Assembly: GCF_963921235.1 (NCBI RefSeq)
Contig: NC_086097.1
Coordinates: 127,102,001 to 127,166,000, forward strand
Origin: Mobula hypostoma
Taxonomy: Eukaryota
Direction of reading: 5' to 3'
Length of the DNA stretch: 64,000 bases
The notes beneath the pieces are model-generated. The model searched no databases. It was not told the DNA's origin and saw only the letters and a list, made by a program, of their open reading frames with translations. The translations under genes were made by a program, and so were the position numbers. Positions 1-64,000 of this stretch are shown piece by piece; the stretch's first letter is position 1; the number at the start of each line of letters is the position of its first letter.

Positions 1-664
1 GCCGGGAGTGAAAATGTAACAATTTCACTACTTCAACAGTTTAGAAACTATGAAGAATTCTAAGGCATTGACAATCATCTTGAATGTTACCTTTAGTCCC
101 ATCAGGCACTCAAGTCTCACCTGTGGGTTCAAGTAGTGGCCACACCCCAATATACCGCTTCAACAGGTGGGCTAAACCAGGTCTCATAGTCTGTGAGATA
201 GGGACATGCCTGTCCTAGCATGTGAAGTCAGCTCTGGCGGACTGGGCAGATGAGATTTAGAGTGAGATTCAACAGCCAGAAAGGCAGTTCTGCAACATTA
301 CTTGGAGAGTGAAGGGCATGATCATCCACTGCATCTGGGAAGACCCCAGCCCCACTGGACCTGGATCTTCAAGGTCAAGAGAGTGGAACTGTCCCAGTGC
401 AACAGCGTTTCGACTTTAAAGATGCCCGCACAGGTTTCCTGTGATTGTCGAGACACAATGGACAATCACCAGTAGTATTGGTAGAGTTCTAATTTGTTCT
501 GTATTTTGTGTAAATAAATAATTTGTTGCTCAGTTAAATAGTAGCTTGATTTTCTTTTATACTTCTTTACCTATTTCCATGAAACTTTGGCTAATTGGGG
601 CAGCCGCTTAATTGGGCCAAAATGTCCTGGACCTGATGTGTCTTAATTATCGGAATCCACTGTA
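1..664 (+). mobile_element. Tigger/pogo-like (Tc1/mariner) non-autonomous DNA transposon, one end, interrupted by another repeat at ~90-470
   Basis: Ends ...GGAATCCACTG followed by TA (652-664). Bases 1-90 are the reverse complement of ~56310-56395, part of a second copy with the same terminal motif. Confidence 0.6.
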
Positions 665-1454
665 TTTACTTGAGGGGGATTATATGGTATCAATCGATGT
701 TCAAAAGACAAAATTACTTAACTACTTTAGTCTCTTTTACAAAAGGGTTTTGGTGTCAATAATCACTATTTCAAATAGCGTTACCCCCACCACCCACCCC
801 CAAACAAGGAAGAGATGCAACAAATGAAGCACAATAAGCACAGGAATATTATTTTACATGAAGCTCATTTTATCATAACAAAGGCTATAATTCTGAAAAG
901 GATTTGCTAAACACACTACAACTCTTAAAAACTAGGAAAGCATACCAGTGAGTTGCAGACGGACAAATTGTCTGTTACAGAAGGATGCCTCTGGGGAGAG
1001 ATCCTTCCTGGACTGAGGGTGGGGGGTGGATTCTACTTTCTCTCATCTTTAACTCCCAACACTTACTTTATTCTAATTATACTGCTTTTTATCATTCATC
1101 TAGTACTGACGTAATCTGCAGGTGATGTTTCATAACTGTATTAAGTCAAGTGGATGGAGCTCCTTGATTAGGTTAACATAGACAATTCCGATGACAGTGG
1201 CCAAAATCCTCACAACAAAAGAACCAACGTACTGTAGTTGTTTCTGCTCATTAGGTTATAGGTCTAGCTAGGTCAACATGATCAGTGTTGTTTTTCGTCA
1301 TCAGGTTAAGAGGCTCAGCAAAGACTACTAGTTATAAATTTAAACTATTTAATAGTAAGCATTTTGAACCTTGGGCGGTGCCTTCTGCTGTGCTAGAAAG
1401 CAATAAGCATCCTGGGCCTGGAGAATGAAGATCCATCACAAATGAAGATCAATC

Positions 1455-1665
1455 AAAAAAGCTGTGGATGCTGGAAACTCGAGATGAAAACCAAAAATGC
1501 TGGAAACTTTCGGCTGGTCAGGCAGCATCTGCGAGAAAAGTAACAGTTAATGCTTTAGATCAAAGACCATTCACCGGTATTGAGCAAGGGTCTGGTACCT
1601 GAAGCATTAACTTGGTTTCCGTTTGTCTGACATGCTGAGTGCTTCCAGCATTTTCTGTTTTCCTT
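1455..1665. mobile_element. Degenerate palindromic Penelope-derived short repeat
   Basis: Inverted arms AAAATGCTGGAA...GGCAGCATCTG and ...TTCCAGCATTTT. Same family as 27765-27952. Confidence 0.55.
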
Positions 1666-2723
1666 TAAGCTATCTCAATTACTTTCTGACCATCATGGTA
1701 TGGATTACAACACAGAAGCAGGCCTTTTTACCCATCATGTCCAATCTGTATTCTATGACAGCAATTTTCTAGTTCCATCCATTGGGTCTTTCTCTGTAGT
1801 CTTTACATTTCCATCAGAAAGGTGACATCTCACTTCCAGCACATCTGTAGGAAATGCATTCCAATTCCAAATGTGCTGTGTAGAAGAATGGTTTCAGTGT
1901 CTTACTGTTTCTAGTTTAATATTTTAAAAAATGGTACTTAAAAGTATCTGAAGCTTACAAATAATTTCCCCTTAAGGGCTCAGAAGGCCTGCCATGCATT
2001 TTGTTGCCAGTGGTACACTGGAGCTCACATAATTAAATCTTGACCTGTTCTGATGTAACAAATGTCAACCCAGAAGAATAAATGAACGTCCAAAATAATG
2101 TTTGGTCTACCTACACTCAGCAATGGAAAACACCGAAACCTATCGATAACAGGTTTGAAGATCTCAAAGATTCAAAGTATATTTATTATCAAAGTATGTA
2201 TGCAGTATACAACCCTGAAATCTGTCTTCCCGCAGAGAGCCACGAACAAAGAAAACCCTGGAACCTGTTCAAGGAAAAACATCAACCCCCCCCCCAATGT
2301 GCAACAAAAACAAATCACAAATGACAAAAAAGGAAAAAAAAACAAGCGAAAAACACAGAAAATAAAACACAAAATCGAAAGAGTCCAGGCATATTCAGTT
2401 CAGCACAGTCCAGTTCGATTTAGTGCTGTGTCTATATCCACCTTCCTTGTTCTCCACTGATATTATTTATCTCTAGAGAGGACAGAATTGAAATTTAGTG
2501 ATATCCATTGGCTAGGATTCATTAGCTAGGCATTAACCAATCAAATGACTTTGTTTCCATGGCAGCTAAAATTTGTGGTTGCAGATGGCAAATATTTTAT
2601 TTGAATCAGTATTTAGGACTACCTTTCAGGAAGTAACAGTGTGCCATGGGGTCATTGCTCTAATACTACTGTGTTTCATACAGATATATAACAGATGGAT
2701 TCTTCGTTCATCTGTGGAGCATG

Positions 2724-3137
2724 TTAGAGTCATGGAAAAGAACAGCACAGGAACAGGCCCTTCAGCCCATCTAGTCTGTGCCAAACCATTTAAACTGCCT
2801 TGTGCCATCGACCTACACACAGACCATAGCCCTCCATACCCCTACTATCCATGTACCTATCCAAACTTCTATTAAACGTTGAAATCAATCTCGATACTTC
2901 ACTTGCACTGACAGCTTGTTTCATGCTTTCACGACTGAGTGAAGAAGTTTCTCCTCAAGGTCCCCTTACTCTTTTCATCTTTCACCCATGACCTCTTGTT
3001 GAAGTCTCACCCAACCTCAGTGAAAAAAGCATGCTTGCATTTACCCTATCTATGCCCCTCATAAAATTGTACACCTTTATCAAATCTCCTCTCAATCTTC
3101 TATGTCCCAAGGAATAAAGTTCTAAGCTATTCAAGAG
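2724..3137 (-). mobile_element. CR1 LINE 3' fragment
   Basis: Minus translation LELYSLGHRRLRGDLIKVYNFMRGIDRV...TRGH, typical of the CR1 ORF2 C-terminus. Confidence 0.85.
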
Positions 3138-3266
3138 AGAAGGTAGGATGGAAATTGAAATGGAGCAGGAATTATATTTGTTAAGATCCTGACTGGTGAG
3201 CTGTACTCTAACTGGCCCATTCACAAAGATGCTTATATTGCCTGATCCCTTCTTCCACTTTGTTAC

Positions 3267-4187
3267 CTTGTTCTGCTGTAGAAAACTGATGGAGTGTGGA
3301 TGATTGTAAAACTGTTTTGTATACAGCAGCTCACACTGAGTTGTGAGACCTGCTGCACTGTTGGCATCCAGACTCTTCCTGGACAATGCAGGCAGCAGTA
3401 GCAGTCAGCCAGTTGTATCCTCAACCAGGACGTAGTTGTAGCATAGAATGCCCCTTGCATGTGTGTGTGTATAAAAGTTATCTAATATAGTTTAGACCTT
3501 GGTGAAGGTCTTTCGGCCTTTTTGCTGAAGAACCACCCTTTGACTTCAGGAGTTAGCACAAAATCCATTGGCACAAAGTATGGGTGCAATGTAGGCATGT
3601 CCTGTTGATCCTGTGGCTCTCTTAATGCAGGTTTAAATTGCCACATATGGCGAATCTCTGATCCTGGCAGAGATCTGGGATTTGGTGTCAATCTTGCATG
3701 GGTTCTTTGAAATGTTGAACCTTTTTCTTCAGAGTTTTCCACAGGGATGTGGCAGCTGCTAAAGATGTCAAGTGCTTAAAAGAGAAGGCAGCCTTTAATA
3801 TCCTTAAAGAGTTTACTGACACCAGCACATTGCACGAGTAATAATTTCATTATCTTGCAATTTGTTACAGACTCTTCCTTGTAGCTACTTAAGGCAGAGG
3901 ACCTGCAATTGATAGCATCTGTACTGCTAGTGTCCACTGTTGCCAGGGTAATATTTACAGATTGAGTTAAATTGCCAGCAGGCCACTCCTCCTTAACCTG
4001 CAAGACCTTCCCTTCCCTCCCACCTGGTGAATATGTGAATATGTGCTCCCATTCCCCTGTCGTGGGCATGGAAAAGGGATTTGAACTTGGCTTCACCCCA
4101 TTTCCAATGATATTAAAGCAATAGTAGAGAAACCAAATGTCTGGCGTGACAAATCAGAGGGTGACACGGATGAGGCCAATGGTTTAC
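3267..4187 (-). pseudogene. Large decayed exon of unidentified minus-strand gene
   Basis: Strong acceptor TTGTTTTTCTTTTCCTTTGGTAG|G at 4188/4187 and donor AAG|GTAACA at 3267/3266. ORFs 3776-4096, 3482-3742 and 3263-3460 share one frame separated by single stops. An 8-bp duplication (GTGAATAT x2, ~4027-4042) shifts the frame. Confidence 0.55.
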
Positions 4188-5096
4188 CTACCAAAGGAAA
4201 AGAAAAACAAGCCAGGTAAAAGATCTCACTGTTCAGCAATCACCATTCACCTATTCTTAAATATTTTTGAACTGTCTCTTGAATGGAAGCTCCTGGGAAA
4301 CAAACGTTATAGAAAAAATAGATTTAAAGCTCTACTCGTGGCATCATTAATAAAACAGTTTAAACAAACATGACAATTGCTTTTCCAGTTTGATCTCACT
4401 ATATCTACCAAGTATTGTAATATATCCATGTTAGGAATATAAGCACAGAAACAGGTCCAACTCATCCATGCCAACTGTGTTGCCCTGTGAGTTAGTCCCA
4501 TTTGCCTGCAATTGACCCATAGCCTTTAAACTTCAACTGTTCAGGTACTTATCTAGATGTTTTTAAAATTTTACCAATGTGCCTGCTTCCTGCTTCAACC
4601 ATTATTTCTGGCAGTTCATTCCAAACACACACCACAGTTTGCATGGTGAAGGTGCAGATGATGTCCCTTTTAAACCTCTCAATTGATCTTAAATGTGTTA
4701 GAGTTCAGCTACTTGAATCATGCCTAAATGAGACCCAACTTTTAAGTGCTGGATTTGTATTGGGTATCAAAAAATAATTAGCTCTTAGGCTGGAGCTAAT
4801 TCTTTTTGGCCATTTTGCCTGCATTGTAATTTAGCACTTGAGCAGAGCCCTGTTGTCATGGTGGGAGAGATGGGATCTAATGCTGAGAAGTGTTTCTTTA
4901 CCTGTACTCAGTGACCAACATAAATCAGAACAGGAAAACAACATAACTCAAGAGCATCTAAAACTCTTCTCCATCCGTCCTAACTTGCACCAGGTTGCAT
5001 CCACTGCCCTTGCTGGCTATGTTGGTTCAATCATAGAGCCTTGTTTCATCTGCATACCTTGCCATTCACACCCAAGTTCAGGTCATTGAAACATAC

Positions 5097-5278
5097 AAAA
5101 AGTAGCACTCCATGTTGATTACAGCTCCATAATCTATTTCCTCTAGTGTGAAAAACAACTCCTTGCCACTCCTTTCTGCCCCTATAGCAACTTCTTAACA
5201 ATATTGCCATTGCCAGCTCAACTCTATGGACTTCAATTTTGCTGACCATTCTTTTCTCAGGTATTCATCAAAGACTTG
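5097..5278 (-). pseudogene. Candidate decayed exon of unidentified minus-strand gene
   Basis: TTTTCAG| acceptor and TT|GTATGT donor. Reads QVFDEYLRKEWSAKLKSIELSWQWQYC*EVAIGAERSGKELFFTLEEIDYGAVINMECYF with one stop in 60 codons. Confidence 0.45.
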
Positions 5279-5399
5279 CTGAAAATCCTTTCATACAGCA
5301 TTTCATTATTGCTTTCATCAATTGTGTCTGTTAGCTCATCAAAAAAAAAACTCATTCTGGTTAGTCAGCTACTGACCGCCATCTCTTTTTTCCCTGTGA

Positions 5400-6995
5400 C
5401 GCTGTGGGCCATCTAGTCCACGCCAAACTATTATTCTGGCTAGTGCCATTGACCTGTACCTGGACCGCTGCCCACCATACCCTTCCTATCCAAATACTTG
5501 TTCAAACTTCTCTTAAATTTTAAAAGCAAACCCACATTCACCACGTCCACTGGCAGCTTGTTCCATACTCTCATCACTCTCTGAGTCAAGAAGTTCCTCT
5601 TCATGTTTTCTTTAAATATTTCACCTTTCGCCCTTAATCCATGAGCTCTAGTACTAATCTCACCCAACCCCAGTGAAAAAAGCCTGCATGCATTTACCCT
5701 ATCTATACCACTTATAATGCACCTCTGTCAAATCTACCCTCATTCTCCTGTGCTCTGGGACATAAAGTCCTAACCTGTTCAACTTTTTACTATACATCAG
5801 GTCCTCAAGTCCCAGCCAAATCCTTGTAAATTTTATCTACAGTCTTTCAATCTTAGTGATTTCTTTCCTGTAGGTAGGTGACTAGAACTGCACACAATAC
5901 TCTAAATTAGGCCTCACAATGCCTTATACAACTCCAACATAACACCCCAATTCCTGTACTCAGTGCTTTGATTTATGAAAGTTAATGTGCCAAAAGTTTT
6001 CTTTATGAACTTTTCTACCTATGATGCCACTTTCAAGGAATTATGGATCTGTATTCCCAGATCTCTCTGTTCTACTGCACTCCTCAGTGTCATATCACTC
6101 TCTGTCTGTCCTCCCAAAGTGTAAAACTTCACACTTGTCTGCATTAAATTCTATCTGCTTTTTTTCAGCCCTTTTTTCTAGCTGGTCCAGGTCCCACTGC
6201 AAGCTTGATAGTCTTTGGTGTTATCTTCAAGTTTGCTAATCCGGTTTACCACATTATCAGCTAGATCATTGATACAGATGACAAACAACAACAAAACCGA
6301 CACCAATGACCACTAGTCACAGGCCTCCAGTCAGAGAGACAACTATCTACTACCACTCTCTGGCTTCTCCCAATGAAGCCAATGTCTAATCCAATTTATT
6401 ACCTCATCCTAAATGCCAAGTGACTGAACCTTCTCAACTAGCCTTACATGCATGATCTTGTCAAATGCCTTACTAAAGTCCATGTAGACAACATCCACTG
6501 TCTTCAACATCAACTTTCCTGGTAATTTACGCAAAAACTCTATAAGATTGCTTAGACACGACTTACCTCACACAAGGCCATGTAAACTATCCCTAATCAG
6601 TCCCTGCCTATCCAAATACTTATATATTTGATCCCTTAGAATACCTTTCAATAATTTACCAACTACTGATGTCAGGCTCACCAGTTTATAATTTCCCAAC
6701 TTTGTCTTAGAGTCTTTCTAAAACAATGGAACACCAGTCTTAAACAATGCTTCAATCCACAGGCACTTCTCTCATGGCTACCTCTACCCATGCAATTTCT
6801 GCACTACCTTCCCACAAGATTCGAGGGAAAGACCTTGTCAGGCCTTGAGGAATTATTCTCCCTAATTTAACAAGACACAAGCACTGCTCTTCTGCAATCC
6901 CTACACAATTACATAACCTTGCTGCTGTTTCGGCTTTGTTCTATAGGCTGTTGTGTCCCTCTCCCAAGTAAACACAGATACAGTGAACATGTTGC
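5400..6995 (-). mobile_element. CR1 LINE, 5'-truncated, degenerate
   Basis: TRAHGL...NFLTQRVMRVWNKLP C-terminus, with RT remnants upstream on the minus strand. Confidence 0.85.
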
Positions 6996-7093
6996 ATTCC
7001 CAAGATTCAGTTGAGTTATTGAACTGTTTACAGTTGGTGTGAGGCAGAATTGTGTCTTTGGTCTCAATTTCACAGGTTGTCCATTGAAAGCAG

Positions 7094-7167
7094 TGGCCTG
7101 TACAGGGATCAAACCCATGACCTTGGCGTTATTAGCACCATGCTGTAACCAGCTGAGGTAACCAGCC
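7094..7167 (-). tRNA. tRNA-Ile(AAT) pseudogene
   Basis: Reverse complement GGCTGGTTACCTCAGCTGGTTACAGCATGGTGCTAATAACGCCAAGGTCATGGGTTTGATCCCTGTACAGGCCA (74 nt) is colinear with vertebrate tRNA-Ile(AAT). About 10 substitutions, mostly CpG decay, including T-loop TTCGA>TTTGA. No encoded CCA tail. Confidence 0.85.
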
Positions 7168-7876
7168 TGGTATGCACATTGTTTTTGAATTCCTTTTGTA
7201 ACTGGTGTGTATGTGGAACACATTGCCATAGAAGATGTTTGATCAGCATTTGGACAGGCTCATGATTTAGAGGGGTGTACAGTAGGCCACATGCAGGCAA
7301 ATGGAAGGAGAGTAGGTGAGAGGAGGTGGGCCAAAGGGCCTGTTTCTGTGTTATACAACCGGATGACTTATGGTGCATTACAAGTGTGTAATATTTTTGA
7401 AAATTGTACCAAAGCTTTGACTAGCACAATAAATAACAATCTTATACCTTATATTCAAGTTTGATGAATCCACTGGCACACATGCATTCTTTTGCCAGTG
7501 CAGGTTTGATCATAAAATTATTACAACAGTCTCAGGGATTATTATAATTACTTTTTATTTTAGAACTCTTATTTTTAAACTTGACCATCTAAGTTCATAA
7601 ACATTGGCCAGTAGTGAAATGGATTATACTTAATATATTTTTCTTATTTATCCCTATGCTAGCTCCCAATAGGGCTATCCCATTATTTCCACGTCTCCTC
7701 TTCTGATTTCGCTGTATTCCTTCAATTTATGCTTTGCCACATGCTCACAAACAACACTGAAAATACTTGCTATAAATTCACACCTTAATTCCCAATTTCT
7801 GCTGCATAGCCAGAAATACAAATTAATAAAATATCTACATTTATTGTTGTGTGGTATTTCCAATTGATGTTCCTAC

Positions 7877-8002
7877 ATGTTGTGCGGCCAGAAAAACTTG
7901 TCCAATGGTCCTCTAGTGCCACCAGGTGGTGTGGCTGAGTTTCTCAGCACTGAGTAAAGTATACACTAAAGGAAAACCGAAGACTCCTCAACGTTTCCTG
8001 TG
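7877..8002 (-). pseudogene. Candidate decayed exon (phase 2/2) of unidentified minus-strand gene
   Basis: Acceptor TTCTCTTTCATTCCTTAATACAG| and donor AT|GTAGGA. Reads TGNVEESSVFL*CILYSVLRNSATPPGGTRGPLDKFFWPHN. Phase matches the exon at 16921-16877. Confidence 0.4.
7914..7929 (-). promoter_or_regulatory. CTCF-like binding motif
   Basis: CCACCTGGTGGCACTA on minus, near-palindromic core. Close to the CTCF consensus and in non-repeat DNA. Motif match only. Confidence 0.4.
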
Positions 8003-8097
8003 CTGTATTAAGGAATGAAAGAGAACTGTGGGAACGTCATCTTACAATGAAGTTAATGAACTTCCGGAATCTGCAGAAACTACTTCGTCTGGCAATG

Positions 8098-10330
8098 AGT
8101 CATAGAAAAGTACAGTACAGAAACAGGCCCATCTAGTGCGTGCCAAACCTTTTAACCAGCCTACAATCGATCTACACAGGGACCATAGTCCTCCATACCC
8201 CTACCATCCATGTTCTGATCTAATCCTCTCTTAAACTTTGAAGTTGAGCTTGCATGCACCACTTCACTGGCAGCTTGGTCCACAATCTCATGATGCTCTG
8301 AGTTTCCCCTCATGTTCCCCTTTAAACTTTTAACTTTCACCCTTAACCCATGACCTCTATTTGTAGTCCCATCCAGCCTCAGAAAAAAGCCTGCTTGCAT
8401 TTACCCTATCTATACCCTTGATAATTGTCTATGCCTCTATCAAATCTCCCCTAAATCTTCTAACCTATTCAACCTTATAACTCAGATCCTCCAGTCCCAG
8501 CAACAACCTTGTGAATTTTCTCTGTACTCTTTCAACCTTATTTACATCTTTCCTGTGGATAGGTGACCAAACCTGCACACAATACTCCAAGTTGGGCCTC
8601 ACCAACATCTTATACAACTTCAATACAACATTGCATCTACTGTACTCAATACTTTGATTTATGAAAGCCAATGTGCCAAAAGCTTTCCTTATGACCCTAT
8701 GTACCTTTGATCCTATTGTCAATGAATTATGGACCTGTATTCCCAGATCCCTTTGTTTTACCACTCTCCCTAGTGCCCTATGGTTCACTATGTAAACCTG
8801 AACTGGTTGGTCCTACCAAAGTGCATCACCTCACACTCTTCTGCATTAAGTTCCATCTGCCATTTTTCCAGCTGGTCCAAATCCTGCTGCAAGCCACAAT
8901 AATCTTCCTTACTGTCTACTACACCCTTAATCTAGAAAATTTGATGATCCAGTTTACCACATTATCATCTAGATCATTGATATAGATGACAACAACGGAC
9001 CCAGCACTGATCCCTGCACCACTCCACTAGTCGCATCCAGCCTAATTTGTCTCAGGACAGCAAATACCTCTTCCTCTGTAATCTGTATACAGTCCATGAA
9101 GTTGATGCTGTTTTGAATAATTTTATAGACTCTGTCCATTTCTGAAGTAAATACAGTTGCAAAAAAAAAGCATTTAAGATCTCCCCCATCTCTTTTGGCT
9201 CCACGCACTGATTACCATTCTGATCTTCCAGAAGACCAATTTTCTCCCTTGCAATCCTTTTGCTTTTAATATATCTGTAGAATCTTTTAGGACTCTTCTT
9301 CATCTTGTCTACTAAAGCAAACTTGTGCCTTCTTTTAGCTGTCCTGATTACTTTCTTCAGTGTTCTCTTGCATTTCTTATTCTCCTTAAATACCTCATTT
9401 GTTCCTACCTGCCTATACCTGCTATGCACCTTTTTTTTTCTTAACCAGGGCCTGAATATCTTTTGAAAACCAAGGTTTTATCAACCTGTTATCTTTACCT
9501 TTTATTCTGACAGGCACATACAAGCTTTGTGCTCTCAAAATTTCATTTTTGAAGTCCTCCCATTTAGCAAGTACACCTTTCCCAGAAAACAGCTTATCCC
9601 AATCTACCCTTGCTAGATCCTGTCTGATACTGTCAAACTTGGCCCCTCTTCAATTTAGAATCTCAGAATGCACACCAGAACTATCTTACTGCATATTTAC
9701 TTTGAAACTAATGGCACTATGATCACTAGATGCAAAGTGTTCCCCTACACAAATTTCTATCACTTGCCCTGCCCCATTCCCTAATAGCAGATCAAGTATC
9801 ACACACTGTGTCATTGGGACTTCCTGGACACATTGACAAACTCCATCTCATCTAGTCCTTTTACAGTATCAGAGTCTTAGTTAATACATGGAAAGTTAAA
9901 ATCACCTACTATAGCAACCTTAGGTTTCTTGCAACAGTCTGCGATCAAATTTGTTCCACTAAATCCTGTGGACTGTTGGGTGGTCTGCAATATAACCCCA
10001 TTAACGTGTTCATACCTTCCTTATTTCTCAGTTCCACCCATAACGCCTCACTAGACAAGTTCTCCAGTCTGTCCTGACTGAGCACTGCTCTGACGTTTTC
10101 CCTGACTAGTAACGCTACTCTTTTTCCTTTAATCCCTCCTACTCTGTCGTGTCTAAAACAATGGAACCCCAGAATACTGAGCTGCCAGTCCTGCCCCTCA
10201 TGCAACCAAGTCTCACTAATGGCTACAATATTGTAATTCTATCTGTTGATTCATGCCAGAGCTCATTTGCTTTTCCTACTATACTTCTTGTATTGAAATA
10301 TACACAGCTCAGGACATTAGTCGCACCATG
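8098..10330 (-). mobile_element. CR1 LINE with APE endonuclease and RT remnants, internal deletion near 9035
   Basis: GFHCFRHDR...LWVELRNKEG...YCRPPNS (endonuclease), SGVVQGSVLGPLL and LVRPNLEYCVQVWSP (RT and C-terminus). Confidence 0.9.
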
Positions 10331-10554
10331 AGAATCACACACCATGCATTGCAGGAAATATTAAATAATATATTCCCAAGGCCATGAACTCTTCCACAAA
10401 GCAGGACAAAGGCAGCTGACAATGGGCACAGCACCCCATGTGGATTCTGTTCCAAGTCACATGCCATCCTGATCTGGAAGTATACCTCTTTCCCTGCATT
10501 AGATTCATCGAGTCATACAGCACAGAAACAGGCCCCTGAGCTTAACTAGTCCAT

Positions 10555-12125
10555 GTAGAGTCCTTGTGGGTAGAATTTAGAAACTACAAGGGTAAAAAGA
10601 CCCTTTTTACCTTTTGATGGGAGTTATATAGAGGCCTGCAAACCACAGTCATGATGTGGGATATAATTTACAATGGGAGATAAAAAAGGCATGTAAAAAG
10701 GTGACTATTATGTGGTTTTTAATATGCAGGTAGATTTGGAAAATCAGCTTGGTGCTGGATCCCAAGAGAGGACACTTGAGATGGCTTTTTGGATCATCTT
10801 CTTGTTGAGCTCACTAGGAGAAAGGCAATTCTAGATTGGGTCTTTTGTAATGAACTAGATTTGATTTGGGTGCTTAGGGTAAAGGAACCCTAAGGAGACA
10901 GTGATCATAATATGATAGAATTTACCCTGCAGTTTGAAAAGGAGAAGGTACAGAGACATGAGAGAGGAGCTGGCCAAAATTGATTTGAAGGAGGCACTAG
11001 CAGGACAGAGCAACAATGGCTGGATGAAGAAGTATTGGGAAGCTTTCAAAAACCAACAGAAGACAACTAAGATAGCTATAAGGAGTGAAAAGCTGAAATA
11101 TGAAGAAAAGCTAGCGATATAATAAAGGAGCACACAAGAAGTTTTTTTTTCCAAGATATATTGTATAAAGAGTAAAAGAGAGGTGAGAGAGGATACCAGA
11201 CTTTCTGGAAAATGACAGTGGAGAGGTAGTAAGGAGGTCAAATAAATGGTGGACAGGCTTCGTAAGTACTTATGTCAGTCTTCGCTATGGAAGACACTAA
11301 AAGTATGCCAGAAATTCGAGAATGTCAGGGGGAAGAAATAAGTATAGTTGCTATTTCTAAGTAGAAAGTGTTTGGGAAGCTGAAAGATCTGAAGGTAGAT
11401 AATTCACCAGGACCAGATGGACCACACTACAGGGATCCGAAGGAGATAGTTAAAGAGATTGTGGAGGCAGTAGTAGTGATATTTCAAGAATCACCTAGTT
11501 TTTGGAATGGAAAATAGCACATATCACTCCAAGAAGAGAGGGAACCAGAAGAAAGGAAATTATAGGCCAGTTGCCTGACTTCAGTAGTTGGGAAGATGTT
11601 GGAATCCATTATTATGGATGATGTTTCAGGGTACTTGGAGGCACATGATAAAATAATAAGGCCAAAGTCAGCATTGTTTCCTGAAGGGGAAATCTTGCCT
11701 GACAAACCTGTTGGAATTCTTTAAGGAAATAACAGGCAAGGTATACCAAGTAGAATCAATGGATGTTGTTCACCTGGATTTTAAGAAGACTTTAACAATG
11801 TGCCACATGTGAGACTGCCTTTCCAGATAAGAGCCCATGGCATTATAGGAAAGATACTTGCATGGATAGAAGATTGGCTGGCCGGCAGGAGGCTAAGAGT
11901 GGGAATAAAAGGAGGCCTTTCCTCATTGGCTGCCGGTGACTAATGGTGTTCCACAGGGTTCAGTGTTGGGACCACTTCTTTTCAAGTTATATGTCAATGA
12001 TTTGGATGACAGAATTTATGGCTTTGTAGCCAAGATTGCAGATGATATGAAGATAGGTGGAGGTGCAGGTAGTGTTGAGGAAGCAGGGAATCCAGAGAAG
12101 GACTTAAACAGATTGGGGAAATGGA
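10555..12125 (+). mobile_element. CR1 LINE ORF2 fragment
   Basis: TNGVPQGSVLGPLLFKLYVNDLD...KIADDMKIGG, with many stops. Confidence 0.85.
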
Positions 12126-12149
12126 CATTGCATTTGCTTTCTACATTGA

Positions 12150-13015
12150 GTTTGCTCTGTCATTCCATCATGGCTGATTTATTATCCCCCCTAACTCCTT
12201 TCTCCCTGTAACCTTTGATGCCCTTACTAACTGAGAACCTGTCACCTCTGCTTTAAATATACCCAGTGACTTGTCTCCACTACCATCTGTGGCAATGAAT
12301 TCCACATATTCACTGACCTCTGGCTAAAGAAATTCCTCCTCATCTCTGTTCTAAAGGGATGTCCTTCAATTCTGAGGCTCTACCCTTTGGTCCGAGATGC
12401 CCATGCTTTAGGAAGTATGCTCTGCATGTCAACTCTATGTAGACCTTTCAACATTCAATAGATTTCAGTGAGACTCCCCTCCCCCACCACCCAATTCTTC
12501 TAAATTCCAGAAAGTGCAGGCCCAGAGCCATTAAACTCATTAAACCCTTCATTTCCAGGATCATTCTCATGCACATTCTCTGGACCATCTCCAATGCCAA
12601 CACATCCTTTCTTAGACGAGTCCAAAACTGCTCACAAGTCCAATTGAAATTAATGCTAACATTGTGTTTGCCTTCTACATCTGTAGAAATATGCTAGAAT
12701 CTTTGGTAATTTACCAAATCTCCCCAGATTCCCAATTATGATTAGCTGTTGTGTGCCTTCTTCATGGTTCCAATTAAATCTTTTCCCTTTCACCTCTAAT
12801 TCTTGATTCCACAAGCCTGGGGAAAAGCCTGTGTGCATTGACCCTGTGTATGCCTCTCATGATCATATACACCTCTATAATATCACCTCTAATTTTTACC
12901 TCGCTCCAAAGAGAACAGTCCCAACCTGCTCAACATCTCTCTCTTGTGTCCCAGCAAAATTCTTGTAAATCTCCTCTGAGCTCTTTTCAGCTTAATGACA
13001 TCTTTCCTATAGCAG
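12150..13015 (-). mobile_element. Two CR1 3'-end fragments
   Basis: YRKDVIKLKRAQRRFTRIL...LGLFSLE and CR1 3' UTR-like sequence. Confidence 0.7.
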
Positions 13016-14099
13016 ACTGCATTGTAACTGGGTGGAAGTCCTGGAGTGCCGTCCACCACAGCAAAGTTAAAGTAACTGCCCCAGGGGACTAACTTTGTCA
13101 ACAGTACCTTCTCTGGGGTAATGAGATGTGGAGAATAAATACTGGCCTTGCAAGCAATGCCAAGATCCTGAAAGATGGTCCATACCAAAGAAGTTTGGAA
13201 GGAAGGTATCTGGAATAAAAGTAGAAGGAGCACATTATGGAGGATGCTGACTGTTCTTTTGAAGCCCCTTGCTCACATGACCATGAGCCCTGTCTGGCAT
13301 TTCCATATATTCACAAGAGAGTCCTGCACCTTCAGAGCGCCTGGCTTGGAGAAGAGATATTCAACCAAAGCCCTTCCTCCCATTTCTCTGATTTTCTTAC
13401 AACATTCAGCGCATTGAGTCCCTTCAGTCCCAATTCCTTGCTTGTTTTCATGGAATCTATTCTTTCTTGCATTTCCATGAACACCCAAGCCTACCACTAA
13501 CCAGTTTTCCCATCACTTACTTACACTGGAGCCAGTTCATTGCGCCAATTAACCTGACAAGATGTATTTGTGAGGAAACTGGTGCACCCAATAGAAACCC
13601 TCACACTTAGAAGGTGAACATGCAAACTCCACATTGACAGCATCCAGGACACAATCAAAAGCAGACTGATGGAGCTGTGACGCTGCAGAACTGACTACTG
13701 AAGCACTCTACCATCCTCACCCTTATCCACCAAGGGCGAGTGCAGTTGTCCAAGTGCCAAGCCAAACTTTATTTCTTCTGCCAGTCTCATGGACACCCGC
13801 TGGTGTTCACAATGTGGTCTTTTTTAGAGAAACCAAACAGATTGTGGAGCAAGTACATTCAGTCCACAGCAGTGACCCTCAGTCTCTCCTGTTGCCACTT
13901 CAACTCTTCCTCTGATTCCCACTCTGACTTCTGTGAAAGTGGCCTTCTCTGCTGTTGTGATGAGGGTCAACACAAGTTCCTGAAACACTCCAGCTTCTAC
14001 CTGGGCTTAAAACTCAACTTCAGGATTCAATATTAAATTCTTTAGCTTCTGATATGTTTTTTTACCAATCTTATAAGTGGCCTTCTGTGTAATAAGCCA

Positions 14100-15660
14100 T
14101 GTCTCTGTCCTATGGTCATAGAGCTCTACAGTATTGAACCACACCCCTCAGTCCAACTTGTCCATGCCTGTACATATGCCAACCCCATTCGCCTCCACTA
14201 TGTTGCATCACCCTACCGCATTCCTGTTCAAGTACCTGTCCATAAGCTTATTAAGTTTTGTAACTGAAAATGCTCCTACTATCTCCTGGGGCAACTTGTT
14301 CCACATAGAACATTACACCACAGAACAGGCCTTTCAGTCCACGATGTTGTGCCAACCTTTTAACCTACTCTAAGATCAATCTAAATCTTCCCTCCTACAT
14401 AATCTTCCATTTTCTAGAATCTATGCGCCTATCTAACAGTTCCTTAAATACCCCTAATGTACCTGTCCCTACCACTACCCCTGGCAGGATGTTCTACTCT
14501 CTGTACTTACTTCTGACATTCCCCCACACTTTCCTCCAATCATCTTGTATCTTTATGCCCTCTTGTATTTCTCCCTGGGAAAAATTCACTGGTTTCCACT
14601 CTATCTTATCATCTTATACACCTCTATCAAGTCACCTCTCATCCTCTTTTGTTCCAAAGAGAAAAGGCCTAGCTCGCTCATTGTATCTTTGTAAGACATG
14701 CCCCCCAGTCCAGGCAGCAACCTGGTCAATCTTTCCCGAGCTCTCTCTAAAGCTTCCACATCCTTCCTATAATGAAGCAAACACAAATTAACATAATATT
14801 TTAAGAGTGATCTAACCAGGATTTTACGGAGCTGCAACATTACCTTGCGGGTCTTGAACGCAATCCCCTGACTATTGAAGGCCAAGACACTATATGCCTT
14901 ATTGACAACACTATCAACTTATGTGGCAACTTTGAGGGATCTATGTGGACCCCAAGATCCCTCTGTCCCGCCACACTGCTAAAAATCCTGCCTTAACCCT
15001 GTATTCTACCTTCAAATTCGACCTCTGAAACTGAACCACTTAACACTTTTCTGGGTTGAACTATATCTGCCACTTCTCTGCCCAATTCTGCATCATATCA
15101 ATGTCCCATAGCAACCTGTGACAACCTTCTATACTATCCTCAACTCTACCAATCTTCGTGTCAACTGCAAACTTGTTAACCCACCTTTCTACTTCCTCCC
15201 TCAAGTCATTTATAAATATTACATAGAACATAGAATAGTACAGCACAGTACAGGCCCTTGGCCCACAATGTTGTGCCGACCCTTAAACCCTGCCTCCCAT
15301 ATAACCCCCCCCCCGCCACCTTAAATTACAAAGATCAGGGCCCCAGAACAGATCCCTGCGGAACGCCACTGGTCACCTCCAGGCAAAATTCTCTCCATCT
15401 ACAAACACCCTCCGCCTTCTATGGGCAAGGCAATTCTGAATTCATACTGAGAAGTATCCTGGATCTCATTGCTCCTGACATTCTGAATGAGCTTACCAAG
15501 GGGAACCTTATCAAAAGCCTTACTAAAATCCATGTGCATGATATCACTGTTCTAACTTCATCAATGTGCTTTGTCACTTCCGTAAAGCATTCAATTGGGC
15601 TCGTGAGACATGACCTGCCCCTCAAAAAGCCATGCAGGCTATCCCTAATCAGACTACGCT
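14100..15660 (-). mobile_element. Nested CR1 fragments
   Basis: HGFLRGRSCLT, NKFAVDTKIG and YRKDVEALERARERLTRLLPG. Confidence 0.8.
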
Positions 15661-16254
15661 GCACATTAGATGTGGATGCTACAGGGTGATAGTCACTGAG
15701 GCAGCTCGTCCTGCTCTTCTTGGGCGCCAGTATAATAGGTGCTCTTTTGAAGCAAGTGGGAACTTCTGACTTGAGCAGTGAAAGACTGAAACGTCCTTGA
15801 ACACTCCAGCGAGTTAGTTGGCGCAGGTTTCAGTACCTTGCTTGTACACCATTGAGGCTTGACAATTTGAAAGATGTTCTTACGTCAGCCTTTGAATCAG
15901 ATATCACAGGGTTGTTAGATACTGCAGGGATTTGCACAAATGTAGTCTTATTCTCCCTTTCAAAGCAAAAGGTGTTTAGGGAGTGAAGAATCATAACCTT
16001 TTATGATGTTGTGATTATGACACGATGTCCCCACCATCCCTCAACCATAAACAAAATATTTTCTCTCTATCCTTGTTCTGATAAAGGACTTTCAATCTGA
16101 AATGTTAACTCTGTTTCTCCCTCCGGAGAAGCAGGGATTCAACCTGAAACATTGACAGTTCCTTCCCTCCCATAGATGCTGCTCAACCTGTTGAGTTCTT
16201 CCACAGACTGATGAAGAACATTTGGATCCTTTCCACAGGGACTAACTGCTCTAA

Positions 16255-16790
16255 GGCACATCAGCAATTCCAGTAGCAGTGACTCTAGCAAAGGTAAGTC
16301 CAGCAGCAATGTAGTGAATTCAACAACAGCAAGTCCTTCAACAGAGACTCCAGCAGCAGTAGCTCCAGAAATAGTGACTCCAACAATCTGAGTTGAAGAG
16401 CAGTATCCCATGGAACAATGTCACCAACAACAATAGGTCCAATAAAAATGACTCAAATAACAGTGACCCCAGCATCTGTGACTTCAGCCACAGTGACTTC
16501 AATAACAATGATTCCAGGAGTAATGAGTTTAAGAATGGTGATTCCATCAACAGGGACTCCAACCACACGGAATCGAGCAACAGCGGGATTGGAATTGGAA
16601 TCGGAATGTTATTGTCACATGTACCGAGATAAGGTGGAAAGCTTGTCTTGTGTACTGGTCAGTGCATTGAGGTAGAGCAAGGTAAAACACTAACAATGCA
16701 GAATACGTGACTCCAGCAGCAGCGAGTGCAACAACGATGAGTCCAGCAACAATGAGCTTAAGAGCAGTGGCTCCAACAACAGTGGCCGCC
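16255..16790 (+). repeat. Highly degenerate 15-bp-period minisatellite (consensus ~GACTCCAGCAACAGT), split by a ~120-bp LINE-tail insert
   Basis: Recurrent GTGACTCCAGCAGCA / ATGAGTCCAGCAACA units. The frames read as DSSNS-like, VTPAT-like or, on minus, LLLES-like pentapeptides. Confidence 0.75.
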
Positions 16791-16876
16791 ATCAGCACTG
16801 GCTGCGTGGTTGCTGGTGGTGGCCTCAGCTGCAGTGAGCAGATGAGTCTGCCCCAGGAAACACAGGAGAAACTCAC

Positions 16877-16921
16877 CCTGGGCTGTTGCCTCTGCTGGGC
16901 ATGTGCCCGGACTTTAACAGC
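16877..16921 (-). pseudogene. 45-bp candidate exon (phase 2/2) of unidentified minus-strand gene
   Basis: Pyrimidine tract then TTAG| acceptor and AGG|GTGAGT donor. Reads (R)LLKSGHMPSRGNSP(G) in phase with the exon at 18297-18032. Confidence 0.45.
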
Positions 16922-18031
16922 CTAACGGTGTCCAACTTACAGGACAAGAAACAAACTGGGAAAGAGTTCAATGGATCGGGGAGCAACTGTGGGGGCAGAA
17001 GGAAGGCCATTTCTTGTGGCTTCATCAGACTACAGTGACTCCAGAGTCACAAACAGAGAAGCGAGTGTCGTTTTAAAATTATTACAGATATAGACTTTAT
17101 TCATAATTAGTGCACATATACATCACACCTCAGTAAAACTGAGAACTGCTATTCAACCGTATAGAAATCCCCAATGGATTCTGGTTCAGTGGATATTTGC
17201 CATGCTCTCTTCCGATTCATCAGGGCCTTGTTACTTCTATTCCACCCAACTCACTGGGGGCCTGGTTCCTGCACTCTCTTTCAAAATGCCAGGGTACCTG
17301 GTTCATTGAGGAAATGGAGTCATCAGCTCAGAAAGAGGCCCTTTGGCCCAACCAGTCCATGCTGACCAAGACACCCATCTAAGCTAATCCCATTTGACTA
17401 TGTTTGGCCCACATCTCTTTAAACCTTTCCCACCCATGTACCTTTTAAATGTCGATAATCTACCTGCCTCAACTATTTCCTCAGCAGTTTGTTCCACGTA
17501 TTGACTACCGTCAGGGTGAAAATATTGCCCCTCAGGTTCCTTTAAAACCTCCTCCTTCTCACTTTAAACCTATGCCCTCTAGTTTTGATTTTCCAACCCC
17601 TGAGAAATGACTGTGTTTATTCACCCTTATCTCTGCCCCTCATGATTTTATACACCTCTATAAAATCAACCCTCATTCTCCAATACCTGCTTAATTTCTC
17701 TCCATAACTCGTTCCTCTGAGACTCAGCAATATCCTTGTAAACCTCCCCTCCACTCTTTCCATCTTAAATATCATCTATCCTACAGCAGGGGGACCATAA
17801 CTGGAAACAGTTTTCTATATAGGGCCTCACCAGCATCCTGTACAAGTGCTACACAATGCATGTATTGCAGTGCAGTACTATGTAATTAAAAAATATATTG
17901 GGATATTAATTTAAAGAGCACCCAACAATGTGGAAAGTTTACAAATCTGTCATCATAAATGTCTTGTCAATGCTCAATTATGGGAGTCCACTGTAGTTTG
18001 AATTTTCTTTCAATGAATCAGTACTGCTCAC

Positions 18032-18297
18032 CTTTTCTCCTTGAACACTTGTACAGTGTTCAAGAGGCTACTATACAGAGAGCCCAGCTCCTTAGTGTCC
18101 CATGCTAGCAGGACGCGAGACTGTGGTCCTTCGCACAGATCCTCACTATGGCTGCACTGAGCTTCAGAGAGGCAAGTATCAGGTAGTAGATCCCTTGTGT
18201 AACTTCATGCAGCACACCCCAGCCCTGACTAACCATTAGTTCTGTCCATGGCTTTGGGAAGCTTTCTAGCCAACCATATAATCTTAAAATCACAATA
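18032..18297 (-). pseudogene. 266-bp decayed exon (phase 0/2) of unidentified minus-strand gene
   Basis: Acceptor CCCCCCTTTTATTTACAG| and donor AAG|GTGAGC. Reads YCDFKIIWLARKLPKAMDRTNG*SGLGCAA*SYTRDLLPDTCLSEAQCSHSEDLCEGPQSRVLLAWDTKELGSLYSSLLNTVQVFKEK. Confidence 0.6.
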
Positions 18298-18372
18298 CTG
18301 TAAATAAAAGGGGGGCTGGGCAATGAGATTCCTCGCAGACTCATAGCAGTAATAGTAGAATGAGAGGAAAAC

Positions 18373-20729
18373 TCCCATTAGGGGATCAGCTGTACTGGAT
18401 TGGGTATTGTGTAATGAACCGGAGGTTATTACAGAGATTGAGGTGAAGAAATCCTTAGGAGGCAGTGATCATAACATGATTGAGTTCACTGTGAAATTAG
18501 AAAAAGAGAAGCCGAAATCTGACGTGTGGGTATTCCAGTGGAGTAAAGGAAATTACAGTGGCATGAGAGAGGAACTGGCCAAAGTTGACTGGAAAGGGAC
18601 ACTGACGGGAAGGACAGCAGAGCAGCAGTGGCTGGAGTTTATGCGAGAAGTGAGGAAGGTGCAAGACAGGTATATTCCAAAAAAGAAGAAATTTTCGAAT
18701 GGAAAAAGGATGCAACCGTGACTGACAAGAGAAGTCAAAGCCAAAGTTAAAGCAAAGGAGAGGGCATACAAGGAAGCAAAAATTAGTGGGAAGACAGAGG
18801 ATTGGGAAGTTTTTAAAAGCTTACAAAAGGAAACTAAGAAGGTCATTAAGAGGGAAAAGATTAACGATGAAAGGAAGCTAGCAAATAATATCAAAGAGGA
18901 TACTAAAAGCTTTTTCAAGTATATAAAGTGTAAAAGACAGGTGAGAGTAGATATAGGACCGATAGAAAATGATGCTGGAGATGAGATGGCAGAGGAACTG
19001 AATGAGTATTTTGTGTCAATGTTCACTGAGGAAAACATCAGCAGTATACTGGACACTCAAGGGTGGCAGGGAAGAGAAGTGTGCGCAGTCACAATTATGA
19101 TAGAGAAAGTACTCAGGAAGCTGAATAGTCTAAAGATAGATAAATCTCCCGGACCAGATGGAATGCACCCTCGTGTTCTGAAGGAAGTAGCTGTGGAGAT
19201 TGCGGAGGCATTAGCGATGATCTTTCAAAAGTCGATAGATTCTGGCATGGTTCCGGAGGACTGGAAGATTGCAAATGTCACTCCGCTATTTAAGGAGGGG
19301 GCAAGGAAGCAAAAAGGAAATTATAGACCTGTTAGCTTGACATCAGTGGTTGGGAAGTTGTTGGAGTTGATTGTCAAGGATGAGGTTACAGAGTACCTGG
19401 AGGCATATGACAAGATAGGCAGAACTCAGCATGGATTCCTTAAAGGAAAATCCTGCCTGACAGACCTATTGCAATTTTTTGAGGAAATTACAAGTAGGCT
19501 AGACAAGGGAGATGCAGTGGATGTTGTATATTTGGATTTTCAGAAGGCCCTTGACAAGGTACCACACATGAGGCTACTTAACAAGATAAGAGCCCATGGA
19601 ATTATGGGAAAGTTACATACGTGGATAGAGCGTTTGGCTGATTGGCAGGAAACAGAGATTGGGAATAAAGGGATCCTATTCTCGTTGGCTGCTGGTTACC
19701 AGTGGTGTTCCACAGGGGTCCGTGTTGGGGCCGCTTCATTTTACATTGTACATCAACGATTTGGATTGTGGAATAGATGGCTTTGTGGCTAAGTTTGCTG
19801 ATGATATGAAGATAGGTGGAGGGGCCGGTAGTGCTGAGGAAACGGAGAGTCTGCAGAGAGACTTGGATAGATTGGAAGAATAGGCAAAATGGCAAATGAA
19901 ATACAATGTTGGAAAGTGTATGGTTATGCACTTTGGCAGAAGAAATAAACGGGCAGACTATTATTTAAATGGGGAGAGAATTCAAAGTTCTGAGATGCAA
20001 CGGGACTTGGGGGTCCTTGTACAGGATACCCTTAAGGTTAACCTCCAGGTTGAGTTGGTGGTGAAGAAGGCGACTGCAATGTTGGCAATCATTTCTAAAG
20101 GAATAGAGTATAGGAGCAGGGATGTGATGTTGAGGCTCTATAAGGCGCTGGTGAGACCTCACTTGGAGTACTGTGGGCAGTTTTGGTCTCCTTATTTAAG
20201 GAAGGATGTGCTGACGTTGGAGAGGGTACAGAGAAGATTCACTAGAATGATTCCGGGAATGAGAGGGTTAACATATGAGGAATGTTTGTCCGCTCTTGGA
20301 CTGTATTCCTTGGAGTTTAGAAGAATGGGGGAGACCTCATAGAAACATTTTGAATGTTGAAAGGCATGGACAGAGTGGATGTGGCAAAGTTGTTTCCCAT
20401 GATGGGGGAGTCTAGTACGAGAGGGCATGACTTAAGGATTGAAGGGCGCCCATTCAAAACAGAAATGCGAAGAAATTTTTTTAGCCAGAGGGTGGTGAAT
20501 CTATGGAATTTGTTGCCACGGGCAGCAGTGGAGGCCAAGTCTTTGGGTGTATTTAAGGCAGAGATTGATAGGTGTCTTTGTAGCCAGGGCATCAAAGGTT
20601 ATGGTGAGATGGCTAGAGAGTGGGGCTAAATGGGTGAATGGATCAGCTCATGATAAAATGGCAGAGCAGACTCGATGGGCTGAATAGCCGACTTCTGCTC
20701 CTTTGTCTTATTGTCTTATGGTCTTATGG
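18373..20729 (+). mobile_element. Relatively young CR1 LINE, 5'-truncated, few lesions
   Basis: KSPGPDGMHPRVLKE, NYRPVSLTS, VYLDFQKA, GVPQGSVLGP and KFADD motifs. Ends in (TCTTATKG)n tail. Confidence 0.95.
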
Positions 20730-21325
20730 AAAGTTCAATAAGCCCCTGTAACTTGTAAATCAATCAGTATAACATTTACAGAGGGCATGCAATTCTGGGA
20801 CTTATTTGGAAAAACTTTTGTAGCCAGTTTGTAGCTACGCCAAGGAGATGGGGAGAGATGTCACCTTGTCACACCCCTTCTGAAAATCCAAGTAACCAAC
20901 ATCCACTGACTCTCCTCTCTCTACTCTGCTTGTTGTTTCTTCAAAGAATTCCAACAGTGTTGTCAAGAAGATTTCCCATGCTGACTCTGGCTGCCTATTT
21001 TATCATGTGCCTCCAAGTACCATGAAACCTCATCCTTAGAAAGCTGTGGGTCTCTGCAATGTACTGCCAGGGCTGGTAGTGGAGACAGACATGGTAGAGG
21101 TAGAGATGATAGAGGCTCTGAGACAGGCACATGAAAAGCAGAGCTATGGGCCATCGGCAGGCAGAAGGAGTTAGTGCAATTAGGCATCATTGGCATAATT
21201 AGTTTAGCACAACAATGTGGGCTGAAAGGCCTTTTCCTAAACTGTTCTACGTTCGACTGTATGTTCTATGAAGTCTCAGGCGAAATTTTGACTGACACCA
21301 GCTTTGAACATTGGATGCCACTTAC

Positions 21326-21407
21326 TGACAGCATTGTCAAGATTAACGAAAGTGGAGGGCACTGGAAATCAGACTGCTCCCACTTAGGACTGAAACCTCC
21401 TTGTAGC
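21326..21407 (-). pseudogene. 82-bp exon (phase 2/0) of unidentified minus-strand gene
   Basis: CCTTTGCAG| acceptor and TCA|GTAAGT donor. Open: (R)LQGGFSPKWEQSDFQCPPLSLILTMLS. Phases bridge the exons at 42868-42619 and 18297-18032. Confidence 0.6.
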
Positions 21408-21605
21408 CTGCAAAGGATCCCTCTCTCTCACTTCTTCTTACAACCTGTGGCCATCGCTTGAACCCCTGCTTCCTACGACTGCCTCTCTCTTTGGTCTTTG
21501 TAAGCAAGGAGAAGGAAATAGGATGACAGAGTGGTACAGCTGTCGAGCTGTCGAGTTCCAGTGACGGGGTTTGACCATGTTTAATTTTTATTTAGAGTCT
21601 GACCA

Positions 21606-21877
21606 CAGACATCCCACCTCTCCCGGAACTTCCGGGAGTCTCCCACATATTAATAGTGGCTCCCTGATGCCCTCAAATTATATACAATATCACAGAAATC
21701 AATTTTTTTGAGAGCGAGCAAGAGAGAAAGCAAGAGAGAGCGCGAGAGCAACCACGAGAGAGAGCGCGCGCGGATGAGAGAGCAAGAGCGAGCGAGAGTA
21801 ACCACGAGAGCAAGCGAGAGCGACCACGAGAGAGAGCGCACGCGGATGAGAGAGCAAGAGCGAGCGAGAGCGACCAC

Positions 21878-21943
<66 letters not shown>

Positions 21944-22284
21944 TTGCAGAGTGTTCCAAAAAAGAATATATAAAACGTACATCACCACAGACTACACTAA
22001 AGTGTACCCCTGACTAATAGGGGTCAAAATAATGACAGTGTTGCTTGCTGCACTGTTTGCAACAGTGATTTTTCTATTGCCCATGGTGGGTTCAGACTGT
22101 AAAAGACATGTTGAGGTGAGTTTAACAGGTGTCATTCATTCATTAGCATAGCTAACGTTATTTAAACTAGCTGGCTGGCTGGTAAGGAGCTACTCTATTG
22201 CAGACATCCCACCTCTCCTGGAAGCCTCCCACAAATTGATGGTGCTACCTCCCTGAAATGAGTTTTTGCAGGGTGGGATGTCTG
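21606..22284 (+). mobile_element. Non-autonomous hAT element retaining N-terminal BED-type zinc finger remnant
   Basis: TIR CAGACATCCCACC at both ends. 6-bp flanks TGACCA/TGAGCA. CTVCNSDFSIAHGG...DCKRHVE at ~22049-22115. Internal GA-rich repeat and an extra internal TIR at 22201. Confidence 0.8.
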
Positions 22285-23384
22285 TGAGCATGTCAATAGG
22301 CCTTTACAGACCAACAAGTCCAACATGACCAATTAACCTACTAACCTGTACATCTTTGGAATGTGACAGGTACAGGGAGAACGTACAAGCTCCTTACAGA
22401 CAGCAGTGGATTCGAACCGGGGTCCCTAGTGCTGTAACAGCGTTAAATTAACCTCGAGGCTACCCTGCCATCCAGACCACAGCACCACCTGCTTGGAGCT
22501 TGCATGTTCTCCCTGTGGTCATGTGGGTTTGTCCCTCGGAGTTCCTGGTTCCTCTCACATCCCAGGCATGCTGGTAGGTTAATTGGCCACAGTATATTGT
22601 CTGAACTGTGTGGCAGCATGGGAGAAGCTGAGGGGAAATGGTGGGAATGTGGAGAGAATAAGACAGGGCTAGTGTATAATAAGTGGGGACTTCTTAGTCA
22701 GAAAGGAAAGGCACCTTTCTGCATCTTGTGACAATGGTTCCAAGAGTGTAGAAGGAGATTTACCTTCCCTAACTGACCTCCACTATACGTGACTCTGGAG
22801 CCACCAATTGATTGATTTTGACTTCAGAACACAAGATGTATCCAGCAAATGTAGGTCTTGCCTTCAATATCCAAATCCCTTGAAAGACTAACAACTTTTT
22901 TCCTAGTGCTGTCAGAGTTTTGAAGCAATCAGCACTTTCAGGTCCCCTTCTTAGAGGTGCTGTCACATTCTCTGTTCTGCTATGTCATTTCTTCTTGCAT
23001 TACCTCAGTTTGTACTACTATACTTCGCACCATTCCATGGTTTATTTATTATCCCCATGCAGTAGAGTCATAGAACATTAAATTATAGAAACAAGCCCTT
23101 TGGTCCATCAAATCTGTGTCAAACTGTTAATCTGCTGAGTCCCATTGACTTGCACCTGGACTATAACCCTCCAAACCTTCCTATCTATGTACCTATCCAA
23201 ACTTCCCTTAAATGTGGAAATTGAACCTGCATCCACCACTTCCACTAGCATTTTGTTCCATCTGCTCAACACCCTCTGAGTGAATAAGTTCCCTCTCAAA
23301 CATTTTCCTTTACACCCTTGATCAATGACCTCTAGTTCTAGTATCAGCCAACTTCAGTGGAAAAAGCCTACTTGCATTTCCCCT

Positions 23385-24311
23385 AGAAGAAATAAACAGG
23401 CAAACTATTATTTAAATGGGGGGAGAATTCAAAGTTCGGAGATGCAATGGGACTTGGGAGTCCTCGTGCAGGATACCCTTAAGGTTAACCTCCAGGTTGA
23501 GTCGGTGGTGAAGAAGGCGAATGCAATTGTTGGCATTCATTTCTAGAGGAATAGAGTATAGGAGCAGGGATGTGATGTTGAGGCTCTATAAAGTGCTGGT
23601 GAGACCTCACTTGGAGTACTGTGGGCAGTTTTGGGCTCCTTATTTAAGAAAGGATGTACTGACATTGGAGAGGGTTCAGAGAAGATTCACTAGAATGATT
23701 CCGGGAATGAGAGGGTTAACATATGAGGAACGTTTGACCGCTCTTGGACTGTACTCCTTGGGGTTTAGAAGAATGAGGGGGAACCTCACAGAAACATTTT
23801 GAATGTTGAAAGGCATGGACAGAGTGGATGTGGCAAAGTTGTTTCCCATGATGGGAGAGTCTAGTACGAGAGGGCATGACTTAAGGATTGAAGGGCGCCC
23901 ATTCAGAACAGAAATGCGAAGAAATTTTTTTAGCCAGAGGTTGGTGAATCTATGGAATTTGTTGCCACGGGCAGCAGTGGAGGCCAAGTCTTTGGGTGTA
24001 TTTAAGGCAGAGATTGATAGGTGTCTTTGTAGCCAGGGCATCAAAGGTTATGGTGAGAAGGCTAGAGAGTGGGACTAAATGGGAGAATGGATCAGCTCAT
24101 GATAAAATGGCAGAGCAGACTCGATGGGCTGAATAGCCGATTTCTGCTCCTTTGTCTTATTGTCTTATGGTCTTATGAAAAGTTCAATAAGCCCCGGTAA
24201 CTTGTAAATCAATCAGTATAACATTTACAGAGGGCATGCGATTCTGGGATTTATTTGAAAAAACTTTTGTAGCCAGTTTGTATCTACGCCAAGGAGATGG
24301 GGAGAGTTGTC
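23385..24311 (+). repeat. Near-identical duplicate of 19938-20862 (CR1 3' part plus ~130 bp of flank)
   Basis: Colinear match continues past the CR1 tail into AAGTTCAATAAGCCCC...GGAGATGGGGAGAG. Confidence 0.95.
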
Positions 24312-26964
24312 TTCCTTTTCCTTAACAGTTAACAGGGCTCTCACAAGTTTCCCACACCAGTGCTCTCACCCCCTCTTTGGCCAGAGTAAGGTGAATTTCA
24401 TCTAACGCCTTCAAGAGATCATCCTTCGAAACTTCTGCCATTCTGAATGTGATTCCACCACCAGGTCTGTTTTCTCCGTCCTTTCCTTTTGAGCATTCCA
24501 CAGAGATCCTCTGGTCCACTTCTTGGATACTTACCCATGCATGCATTTCAGATCATAATCAGAGATTTCAACCGGGCTTGTTTGAAGAAAACCCTGTCTA
24601 ATTACCATCAGCATATAACCTGGAGCACCAGAGGTCCCAACATACTAGACCGCTGTTATACTAAGGTAAGGAATGCCTACCGTTCTATGCCCAGACTGTA
24701 TTTCTGGAAATCTGATCACTTGGCTGTCCTTCTACCGGCATACGGGCAGAGACTAAAGAGCAAAGCTCTAGAGATCAGGACAACAAAGGGATGTCTCAGG
24801 TGGAGCAGCTACAGGATTGCCGTGTTCAAGGGCTCAGAGGACCTGAATGAATACATCATGGTTGTAATGGACTTTATTAAAACATCTGTAGAGGAGTGTA
24901 TACCCACAAAATCAATCAGAAGCCCTGGATCAGACATGAGATCGAAAGTCTGCTGAGTCTGCCAAGGCATTCAAGTCTGGTGACCAAGAAATTTACAAGA
25001 GGACCAGTTACTGTGTTATTATGTGTGCATAATAAAGAACTCCAGTTCCCTGTGGGCAATGAAAGGTGTTCACCCAGAACCAAAAGTTACGATGGTGGAC
25101 TGGTTGCATGCACACAGGGTTGAGCTGCAGTTCAGTAATAAAATCAGCTAACATAAACCCATGCCAAGTTTGTCTTAGTTAAGAGCAAACTTAACATGGT
25201 GTCAGAAGATGGCATGAGGTTGAAACACAGAGACAACATTTGAGGAGCATTTTATTCCAAGTTAAATCATCACATTTGAGAAATGTAGGTTCTTTTCCTA
25301 TGACCAGAAAGAAGGTGTTAGCTTCAACCAATACTTAGCTGAGCTTCACACACTGAGTAAGTCCTGTGAATTTGGAGATTTGAGGAACTCTCTAGTTAGA
25401 GACAGAATATTTGTGAAATTCCAAATGATGGACTCAGAGGAAGACTGCTGCTTGAAGAAGATTTGAGGCTGGAAAAGGCTCTGGGTATGTGTTGGGCAGC
25501 AGAGACCACACAAACACAAGCTAAGGAGCTGCACAGGGCAGACATAACAATGTATGCTGTGAAAACAGGGGAACAGCACACAAGATGTTTCCCAAAGCAA
25601 CAGCATAGCAAAGAGGGAGGCTCAGACAGTGAATGCAACAAATATGGATGTAGTTACATTACAAAGGTGTGTGCTGCTTATGGAAAGTCCTGCAATAATT
25701 GTGGGAAGAAGAATCATTTGGCAAAGTGCTGCAGAGCTGGGGCTACCAAGAGAAGGGTGCACACGGTTGTTGAGGAAATGGAGGAATACTTTGTTGATTC
25801 TCTACAGACTGCTGATGCTAGTGAAACAGAACAGGTCATTCCAGTGACTGTGAATGAGACAGTAATTCCATTCAAGCTTGACACAGTAACTCAGGTGAAT
25901 CTGTTATCCATGGATGATTACAAGACTCTCACAGTACAGAGCAAGATCTTCCCATTGAAATTAAAAGTGACAGGCTATACTGGAGAGAAAATTCCATTAA
26001 AAGGGAGCTGTATAGAGACCTTCGAACATAAGGGCAGCATCTAAACGCACAGCTACAAATGGTAGTAAAGACAGTACAGCTGATATTAGGTCTGAGTGTA
26101 TGTAAAAAGCTCAACCTGCTGAAAAGAGTTTTCATAGTGGCTTCACAGAACGAAGATGACCACACTTCACTCGCGGAAGAGTTTGCAGATGTCTTTGAGG
26201 GGGTTGGATGCTTACCTGGTATTAAAAAAAATCCACGTAGATGAGACAGTAACTCCTGTTGTCCATGCATGCAGCAAAGTTCCGTTTGCACTTAAACTAG
26301 AACTAGCACACATGGAATGGATATATGTCATGCAGAAAATTGAAGAACCAGCAGACTGGATGAGGTCACTGGTGATTGTGTAAAAGAAAAATGGAACATT
26401 GCAGATATGTCTAGATGTAAGGGATCTCAATAAAGCCATCATGAGAGCACATTTTAAATTGCCAACACGGGAGGAGATCATGTCCATGTCCCGGTTTGCA
26501 GGTGCCAAGTGGTTTAGCAAACTTGATGTGTCATCTGGGTTTTGGCAGATGAAGCTTAAAGGGACAAGTTTGAGATTGTGTACTATTTATACACCGCAGG
26601 GACGATATCAGTTTCTTCAGCTACTGTATGGAGCTCTGTCCACACCAGACGTCTACCATAAAACCATCCACCTGGTACTGAGACCATGATGGATGATATC
26701 ATCATCTGGGGGTCCACCAAGGATGAACATGATGCACACTGAGACAAGTGCTTGATGTGACACGGAATGTCAATTTGAAATTAAATAAAAGAGAAATGTG
26801 AGTTTGGTGTTAAGACACTGACCATAGGAGATGTCATATCAGAAGAGGAAGTGAAGCCTAACCCAAGAAAGATGTCAGACAAACTTTTGAAGTGGAGACA
26901 GACCACAAACCATGGGTCTCAATTATATCCAAACCACTGAATGACTGTCCCATGAGGAAACAGC

Positions 26965-28013
26965 GCATGTTCTGGTTTAAAATGGCACTACCGGACATGT
27001 GCAACAGCTCACTGGTAGTTCAAAAGCAAAGGAATTCCACTAAAACATTACTAATAACACCTTTTCTGAAGTAAATTGTAGAAATTATCACTGCAAACGA
27101 TGAAGAGGTGAGTGAAGGCGAAGCAAGCGAATTTGAGGGATGAACCGTGCTGGTATGTTGCCGAACTGACGCAGATGGAGTGAACCACTCAAAGAGGAGA
27201 GGTCAAGGCAGAAGAGTTTCAATGTACAACTGGCCCAGGAGCAAGACTGGATTGCTCTGGGTGCCGAGCCAATGTAGAGAAATTAAGAGTGGGTTTGGGC
27301 TGGGCAGCAAAATCTGGACCCGGAGCAAGTCACTGGGTGGCATGTTCTAGGCCTGGATCCTTTCTCTGCAGCGGTTCCCGGGTCCTGGTGCGAGGAACAA
27401 TACACTGTATGGTCCTCATGCGAGCTACAATACATTGTTTGGATAATTTAATTGAAGCACTCGAAAGACAGGGTGTCAGGATTGGAGGCAAGAACTGATT
27501 TTGCTCACTCTCCCATGATGTTCACTTCTCCTCGCTAATACGATGGACTGATACCAGGCTTGTGCCTACTCCAGGCTGCTCCAGGGTTTGGATCTGAGGA
27601 CTCATTTTGGTTCTGAATGTTGTCGCTTCTATTGTTTGCATGATTTGTGTTTTTTTTTCCTTTCTCTGCACTTCGGGTGTTGGTCTTTATTTTATTTTTT
27701 CTAATTGGGTTCTTTTGGGTTTCTTGCTTTGTGGCTGCCTATAAGCAAACAAATCTCAAGGTTGCAAACAACAGGAATTCTGCAGATGCTGGAAATTCAA
27801 GCAACACACATAAAAATTGCTGGTGAATGCAGCAGGCCAGGCAGCATCTCTAGGAAGAGGTGCAGTCGACGTTTCAGTACGAGACCCTGACGAAGGGCCT
27901 CGGCCTGAAACGTCAATTGCACCTCTTCCTAGAGATGCTGCCTGGCCTGCTGCAAATCTCAAGGTTGTATTACTTATACACTCGTTGATAATAAATGTAC
28001 TTTGAAATCTTTG
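26965..28013 (+). mobile_element. Non-autonomous retroposon with Rex1-like tail nested in Gypsy pol
   Basis: Interrupts pol after PMRKQR. Ends AATAAATGTACTTTGAAATCTTTGAA. Related tails lie inverted at ~2155 and ~46505. Confidence 0.55.
27765..27952. mobile_element. Penelope-derived palindromic insertion with hammerhead-like core
   Basis: 15-bp TSD CAAATCTCAAGGTTG (27750-27764 and 27953-27967). ~50-bp inverted arms. CTGACGA (27887) - stem-loop - GAAAC GTC (27907-27914). Confidence 0.8.
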
Positions 28014-29109
28014 AAATGTTGACAAGGCTGCAGAAATATGATGTGGTGATGACCTACACACCAGGAAAATACGTTTGCTACTGATGCATTGTTTTGAGCA
28101 GTCAACAAGACAGAAAAGAGTGACCAAAAGGCTAATACAATCATATAGACCGATGTTGACATGATTGTCACCTCCCTTCCAGTATCTCCTGATAGAACAG
28201 AGCAGAATAGGAGAAAAGCAAGGTCAGATGAAACAATGAAAGAACTCAGATACAATATGGAAAGGGTGACCAACAGCTAAGAATGGCTGTCCAATGTGTA
28301 TTCAAGGTTATTGGGTATGCAGAGCTGAACTGTCAGTAGTGGAAGATGTGGTCTTCAAAGGGGACAGGTTTGTGATTCCGTGTCGCTACACAAGGAAATG
28401 CTTCAGAAAATTCATGAAGGACATCTTGGTGAGGAAAAACGTAAACATAGATTTCGTGAAATGATGTACTGGCCAAGAGTGGAACAAGACATCAGCCGGA
28501 TCAGTGCTTCATGTGAGATATGCCTTTTCCAACTGACCAAAGCAGCAAGCAGAACCATTTACACCACACCCTGTACCAGATTGGCCATACGTTCAAAGTT
28601 GAAATGGATTTGTTTGAACGTAATGGGAGGAGTCATATTGTTGTAACAGACTATATTTCCAATTACCTAGAGGATGGAACACTGCAATCAACATCCATCA
28701 AAGTGGTCATCGCCTTCCTGAAAGCTGTGTTTACAAGGCATGGAGTTCCATGTGAAGTGGTATCAGATAATTGTCCACAATTCTTGAGCTATTAATTTGA
28801 GTTCTTTGCCAATGATTGGGGGGGTTTCATCATATAATTTCAAGCCCACATCACACAAAATCTAATGGCCCAGCAGGGAGTTCGGTCAAGGTAGTAAAGG
28901 GTCTCACGAAGAAAGCGCAAGATGGATGAGTGGATTTCCACAAAAGTCTGATGATTTACAGAAGTGCACTGCTGCAGAATGGACTTTCACCAGCCCAAAT
29001 ACTGATGGGTCGACACAGCCACATTAACCTTCCAGTGCACGCAAACTTATTGACACCGAAAGGAGCACTCAAGATCAAACTGGCTAAAGTAAAAGGGAAG
29101 GAGAAACAG

Positions 29110-29648
29110 TGTCGAAAAATTTACTCTAATTTACTATAAAAGAATCTTGTCACCAATTACTGTGAGAAACTTTACTCTGTTAGGGAACAGAAATAAAGAG
29201 GCAGACCTCAGCATATGTTTAACCCTTTTTTAATGTGATCACGGGGAGCCGTTGTCTTACAACTCCGACAATGCCAGGTTACATCTTAGATTTATACAGT
29301 AAATTTTGGGCAATCGCCAACAGCTAAACATACTTGGTCAGCAATTTTCAAAGCACTTGTTGGTATCAGCAAGTTTTCTAGCGTTCCTTGCGATGTACAA
29401 AATTAGAGATACATGTCCACAGTTAGTTCCTCTATTTCCTATTTGCTAAGCAATCTCAGAAAAAGGTTAACAATACCTCATTTTTAATACAATCTATGTC
29501 TAGCTATTGTTAGCTCGCACAAGCAGGTCAACATCTGCCTCTTATCCTGTCACCCTCATGACCCAGGTTTTGAGCAATATCCAGCTAGACAAGCTTGACA
29601 ACAACATTTAATTCAAAATTAATCTTAATTGTATAATTTTCTTCGATA
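29110..29648 (-). mobile_element. Solo LTR inserted in Gypsy integrase tail
   Basis: TGTCGAA...TTCGATA termini and 5-bp TSD AACAG. Removing it restores the reading KEKQ-YHDKTAKSLP. Confidence 0.8.
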
Positions 29649-31196
29649 AACAGTATCATGACAAGACTGCAAAAAGTCTACCTCCTGAAGCATGGAGATC
29701 AAGTGTGAATTCGATTTCATGATTCTGGTACGTGGTCCATGCAAGGATATGTGCAAGAGGAAGTAGGTCCACATTCCTACCAGATCCAGACAAAGTGGCG
29801 GACACCTCTGAGAAAGAATTGTGTGGATCTATGACCATGAGCTCTAACCCATAGCTGAGACGCATCACCTGCCAGTGCACCAAAGGCACCAGCATATGGA
29901 AAAAATTAACATATTGATCAAAGTTCTCAGAGAGACACAAGTATTAATGCAGCAAATGCAAGCAAATAGACCTGTCGAAGCAAATAGCTGACAAAAAAGG
30001 ACCAATAAACCACCTCGGAGACAGATTGAAAGTTGAAAAGTGGGTAAGGGACTGTCGTTGCTTATTACAATTGAAATTGAAATGTCGAATAGTTAAAAAT
30101 TCAAAATAAAAGATGAGAGACTGGCTATGGAATGTAGATACCTTAGTTGGAAAGGATTATCACTCCCTGCAGGTTTCTGAGGACATAGTTTTTCTTTCAA
30201 GGGGGAAGATGGATTATTATATGTGCATAATAAAAAAAAAATGCAATTCCCAGTGGGTAATGTGAGGGGATCACCTGGAACTGGAAGCTACGATAGTGAC
30301 CTGGTTATGTGGGCACAAGGTTGAGCAGCATTTCGGTCCTAAAATGTTCTAACGTAAACCCATGCAGAGTTTGTCTTTATTAACAACAAACATAACACCC
30401 CACAAAATTAATCAGAAGCCCTGGAGGATCCATGACATCTGAAATCTGCTGAGAACCAAATCAGAGGCATTCATGTCTGGTGACCAAGGAAGTTACAAGA
30501 GTCCAATTATGATCTTCAGAAAGCCATCTAATGGGTGAAGTGGCATTTAGGGACCAAACTTGAATCAACAAAGGATGCTTGACATTTGTGACACAGCTTG
30601 AACACTATCACCTCTTATAAAGTTAAATCAAGCGACATAGGAGACAGCAGGGCTTCACTTCCAGATGAGCTCAATGCCTTCTATGCTCCCTTTGATGGTC
30701 AAACATAGAGGAACTATGTCCCCCAATGATCCTATGATTTCAGTCTCTGATGCTAATGTGCAAGCAGCCTTCAGCATCTGGCCCAGATGGGATATCTGGC
30801 AGAGTAGCTGATCAACTGGCTAGTGTGTTCACTGAGATCTTTAACCTCTCACTTTGGCAGTGTGTGGTACCCACCTGCTTCAAGCAGGTTTCAATTATAC
30901 TGGTGCCCAAGAAGAATGTGGTGACATGAATCACCCAGTAGCACTTACATCCACCGTGATGAAGTGTTTTGAGAGGTTGGTGATGAAACATATCAACTCC
31001 TTCCTGAGAACAGACTTAGATCTGCTTCAATTTGCCTACCAGAGCAACATGTCCACAGCAGATGCCATCACACTGGCTCTTCACTCAACCCTGGAATATC
31101 TGGACAGTCAAGACGCATACATCAGGATGCTCTTTATCAACTGCAGCCCAGCATTCAATGCCATCATCCCTTCAACACTAATCAATAAGCTGCAAG

Positions 31197-32153
31197 TGTC
31201 ATAAGGAGGTGGCTAGGAATGGACACAAGTGCAAGACACAGACACTGAAGTACTAGGGACAGGACTAGGATACAGGGTGAGGGCAAGGACATGGACACAA
31301 AAACCGGGAACCCGGAACAGGACTGGGCAAGAGAGCTAGGAGCCCGGGCTTGGACTCTGAGCCAGAGACTGGACAAGGATGTGCCTTGGCTGGCAGGCAG
31401 GACAAGGCTGGAGTCCTCAGACTTGAGGTGAGGCTGGAGACCAGAGATTTGAGGCAAGGCTTGAGACCAGAGGCTTGAGGCGAGGCTTGGGGCCTGGGGT
31501 CTTGAAGCTTGGCTTGGGGCGAGGCTCGAGGCTTGGGGTCTTGAAGCTTGGCTTGGGGCGAGGCTCGAGGCCTGGGGTCTTGAAGCTTCTCCTGGGCAGG
31601 GTGCGGTACTCCACCCGACAGAGGCGAGGGACAGGAAGGGACAGAACCAACTGCAGGGTAACGGCAACCTGGCCTGACTTACCCGACGGAGGCAAGGGAC
31701 AGGAAGGGAGGTAGGTTCAGGGTGGCTCCAAGACAAGACTTCAGGCGAGATGAGGTGAGAGTTTCCAGCAAGACAAGGCAAGGCTTCAGGCAATGCAAGG
31801 CGAGACAAGAACTTCAGGCAAGGCGAAGGTTACCGGCAAGACAAGGCAAGGCTTCAGGCAATGCAAGGTGAGACAAGAACTTCAGGTGAGCCAAGAGTTA
31901 CCGGCAAGACAAGGCAAGGCTTCAGGCGAGGAAACAGAAGGCAGAGGAAGGGATACAAGGAGTAAGGACAAGAACAATCCAGCAGCCATGCCCTGGTCTC
32001 CGGAGGTATTTATGCAGCCAGCCCGAACGCGAATTAGCTGCCTCAATTAGTGCTCAACAGGAACAGAAACAGAGTAGACAGGAAAACCTGGAGCAAGGGT
32101 CGATGGACCAGACTGTGAACCGGAATGTGGACTTCACGGACCGGACCGTGACA
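31197..32153 (-). mobile_element. Solo LTR (957 bp) with internal tandem repeats
   Basis: TGTCA...TGACA termini and perfect 5-bp TSD GCAAG. Removing it restores Rex1 NKLQ-DLGL. Internal ~36-bp and ~70-bp tandem units. Confidence 0.9.
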
Positions 32154-33642
32154 GCAAGACCTTGGCCTCAATACCTCCTTGAGCAATTGTATCCTGGACT
32201 TCCTCACTTGCAGACACCAGTCAGTTCAGTTTGGCAACAACATCTCCTCCATGATCTCCATCGGCGCAGATGGATCACAAGGCTGTGTGGTTAGCGCCCT
32301 GCTCTACTCACTATAAATCTATGACTCTGTGGCTAAGCATGGCTGTAATGCAATATTCAACTTTGCTGATGACACCACTGTTTGTGGGCTGAATCAAAGG
32401 TGGTGATGAATCAGCATATAGGAGGATGATTGAAAATCTGGCTGAGTGGTGTCATAACAACAACCTTCCACTCAGTATCAGCAAGACCAAGGAGCTGATT
32501 GCAGACTTCAGGAGACGGAAACTAGAGGTCCATGAACCAGTCCTCGTCAGAGGATCAGAGGTGGAGAGAGTCAGCTACTTTAAATTCCTAGGTGTTATTA
32601 TTTTGGAGGACCTGTCCTGGGTCCAGCACACAAATGCAATTATGAAGAAAGCACAGCAGACTTCCTTAGGAGTTTGCAGAGATTCAGCAGGACATCTAAA
32701 ACTTTGGGAAACTTCTATAGATGTGTGGTGGAGGGTCTATTGACTGGCTGCATCACAACCTAGTATGGAAACACCAATGCCCTTGAACAGAAACTCCGAC
32801 AAAAAGTAGTGGATACAGCCCAGTTTATCACGTGTAAAGCCCTCCCAACCATTGAACATATCTGCATGGGACACTGTTGAAGGAAAGCAACATACATTAT
32901 CAGGGACTCCCATCACCCAGGCCATGCTAGCTTCTCACTGTTGCCATCAGGAAGAGGGTACAGGAGCCTTGGAACTCACGCCACTGGGTTTTGGGAACAG
33001 TTACTACCCCTCAACCATAAGGCACTCTAACCAAAGGGGATAACTTCACTTGTCCCATGTTCCCACAACCAATAGACTCACTTTCAAGGACTCTTCATCT
33101 TATATTCTCAATATTTATTGCTTATTTATTTATTATTATTGTTTCTTCTTTTTATATTTGCTCAGTTTGTTCTCTTCTGCACTCTGGTTGAAAACCCTAG
33201 TGGGGGGGGGGTCTTTCATTGATTCTTTATAGTTATTATTCTATAGATTTGTTGAGTATGCTCACAAGAAAATGAATCTCATGGTTGTATATGGTGTCGT
33301 ATATGGTGTCATATATGTATTTTGATAATAAAATTTACTTTCAACTTTGAACCACTCTCTGTGTGAAAAAAACAACTTACCTCTGACATCTCCCCAAAAC
33401 TTTCATCCTTTAAAGTATGTCCTCTACTGTTAGCATTGTAGAATGGGAAAAAGGCTCTGGCAGTCCACTCTAACTATGGCTCTTATAATCTTACACACCT
33501 CTATCACCTCTCATCCTCCTTTGCTCCAAAGAAGAAAGTCCCGGCTCATTCAAACTTTTCACGTAGCATGTGTTCTTTAATGCAGACATCATGTTGGTAA
33601 ATCTCCTTTGTTTCCCTAAAGCTTCCACATCCTTCTTATAAT

Positions 33643-34998
33643 ACTGCTAGAGTCAGTTATCAAGGATGTGATAACAGCACATTTGGAAAGTGGTGAAATG
33701 ATCGGACAAAGTCAGCATGGATTTGTGAAAGGAAAATCATGTCTGACGAATCTCATAGAATTTTTTGAGGATGTAACTAGTAGAGTCGATAGAGGAGAAC
33801 CAGTGGATGTGGTATATTTGGATTTTCAAAAGGCTTTTGACAAGGTCCCAAACAGGAGATTAGTGTGCAAACTTAAAGCACACGGTATTGGGGGTAAGGT
33901 ATTGGTGTGGGTGGAGAATTGGCTAGCAGACAGGAAGCAAAGAGTGGGAATAAACGGGACCTTTTCAGAATGGCAGGCAGTGACTAGTGGGGTACCGCAA
34001 GGCTCAGTGCTGGGACCCCAGTTGTTTACAATATATATTAATGACTTGGATGAGGGAATTAAATGCAGCATCTCCAAGTTTGCGGATGACACGAAGCTGG
34101 GTGGCAGTGTTAGCTGTGAGGAGGATGCTAAGAGGATGCAGGGTGACTTGGATAGGTTGGGTGAGTGGGCAAATTCATGGCAGATGCAATTTAATGTGGA
34201 TAAATGTGAAGTTATCCACATTGGTGGCAAAAATAGGAAAACAGATTATTATCTGAATGGTGGCCGATTAGGAAAAGGGGAGGTGCAACGAGACCTGGGT
34301 GTCATTATAGACCAGTCATTGAAAGTGGGCATGCAGGTACAGCAGGCGGTGAAAAAGGCAAATGGTATGCTGGCATTTATAGCGAGAGGATTCGAGTACA
34401 GGAGCAGGGAGGTACTACTGCAGTTGTACAAGGCCTTGGTGAGACCACACCTGGAGTATTGTGTGCAGTTTTGGTCCCCTAATCTGAGGAAAGACATCCT
34501 TGCCTTCGAGGGAGTACAAAGAAGGTTCACCAGATTGATTCCTGGGATGGCAGGACTTTCATATGAAGAAAGACTGGATGAACTGGGCTTGTACTCGTTG
34601 GAATTTAGAAGATTGAGGGGGGATCTGATTGAAATATATAAGATCCTAAAGGGATTGGACAGGCTAGATGCAGGAAGATTGTTCCCGATGTTGGGGAAGT
34701 CCAGAACGAGGGGCCACAGTTTGAGGATAGAGGGGAAGCCTTTTAGGACCGAGATTAGGAAAAACTTCTTCACACAGAGAGTGGTGAATCTGTGGAATTC
34801 TCTGCCACAGGAAACAGTTGAGGCCAGTTCATTGGCTATATTTAAGAGGGAGTTAGATATGGCCCTTGTGGCTACGGGGGGTCAGGGGGTATGGAGGGAA
34901 TGCTGGGGCGGCGTTCTGAGTTGGATGATCAGCCATGATCATAATAAATGGCGGTGCAGGCTCGAAGGGCCGAATGGCCTACTCCTGCACCTATTTTC
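33643..34998 (+). mobile_element. Young 5'-truncated CR1 LINE with open RT frame (ORF 33668-35011)
   Basis: 447-aa stop-free ORF with HGFVKGKSCLTNL, YLDFQKAFDKV, GVPQGSVLGP and KFADDTKL. TSD TATAAT (33637-33642 and 34999-35004). Inserted into an older minus-strand CR1. Confidence 0.95.
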
Positions 34999-35314
34999 TA
35001 TAATGATCTGACCAGAGATGAACTGAATACTCCAAGTGTGGTCTTACCAGGATTTTTTTAAATTTTGGACTGCAATATTACCTCATGGCTCTTGAACTCA
35101 ATCCACCAACAACTGAAGACCAGCACACAAAATGCCTTCTTAAACACCCTATCAACGTGTTTCAATGTTGATGAATCTATGGATGTGGACTCCAAGATCC
35201 CACTGATCTTCCATTAAGCCTGTACTCTACCTTCAAGTTTGACCTTCCAAATGGTATAATTTGGACAAGAGATTCTGCAGGTGCTGGATCATCTGAAGTG
35301 AAGTATATCAATTC

Positions 35315-35955
35315 TGTAACACCTGTGTAGCACTGTTCTTATCACGTGTGACTAGTCGCCACACTCTGAGAAAAACAAATTATATAGTACTACTATGATG
35401 CTAGTAGGCCATTAGAAGATTCTAGGTATCAGAAGGAGGCAGTGAATAGAAACCACACACTTCTGGACATAAGTTTTGTTTTTACGAGGAACAACCAATA
35501 TGTACAAAATACTTACACGAGCAACAACAATTCAAAATTCCAACATCCTGTTTAGGTTCCAATCTTAGATATCAAACCAAAACAAACTCTCTGTCACAGT
35601 GACAGCTGGCACCTCGATCCAGGAGCAAATGACTGGCAGACTCCCCAAGAAGAGATGGAAACGAGAGGTTAGATATAGGAATATCAACAGAGCACAGGAG
35701 GTATGACTGAATAACACTACAAGACAAACCATTCTCCACAAACACACAGTCAGACTCCACTTACAGAGCACAAGGAGAGCCTCCTTTAAATAGTCATAGA
35801 ATCCGAGAAATGTGCCAATCTAAATTAACTGGCCAAGATTGAGCTGAAAGCACCTGAGTTTAAGGGCTCTAACAATTAGTAAATATAGGTGCTCGAGAAA
35901 CCCTGAAACCCAATGCTTTACTGCAAGCCGCAGAGGCCCATAGTGGCTCGTGACA
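35315..35955 (-). mobile_element. Probable old solo LTR
   Basis: TGTAAC...GTGACA termini and a TATA-like TATTTAAA on minus near 35790. No clear TSD. Confidence 0.45.
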
Positions 35956-36829
35956 CTTACATCATTGGTGGATCTTGTTACTGCTCAGTATCATGTCCCA
36001 TGTAGTTGATGGCACCTTAAACTCATCAACTATGTCTAATATGCTTTTTTCTAATATATTTTTTTTCTAAAAAAAAGCTTTCCTGTTTCTTGTTCTGATG
36101 CTGCTTATCTCTCCCAAATGATTCTGCATCTTGTTCCTTGTTCTTGGTGCCTATATCCCTGCCATCTGTTTGATTTCCCCCTTCAACACTACCAAAACTT
36201 TGCCTGAGGGCATTGACCCAGATCAGGTGAAGTGTAGTGCTTCCAACCTATACTGATCTCACCTTCTCCAGTTCCCCTGGAATCAAAAGCCCTCCCTTCT
36301 GAACCATTGCTTCAGCCACCTAACAAGACTGGCAGCATCTTTGGAGAGAGGAACAGTTAACATTTCAGGATGATGTCCAACAACAGATTCTTGGGATCAT
36401 TGGGATAATACAGCAACTTTGTAGTTCAATCCAGATCTCAAGTCCTGTCTGTGTGGAGTTTGCACATTCTACCTGTGGCCATTTGAGCATCGCAAAGTTG
36501 TGCAGTTTGCAGGGTTAATTAGCTACTCTATATTGTTCCTTGTGTGTTATTGGAGAACACACATGTGGGGAGAATAAAAATGGAATTAGGCTTAATGATG
36601 CTTGATGGTTAGTATAGACTCAGTGGACTGAAGGGCCCATTTCCTTGCTTTATGGTTCCAGGTGATAGTCTATCTGCATACTACAAACAGCAACATAACG
36701 TGAAAGCTTCACTCAACCTCACTTACCCTGTCACTGGGCTGTTCCCACAACCTATGGATTCACTTCTAAGGGCTCTTCACCTCATGTTCCTCATATTATC
36801 ACTTATTTATTATTATTATCTTTTTTTTA

Positions 36830-37975
36830 GCTCATTCTGGCAAAACCTGAGGTGCAGGCATAACCAAGCATTTCTCAGTTGCTTTGAACTTACTATTCTA
36901 GTGGTGTGTATTGTGGCTTTCTGGAGGTTTACATGAATATTGTTGTGTGGGTGTAATTGTTTAAGCTATTGACTTTGGGATGATATCAGTTGTAGATATT
37001 ACTAGTGGGATAATATATGCCCTATTTATGTTCCACCATTTTTCAATTTCTCTTTTAATTCAGCATATTTCTTGTTTTTTTTTCGCTCAGTGACTTCTGT
37101 ATTTTATGCGTGTTTGCAATGGCAGTATCTATTAAGTAAATTCTTCTTGCTTGCTTATCCTGTAATATTATATCCGGCCGGTTATTATGGATCGGTCATA
37201 ATATAATTTGTAGGACTCTTGACTCTTAAAATTGTATCAGGCTTGTAATTATAGGAAAGTATGGTGTCTTTTATGTTTGTATTTTAAAGCAAGATTTTAG
37301 TGAATGATGTTTGCCACTTGATTATGCCTCTGTAATAATCAAGTTGAATTAAATGGCTGTATGATCCTGTAATATGGTTTCTGGTTTCTCTTGGCTTATT
37401 CTGCATTTATCATCCTGAATTTGTTGGTCCTTTATTAAGTATTTTTGATCATTTTTGTTTTATCCACCTGGTTCTGTATTGTCACAATGAACCCCTCTGT
37501 TTCTGGGAAGAGGTCTCCAACTCTGAACCAGGTGTTCAACACTTCTTTGTTGACATCTAGTCTGCTCAGATTGTGGGGATGTCTTCCATGGAGGGTCATG
37601 CTCTTCCATTGGTTAACTTTTTCTGCTATCATGATTATTTCCTTATTTTTCTGGGTTATACTTTCATTTAAGTTTAGTGGTGTGTACTTCTTGTCAGAAT
37701 TGCATATGCTTGCATGGAGTGCTGAATATTGTTCTGGTCGATGAAAATATACCTTTACAAGTTTTATCTGACTATTGTGTAAACTTCTATGTCTGTTATT
37801 CCTCTTCCTCCTTTTGTCCTAGGTCGTGTAAATCTAGGTATGTTTGAGCATACATAGTGCTTTCTAAAATTTGTCATTTCAGTTCTTATTTTTCTTTGTA
37901 AATTTTCCAGATCAGTTTCAAACCAAGATATTATGCCAAAAGGATACATTAATATACTGTAAGTATAGTGAAAAT
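36830..37975 (-). mobile_element. R4-clade (Dong/Rex6-like) non-LTR retrotransposon 3' remnant with restriction-like endonuclease
   Basis: TRPRTKGGRGI, LHGRHP...WFRVGDLFPETEGFIVTIQNQV and HNNRPDIILQDKQARRIYLIDTAI...KYAELK. Confidence 0.8.
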
Positions 37976-38149
37976 GTTTATTATTAATATTATTATTACT
38001 TTTTTCTCTTTTTTTTGTATTTGCAGTTTGTTGTCTTTTGCACACTAGTTATCTGCCCTGTTCGTGCAGTCTTTCATTGATTCTATTATGGTTATTGTAT
38101 TATTGAGTATGCCCACAAGGAATTGAATCTCATGGTTGTTTATGGAATT

Positions 38150-40510
38150 AAACTCTGGCTGGGCTGTTTCAGTCATTTCACAAAATGAGTTTGAATGGCA
38201 TTTCAAAGGTTCTGAATTGAAGCCTCCAGATAACCAACTAAGAACTTGTACTGGAGAAAATGTAACTGCTGAGGAATGACATTCATAACAGTGAAATGCA
38301 ACAATGGGCTTGTATGTGGTAAAAACAGGAGGGCCAGCATTGTGGGGTGTGATTGGCTGAGACAACCACAACTTGATTGGAGACCCATCCACCATTTGCA
38401 TACCACAACATCCCCTGCAATAGAGTCAACTGAAAGCAAATTAAGGATATCTTTGCAAACCTTTCAGGAGGGAAACGCTTCAGCAAAGTGGACTTAGCAG
38501 AGGCGTACCAACAGACGGAGATTGAAGAAGAATCCAAAGTGTTTCTCACCAGCTTCATTTCTATAATAGGTTTAATTTTGGAGTAGCATCTGCACCTGCA
38601 CTTGGCAGAAAACTCTGGCCCAGGCACTCAGTATTACCTGGATGATATCATTGTTACCAGTATAGATGACAAGTAACATCTCTAAAATCTCAAGACAGTG
38701 TTAAAAAGATCAGAAGATTATGGGTTCAGAGCATGATGCAAAAATCTGAATTCTTTAAACTACGCATCATTTACTGTGGTCACACCATTGACGTATGAGG
38801 ATTACACAAGTGTGCTGAGTAAGTTCAAGCAGTGGTGGATGCACCAAGGCCAAAGAACTTGTCAGAGTTGCGGTCCTTTTTAGGATTTTTCAACTGCTAT
38901 AACAGATGCCTGCCAAACTTGGCTACTGTGCTGAACCCTTTGAACTCATTACCACAGAGCAGGAAGAAATGACAATGGACAAAGCAGTGTGAGGTTTTCC
39001 AAAAGGCAAAGGAAGTGCTGATGTTAGACACTGTACTCACACATTACAATCCACATTATCAAGTGAAGCTTGCCTGTGATGCCTTGCCTTATGCTATAGG
39101 TGCAGTCATGTCACATTATGAGTAATGGAAGTAAACACCCCATAACCTCTGCATCATATTCTCTTAGCTCTGCCAAGAAAATTAATGCACAGATTGATAG
39201 AGAGGCCTTGAGTCTAATTTGGGGTGTAAAATATTTCAACCAGTACATGTATGGGAGAGAGTGTACCCTCATTTCTGATCATCCACCACTAGTGTCCATT
39301 TTCAATCCACAGAAGGGTGTTCCACTAACAGCAGCAGGACAAATGAAGAGATGAGTTCTCTTTCTTAGAGGACACAATTACAAGCTGAAATTCAAGAGGA
39401 TAACCAATCACTGAATGCTGATCGATTGTCCTGTTCACTCTTGGAAAAGGAAATACCTGAAAAATTTACAAAAGAGGGCACTCTTCTTGAAGTGGTCTCC
39501 CCAATTCAAATCAGAAGTCTCTCTATTACGGCAGAGATGATCCAAAGGGAAGTCAGAAAAGACCCCACATTGTCTCAGGTCTACGTGGCCACCCAAAATA
39601 GCTGGAATGTGCAACAGAAGTTCCAGTTCCTCCATTTTTATCAGTGCTGGGATGAAATTGCCTTTGGTGGAATTTGCCTTCTGTGGGTTTAAGAGTTGTT
39701 GTACCATACAAGTTGAGAGCTAAAGTTTTGGAGGAGCTATATGCTGGTCTTCTAGGTGTGGTCAAAGTGGAAGTATTGGCTCGAGGCTTAGTCTAATGGC
39801 CTGGTATATATCAGCAGGTTGGACAGCTCATCATGCACTATTTGGGAGGCCAGCATGTCCAGAAGACGCCAACAGCAGCACTTCTCCATCCCTAGGAATG
39901 GCCTGCATTCCATAACAGAAGATGCATGTGGATTTTGCTGGGCACCAGTTTCTTGGTAGTAGTGGATGCAGCTACAAAGTGGCTGGAGGTGTTCCCAACA
40001 ATCTCCATTACATCCTTGCACACTGTAGATATGTTGAGCAGCCTCTTCTCAAGGACTGGTATTCCAGAACACTTAGTCAGTGACAATGAATCACAGTTCG
40101 TAGTGGAACAGTTTCAGTCATTCCTGAAAATGAATGGAATAAGACATATTACATCTGCACTGTACCGCCCAGCTTCAAATAGCTTGGCAGAAAATGTATC
40201 CAGAGTCTGAAGAACACACTGTGAGCAATGTTAGCAGAACACACTACACTGTTACTGACTCAGAAGCTCACCAATTTCCTCCTTGCATATCGCATGCAGC
40301 CCACTCCACAACCAAAACTCAGCAGCTGTGCTGTTCCTGTGTCATCCCTAGCGCTCTCGCTTGCATCTCCTCAAAGCCAAATTCAGAGGGAGATTGCAAG
40401 ACAAGCAGCTGAGAAAAACTGAGGGCTTCTCAGACGGGGAGGTTTGATGTTTCACTCCTGGGCAAGCAGTCCTGTCGAGCAGCTACAGGGATGACTGAAA
40501 GTGGGTACTT
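38150..40510 (+). mobile_element. Second Gypsy pol remnant (different family, no LTRs seen)
   Basis: SKVDLAEAYQQ, YYLDDIIV (~38632), LACDA, AQIDREALSLIWGVKYFNQY, VVDAATKWLEV and VSDNESQF. Confidence 0.85.
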
Positions 40511-41104
40511 TAAAAGATAACAGCCAGAAGGGGGAGGCTGAGGAAATGAAATCATAGGCTCTAGTTAGCGTGACTTCAGTAGTTGGGAAGATGTTGGAGT
40601 CCATTATTAAGGATGAAGTTTCGGGGTATTTGAGACATATGATAAAATAGGCCAAAGTCAGCATGGTTTCCTTAAGGGGATCTAAGGTGGGTCTAAGACC
40701 TGAGGATACAGCCTCAGACTAAAAGGACATCGCTTTAGAATAGAGGTAGGAATTTCCTTAGCCAAAGGATGGTGAGTTTGTGAAATTCATTGCTACAGAT
40801 GCCAAGTCATTGGGTATATTTAAAGTGGTAGTTGGTAGGTTTTTGATTAGTAAGGGTGTCAAAGATTACAGGGAGAAGGCAGGAGAATGGGTTTGAGGAG
40901 GGACAGTGAATCAACCATGATGGAATACCAGAGTAGACTTGATGGGCCAAATGGCTTAATTCTGCTCAAATGTCTTATGGTCAGCTACACTTTACTCTGC
41001 ATTCTGTTACTATTTTAGCTCATTCTGCCTCAATGCACTGTGTAATGATTTGATCTGCATGAATAGTTATGCAGGACAAGCTTTCACTGTACTTCACTAC
41101 TTGT

Positions 41105-41915
41105 TCCAAGTTCAAATTAAGTTTATTGTCAAAGCACATATATGTTGGCGCATGCTATCTTGAGATTAATTTTCTTGTAGGAATTGACAGAAAAACTAAT
41201 ACAATAGCATTTATGAAAAATCTAAACATAAACAGGCAAAGACTGACCAAAAAACCAGTGTGCTACAGAAGACGAACTGTGCAAATAAAAAATAATACTG
41301 AGAAGGTGAGTTATAAGGTGTCCTTGAAAGTGAGTGTGTAGGTTGTAGAACCAGGTCAGAATTGTGATGAGTGAAGTTACCCACACCGGTTGAGGGATCT
41401 GATAGGATAGGGTAATAACTGTTTTCGAACCTGGTGGTATAAGACCCAAAGATTCTTTAGTTCCTGCCCGATTGTTGTAGTGAGAAAAGAACATGGTCTG
41501 GATAACGACCATCTTTGATGATGGATGCTGCTTTCCTGGGGCAGCACTCCATGTAAATGTACTCAACGGTAGTGAGGGCCTTCCCTGTGATGGACTGGGT
41601 TGTACCAATCACTTTCTGCAGCCTTTTCCATTCCTACACATTGGTCTTTCCATACCAGGCCGTATGCAACCAGTCAGGATACTCTCCATTGTGCATCTTA
41701 GAAATCTGTGAAAATTTTCGATGTCATGACGAATCTACACAAACTTCCAAGAAAATAGAGACGTTGTCATGCCTTCTTTCGGATAGGACATGTTGTTCTG
41801 AAGACAGATCCTCTGATATGTTAACACGAAAGAAATAAAAGTTAGTGATCCTCTCCACCTCCGATCCCCTATTGTGGACTGGCTCATGGACCTCTGGCTT
41901 CTTCCTTTAGTCATT
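41105..41915 (-). mobile_element. Rex1/Babar 3' fragment
   Basis: Minus-strand similarity to the Rex1 C-terminus and 3' UTR seen at 32400-33350. Confidence 0.7.
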
Positions 41916-42618
41916 GATAATCAACTCTTGCAGAGAAATACAGCACAGAATCAGGCCTTTCAACCCAATTCCTTCATGCTGACCAAGTTACCAAACAGAA
42001 AAAGAAACCCGTTTCCTGTTAACCAGCCAATCTTCTATTACCATCAATATATTACCTCATACAGCAGATGTTATTATTATTGCCAAAACTGTTTCCTTCT
42101 GAAAATCTAAGTATTTCCATTGGTTCCCCTTTATCCACACGACATGGTATTTCTTCAAAGGCCTAATAATTTAGTTGAACGTGATTTCCCTTTAAAAAAC
42201 CAACATTCTCTTCGCATGGTTACCTTGAATCTTCTTATCTGCCTAGCTATAATAAATACCTTCTGTCTGACAAAGGTTTAACTGACTAGTTCTTTCTTTC
42301 TATCTCTTTCTCTTTATTGATAAAGGAGTTCTATTTACTCTTATAAAATATAATGCAACCTTCCCTGAACAGAGTGAATTTTGGAAAATTACAACTATTG
42401 TACTAATTATCTCACTAGGATGTGTTTTAAAACCTTAAAATGAAGTCTCATCAGGATCGGGGACTTCTCAGACCTGTGTTCAACATTTTGTTTGGTACCA
42501 GTTCCTCTGTGGGTGCAATTTACCTGAGCACCTCCCAGTTCCTGATTACACAGCTATTTGTGGAATGCTGCAGGTGCCCTCTCTCAAGAGTCAGCATGAA
42601 ATGCCATTAAGGTTTTAC

Positions 42619-42868
42619 CTGAAGAATAACTTAAATAAGACTGCTGCTGAACTGTGCCTGAAAGTAATTGACTGCAACAGGCTAGCTTATGACTGGTCTC
42701 AGCAGTGTTGCAATAAGGACATACAGTATTTGTTTATGGGCCAGGAAAGTGTGCAAAGGCCAAAATATTTTGTAAGGAATTGCAAATTATTGAGCTTTAT
42801 AAAGGCTGGATGGTTGCAAACATCAATCACACTATCCACTACCTGATACTTAGTTAGTGAGGAATTAT
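42619..42868 (-). pseudogene. 250-bp decayed exon (phase 1/2) of unidentified minus-strand gene
   Basis: CTTTATATTCTGCAG| acceptor and CAG|GTAAAA donor. Reads NSSLTKYQVVDSVIDVCNHPAFIKLNNLQFLTKYFGLCTLSWPINKYCMSLLQHC*DQS*ASLLQSITFRHSSAAVLFKLFF(R). Confidence 0.55.
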
Positions 42869-43295
42869 CTGCAGAATATAAAGCCTGGGAGATTTTCTTG
42901 CTTGAAGGTCTTTCTCTCCTCCATGGATTCAGTCTACACTTCTCACCGTCTTGGTAAATCAGCCAACATAATCAAAGGCCCCACCAACAATGGGCATTCT
43001 CTCTTCTCCCATCAGGCAGAAGATACTAAACCCTGCAAGCACGTACCACCAGGCTGAGGGTTCTCCTCTATCCCCCCACTATAGGGCTAGTATGATAAGA
43101 TGGACTCTCGACTTCACAAACTCCCTTGTACCTTATTGTCTGCCTGCACTCCAGTTCCACTGTAATTGTAGCACTTTATTCTGCATTCTTTAATTGTTTT
43201 CTCCCTTAAATGGGTGCCTGAGTGGTTACAGCATCCTTTGGGACAAAGGGGCCTATTTCCATGCTGCAGGACGCCATGCATTACACACGTCATAT

Positions 43296-43530
43296 GGGGT
43301 GGCACGGTGGTGTAGCAGTCAGTGTAACGCTATGACCCAGGTTCAATTCCATCGCTGTCTCTAAGAGGTTTGTACCTTCTCCCTGTGACCATGTGGGTTT
43401 CCTCCTGGATTCTCCAGTTTCCTCTCGCATTCCAAAGACGTTTGACTTAGTAGGTTAACTGGGCCCATGGGTGTAATTAATGGTGCAGACTCACTTGACC
43501 AGAAGGACCCTGTTACTGTGCTGTATCTCT
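43296..43530 (+). mobile_element. tRNA-headed V-SINE-like element
   Basis: GGCACGGTGGTGTAGCAG A-box, GGTTCAATTCC B-box and TTCTCCCTGTGACCATGTGGGTTTCCTCC central domain. Related copies near 13500, 22300, 22480, 36420 and 49230. Confidence 0.7.
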
Positions 43531-43539
43531 AAGTATCTG

Positions 43540-43647
43540 AGGTTCTAAATATAGTAAATGGTGGCCAAGGGAGCTAGCTATGCACAGAGTCGCTGGGCAA
43601 CTTCTTGCATTACAACAGGGCCTATCCCTCAGAGTCACACAGACATT
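43540..43647 (-). pseudogene. Candidate decayed exon, frame unresolved
   Basis: Strong acceptor CCTTTCGTATCTCTTTCAG|. Donor possibly mutated (CTCAG|ATACTT) beside a SINE tail. Confidence 0.3.
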
Positions 43648-43771
43648 CTGAAAGAGATACGAAAGGCGTTTTAGAAACCCAAGACTTACTTTTATTCCCC
43701 TTTTTAAAAAAAAGACTTGCATGTCTTTGAATTGCACTACTTGCTGACTTCCTCTCTCTTGATTTTTACAA

Positions 43772-43821
43772 GAGGTAACTTTTGCGCTGGATATGATTTA
43801 AAGGAATTTGCTGAAGCAGCC
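43772..43821 (+). pseudogene. Enoyl-CoA hydratase pseudogene, exon remnant with first oxyanion-hole motif
   Basis: GNFCAGYDLKEFAEAA after a pyrimidine tract. Acceptor appears as TACAA|GA (inferred AG>AA). The 3' part is replaced by a retroposon-tail-like sequence. Confidence 0.8.
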
Positions 43822-44139
43822 TTGAGGGGCTGGATGGCCTCCTCCTGTTTCTATGAACATAAAGTAAACATCATTTTGTGGCTACAACTGGAAAATGCAT
43901 AAATGTAGCAGGAGGTATTTGCAGTTTATTCAGACGTGTTGAATGGAGATGTAAAGAAGACAATAAATAATAATTGGGTTCCGACAGACGCTACTGCACC
44001 AAGCTCAGTCTTTGTTAAGTGCTCCTGAATAGTTAGCTAAACACTTGAGCTGGGCATGAGACAAGCCTCCTTTGTCTTTCCTCAGCTGGTGAAAGGCCTT
44101 GCTGAGCATTTAAAGCACTTTTTAAAACAAATTCTGTTT

Positions 44140-46510
44140 ATGACCACAAGACATACGAGCAGAATTAGACCATTTGGCCCATTGAGTCTGCTCCGCCATT
44201 CTATCATGGCTGATTTATTATCCCTCTCAATCCCATTCTATTGCCTTCTCCCCATAACCTTTGATGCCCTGACTAATCAAGAACCTATCAGCCTTTGCTT
44301 TAAGTATACTAAATGACATTGTCTCCACATCTGGCTGTGGCAATGAATTCCACAATGTAATGGACATCCCTCTTTCCTGAGGTTGTGTCCACTGGTCCTA
44401 GACTCACACACTAAAGGAAACACACATCCCACATTCACTCTATCTCAGTTTTCAATATTTGATAGGTTTCAATGAGATCCCCCTCATTCTTCTAAACTCT
44501 AGCGAGTGCAGGCCCAGACTAGCAAATGATTTGTTAACCCTTTCATTCCTGGAAACATTCTCATAAACCACCTCCAATGCTGGCACATCTTTTCTGAGTT
44601 AAAGGACCCAAAATTGTTCACTATATTCCAAATACAGTCTGAACGATGCCTCATAAATGCTATCTTTGCATTTGTCTACCTTACCACTGACTCATTCTGC
44701 AAGTTAACCTTTAGGGAATCCTGCACCTCTGATTTTTGAATTTTCTCTGTTCATAAAATAGTCTACTCCTTTATTCCTTCTACCAACGTGCATGACCATA
44801 CACTTCCCTACATAATATTCCATCTGCCACTTCTTCGCTAATCTTCTGTCCTTGCTAGTGTATTCCAGTAATACCATGGGCTTTTATCTTGTTAAGCAGT
44901 CTCATGTGTGGCAGCTTCTTAAAGGCCTTCTGAAAATCCAGGTAAACAATATCCACTCGCTCTCCTTTTTCTATCCTGCTGGCTATTTCCTCAAAGAATT
45001 CCAACAGATTTGTCAGGCAAGATTTCCTCTTAAGAACACCATGCTGACCTTGACCTATTTTGTCAGCTGCCTCCAAGTACCCCAAAACCATCTTTAATAA
45101 TGGACTTCAGTATCTTCCCAATTATCGAAGTCCGGCTAACTGGCCTATAATTTCCTTTCTTCTGCTTCCCTCACATCTTAAAAAGAGTGGAGTGCTATTT
45201 TCAATTTTTCAGTCCTCTGGAAACATTCCAGAATCTAGTGATTCTTGAAAGATCATTACTAATGCCTCCCACAATCTCTTCAATTACCCCTTTCAGAACA
45301 CAGGGGTGTGATCCATCTGGTCCAGGTGACTTGTCTAATTCCACACCTTTCAGCCTCCTAAGCACCTTCTCCTTGGTCATAGCGATTACACTCCCTTCTG
45401 CCCCCTGACACTCTTCAATTTCTGGCATGCTGCTGGTGTGTTCCACTGTGAAGACTGACACAAAATACATATTAAGTTTGTCTGCCATTTCTTTATCCCC
45501 CATTACTACCTCTCCAGAAGCATTTTCCAGTAGTACGAAAACCATTCTCACCTTTTACTCTGTATGTATCTGAAAAAGCTTTTGCTATCTTCTTTTATAC
45601 TATTGGCTAGCTTACTTTTGTATTCCATCTTTACCTTCTTAATGACTTTTTATTTGTTTTCTGCTGGTTTTTAAAAGCTTCCCAATCCTCTAACTTCCCA
45701 CTAATTTTTGCTATATTTATATGCCCTCTTTTTTGCTTATATGTTGTCTTTGACTTCCATCGTCAGCCACTATTGCCTCACCTTCCTTTATAATACTTCT
45801 TCATCTTTGGGATGTATCTATCCTCCACTTTCCAAATTACCCACCAGAAACTCCAGCCATTGCTGTTCTAGTATCGTCCCTTATAATGTCCCCTTCCAAT
45901 CAACTTTGGCCAGCTCCACTCTCATGCCACTGTAATTCCCTTTACTCCACTGTAATACTGGTACCTTCTCCTTCTCCCCCATTATCCCCCATTACCTTCT
46001 CCCTCTCAACTTCAGAGTGATCACTGTCTCCTAAGGGTTCCTTTACCATAAGCTCCCTAATCAAATCCTGTTCATTACACAACATCCAATCCAGAATTGC
46101 TTTCCCCCTAGTGGGCTCAACCACAAGCTGCTCTAAAAAGCCAAGTTGTAGACATTCTATAAATTCTTTCTCTTGGAATCCAGCAGGAACCTGACTTTCC
46201 CAATCTACCTGCATATTGAAATCCCCCATAACTCTCCTAACATTGCCCTTTTTACATGCTTTTCTGTCTCCCATTGTAATTTGTATCCCACATCCTTCCT
46301 ACTAGTTAGAGGCCTGTATATTCTGTTACTTCCATCAGTGTCTCTTTACCCTTGCAGTTTCTTAACCCTACCCACAAGGATCCTGCACCTTCCGATCCTA
46401 CAGGTCACCTCTTTCTGAGGGTTTGAATTCATTTTTTACCAACAGAGCCGCCCCACCCTGTCTGTTTACCTGCCTGTCCTTTTGATGCAAGTAGTATCTT
46501 TGGATGTTCA
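44140..46510 (-). mobile_element. CR1 LINE with endonuclease and RT remnants, internal deletion
   Basis: VMGDFNMQVDW...VVEPTRGKAILD, KSPGPDG and VYLDFQKAF. Confidence 0.9.
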
Positions 46511-47494
46511 AAGGTTCCATTTAATATCTGAAAATGTATACACTATACAACCTGAAATCCTCCCCCCCCACACACATAAGCAGCAGAAAAACACCAGCCC
46601 TCCCTCCTCTCCTCACTTGTTCCAGCAGAAAGCATCAGCACCCCCACCACCCACCATGCAAGCAATTGCAAAGCTCCCAAAACGACCATCACGTCGATCC
46701 ATCAAGAACCATTGTCCATCCTAACAGTTGGACATCCCACAGGTGCGCGCTCTCTCTCTCTCTCTCTCTAATGAAGGAGAGAAGGGTATCAGTCCTTTCA
46801 CAGTGGGAGGGGAGGCCAACAGCTCGCTGTTTCGGTGTTACAGTCTGCAGCGTCACCTTACTTCCAGCTCCCCTGACTCAAGGAGCAAACTCCCTTCATT
46901 GACAGACAGACAGACACACACACACACACACACACACAGAAGCCTCCGACAGCCGAACTCGATGTTCCGATCTCCTGCGTCACTTCAGTCAGTGACACCG
47001 GTGAGAAATCGAGTCGCCCACAGGACGCACAAGGCTGTGCCCCAAAGGTGCTTGTCTTCCAGCCACTCTTGGAGATATCAAGAATGCTGGACTGCTCAGC
47101 GAGTTTCAAGAGCAGGAGCCCACCATCGTGAAGAACTACAGTTTGAATGCAGCTGTACATTAAAGACTCCGACAGGGCCCCAGCCATCTCGAAAAGGAAA
47201 GAAGAGACATCAAAGATACAAATTTAATGTTTTGCAGATGAACTGGAAGAAGTCACCCGATGTTAAGCTCCCAGTTATGATCTTCTTTCAGCCATGACTC
47301 AGTGATGCCGACAGTGACATACCTACCAATCTCTAACTGCCCTACAGTATCGTCCAACTTATTCGGTATACTGTGTACATTCAGTCTTGTATTCCTCATC
47401 CTTTTCAATGTTACACTTCAGTTCATCCCACTGATTGCAATTTTTCCTTAACATCTGCCTGTCCTTCCTCTCAGTTTCACTACAAACAGTATAT

Positions 47495-48012
47495 CAGAAT
47501 TAGGTTTAATATCACTAAGATATGTCATGAAATTCGTTAACTTTGTGGCAGCAGTACATTGCAATACATGATAAATATAGGAAAAAAAATTAATTACGGT
47601 AAGTAATAAAAAAGAGTAGTGAGGTAGTGTTTATGGGTTCAATGTCCATCTAGGAATTGGATGTCGGGGGGAAGAAGCTGTTCCTGAATCGCTGAGTGTG
47701 TGCCTTCAGGCTTCTGTGCCTCCTTCCTGACGGTAACAATGAGAAGAGGGCATGTCCTGGGTGATGGGGGTCCTTAATAATGGACGCCACATTGCTGAGG
47801 CACCGCTCCTTGAAGGTGTCTTGGATACTATGGAGGCTAGTACTCATGGTAGAGCTGACTAATTTTACAACTTTCTGCAAATTACTTTCATCTTGTGCAG
47901 TTGCGCCCCTCCCGCAAACCTGACAGTGATGCAGCCTGTCAGAATGTTCTCCATGGTACATCTGCAGAAGCTTTTGAGTGTTTTAGGTGACAAACCAAAT
48001 CTCCTCAAACTT
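47495..48012 (-). mobile_element. Rex1/Babar 3' fragment
   Basis: ASIIKDPHHPGHALFSLLPSGRRHRSLKAHTQRFRNSFFP. Confidence 0.85.
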
Positions 48013-48077
48013 CTCAAAAAAATAGTTGATATACATGTATATAAATGGAAGAAGAACCTAGTGCTTTTCTGGGGTAT

Positions 48078-48336
48078 ATGACCAGTGGCGTAGTGGCATC
48101 AGTGACGGACTTCGGGATGAAGGGTCCCGAATTCGAATCCAGCCGGCTCCCCTGCACGCTTCCCATCCATGCTGGGCTATGAGCTGGTGATCTCTTTGGA
48201 AACTCACCTGGCAGAAGGCAATGACAAACCACTGCTGTAAATTGCCTTGTACATGGTTCCTCACTGCGTCAGAGAGGCGTGGAGGGAAATCGTCCGCTAA
48301 CCAGAGAAACTCCGGATGCGACGTTCCTTTCCTTTT
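48078..48336 (+). mobile_element. tRNA-derived SINE with RTE-type body
   Basis: A-box TGGCGTAGTGG, B-box GAATTCGAATCC, GAAGGCAATGACAAACCAC motif and (TTTCC)n tail. Confidence 0.65.
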
Positions 48337-48339
48337 ATG

Positions 48340-48826
48340 ACGAAGAAACTCTTCTCGGGTTTCCAGCTGGGTACAGGTATTGATTTCAACTGATGTTTTG
48401 ATGACAAAACTCTGCCATTTTCATCAGGGATGATGCCTGAGTATGTCTATACCTCTATCATCCTTCTCTCCTGATTGGTTACTCCTCATCCAGTCAGGTT
48501 TCCACCATTCTACCTTGTTTACAATCAAATTCCAGTTCTTACTTAGAGACTTTAGTCATCGTTAAAATTATCTTTCTCTACTTTTACTTCAATGGCTTCC
48601 TTCACCAGACGGTCCTAAAAGTCATTGGCATAGCGCAGTAGTTTTGTGCAGTCGAAGTCAATTCTATGGCTATTGCAAATGCAATATTCTGCTACCACCG
48701 ATTTCTCTGGGTAATCCAAATGGATACAACTCCTGTGCTCCTTGATGCGGGTTTCCGTCGTGCACCTTGTCTGGCCGATATACATTTACGGGATTCCCTG
48801 TGAATGCGGAGCAGCGTATATCGGCC
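48340..48826 (-). mobile_element. Penelope-like element 3' end with GIY-YIG endonuclease remnant and inverted 5' tip
   Basis: Minus: YIGQTRCTTETRIKEHRSCI...RLVKEAIEVK...NFN. Plus 48784-48825: IYGIPCECGAAYIG. CTGATGA core at 48427-48421. Confidence 0.85.
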
Positions 48827-49889
48827 TGATCATCTGCAAATTTAGGATTCCAATCTTTTATCTCAAGTTTTAAAAGGGAATGTATTATCAGGCTTAGATT
48901 GCAGACAAAAGAACATGAAATCTGAAAACTGAAGTTTTGCTATTTTTAATGTGGGGTTCTTTATTATTTGCCCTTAGTATGTGGACATTATTGGCAAGGC
49001 CAGCATTTGTTGATGGTTCTTAACTGCCTCCTGAACTTTGCTTCCCCCGGGATTAATAAAGTATGACTATGACTATGTTTGCTGGGCCAGAAAAGCACAG
49101 AAAACAGTCAACCACGTTGGTGACTCTGGAGTTACAGATAAACTAGAGCAGGTAAGGAGAGCAGGTATCCTTCCTGAAGGACATTTGTAAGACAGGCAAT
49201 CACCATTACAGAGTCCAGCTTTGTGACACAGCTAGGTGATACAGCTGTTGGATGTGCTGAGTTGCAGCTTCAGTAACCCAAGTTCAGCCTGATTTCCAGT
49301 GCTACATGGAATCTGCACGTTCTCCCTCTGACCATATGGGTTTCCCTTGGGTCCTCTGACTTCCCTCTACATCTCAAACACACAGGTTAATTCACTATGG
49401 TAGTGTTCCTTCTGTGTAGGTGGCATTGGAATCTGAGAGATTCGCTATCACTTCAAGAAATCAAGAATATACAAGTAAGGATGTGCTGATGTTGTTTATA
49501 AGGTGTTAATCAGATTGCATTTGAAATATTGTGAGCATTTTTGAGCACTGTGTTGAAGCAAAGAGGTTCTGGTGCTGGGCGGGTCCAGAGGAGATTCACA
49601 GTGATCCTGAGAATGAAAGGCTTAATGTATGAAGAGCATTTGATGACTCTGGGCATGTAATTGATGGAGTTCAGAAGGAGGAAGGGAAACTTCATTCAAA
49701 CTTGCCAAATCTTACAAGATAGCTGATATGGGAAGGATATTTTGAATTTCAAGGCAAATTTATTATCCAAGTACATAGATATCACTATATACAACCCAGA
49801 GAGTCATTTTCTTGCAGGGGCATACTCAATAAACCCATAATAGAATAATAACCATAATAGAATCAATGAAAGACCGCACCAACCATTCT

Positions 49890-51600
49890 TGAGGTAGTAT
49901 ATACCCAAAATATATGGTCTTACTCTCTAAGGGAATTTCACATTTAAAGATGTCTCGTAGGGCATTATGTATCCCACTCCAATAATCTTTGATAACAGGG
50001 CATTCCAGAAAATATGATAATGGTTTTCATTTTGATTTCCACAATTTCTCCAGCAAGCAGGGAGGTTACTATCACGATGGGATTTCTGAGAGGGTGTAAT
50101 AAAATATCTTATCAAGTTTTTCCATCTGAACTCCCTCCATTTCTGTGAACTGGTACACTCCCATTGATACCTGCATATTATTGTCCATTCTTCCTCAAAA
50201 ATAATTATCCCTCCTTCCTTCTCCCATTTTGTTTTAATGTATGAAGTCGAATGTTTTAAGATTTGACAAATCATTATACATGCTTGAAATTATTCTACTA
50301 CTGTTATCTAAATTATATGCTTTTCTAAATAGCTCTATCAATCATGTACTTGCCTTGGTTACATTTTTAACCGTCCTATTAACATACTGTCACATCTGTA
50401 AATACTGATAAAACTCTTGTTTTTCTAATAAGTGTTTCTCTTCAAGCATTTCAAAACTGAACAGTGTTCCTTCTTTCATTATATTGCAAATAGTTGTTAT
50501 TCCTTTAGCTGTCTGATCCTTAAATCTAGCATCCGAGTCATATGCACACCATTTAAGAATTGCAGTATCTCCCTCTAGTTTATATTCTTTTATAATAGTT
50601 TTCCATATTTTAAGAGTCCATTTCACCCACGGGTTAGCAATAGTATTTATGTACCTTTGTAGGTTGTTATCAGCCAAAATAACCTGTATGGGAATGGGAA
50701 GTATCCCCTCCTCAATGTTTTTCCATTGAGCGTCACATGATGGGTTGCACCAGCATATCACAGCTCTCAACTGTGCTGCAAAATAATAATCTCTAAGAGA
50801 AGGTAGGCCCCATCCCCCCTTTTCCTTGGCTAATTGCAAAGTTTTGAGATGAACTCTAGGCCTTTGCCATATATATCTTGATAACATTTTGTTCCGTTCA
50901 TTGAATTGATTTTGATTAATCTCTATTGGTAAGGTCTGAAAGAGATATAATAGTCTGGGCAGTATATTCATTTTAATAGATTCAATCCTTGAACTGAGAC
51001 TAAAAAAAGGAATTAGGTTACATCTTGTTATATCTTCCTTAATTTTTTTTATATATAGGCTGATAATTCCATTCTGATAATTTTGCCAAATCGTTTGGCA
51101 TAGTGATGCCCAAATATTTGACGGACTCTGTTTGCCATGCCCAGAGATATCTACTTTCAATTTCTCTTGGTGGGCTATAGTTATATGAAAGTAATTGGGT
51201 TTTATCTATGTTGATCTTGTATCCTGATAATTGACCATATTGTTCAAAGGATTGCATCAATTTAGGTAAAAAGTATGTTGGTTGCCCTAGATAGATCAAA
51301 ATGTCATCCGCGTAACAGGCCAATGTATGCTCTGTCCCTTTAATAGTAATTCCCCTGATATCTTCATTTTGTCTGATGTATTGAGCTAATGGTTCCAGAT
51401 ATAATGCGAAGAGTAGCGGTGACCATGCACAACCCTGTCTCGTGCCCCTTTCTAGAATAAAACTATTTGATTTTAATCCTAGCAGTAGGGTTGTCATATA
51501 GTGCCTGTATAGTTTTAATAATTGTGTCATGGAAACCAAATCTATGTAAAACTCTGTAAAGAAAATTCCAATTAACCTAATCAAATGCCTTTTCAGCATT
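49890..51600 (-). mobile_element. L1/Tx1-clade LINE ORF2 fragment
   Basis: [56 protein letters not shown] and zinc knuckle CWRNCG...HYHIFW. Confidence 0.92.
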
Positions 51601-51637
51601 ATCTATTTATTCTATGGTTACTTTTCCTTTCTGTTAG

Positions 51638-51780
51638 CCTATCCCGGATACAGTTTTCAAAACCAGTGATAACTGCAGTGAGTGGCTACGCTGAAGCAGG
51701 AGGATTAGCAATCTTGTTGTTGCCTGACTTCTGAGTAATGGGGAGAAGTGCTATCATGGAAGTCTTCTGCAGGTGATTTG
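51638..51780 (+). pseudogene. Enoyl-CoA hydratase pseudogene exon
   Basis: LSRIQFSKPVITAVSGYAEAGGLAILLLPDF*VMGRSAIMEVFCR*FG. Acceptor CTTTTCCTTTCTGTTAG and donor TTG|GTACTT. TGA at 51732 and 51774. Confidence 0.92.
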
Positions 51781-51871
51781 GTACTTGTTTTTCACTGAGG
51801 AAAAATGTTTAACTTGTAGCATTTGCAGGATGTACAGGAGCTTTATAGAATGCTCCTTGCATTTGTCCCAG

Positions 51872-52003
51872 GTGTCCCACTGATTGATGGAGGCACGGTA
51901 AGATTATCCAGGGCACTAGATCTTATTCTGACCAAACACCCCATCAGTGCACAAGAAGCCTACGAATTTAGCTTTGCCACTCGAGTTGTCCCAGTTGGTT
52001 AAG
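51872..52003 (+). pseudogene. Enoyl-CoA hydratase pseudogene exon
   Basis: After a 91-bp GT-AG intron: (G)VPLIDGGTVRLSRALDLILTKHPISAQEAYEFSFATRVVPVG*. TAA at 52000 and donor AAG|GTTTGT. Confidence 0.95.
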
Positions 52004-52689
52004 GTTTGTGCAGCCCTTGATTTTAATTGCTCTTGGCTAAGTTACATGACTGCATTTCATAAATCACAGTGTTTCACAGAACATATAGAACTATATAGCA
52101 CAGTACAAGCCTTTCAGCTCACTAACAGCCGAACTGCTAACCTACCTCACAATCAATCCAATCCTTCCTATAACCCTTTCAAATTGAATTTGCAATTACA
52201 AAAATAAACAGTATTAGATGCAAGTTAAATTATATTGAGAAGGAGAAATATATATGAATTAAAATCAATTACTTGACTCAGAGTAATGGCTAGAATGGGA
52301 GCTGAAGATACTTCTTACTTGGGGTCTCAGAGATTTGGAACTCACCACTTCAAGGAGCGCTGAAGGCAGACTCCTCGATCACATTTAAAGCAGAACTGTG
52401 GTTGAGTACTTCTGTCACCTACGAGGTTGCTGACCCGTGCCTGGATGAAAGTAGCTCCGACAACTCCCAGGGAGCTCGACATCATCCTCTGCAAAGCGGC
52501 ACACCTGGGTTCACCACCCAAACATTTATTCCTTTCACCACCGGCACACAGTGGCTGCAGTGTCTGCCATTTACAGAATGCACCACATTGTGATAACACT
52601 CCCAAACTCACATCCTCTGCTACCAAAAGGACAGGGGCAGCAGGTGCACGGCAACATCACCACCTGTAGAATTACTCAGTGTCACTGCT

Positions 52690-53135
52690 GCTGCCACCTG
52701 TTATGCCGCAGGCATTTAGGCAACAGTGAAGGTTCTCCATCTCTCTCTGTCCTATTGCGCCTCAGGTGTGGTTCAGGGTCCTCATTTCTGCCTCTATGAT
52801 ATGGTGTCAAGTTGTCTTTGGTCTCCTGCATTTCCTCCACCCTTCAGGCGTCCAATGAAGTGCTGCATTGATGATGGAATTGGCCTCATCATGTGCCCAA
52901 TCCATCTTCAATGTTTCCTCATGATGATTGTGGCCATGTCCCCTTGGTGACACTGAAGGATTAGGGCGTGGCTGGAGATTTCTCTTGGCCAGAGAATCTG
53001 GAGGATCGTCCAAAGGCTTATGGTGTGGAATGATAGCAATCTCGTTCTCTGTCATGTGCCAGCATTCTGACGTGAACAAGACTGTGGACGGGACACAGCT
53101 CTGGTACAGCTTCACCTTGGTGTGGACGTTGTACT
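52690..53135 (-). mobile_element. RTE-clade LINE 3' fragment
   Basis: TKVKLYQSCVPSTVLFTSECW...ALHWTPEGWRKCRRPKTT. Confidence 0.75.
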
Positions 53136-54194
53136 TGGTTGATCCCCATTGATCCAAAGACCTTTCTAACTTTGCTGTGTCTGCACTGGATGTCATCCTC
53201 TTTCCCACCAACCTGCCAAATGATACTGCCCAGGTTGGCGAATCTGCCAGTGCTGGGTAAGTCAACTCTATATGCCTTGATGGGAGGAGGACATTCTACA
53301 GCTCAATGTTGCACGCAATCCAGTTTGGAAATATATTGCTCATCCTTCAGTATCACGCGATCTAAATCCCAGAACTCCCTCCCAAGAAGAACACCTTCAC
53401 TGGGAGTGCAGCAGTTCAAAAAGGTGACCCAACAAGACCTTCCCAAGGGCAATTATCGATGGCAAATAGATGCCATCCTTGCCAGGGTTGCCCAGATCCC
53501 AAAAAAGCAATGTTAAAAAAAACTAGAGACTGATGTTGGCAGGAGTGAATATTTCACTGAACGGTCAAGGTGACCTCTTGGGCCATGTCCAATTTTCATT
53601 GTTGGAATATCGGGTACAGTTCAGTGCATCAGTCTTTAGGAAGAGGATTAGGGCTCTGTTGAGTGAACCGATTTACCAGAATAATTGCAACAATGAGGAA
53701 TTGGGAAGCCAGAATGAGAAGCTCCCTAAAGGAGGAAATGTAAAGAGAAAATGTGGTAAGTTTGCTTAAAGGCATGATGAAACAAAAGAGGCAGACAAGC
53801 CTCTAATGGCTATAGGTCAAAAGCTGGATGACAGAGACAGAAGATAATTGACAAACATCCAAGGAATGATGTTAGAGTTTTTATACTGGAATGTGTGGTT
53901 AGAATTTGGTATGCAAAATTTGATAGGATAGTGAATAGAGATTCCAAAGGGCTTTCTTCATGAAAATTGATATACCTTGCAGCAGAAAAGAATACCAATG
54001 CCGTGGGGAAAGAGAAGGACTTGTGGACTAATTAACCATTGATAGAATGAGAGAAATAAAATTTGTTGGGCCAAATGGCTGTTTCTGTTGCTGTTCGATT
54101 CTATTTTTGCACTCCGGCTAAACTTAAAGGACCGTGTTTATCATATTCATTTTGAACACAGCAGACTGCTTTTCCAGTGCTCCCATGAAATTAG

Positions 54195-55080
54195 CTGGGC
54201 CCTGTTTCCGACACTCCCTCTAAACTCTCTGGGCCCTGTTTCCGACATTCCCTCTAAACTCTCTGGGCCCTGTTTCCGACACTCCCTCTAAACTCACTGG
54301 GCCCTGTTTCCAACACTCCCTCTAAACTCACTGGGCCCTGTTTCCGACACTCCCTCTAAACTCACTGGGGCCTGTCTCACACACGCTGTAAACTCACTGG
54401 GCCCTGTTTCCGACACTCTCTCTAAACTCACTGGGGCCTGTCTCACACTCACAGCCTCTAAACTCACTGGGGCCTGTCTCACACGCACTGCCTATAAACT
54501 CACTGGGGTCTGTCTCACACTCACAGCCTCTAAACTCACTGGGGTCTGCCTCACACACACTGCCTATAAACTCACTGGGACCTCTCTCACACACACTCTA
54601 AACTCACTGAGGTCTGTCTCACACACACTGTCTGTAAACTCACTGGAGTCTGTCGCACACTCACGGCCTCTAAACTCACTGTGGCCTGTCTCTCACACAC
54701 ACTGCCTCTAAACTCACTGGGGTCTGTCTCACACTCACAGCCTCTAAACTCACTGTGGCCTGTCTGTCACACTCACTGCCTCTAAACTCACTGGGGTCTG
54801 TCTCACACTCACGGCCTCTAAACTCACTGTGGCCTGTCTCTCACACACACTGCCTCTAAACTCACTGGGGTCTGTCTCACACTCACGGCCTCTAAACACA
54901 CTGGGGCCTGCCTCACACACACACTGCCTCTAAACTCACTGTGGCCTGTCTCACACACACTCTCTAACTCACTGCAGCCTGTCTCACACACACTGCCTCT
55001 AAACTCAATGGGGTCTGCCTCACACACACTGCCTCTAAACTCACGGGGGTCTGTCTCACACTCACGGCCTCTAAGCTCAC
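54195..55080. repeat. Minisatellite, 33-38 bp units
   Basis: About 25 copies anchored on CTCTAAACTCACTG. The unit changes from GGCCCTGTTTCCGACACTCC to GGGTCTGTCTCACACTCACGGC along the array. Confidence 0.95.
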
Positions 55081-56185
55081 CAAACACAGTAAAAGTGAGG
55101 TTATATTTCTGTGAGTCTGCAGACATCCCACCCTGCAAAAACTCATTTCAGGGAGGTCTCAACTGGAAGTCTCAACCTCATAGCAGTCTGTGTCAATGAA
55201 TTTGTTAATCTTGCAAAACATCAGATTCACAAGTGTTTTGTGAGGCAGCTGACTTCTGAATTCTGTCTTAATGTGATGCACCATGCTGAATGCCCTTTCT
55301 ACATCACAATTGGAATTTGGCAGCACCAAAAGCAGCTTCATCAACTGGATGCTCTACCTGCCACTCTCTTGCTTCATCTGTCACTCACTCTCTCTGTCTG
55401 TCTGTCTCTCTCTCTCCCTCTTGTTCGCTCGCTCTCAAAAAAATTGATTTCTAGGATATTGTATATAATTTGCGGGTGTCAGGGAGTCGCTAACAATATG
55501 CGGGAGACTCCCGGAACTGCCAGGAGAGGTGGAATGTCTGAGTCTGTTGGGGTCACATACTCCCGGTGTAACCTCCTGTATATCGTTGAGACCCAACATA
55601 GATTGGGAGACCACTTTGCAGACCACCTATGCTTCGTCTGCCAGAACAAGTGAGATCTCCCAGTGGCTACCCATTTTAATTCCACTTCCCATTCTCATTC
55701 TGATATGTCCATCCATGGCCTCCTCCACTGTCATGGTGAGGCGACAGTCAGGTTGGAGAAACAACACGTTATATTTCATTTGTGTAGCCGCCAACCTGAC
55801 AGATGAACACTGAATACTCAAACTTCCGGTAATGCCCCCCATTCCCCCCCCCCACTGTTCTCCATCCCTTTTCCCTCCCTCACCTTATCTCTTTGTCCAC
55901 CCATCGCCTCCCTCTGGTGCTCCTCCCCCCTTTTTCTTGCTTCCATGGCCTTCTGCCTTTTTCACCAATCACCTTCCCAGCTCTTTACTTCATCCCTCTT
56001 CCTCCATGTTTCATCTGGTGTTTCACCTGGTGTTTCTCTCTTCCCTCCCCTCACCTTTTAAATCTAATCCTTAGCCTTTTCCCTCCAGTCCTGCTGAAGG
56101 GTTTCAGCCCAAAACATCGACTGTACTTTTTTTCCACAGATGCTGCCTGGCCTGCTGAGTTCCTCCAGCATTTTGTGTGTGTTAC
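55081..56185 (+). mobile_element. Penelope-like element 3' end (GIY-YIG remnant plus terminal repeat), interrupted by hAT
   Basis: CES|VGVTYSRCNLLYIVETQHRLGDHFADHL. Degenerate hammerhead CAGTC CTGCTGA...AAAAC ATC GACTG at ~56086-56123. Confidence 0.8.
55120..55540 (-). mobile_element. hAT deletion derivative retaining the C-terminal dimerisation domain
   Basis: TIR CAGACATCCCACC / GGTGGAATGTCTG and perfect 6-bp TSD AGTCTG (55114-55119 and 55541-55546). LLVLPNSNCDVERAFSMVHHIKTEFRSQL. Confidence 0.88.
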
Positions 56186-56189
56186 CTTG

Positions 56190-56762
56190 TTTTTTTGATT
56201 GACCGTAAACAAACAAATCAGGTCAGACATCTAGTGCAAAGAATGGACTGCCTTCATACTATGCTTTAAACAATTGTATTCTCCAAATCTTCAATTTTAT
56301 TGTATCATTCAAGATGATTTTTGATACCTTCAAATTCTTCATTATTCCTAACTTGTTGAAGTAGTGAAATTGTTGCATTTTCTCTCCTGGCCGTTTCTGA
56401 CATCACCACTGAATGTTTGAAACCACAGTGAGCAAAGCAGTTCGAGATTGTCCTACTGATCTCTTGTCAAATATCAGTGACAAAAATCAATGCTCTTTGA
56501 ACACAAGCACACGCAACTGACACTTTTTAAAAACTGATAGCTCTAAGCACAGTGTAGTGTCTAATGGCCACACATATGCACATGACTGGCACCAGTTAGA
56601 AACTGTTCAGGAACAGTCCCCCGCCCCGGTTAAGAAGCATAGTGTCCCAAATAAACAACTGATATCCTGGCTATTTCTCAGTTTAGTTTCTGTTCTTTAA
56701 GAGTTGTCCCAAAGTAATGGTTGCCCCTATTAGACGATAGTCCAATTTACTGGAATCCACTG
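56190..56762 (-). mobile_element. Tigger/pogo-like non-autonomous transposon, same family as 1-664
   Basis: Terminal GGAATCCACTG and an internal match to positions 1-90 in reverse orientation. Confidence 0.6.
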
Positions 56763-57164
56763 TTGCATTATCATCCAGTAATCTGGAACAGCTGCTGATT
56801 CGGTCACAGCAAAGTCACAAGTTTGCTGAATGATTGGACCTTTATCGTAGCAGTGTTCAGGACGAAAGGTGTGGTGTGGTTTGCCTCTTGCCGCAATCGT
56901 GGGTCCTGGGTTTTGTAGCACAGCCACATTGCACTGTGTTGGCTTTTGATGGGGAGGGAGGCAGCTTATGGCCTTACAGCTGGTCCTGCTTTCCTCCTCT
57001 CCCTCTCTCCCTCCACCTCCACCCCCACCCCCACCCCCACGTGAAGCAGCTGATCAGCCTGGTGCCCATGTTGACCTAGCATCAGGGGTCCAGACTCGCT
57101 GGAGGGGGTGGTCACTAGCGGTCATGACAAGTCTCCACAGACCCCGCTGTTGAAGGTATCATAC

Positions 57165-57317
57165 ATATTCTGTCTGCTGCTTCGCTTCCCCTTGGTTAGC
57201 CGCAGCTCTCTAAGTGTTTGCTGGGCCTGTTCCAGCTGCTGATGTTCATTAGCTGACAGCAGTCAGTAACGGCTCCGCAGCTGTTGGATCCATCACCGAT
57301 GTAGAATATCCTCGGCA
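57165..57317 (-). pseudogene. Candidate decayed exon in unique GC-rich DNA
   Basis: CTTGTGCATTTTCAG| acceptor. One frame reads AEDILHR*WIQQLRSRY*LLSANEHQQLEQAQQTLRELRLTKGKRSSRQN, with both stops TGA. Donor and true frame are uncertain. Confidence 0.4.
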
Positions 57318-57494
57318 CTGAAAATGCACAAGGCTGTGACAGGGTGTGCTGCAATTTGGGGGCAATGAGGTAATGTATATGTGCCCAGTTTTATAATCAG
57401 TTGAAATGGAATACCTGGATTGACGTAGATGGCAAGTCTGAAGTATCTGTCTTATTCACTGATATACGTATGTGCGTGTGCATATATGGACATG

Positions 57495-57953
57495 GACACA
57501 CACACACACACGCACGCTCAAAACCTACATACACACAAAACCTACACACACACACACAAAACCTACACACAAACACACCTACAAACAGACACAAAAAGCT
57601 ACACACACACAAAAATCCTACACGCACACACAAAACCTACACACACACAAAACCCACACACACACACACACGCGCACGCTCAAAACCTACACACACACAC
57701 ACACACGCTCAAAACCTACACACAGACAGACACACACACCTACAGACACAAAAAGCTACACACACACAAAAATCCTACACGCACACATACGCTCAAAACC
57801 TACATACACACAAAACCTACACACACACATACGCTCAAAACCTACATACACACAAAACCTACACACACACGCTCAAAACCTACACACAGACACACACACC
57901 TACAGACACAAAAAGCTACACACACACAAAAATCCTATACGCACACACAAAAC

Positions 57954-57988
<35 letters not shown>

Positions 57989-58011
57989 CAAAACCTACAT
58001 ACACACAAAAC

Positions 58012-58049
<38 letters not shown>

Positions 58050-58185
58050 CCTACACACAGACAGACACACACACCTACAAACAGACACAAAAAGCTACAC
58101 ACACACACAAAAATCCTATACGCACACACATACCTACAAACACACACGCAAAACCTACACACACACACAAACCTACTCACACAAG
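57495..58185. repeat. Compound CA-rich satellite with higher-order structure
   Basis: (CA)n tracts punctuated by AAAACCTA, AAAAAGCTA and AAAAATCCTA in a recurring order. Confidence 0.95.
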
Positions 58186-58509
58186 CCTGAAACAGTTTGG
58201 GTTCATTTTTCCCATGATGTAACACATCAGGAATATTCGGAAATGATGGCATTGTTTATATTATTTGGACTTAGCAATTTTAAATCTGGCAAAAAAAATG
58301 TCTCTGTGTGAATAAAAGGTTACTGGTGTGCAACTATCACAGGAGTTGTGGGTTCAAGTCCTTCTCCAGGGACTTGAGTGCAAAACTCAAAGCTGACACT
58401 CCAGTGCTTTTTATTTGGATTAGATGTTAAACTCCAGAGCTCCATCTGCACAGTGTCATGGATACAAACATTTCCACAGTACTGCTTTGAAGAGAAATCC
58501 TTCATGATG

Positions 58510-59175
58510 TCCAGGCAGCATCTATGGAAAATAGTACAGTCGACGTTTTGGGTTGAGACCCTTCGGCAGGACTGGAGAAAAAAAGATAAGTAGATTTAAA
58601 AGGTGGGAGAAGAGGAGAGAAAAACGCAAGGTGATAGGTGAAACTGGGAGGGAGAGGGATGAAGTAAAGAGCTGGGAAGTTGATTGGTGTAGGAGATACA
58701 GGTCTGGAGAAGGGAGGAATCTCATAGAAGAGGACAGAAGGCCCTGGAGGAAAGAAAAGGGGGAGGAGCACCAGAACGAGGTGATGGGTGGGCAAGGAGA
58801 TAAGGTGGAGAGGGAAAAAGGGATGGGGAATAGTGAAGGTGAGGGGAGGGGGGGGACATTGCCGGAAGTTTGAGTGATCAATGTTCATGCCATCAAGTTG
58901 GAGGCTACCTAGATGGAATATAAGGGTTGGAGACTAACTCCTTCACCAATCAACTTCCCACCTATTTACTTCATCCCTTCCCCCCCCCCCTCAGTTTCAG
59001 CTATTGCCTTGTGTTTTTCTCTCCTCTTCTCCCACCTTTTAAATCTACTCCTCAGCTTTTTTTCTCCAGTCCTGCCAAAGGGTTTCGGTCTGAAACATCA
59101 ACTGCACTCTTTTCCGTAGATGCGGCCTGGCCTGCTGTTCCCCCAGCACTTTGTGTGGGTTGCTTGGATTTCCTG
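58510..59175. mobile_element. Inverted pair of Penelope terminal-repeat fragments
   Basis: ~58510-58930 on minus and ~58935-59175 on plus both match 55780-56185. Each carries a degenerate hammerhead core. Confidence 0.75.
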
Positions 59176-60068
59176 CAGAATTTTGCTAGTTTTTTCCTTC
59201 ATGGTGTCATAATCTTTTATGACCATGAAGATCTTTTATTATCTTTTCTTTAATGTCATTTCTGCATTGGGCAACACTCCCACAGCTGACTATCTGATGA
59301 GTATTCCATCGATCTGGGATCTTGCTGGGCATAAATTAACACTGTTGTACCAGAGTTCCTACTTCCAGTAAGAGACATTCTATATCTCTATCTGTTTGCT
59401 AACGTGATCAGCAAACCCAGCTCCACACAAATGTTGAGTTTGGGAAATTGCTATGTAAGGGTTTAGCAGAATTGTGGTTTCATTGTGACCGGAGTTCCCC
59501 AGGCAGAGCAGTGGTGATGGAGGGTGGGGTACATGTGGGTGTGTCGAATAGCTTAAGAGGTGCAAGCTTTATTCCCCCCCTCCATATATGGAAGGTGAAA
59601 AGTGAAGCCAGGTGGGTGGGTAGGGTTAAGGGTCAGAGAAGAAGGAATTTGATAGGAGAGGAGAGTGGACAATTGGAGAAAGGGAGGTAGAGGGGACCCA
59701 GGGGGAAGTAAATGCAGTCAGCTGGATGGGCTGAAATGCAAGAAGTATCAGGAAAAAGGGTGATAAGCTGAGAGAACAGATCAATACACGTATCTGTGAT
59801 TTTGTCACCATTGCAGAGACTTGGTTGTCACAAAGGCAGGAACGACTGCTGCATGTTCTGGGATTTAGGCGCTTCAAAAGTGACACGACTGGAGGTAAAA
59901 TTAGTGGAGGACTGGTGACGTTAATCAGAAATAGTATCACATCTACAGAAAGGGAGAATTTCATGGAGTGTTCATCTCCCGAGTTAGTGTGGGTGGAAGG
60001 CAGAAACAGGAAGGGAGCAATCACTTAACTGGAAGTATTCCATAGACCACTCAGTAACAGTAGAGACA

Positions 60069-60218
60069 TCTTCCTTCTCAGTCCTGAAGAAGGGTCTTGG
60101 CCTGAAATGTCGACTGTACTCTTTTCCATAGATGCTGCCTGGCCTGCTGAGTTGCTCCAGCATTTTGTCTGTGTTGCACAGTGGCATTCCAGCACCTACA
60201 GATTTCCTTGTGTATGTG
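60069..60218 (+). mobile_element. 150-bp Penelope terminal fragment with hammerhead-like core
   Basis: TSD AGAGACA (60062-60068 and 60219-60225). CAGTC CTGAAGA AGGGTCTTGGCCT GAAAT GTC GACTG at 60079-60116. Confidence 0.75.
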
Positions 60219-60347
60219 AGAGACACTGAGGAGCACATTGAGAGGCAGATTTCTGAAAGGTGCAAAAATAACATCATTGTTGGTCAAGGACGACTTCAAC
60301 ATCCCTGATATGGATTAGTGTGAAAGGTTCAGATGGGGCAGAATCTA

Positions 60348-61390
60348 GGCCTCTGTACCTCCCTCTGCAACTGGATCCTCGACTTCCTAACAGGAAGACC
60401 ACAATCTGTGCGGATTGGTAATAACATCTCCTCCTCACTGACAATCAACATTGGTGCGCCTCAGGGGTGTGTGCTTAGCCCACTGCTCTGCTCTCTCTAT
60501 ACCCATCTATAAATTTGCTGACGATACAACCATTGTTGGTAAAATCTCAGCTGGTGACAAGAGGGTGTAGAGGAGTGAGATATGCCAACAATTGGAGTGG
60601 TGTTGCAGCAACAACCTGGCACACAATGTCAGTAAGACAAAAGAACTGATTGTGGACTTCAGGAAGGGTAAGATGAAGGAACACATACCAATCCTCATAG
60701 AGGGATCAGAAGTGGAGCAAGTGAGTAGTTTCAGGTTCCTGGGTGTCAAGATCTCTGAGGATCTAACCTGGTCCCAACATATTGATGCAGCTACATAGAA
60801 GGCAAGGCAGCAGCTATACTTTATTAGGAGTTTGAAGAGATTTGGCATGTCAACAAATACACTCAAAAACTTCTATAGATGTACAGTGGAGAGCTTTCTG
60901 ACAGGCTGCATCACTTGTCTGGTAATGGAGTCTACTGCACAGGACCGAAAGGAGCTGCAGAGGGTTGTAAATCTAGTCGGCTCCATCTTGGGTACTAGCT
61001 TACAAAGTACCCAGGACATCTTCAGGGAGCCGTCTCTCAGAAAGGCAGCATTCATTATTAAGGACCTCCAGCACCCAGGCCATGCCCTTTTCTCACCGTT
61101 ACCCTCAGGTAGGAGGTACTGAAGCCTGAAGGCACACACTCAGTGATTCAGGAACAGCTTCTTCCCCTCTACCATCCAATTCCAAAATGGCCATTGAATT
61201 CGTGAATACTACCTCACTTTTTAAACATATTTCTGTTTTTGCATATTTTAATCTAGTCATTATATGTATACTGTAATTGATTGATTTATTTTCTTATTTA
61301 TTTTTTGTTCTATATCATGTATTGCATTGAACTGCTACTGCTAAGTTAACAAATTTCATGACACGTGCTGGTGATAATAAAGCTAATCAT
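60348..61390 (+). mobile_element. Rex1/Babar LINE 3' portion
   Basis: [30 protein letters not shown] and HPGHALFSPLPSGRRY. Confidence 0.9.
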
Positions 61391-64000
61391 GACTTTGTTA
61401 GCTGTGTCCAAGAAGGATTCCTGACACAATATATGGACAGACAACTGGAGGAAAGGATATACTGGATTCAGTACGTAGTAGGCAATCAACCTGGTCAGGT
61501 GACATTCTCAGTGGATGAGCATTTGGGAGACAATGACCACTATTTTCAGACCTTTACCTTTGCCTTCGTCTTTTAAAGGGATAGGAGCAGATGATATGGG
61601 AGAGTACTTCATTGGGGAAGAACAAATTATGATGTGATTAGAGAATATAAATTGGGAACAGGTGTACTCAGAGAAACGGACAACCAAAAATGTTTCCGTT
61701 GTTTAGGGAGCACTTGCATGGACTTCTGGATAGTTTTGTCCCAAAGAATGGTAGGGTGAGGGAACCATGGTTGACCAGAGATGTGCAGCACCTAGTCAAG
61801 AGGAAGAAGGAAGCAAACTTGAGGTTTAGGAAGCAAGGATCAGGCAAGGCTCTTGAGAGTTATAATGTAGCCAGGAAAGAGCTTAAGAATGGACTGAGGA
61901 GAGCTAGAAGGGGACATGAGAAGGCATTGGTGACTAGGATTAAGAAAAAGCTCCAAAGTATTCTACACATAGGTGAAGAACAGGAGATGGCTAACGTGAG
62001 GGTAGGATCAATCAGAGATAAAAAAAAAGAAAACCTGCCTGAAGTCAGGATGTAGAGGAGATTCTTAATGAATACTTTGTTTCAGTATTCACCAGTAAGA
62101 GAGACGTTGACAGATGTGAGGACAGCATAGAATAGGCTAATATGCTCAAGTTTAAGTTTAATTATCATTCAACCATTTATGAATACCCATGAATATAGCC
62201 AAACAAAACAGTGTTTCACTGTGACCAAGATGCAAAACACAAGTCATACACAGCACAAGGCACATATAGCACATTTAATACAGCAGTAAAACATACACTC
62301 ACATAAAAAAGTAAAATATATCCCAAGTCTCTGAGTGACCTGACCTGTAGATTGATGGTACATGAATGGGTGTTATCGACAAGGACAGGCAGCTGTCAGC
62401 AGTCCGCAGACGAATGTACGCACACTTGCACGTATGCAATCCAGCTTGTTATTGCACAGACCGATCACTGGAGGGCAGCATGGACAGGAGGGGCCAAAAC
62501 GGACACCACACTACATCGTGAGTCTTCTCCTGGACTGCTGCAGCAGGCAAGACCACAGCTTGAGGGCTAGTCCTCTCTGCAACCGAGGCAACGCAGCTCG
62601 CCTGCCGTCTGTCTCACCTATAAACGAGGGAAATAAATAGACGTGTAGCATTTTACATTATTAATGTCCAACAGGGCCTTGTGATTGCAAAAGAAACACC
62701 TGAGACAATCACTTGCTACTGGACTGCACATCACCTTCGCACACCGACTGCGATGCCTTCCTGTAGCAGGCAGTAACATGGTCCGCACCAGGTCCTGCTC
62801 CTCCGCCAAAAAGCAGCTCCCTGGTGGGTAGACCTGCAGTGTCTGAAGGTTTTAATGTCTGGAATTGTCCTGCAGTCGTAAAAAAGACATTTAAAAAAGA
62901 CAAAAGCACCTTTGGTTGGCCTCCCGAGAGGCCGTTGCATCTGAACATGCTGCCATCTTACTGGAAAACCCCGGAGCATGCTGGAATATGTCGGCATTAT
63001 GAAAGAGACTGTACTGGAAGGTTTGGAAAACATTAGAATAGATAAACCCCTGGGCTGGACAGGATCTACCCCAGGTTACTATGGGAAGTGAGGGAAGAGA
63101 TTGCTGTGTAGTTGGGGATGATTTTTGTGTCCTCACTTGCCACATAAGTGGTACCAGAGGATTGGAGGGTGGCAAATGTTATTCCTTTGTTCAATTAAGG
63201 TAACAGGGTTAATCGCTGGAATTAAAGAACAGTGAGTCTTACATCAATAGTGGGCAAACTCAGGATTCTTGGAAGCAGGATTTATAAGCAGTTGTAGAAG
63301 CATTGTCTGACTCCTTTTCTGAGGGGCAGTTCATGCCTCACGAGGCCTGATTGAATTCTTTGAGGAAGTGACAAAACAAGCTGATAAGGTGGAGAAATGG
63401 ATGTTGTGTGCATTACAAGGCATTTGATAATGTTTTCTATGGTAGGCTCATTCAGAAAGTCTGGAGACATGGGATGCAAGGAAACCTGGCTGCGTGGCTT
63501 CAGAATTGACATTCCTACAGAAGGCAGGGTGGTAGTTGATGCAGTGTATCCTGCTTGGAGGTGACTAGTGGTGTTCCACAGGGACCTGTTATGGGACCCC
63601 TGCACTTTGTGATTTTTTATAAATGACTTGGATGAGGAAGTGGAAGGGTGGGTTAGTTGAAACAAATGTTGATAGTGCTGTGGATAGTCCAGAAGGTTGT
63701 TGCTGGTTACCATGGGACATTGATAGGATGTAGAGCTGGGCTGAAAAGTAGCATATTGAGTTCATTCGGAAAAGTGTGAAGCGATTCACTTTGGGAAGTT
63801 GAACTTGAAGGCAGGATGCAAAGTTAGTGGCAGGATACTTAACAATGTGGAGAAGCAGAGGGATCCAATCCATTGATCACTCAAAGTTGCCATGTAAATT
63901 GATAGGGTGGTCAAGAAGGCATATGGTGTGTTGGCCTTCATTATGCAGTGGATTGAGTTCATGGGACCTGAGGTAATGTTGCAGCTCTACAAAACTCTGG

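What the first reader, a model, noticed from the sequence alone, without database searches (positions are those of the whole stretch)
43772..52003. Intron-containing enoyl-CoA hydratase pseudogene missed by the ORF track (possible lineage-specific gene loss)
Seen in sequence: three colinear plus-strand exons with GT-AG boundaries, encoding GNFCAGYDLKE, SKPVITAVSGYAEAGGL and FCR*FGVPLIDGGTVRL-SRALDLILT, with three nonsense codons (51732, 51774, 52000). Established knowledge: these are crotonase-fold motifs. FCRR(F/W)GVPLIDGGTVRL marks a subfamily shared by bacteria, invertebrates and fishes, which normally has a catalytic Glu in GGLEL and a PxLIGL segment after TVRL. Inference: the Glu is replaced by Ala, six codons are deleted, both TGAs are CGA decay, and the first acceptor is damaged. 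Retained introns argue for death in situ or after segmental duplication, not retroposition.
Basis: partly seen in the sequence, partly recalled or inferred. Interest (0 to 1): 0.75.

Follow-up and report, generated by a model that had tools for sequence, protein, structure and literature searches.

The report
Dead fat-breakdown gene in cartilaginous fishes
This is the decayed remnant of a little-studied fat-breakdown enzyme gene that still works in several sharks, skates, bony fishes, frogs and reptiles but died long ago in the common ancestor of at least four related species, an ordinary kind of gene loss that seems not to have been reported for this gene.

Summary
Three exon remnants of the vertebrate gene zgc:101569 (NCBI "EchA19-like", PRK08259/EchA5 subfamily) are present.

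New results:
- Contigs of four coded organisms all carry the 18-base deletion, the TAA at 52000 and the Glu-to-Ala change, so assembly error is excluded and the gene died before these organisms split. The two TGAs are younger and are absent in two of the four.
- Each run laid one contig on the exons at 80% likeness or more, with no second copy. That favours outright loss over a duplicate, but no genome was available.
- The 3' half of the first exon is replaced by a retroposon tail.
- The subfamily has Cys where hydratases carry the second catalytic Glu (332 of 340). Its mycobacterial member EchA5 is reported as a monofunctional isomerase (PMC12680188), so the lost enzyme was probably an enoyl-CoA isomerase.

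Intact orthologues occur in seven cartilaginous-fish genera. The host is probably a ray, but placement is not statistically resolved.

The parts
43770..43771 (+). Damaged splice acceptor (AA in place of AG) of the first remnant, working label exon 3
   Evidence: Sequence. Exon start inferred from isoform junctions in P0099, P0113 and P0043
43772..43812 (+). 5' half of exon 3 (GNFCAGYDLKE, first oxyanion-hole loop)
   Evidence: 28.4 bits with the exon profile; tblastn E 7e-07 with the white-shark protein
43811..43854 (+). CR1-like retroposon 3' end that replaces the 3' half of exon 3
   Evidence: 21.6 bits with a profile built from 6 such tails elsewhere in the window; 0 of 100 shuffles reached it. 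The name CR1 is recalled, from the RT ORF at 33620-35011
43864..51635 (+). Intron 3 remnant, about 7.8 kb, largely retroelement debris, with a minus-strand RT element ending at about 51600
   Evidence: ORFs; RVT_1 hit E 3e-17; high repeat depth up to about 51600
51638..51780 (+). Exon 4 remnant (SKPVI...AGGL...FCR)
   Evidence: 67.6 bits; PRK08259 E 7e-14; donor GT at 51781
51708..51710 (+). Catalytic Glu (Glu144 position of rat hydratase) replaced by Ala; shared by all four organisms
   Evidence: role of Glu144 from PMC13126182 passages
51732..51734 (+). TGA stop, organisms A and B only; C and D read CGA
   Evidence: table 3
51774..51776 (+). TGA stop, organisms A and B only; C and D read CAA
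   Evidence: table 3
51781..51871 (+). Intron 4, 91 bases, GT-AG, homologous to the intron of an intact skate-type gene
   Evidence: Read-through of genomic ORF P0005 matches it (1 of 1000 shuffles); the 8 other fragments tested gave 92-941 of 1000
51872..52003 (+). Exon 5 remnant (GVPLIDGGTVRL...RVVP), donor GT at 52004
   Evidence: 65.7 bits; PRK08259 E 1e-12
51906..51907 (+). Site of the 18-base in-frame deletion; shared by all four organisms
   Evidence: No insertion listed for any run; the contig of C spans 476 letters = 488 minus its 12 listed gaps, all near 51632-51646
52000..52002 (+). TAA stop at a conserved Gln codon; shared by all four organisms
   Evidence: No T>C change at all in B; all five T>C changes of C and of D are placed elsewhere

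Best explanation
The locus is the in-place corpse of the single-copy vertebrate gene zgc:101569, a crotonase-fold enzyme of the PRK08259/EchA5 subfamily. Shown: it cannot make an active protein, it evolves without selection, and it was already dead in the ancestor of four sampled organisms. Inferred: it is the only copy in these genomes (unitary pseudogene). Inferred: the host is a ray, most likely near the sawfish lineage. Inferred: the living enzyme was an auxiliary 3-cis to 2-trans enoyl-CoA isomerase of unsaturated fatty-acid oxidation, using one Glu, and could be lost because ECI1 and ECI2 do the same job (their role is recalled, and they were not sought here). Order of decay: the 18-base deletion, the TAA, the Glu loss and about a dozen missense changes came first; the two TGAs arose later by CpG decay in the A/B line; the exon 4 acceptor eroded separately in B and in C/D. 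The date of the retroposon insertion in exon 3 is not known.
For: Identity: PRK08259 is the best family for 3 of 4 pieces scanned. The closest solved structures are EchA5 and three like it (E 1e-74 to 1e-77 for the sawfish protein; next chain 4e-36). Death: 13 of 66 columns invariant in 16 vertebrate orthologues are changed in the window; remnant identity to orthologues is 74-83 of 103, against 92-98 of 106 between chondrichthyan pairs, the two skates aside. Shared lesions in 4 of 4 runs laid. Neutral drift: the 19 exon differences between A and C fall 7:5:7 on codon positions (p 0.81 against one third), and exons differ no less than introns (19 of 262 against 9 of 188, p 0.33). Single copy: flat depth and one contig over 51664-52100 in each of 4 runs at an 80% cut-off, although records under 90% alike were laid in the adjacent repeat; the chondrichthyan rows show no sign of a second gene. 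Isomerase: Cys at the second Glu position in 332 of 340 relatives, aligned to Glu in chain 3trr; two Glu are said to mark hydratases (PMC5834635, passages); EchA5 is listed as monofunctional isomerase (PMC12680188, passages).
Against: No genome is held, so an intact copy elsewhere was not searched directly. The read-laying tool's sensitivity for an intact copy 10-15% diverged is unknown. Synteny was not shown: no BMP6 piece was found in the window. Placement among cartilaginous fishes is unresolved: the AU test rejects none of 11 positions, and the white-shark branch is only 0.3 log units worse than the sawfish branch. The activity of the vertebrate enzyme has not been measured in any paper found; the isomerase result is second-hand and concerns a bacterial protein. 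Five rows of the difference table were not shown.
Confidence: 0.75

Rival explanations
1. Duplicate pseudogene: a segmental copy of part of the gene (three exons) that decayed while an intact copy survives elsewhere in the genome.
For: The upstream exon and the last exon(s) are missing from 43.7 kb upstream and 12 kb downstream, as a partial duplication would give. No neighbour gene anchors the locus.
Against: One contig only on the exons in 4 of 4 runs at 80% likeness. No protein named from stingrays or electric rays among the 120 rows, whose top 7 rows are the other cartilaginous fishes. Exons are readily lost by deletion in old pseudogenes, and the introns here are long.
Confidence: 0.17
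2. Real loss, but the lost enzyme was a true enoyl-CoA hydratase or had another CoA-ester activity, as the database names say.
For: All sources name it hydratase or dehydratase. The invariant FCRR and DGG motifs could supply a second catalytic group.
Against: The names are automatic and vary (EchA19, sidH, carnitinyl-CoA dehydratase, echA8). The second Glu is absent in 340 of 340. [quoted passage not shown]
Confidence: 0.3
3. Assembly or consensus error in an otherwise intact gene.
For: The best run, X1, may be the sample that the window came from, so it alone is not independent.
Against: X1's contig matches 51548-52100 with 0 differences; three other organisms from other studies share the deletion, the TAA and the Glu loss.
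Confidence: 0.01
4. Processed copy, or a recent transfer or contamination from bacteria.
For: The subfamily is close to bacterial proteins.
Against: Introns sit where vertebrate isoforms and genomic fragments show junctions; intron 4 is homologous to a skate-type intron; the best identities are to cartilaginous fishes.
Confidence: 0.01

Closest known systems
Vertebrate zgc:101569 / NCBI 'enoyl-CoA hydratase EchA19(-like)' (sawfish P0126, white shark P0007, skates P0214 and P0215, elephant shark P0128)
   Same: Sequence of the three remnants (75-83 of 103 residues), exon junctions, homologous intron 4
   Different: Here broken by stops, an 18-base deletion, loss of the Glu, splice damage and a retroposon tail; the other exons were not found
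Mycobacterial EchA5 and relatives (PDB 3qka, 4z0m, 3r9q, 4qfe; NCBIfam PRK08259)
   Same: AGGxE, FCRR(F/W)G and VPLIDGGT motifs; one Glu, with Cys at the second position
   Different: Bacterial, intact and intronless; reported as monofunctional isomerase and as dispensable in culture and in mice (PMC12680188, PMC3220763, passages)
Canonical enoyl-CoA hydratase ECHS1 (Glu144 + Glu164)
   Same: Crotonase fold and first Glu
   Different: Far more distant (E about 1e-27 against 1e-77); the subfamily lacks the Glu164 equivalent
Unitary pseudogenes of vertebrates, as a class (e.g. Aqp10 loss in Cetartiodactyla, bioRxiv 10.64898/2026.09.20.752922, search listing only)
   Same: Intron-bearing remnant, lesions shared across related species, neutral drift
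   Different: A different gene and lineage; absence of a living copy is supported here only by read laying

Membership tests
PRK08259 / EchA5 crotonase subfamily | Best profile match is PRK08259, with FCRR(F/W)GVPLIDGGT | tested here: met
   E 1e-12 and 7e-14; next families 1e-3 and 2e-6. The fragments cannot reach the whole-protein cut-off of 273 bits
Canonical two-glutamate enoyl-CoA hydratase | Second catalytic Glu, 20 residues after the first | tested here: not met
   Cys 332, Ser 7, Asn 1 of 340 relatives; no Glu
Monofunctional enoyl-CoA isomerase | Isomerase activity without hydration | not testable with these tools
   Inferred from EchA5 as reported second-hand in PMC12680188
Unitary pseudogene | Inactivating lesions that are real and fixed across species | tested here: met
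   Deletion, TAA and Glu loss in 4 of 4 organisms laid
Unitary pseudogene | Neutral evolution | tested here: met
   Codon positions 7:5:7; exon rate not below intron rate; only 19 changes, so power is modest
Unitary pseudogene | No intact paralogue in the genome | tested here: inconclusive
   One contig per run at 80% likeness; no genome to search
Unitary pseudogene | Ancestral syntenic position | tested here: inconclusive
   Gene models fused to BMP6 in Anolis and platypus suggest the neighbour; no BMP6 hit in the window; the queries lack the front part of BMP6
Processed pseudogene | Introns absent | tested here: not met
   Two introns retained; intron 4 homologous to a skate-type intron

The most novel reading that the evidence does not exclude
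Jawed vertebrates inherited a third, bacterial-type enoyl-CoA isomerase next to BMP6. It ends in a peroxisome-type signal in tetrapods and carp-like fishes but not in cartilaginous fishes, and has been lost repeatedly and unnoticed: in this ray clade, and perhaps also in carpet sharks, catsharks, snakes, birds, crocodilians and all mammals except monotremes. This locus would be a dated molecular fossil of one such loss.
Probability: 0.35. Interest if true: 0.6.

Novelty: new member of a known kind. Interest (0 to 1): 0.38.

Why it matters
Gene loss with a pseudogene left behind is common, so the kind of event is not new. The value is specific. It documents a shared, old loss of a well-conserved metabolic gene in a group of cartilaginous fishes, and its nested lesions (shared by four organisms, then by pairs) can serve as clade markers. 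It also draws attention to an uncharacterised vertebrate enzyme that databases call a hydratase but that probably isomerises unsaturated fatty acyl-CoAs. If the gaps in birds and live-bearing mammals are real, it is a fatty-acid enzyme that humans lack, and the skate and zebrafish genes make its function testable.

Tried and rejected
- Whole-genome search: no genome is held.
- RNA: no RNA holder was listed for 51400-52100. This is no evidence on expression; no RNA run was laid.
- A possible last exon at 58432-58488 (tblastn E 1.3; 5.0 bits) scored 2.5 bits with a full last-exon profile, and 1 of 20 shuffles scored higher: rejected as unproven.
- Upstream exon and 3' half of exon 3: best 0.6 and 1.3 bits, not found.
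- BMP6 or any other host gene: none by Pfam in 50001-64000, the only part scanned that way; no tblastn hit with BMP6 parts in the whole window.
- Search for shorter fragments of the sawfish protein: none of the 120 listed rows was named from a vertebrate, so it did not test absence in other sharks and rays.
- Tree placement: the remnant groups with sawfish at 70.8/55 support; AU rejects none of 11 placements (5000 replicates, fewer than the program advises). The first two runs of this test failed on a file-name clash.
- Protein atlas: only generic crotonase clusters.
- Literature: no paper on loss of this gene in searches; one paper lists zgc:101569 (PMC8919083). Most subscription journals are not covered.
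- Earlier scan notes: two unrelated microbial loci, nothing by words or place.

Full report
Observation. The three motifs are on the + strand at 43774, 51657 and 51871, with stops at 51732, 51774 and 52000. Exon profiles from 26 vertebrate orthologues score the remnants 28.4, 67.6 and 65.7 bits, against at most 2.4 bits for the next hits. A full-length profile finds only these three places above 3 bits in the window. The exon numbers 3, 4 and 5 are working labels, taken from junctions seen in isoforms and genomic fragments.

Identity. NCBIfam PRK08259 is the best family for 3 of 4 pieces, and the nearest solved structures are mycobacterial EchA5 and three like it. The vertebrate gene is zgc:101569, named EchA19-like by NCBI. 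Intact copies were found in Carcharodon, Heptranchias, Pristiophorus, Pristis, Amblyraja, Leucoraja and Callorhinchus (the top 7 of 120 rows, with cluster members). They also occur in bony fishes, lungfish, coelacanth, amphibians, turtles, lizards, tuatara and monotremes. Gene models in Anolis and platypus fuse it to BMP6, which suggests that the two are neighbours. No BMP6 piece was found in the window, so synteny is untested.

Homology in exon 3 stops at about 43812. The next 44 bases match the 3' tails of retroelements found six times elsewhere in the window (21.6 bits, 0 of 100 shuffles). The exon's second half was not found. The acceptor reads AA. The upstream exon and the last exon(s) were not found; they are deleted or lie outside the window. 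Intron 4 is a true ancestral intron: the read-through of an unnamed genomic fragment whose exon is 50 of 50 identical to the skates matches it (1 of 1000 shuffles), whereas 8 other fragments do not.

Are the lesions real and how old? Twenty-four runs were listed and four, from four coded organisms and four studies, were laid on 51400-52100. Each gave one contig at flat depth over the exons. A matched with 0 differences and may be the source sample. B had 6 differences and 1 gap, C and D 33 each. None had an insertion at the deletion site, a T>C at 52000 or a C>A at 51709, so the deletion, the TAA and the Glu loss are shared by all four. C and D read CGA at 51732 and CAA at 51774, so both TGAs are later CpG decay in the A/B line. 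The exon 4 acceptor is changed in B and deleted in C and D. By hand count against the chondrichthyan alignment, 14 point lesions plus the deletion are shared, against 4 codons changed only in the A line and 7 only in the C/D line. The gene was therefore dead roughly twice as long before that split as since. Thirty of C's 33 differences are placed in the table, and five rows were not shown. The 19 exon differences between A and C fall 7:5:7 on codon positions, and exons differ no less than introns (19 of 262 against 9 of 188), as expected without selection.

Loss or duplicate? No genome is held. No second contig was laid on the exons in any run at 80% likeness, although records under 90% alike were laid in the adjoining repeat. 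A living copy from a duplication at the time of death should be about 85-90% alike (inferred from 20 changes in 103 residues against sawfish) and would probably have shown. That makes loss of the only copy likely, about 0.8, but not proven.

Host. The remnant is closest to sawfish (83 of 103; white shark 80; others 74-78) and shares two residues with sawfish alone among the seven chondrichthyan genera aligned. The tree joins them weakly (70.8/55) and the AU test rejects none of 11 placements. A ray near the sawfish lineage is the best guess. No stingray, electric ray, carpet shark, catshark, snake, bird, crocodilian, marsupial or placental name appears among the 120 rows or the 120. Both lists are truncated, and I had no control that these proteomes are in the database, so this is a lead only.

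What the enzyme did. Rat hydratase needs Glu144 and Glu164 (PMC13126182, passages), and two Glu are described as the mark of hydratases against monofunctional isomerases (PMC5834635, passages). Of 362 fetched proteins, 340 match the subfamily pattern; all have the first Glu, none has the second, and 332 have Cys there. The alignment to chain 3trr puts that Cys on a Glu. A review lists EchA5 as a monofunctional isomerase acting on 3-cis-octenoyl-CoA, citing Srivastava et al. 2015, which I did not see (PMC12680188, passages). EchA5 is dispensable in culture and in mice (PMC3220763, passages). Zebrafish zgc:101569 is listed as a potential isomerase/hydratase with the peroxisomal signal SKL (PMC8919083, one passage and one supplement row). 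Of 12 lobe-finned and tetrapod orthologues checked, 11 end in -KL; 0 of 7 chondrichthyan ones do, and 4 of 11 ray-finned ones do. The likeliest reading is an auxiliary isomerase for unsaturated fatty acids, redundant with ECI1 and ECI2 (recalled), whose loss was tolerated. I put isomerase at about 0.6 to 0.7.

Novelty and verdict. It is a real, old, shared pseudogene of an uncharacterised enzyme: a new member of a known kind, interest 0.38.

Noticed in passing
P0126 (Pristis protein), exon 3/4 junction: The sawfish model has two residues (WY) where the other 15 vertebrate orthologues aligned have one, which may reflect a one-base error or lesion rescued by the gene predictor. If the junction is phase 0, the window's exon 4 would also lack two bases at its start; not verified.
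   Followed up: no
P0053, P0055, P0159, P0173: Anolis and platypus gene models fuse this enzyme to BMP6, and two bony-fish enzyme proteins carry the UniRef name BMP6: an annotation trap that can hide the gene.
   Followed up: partly
C-termini of orthologues: A peroxisome-type ending (-SKL, -AKL, -GKL) occurs in tetrapods, coelacanth and carp-like fishes but not in cartilaginous fishes, sturgeon or bowfin, which suggests shifts in targeting.
   Followed up: partly
window 54200-55100: Long tandem-like repeat region with units of about 30-35 bases.
   Followed up: no
window 55180-55450, - strand: hAT transposase dimerisation-domain remnant (Pfam E 0.05).
   Followed up: no
window 57430-58200: About 750 bases of degenerate CA-rich repeat giving spurious ORFs in all three + frames.
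   Followed up: no
window 25400-26700, 28300-28650 and 39370-40210: ORF fragments that look like decayed LTR retrotransposon gag/pol/integrase (recognised from memory, not scanned).
   Followed up: no
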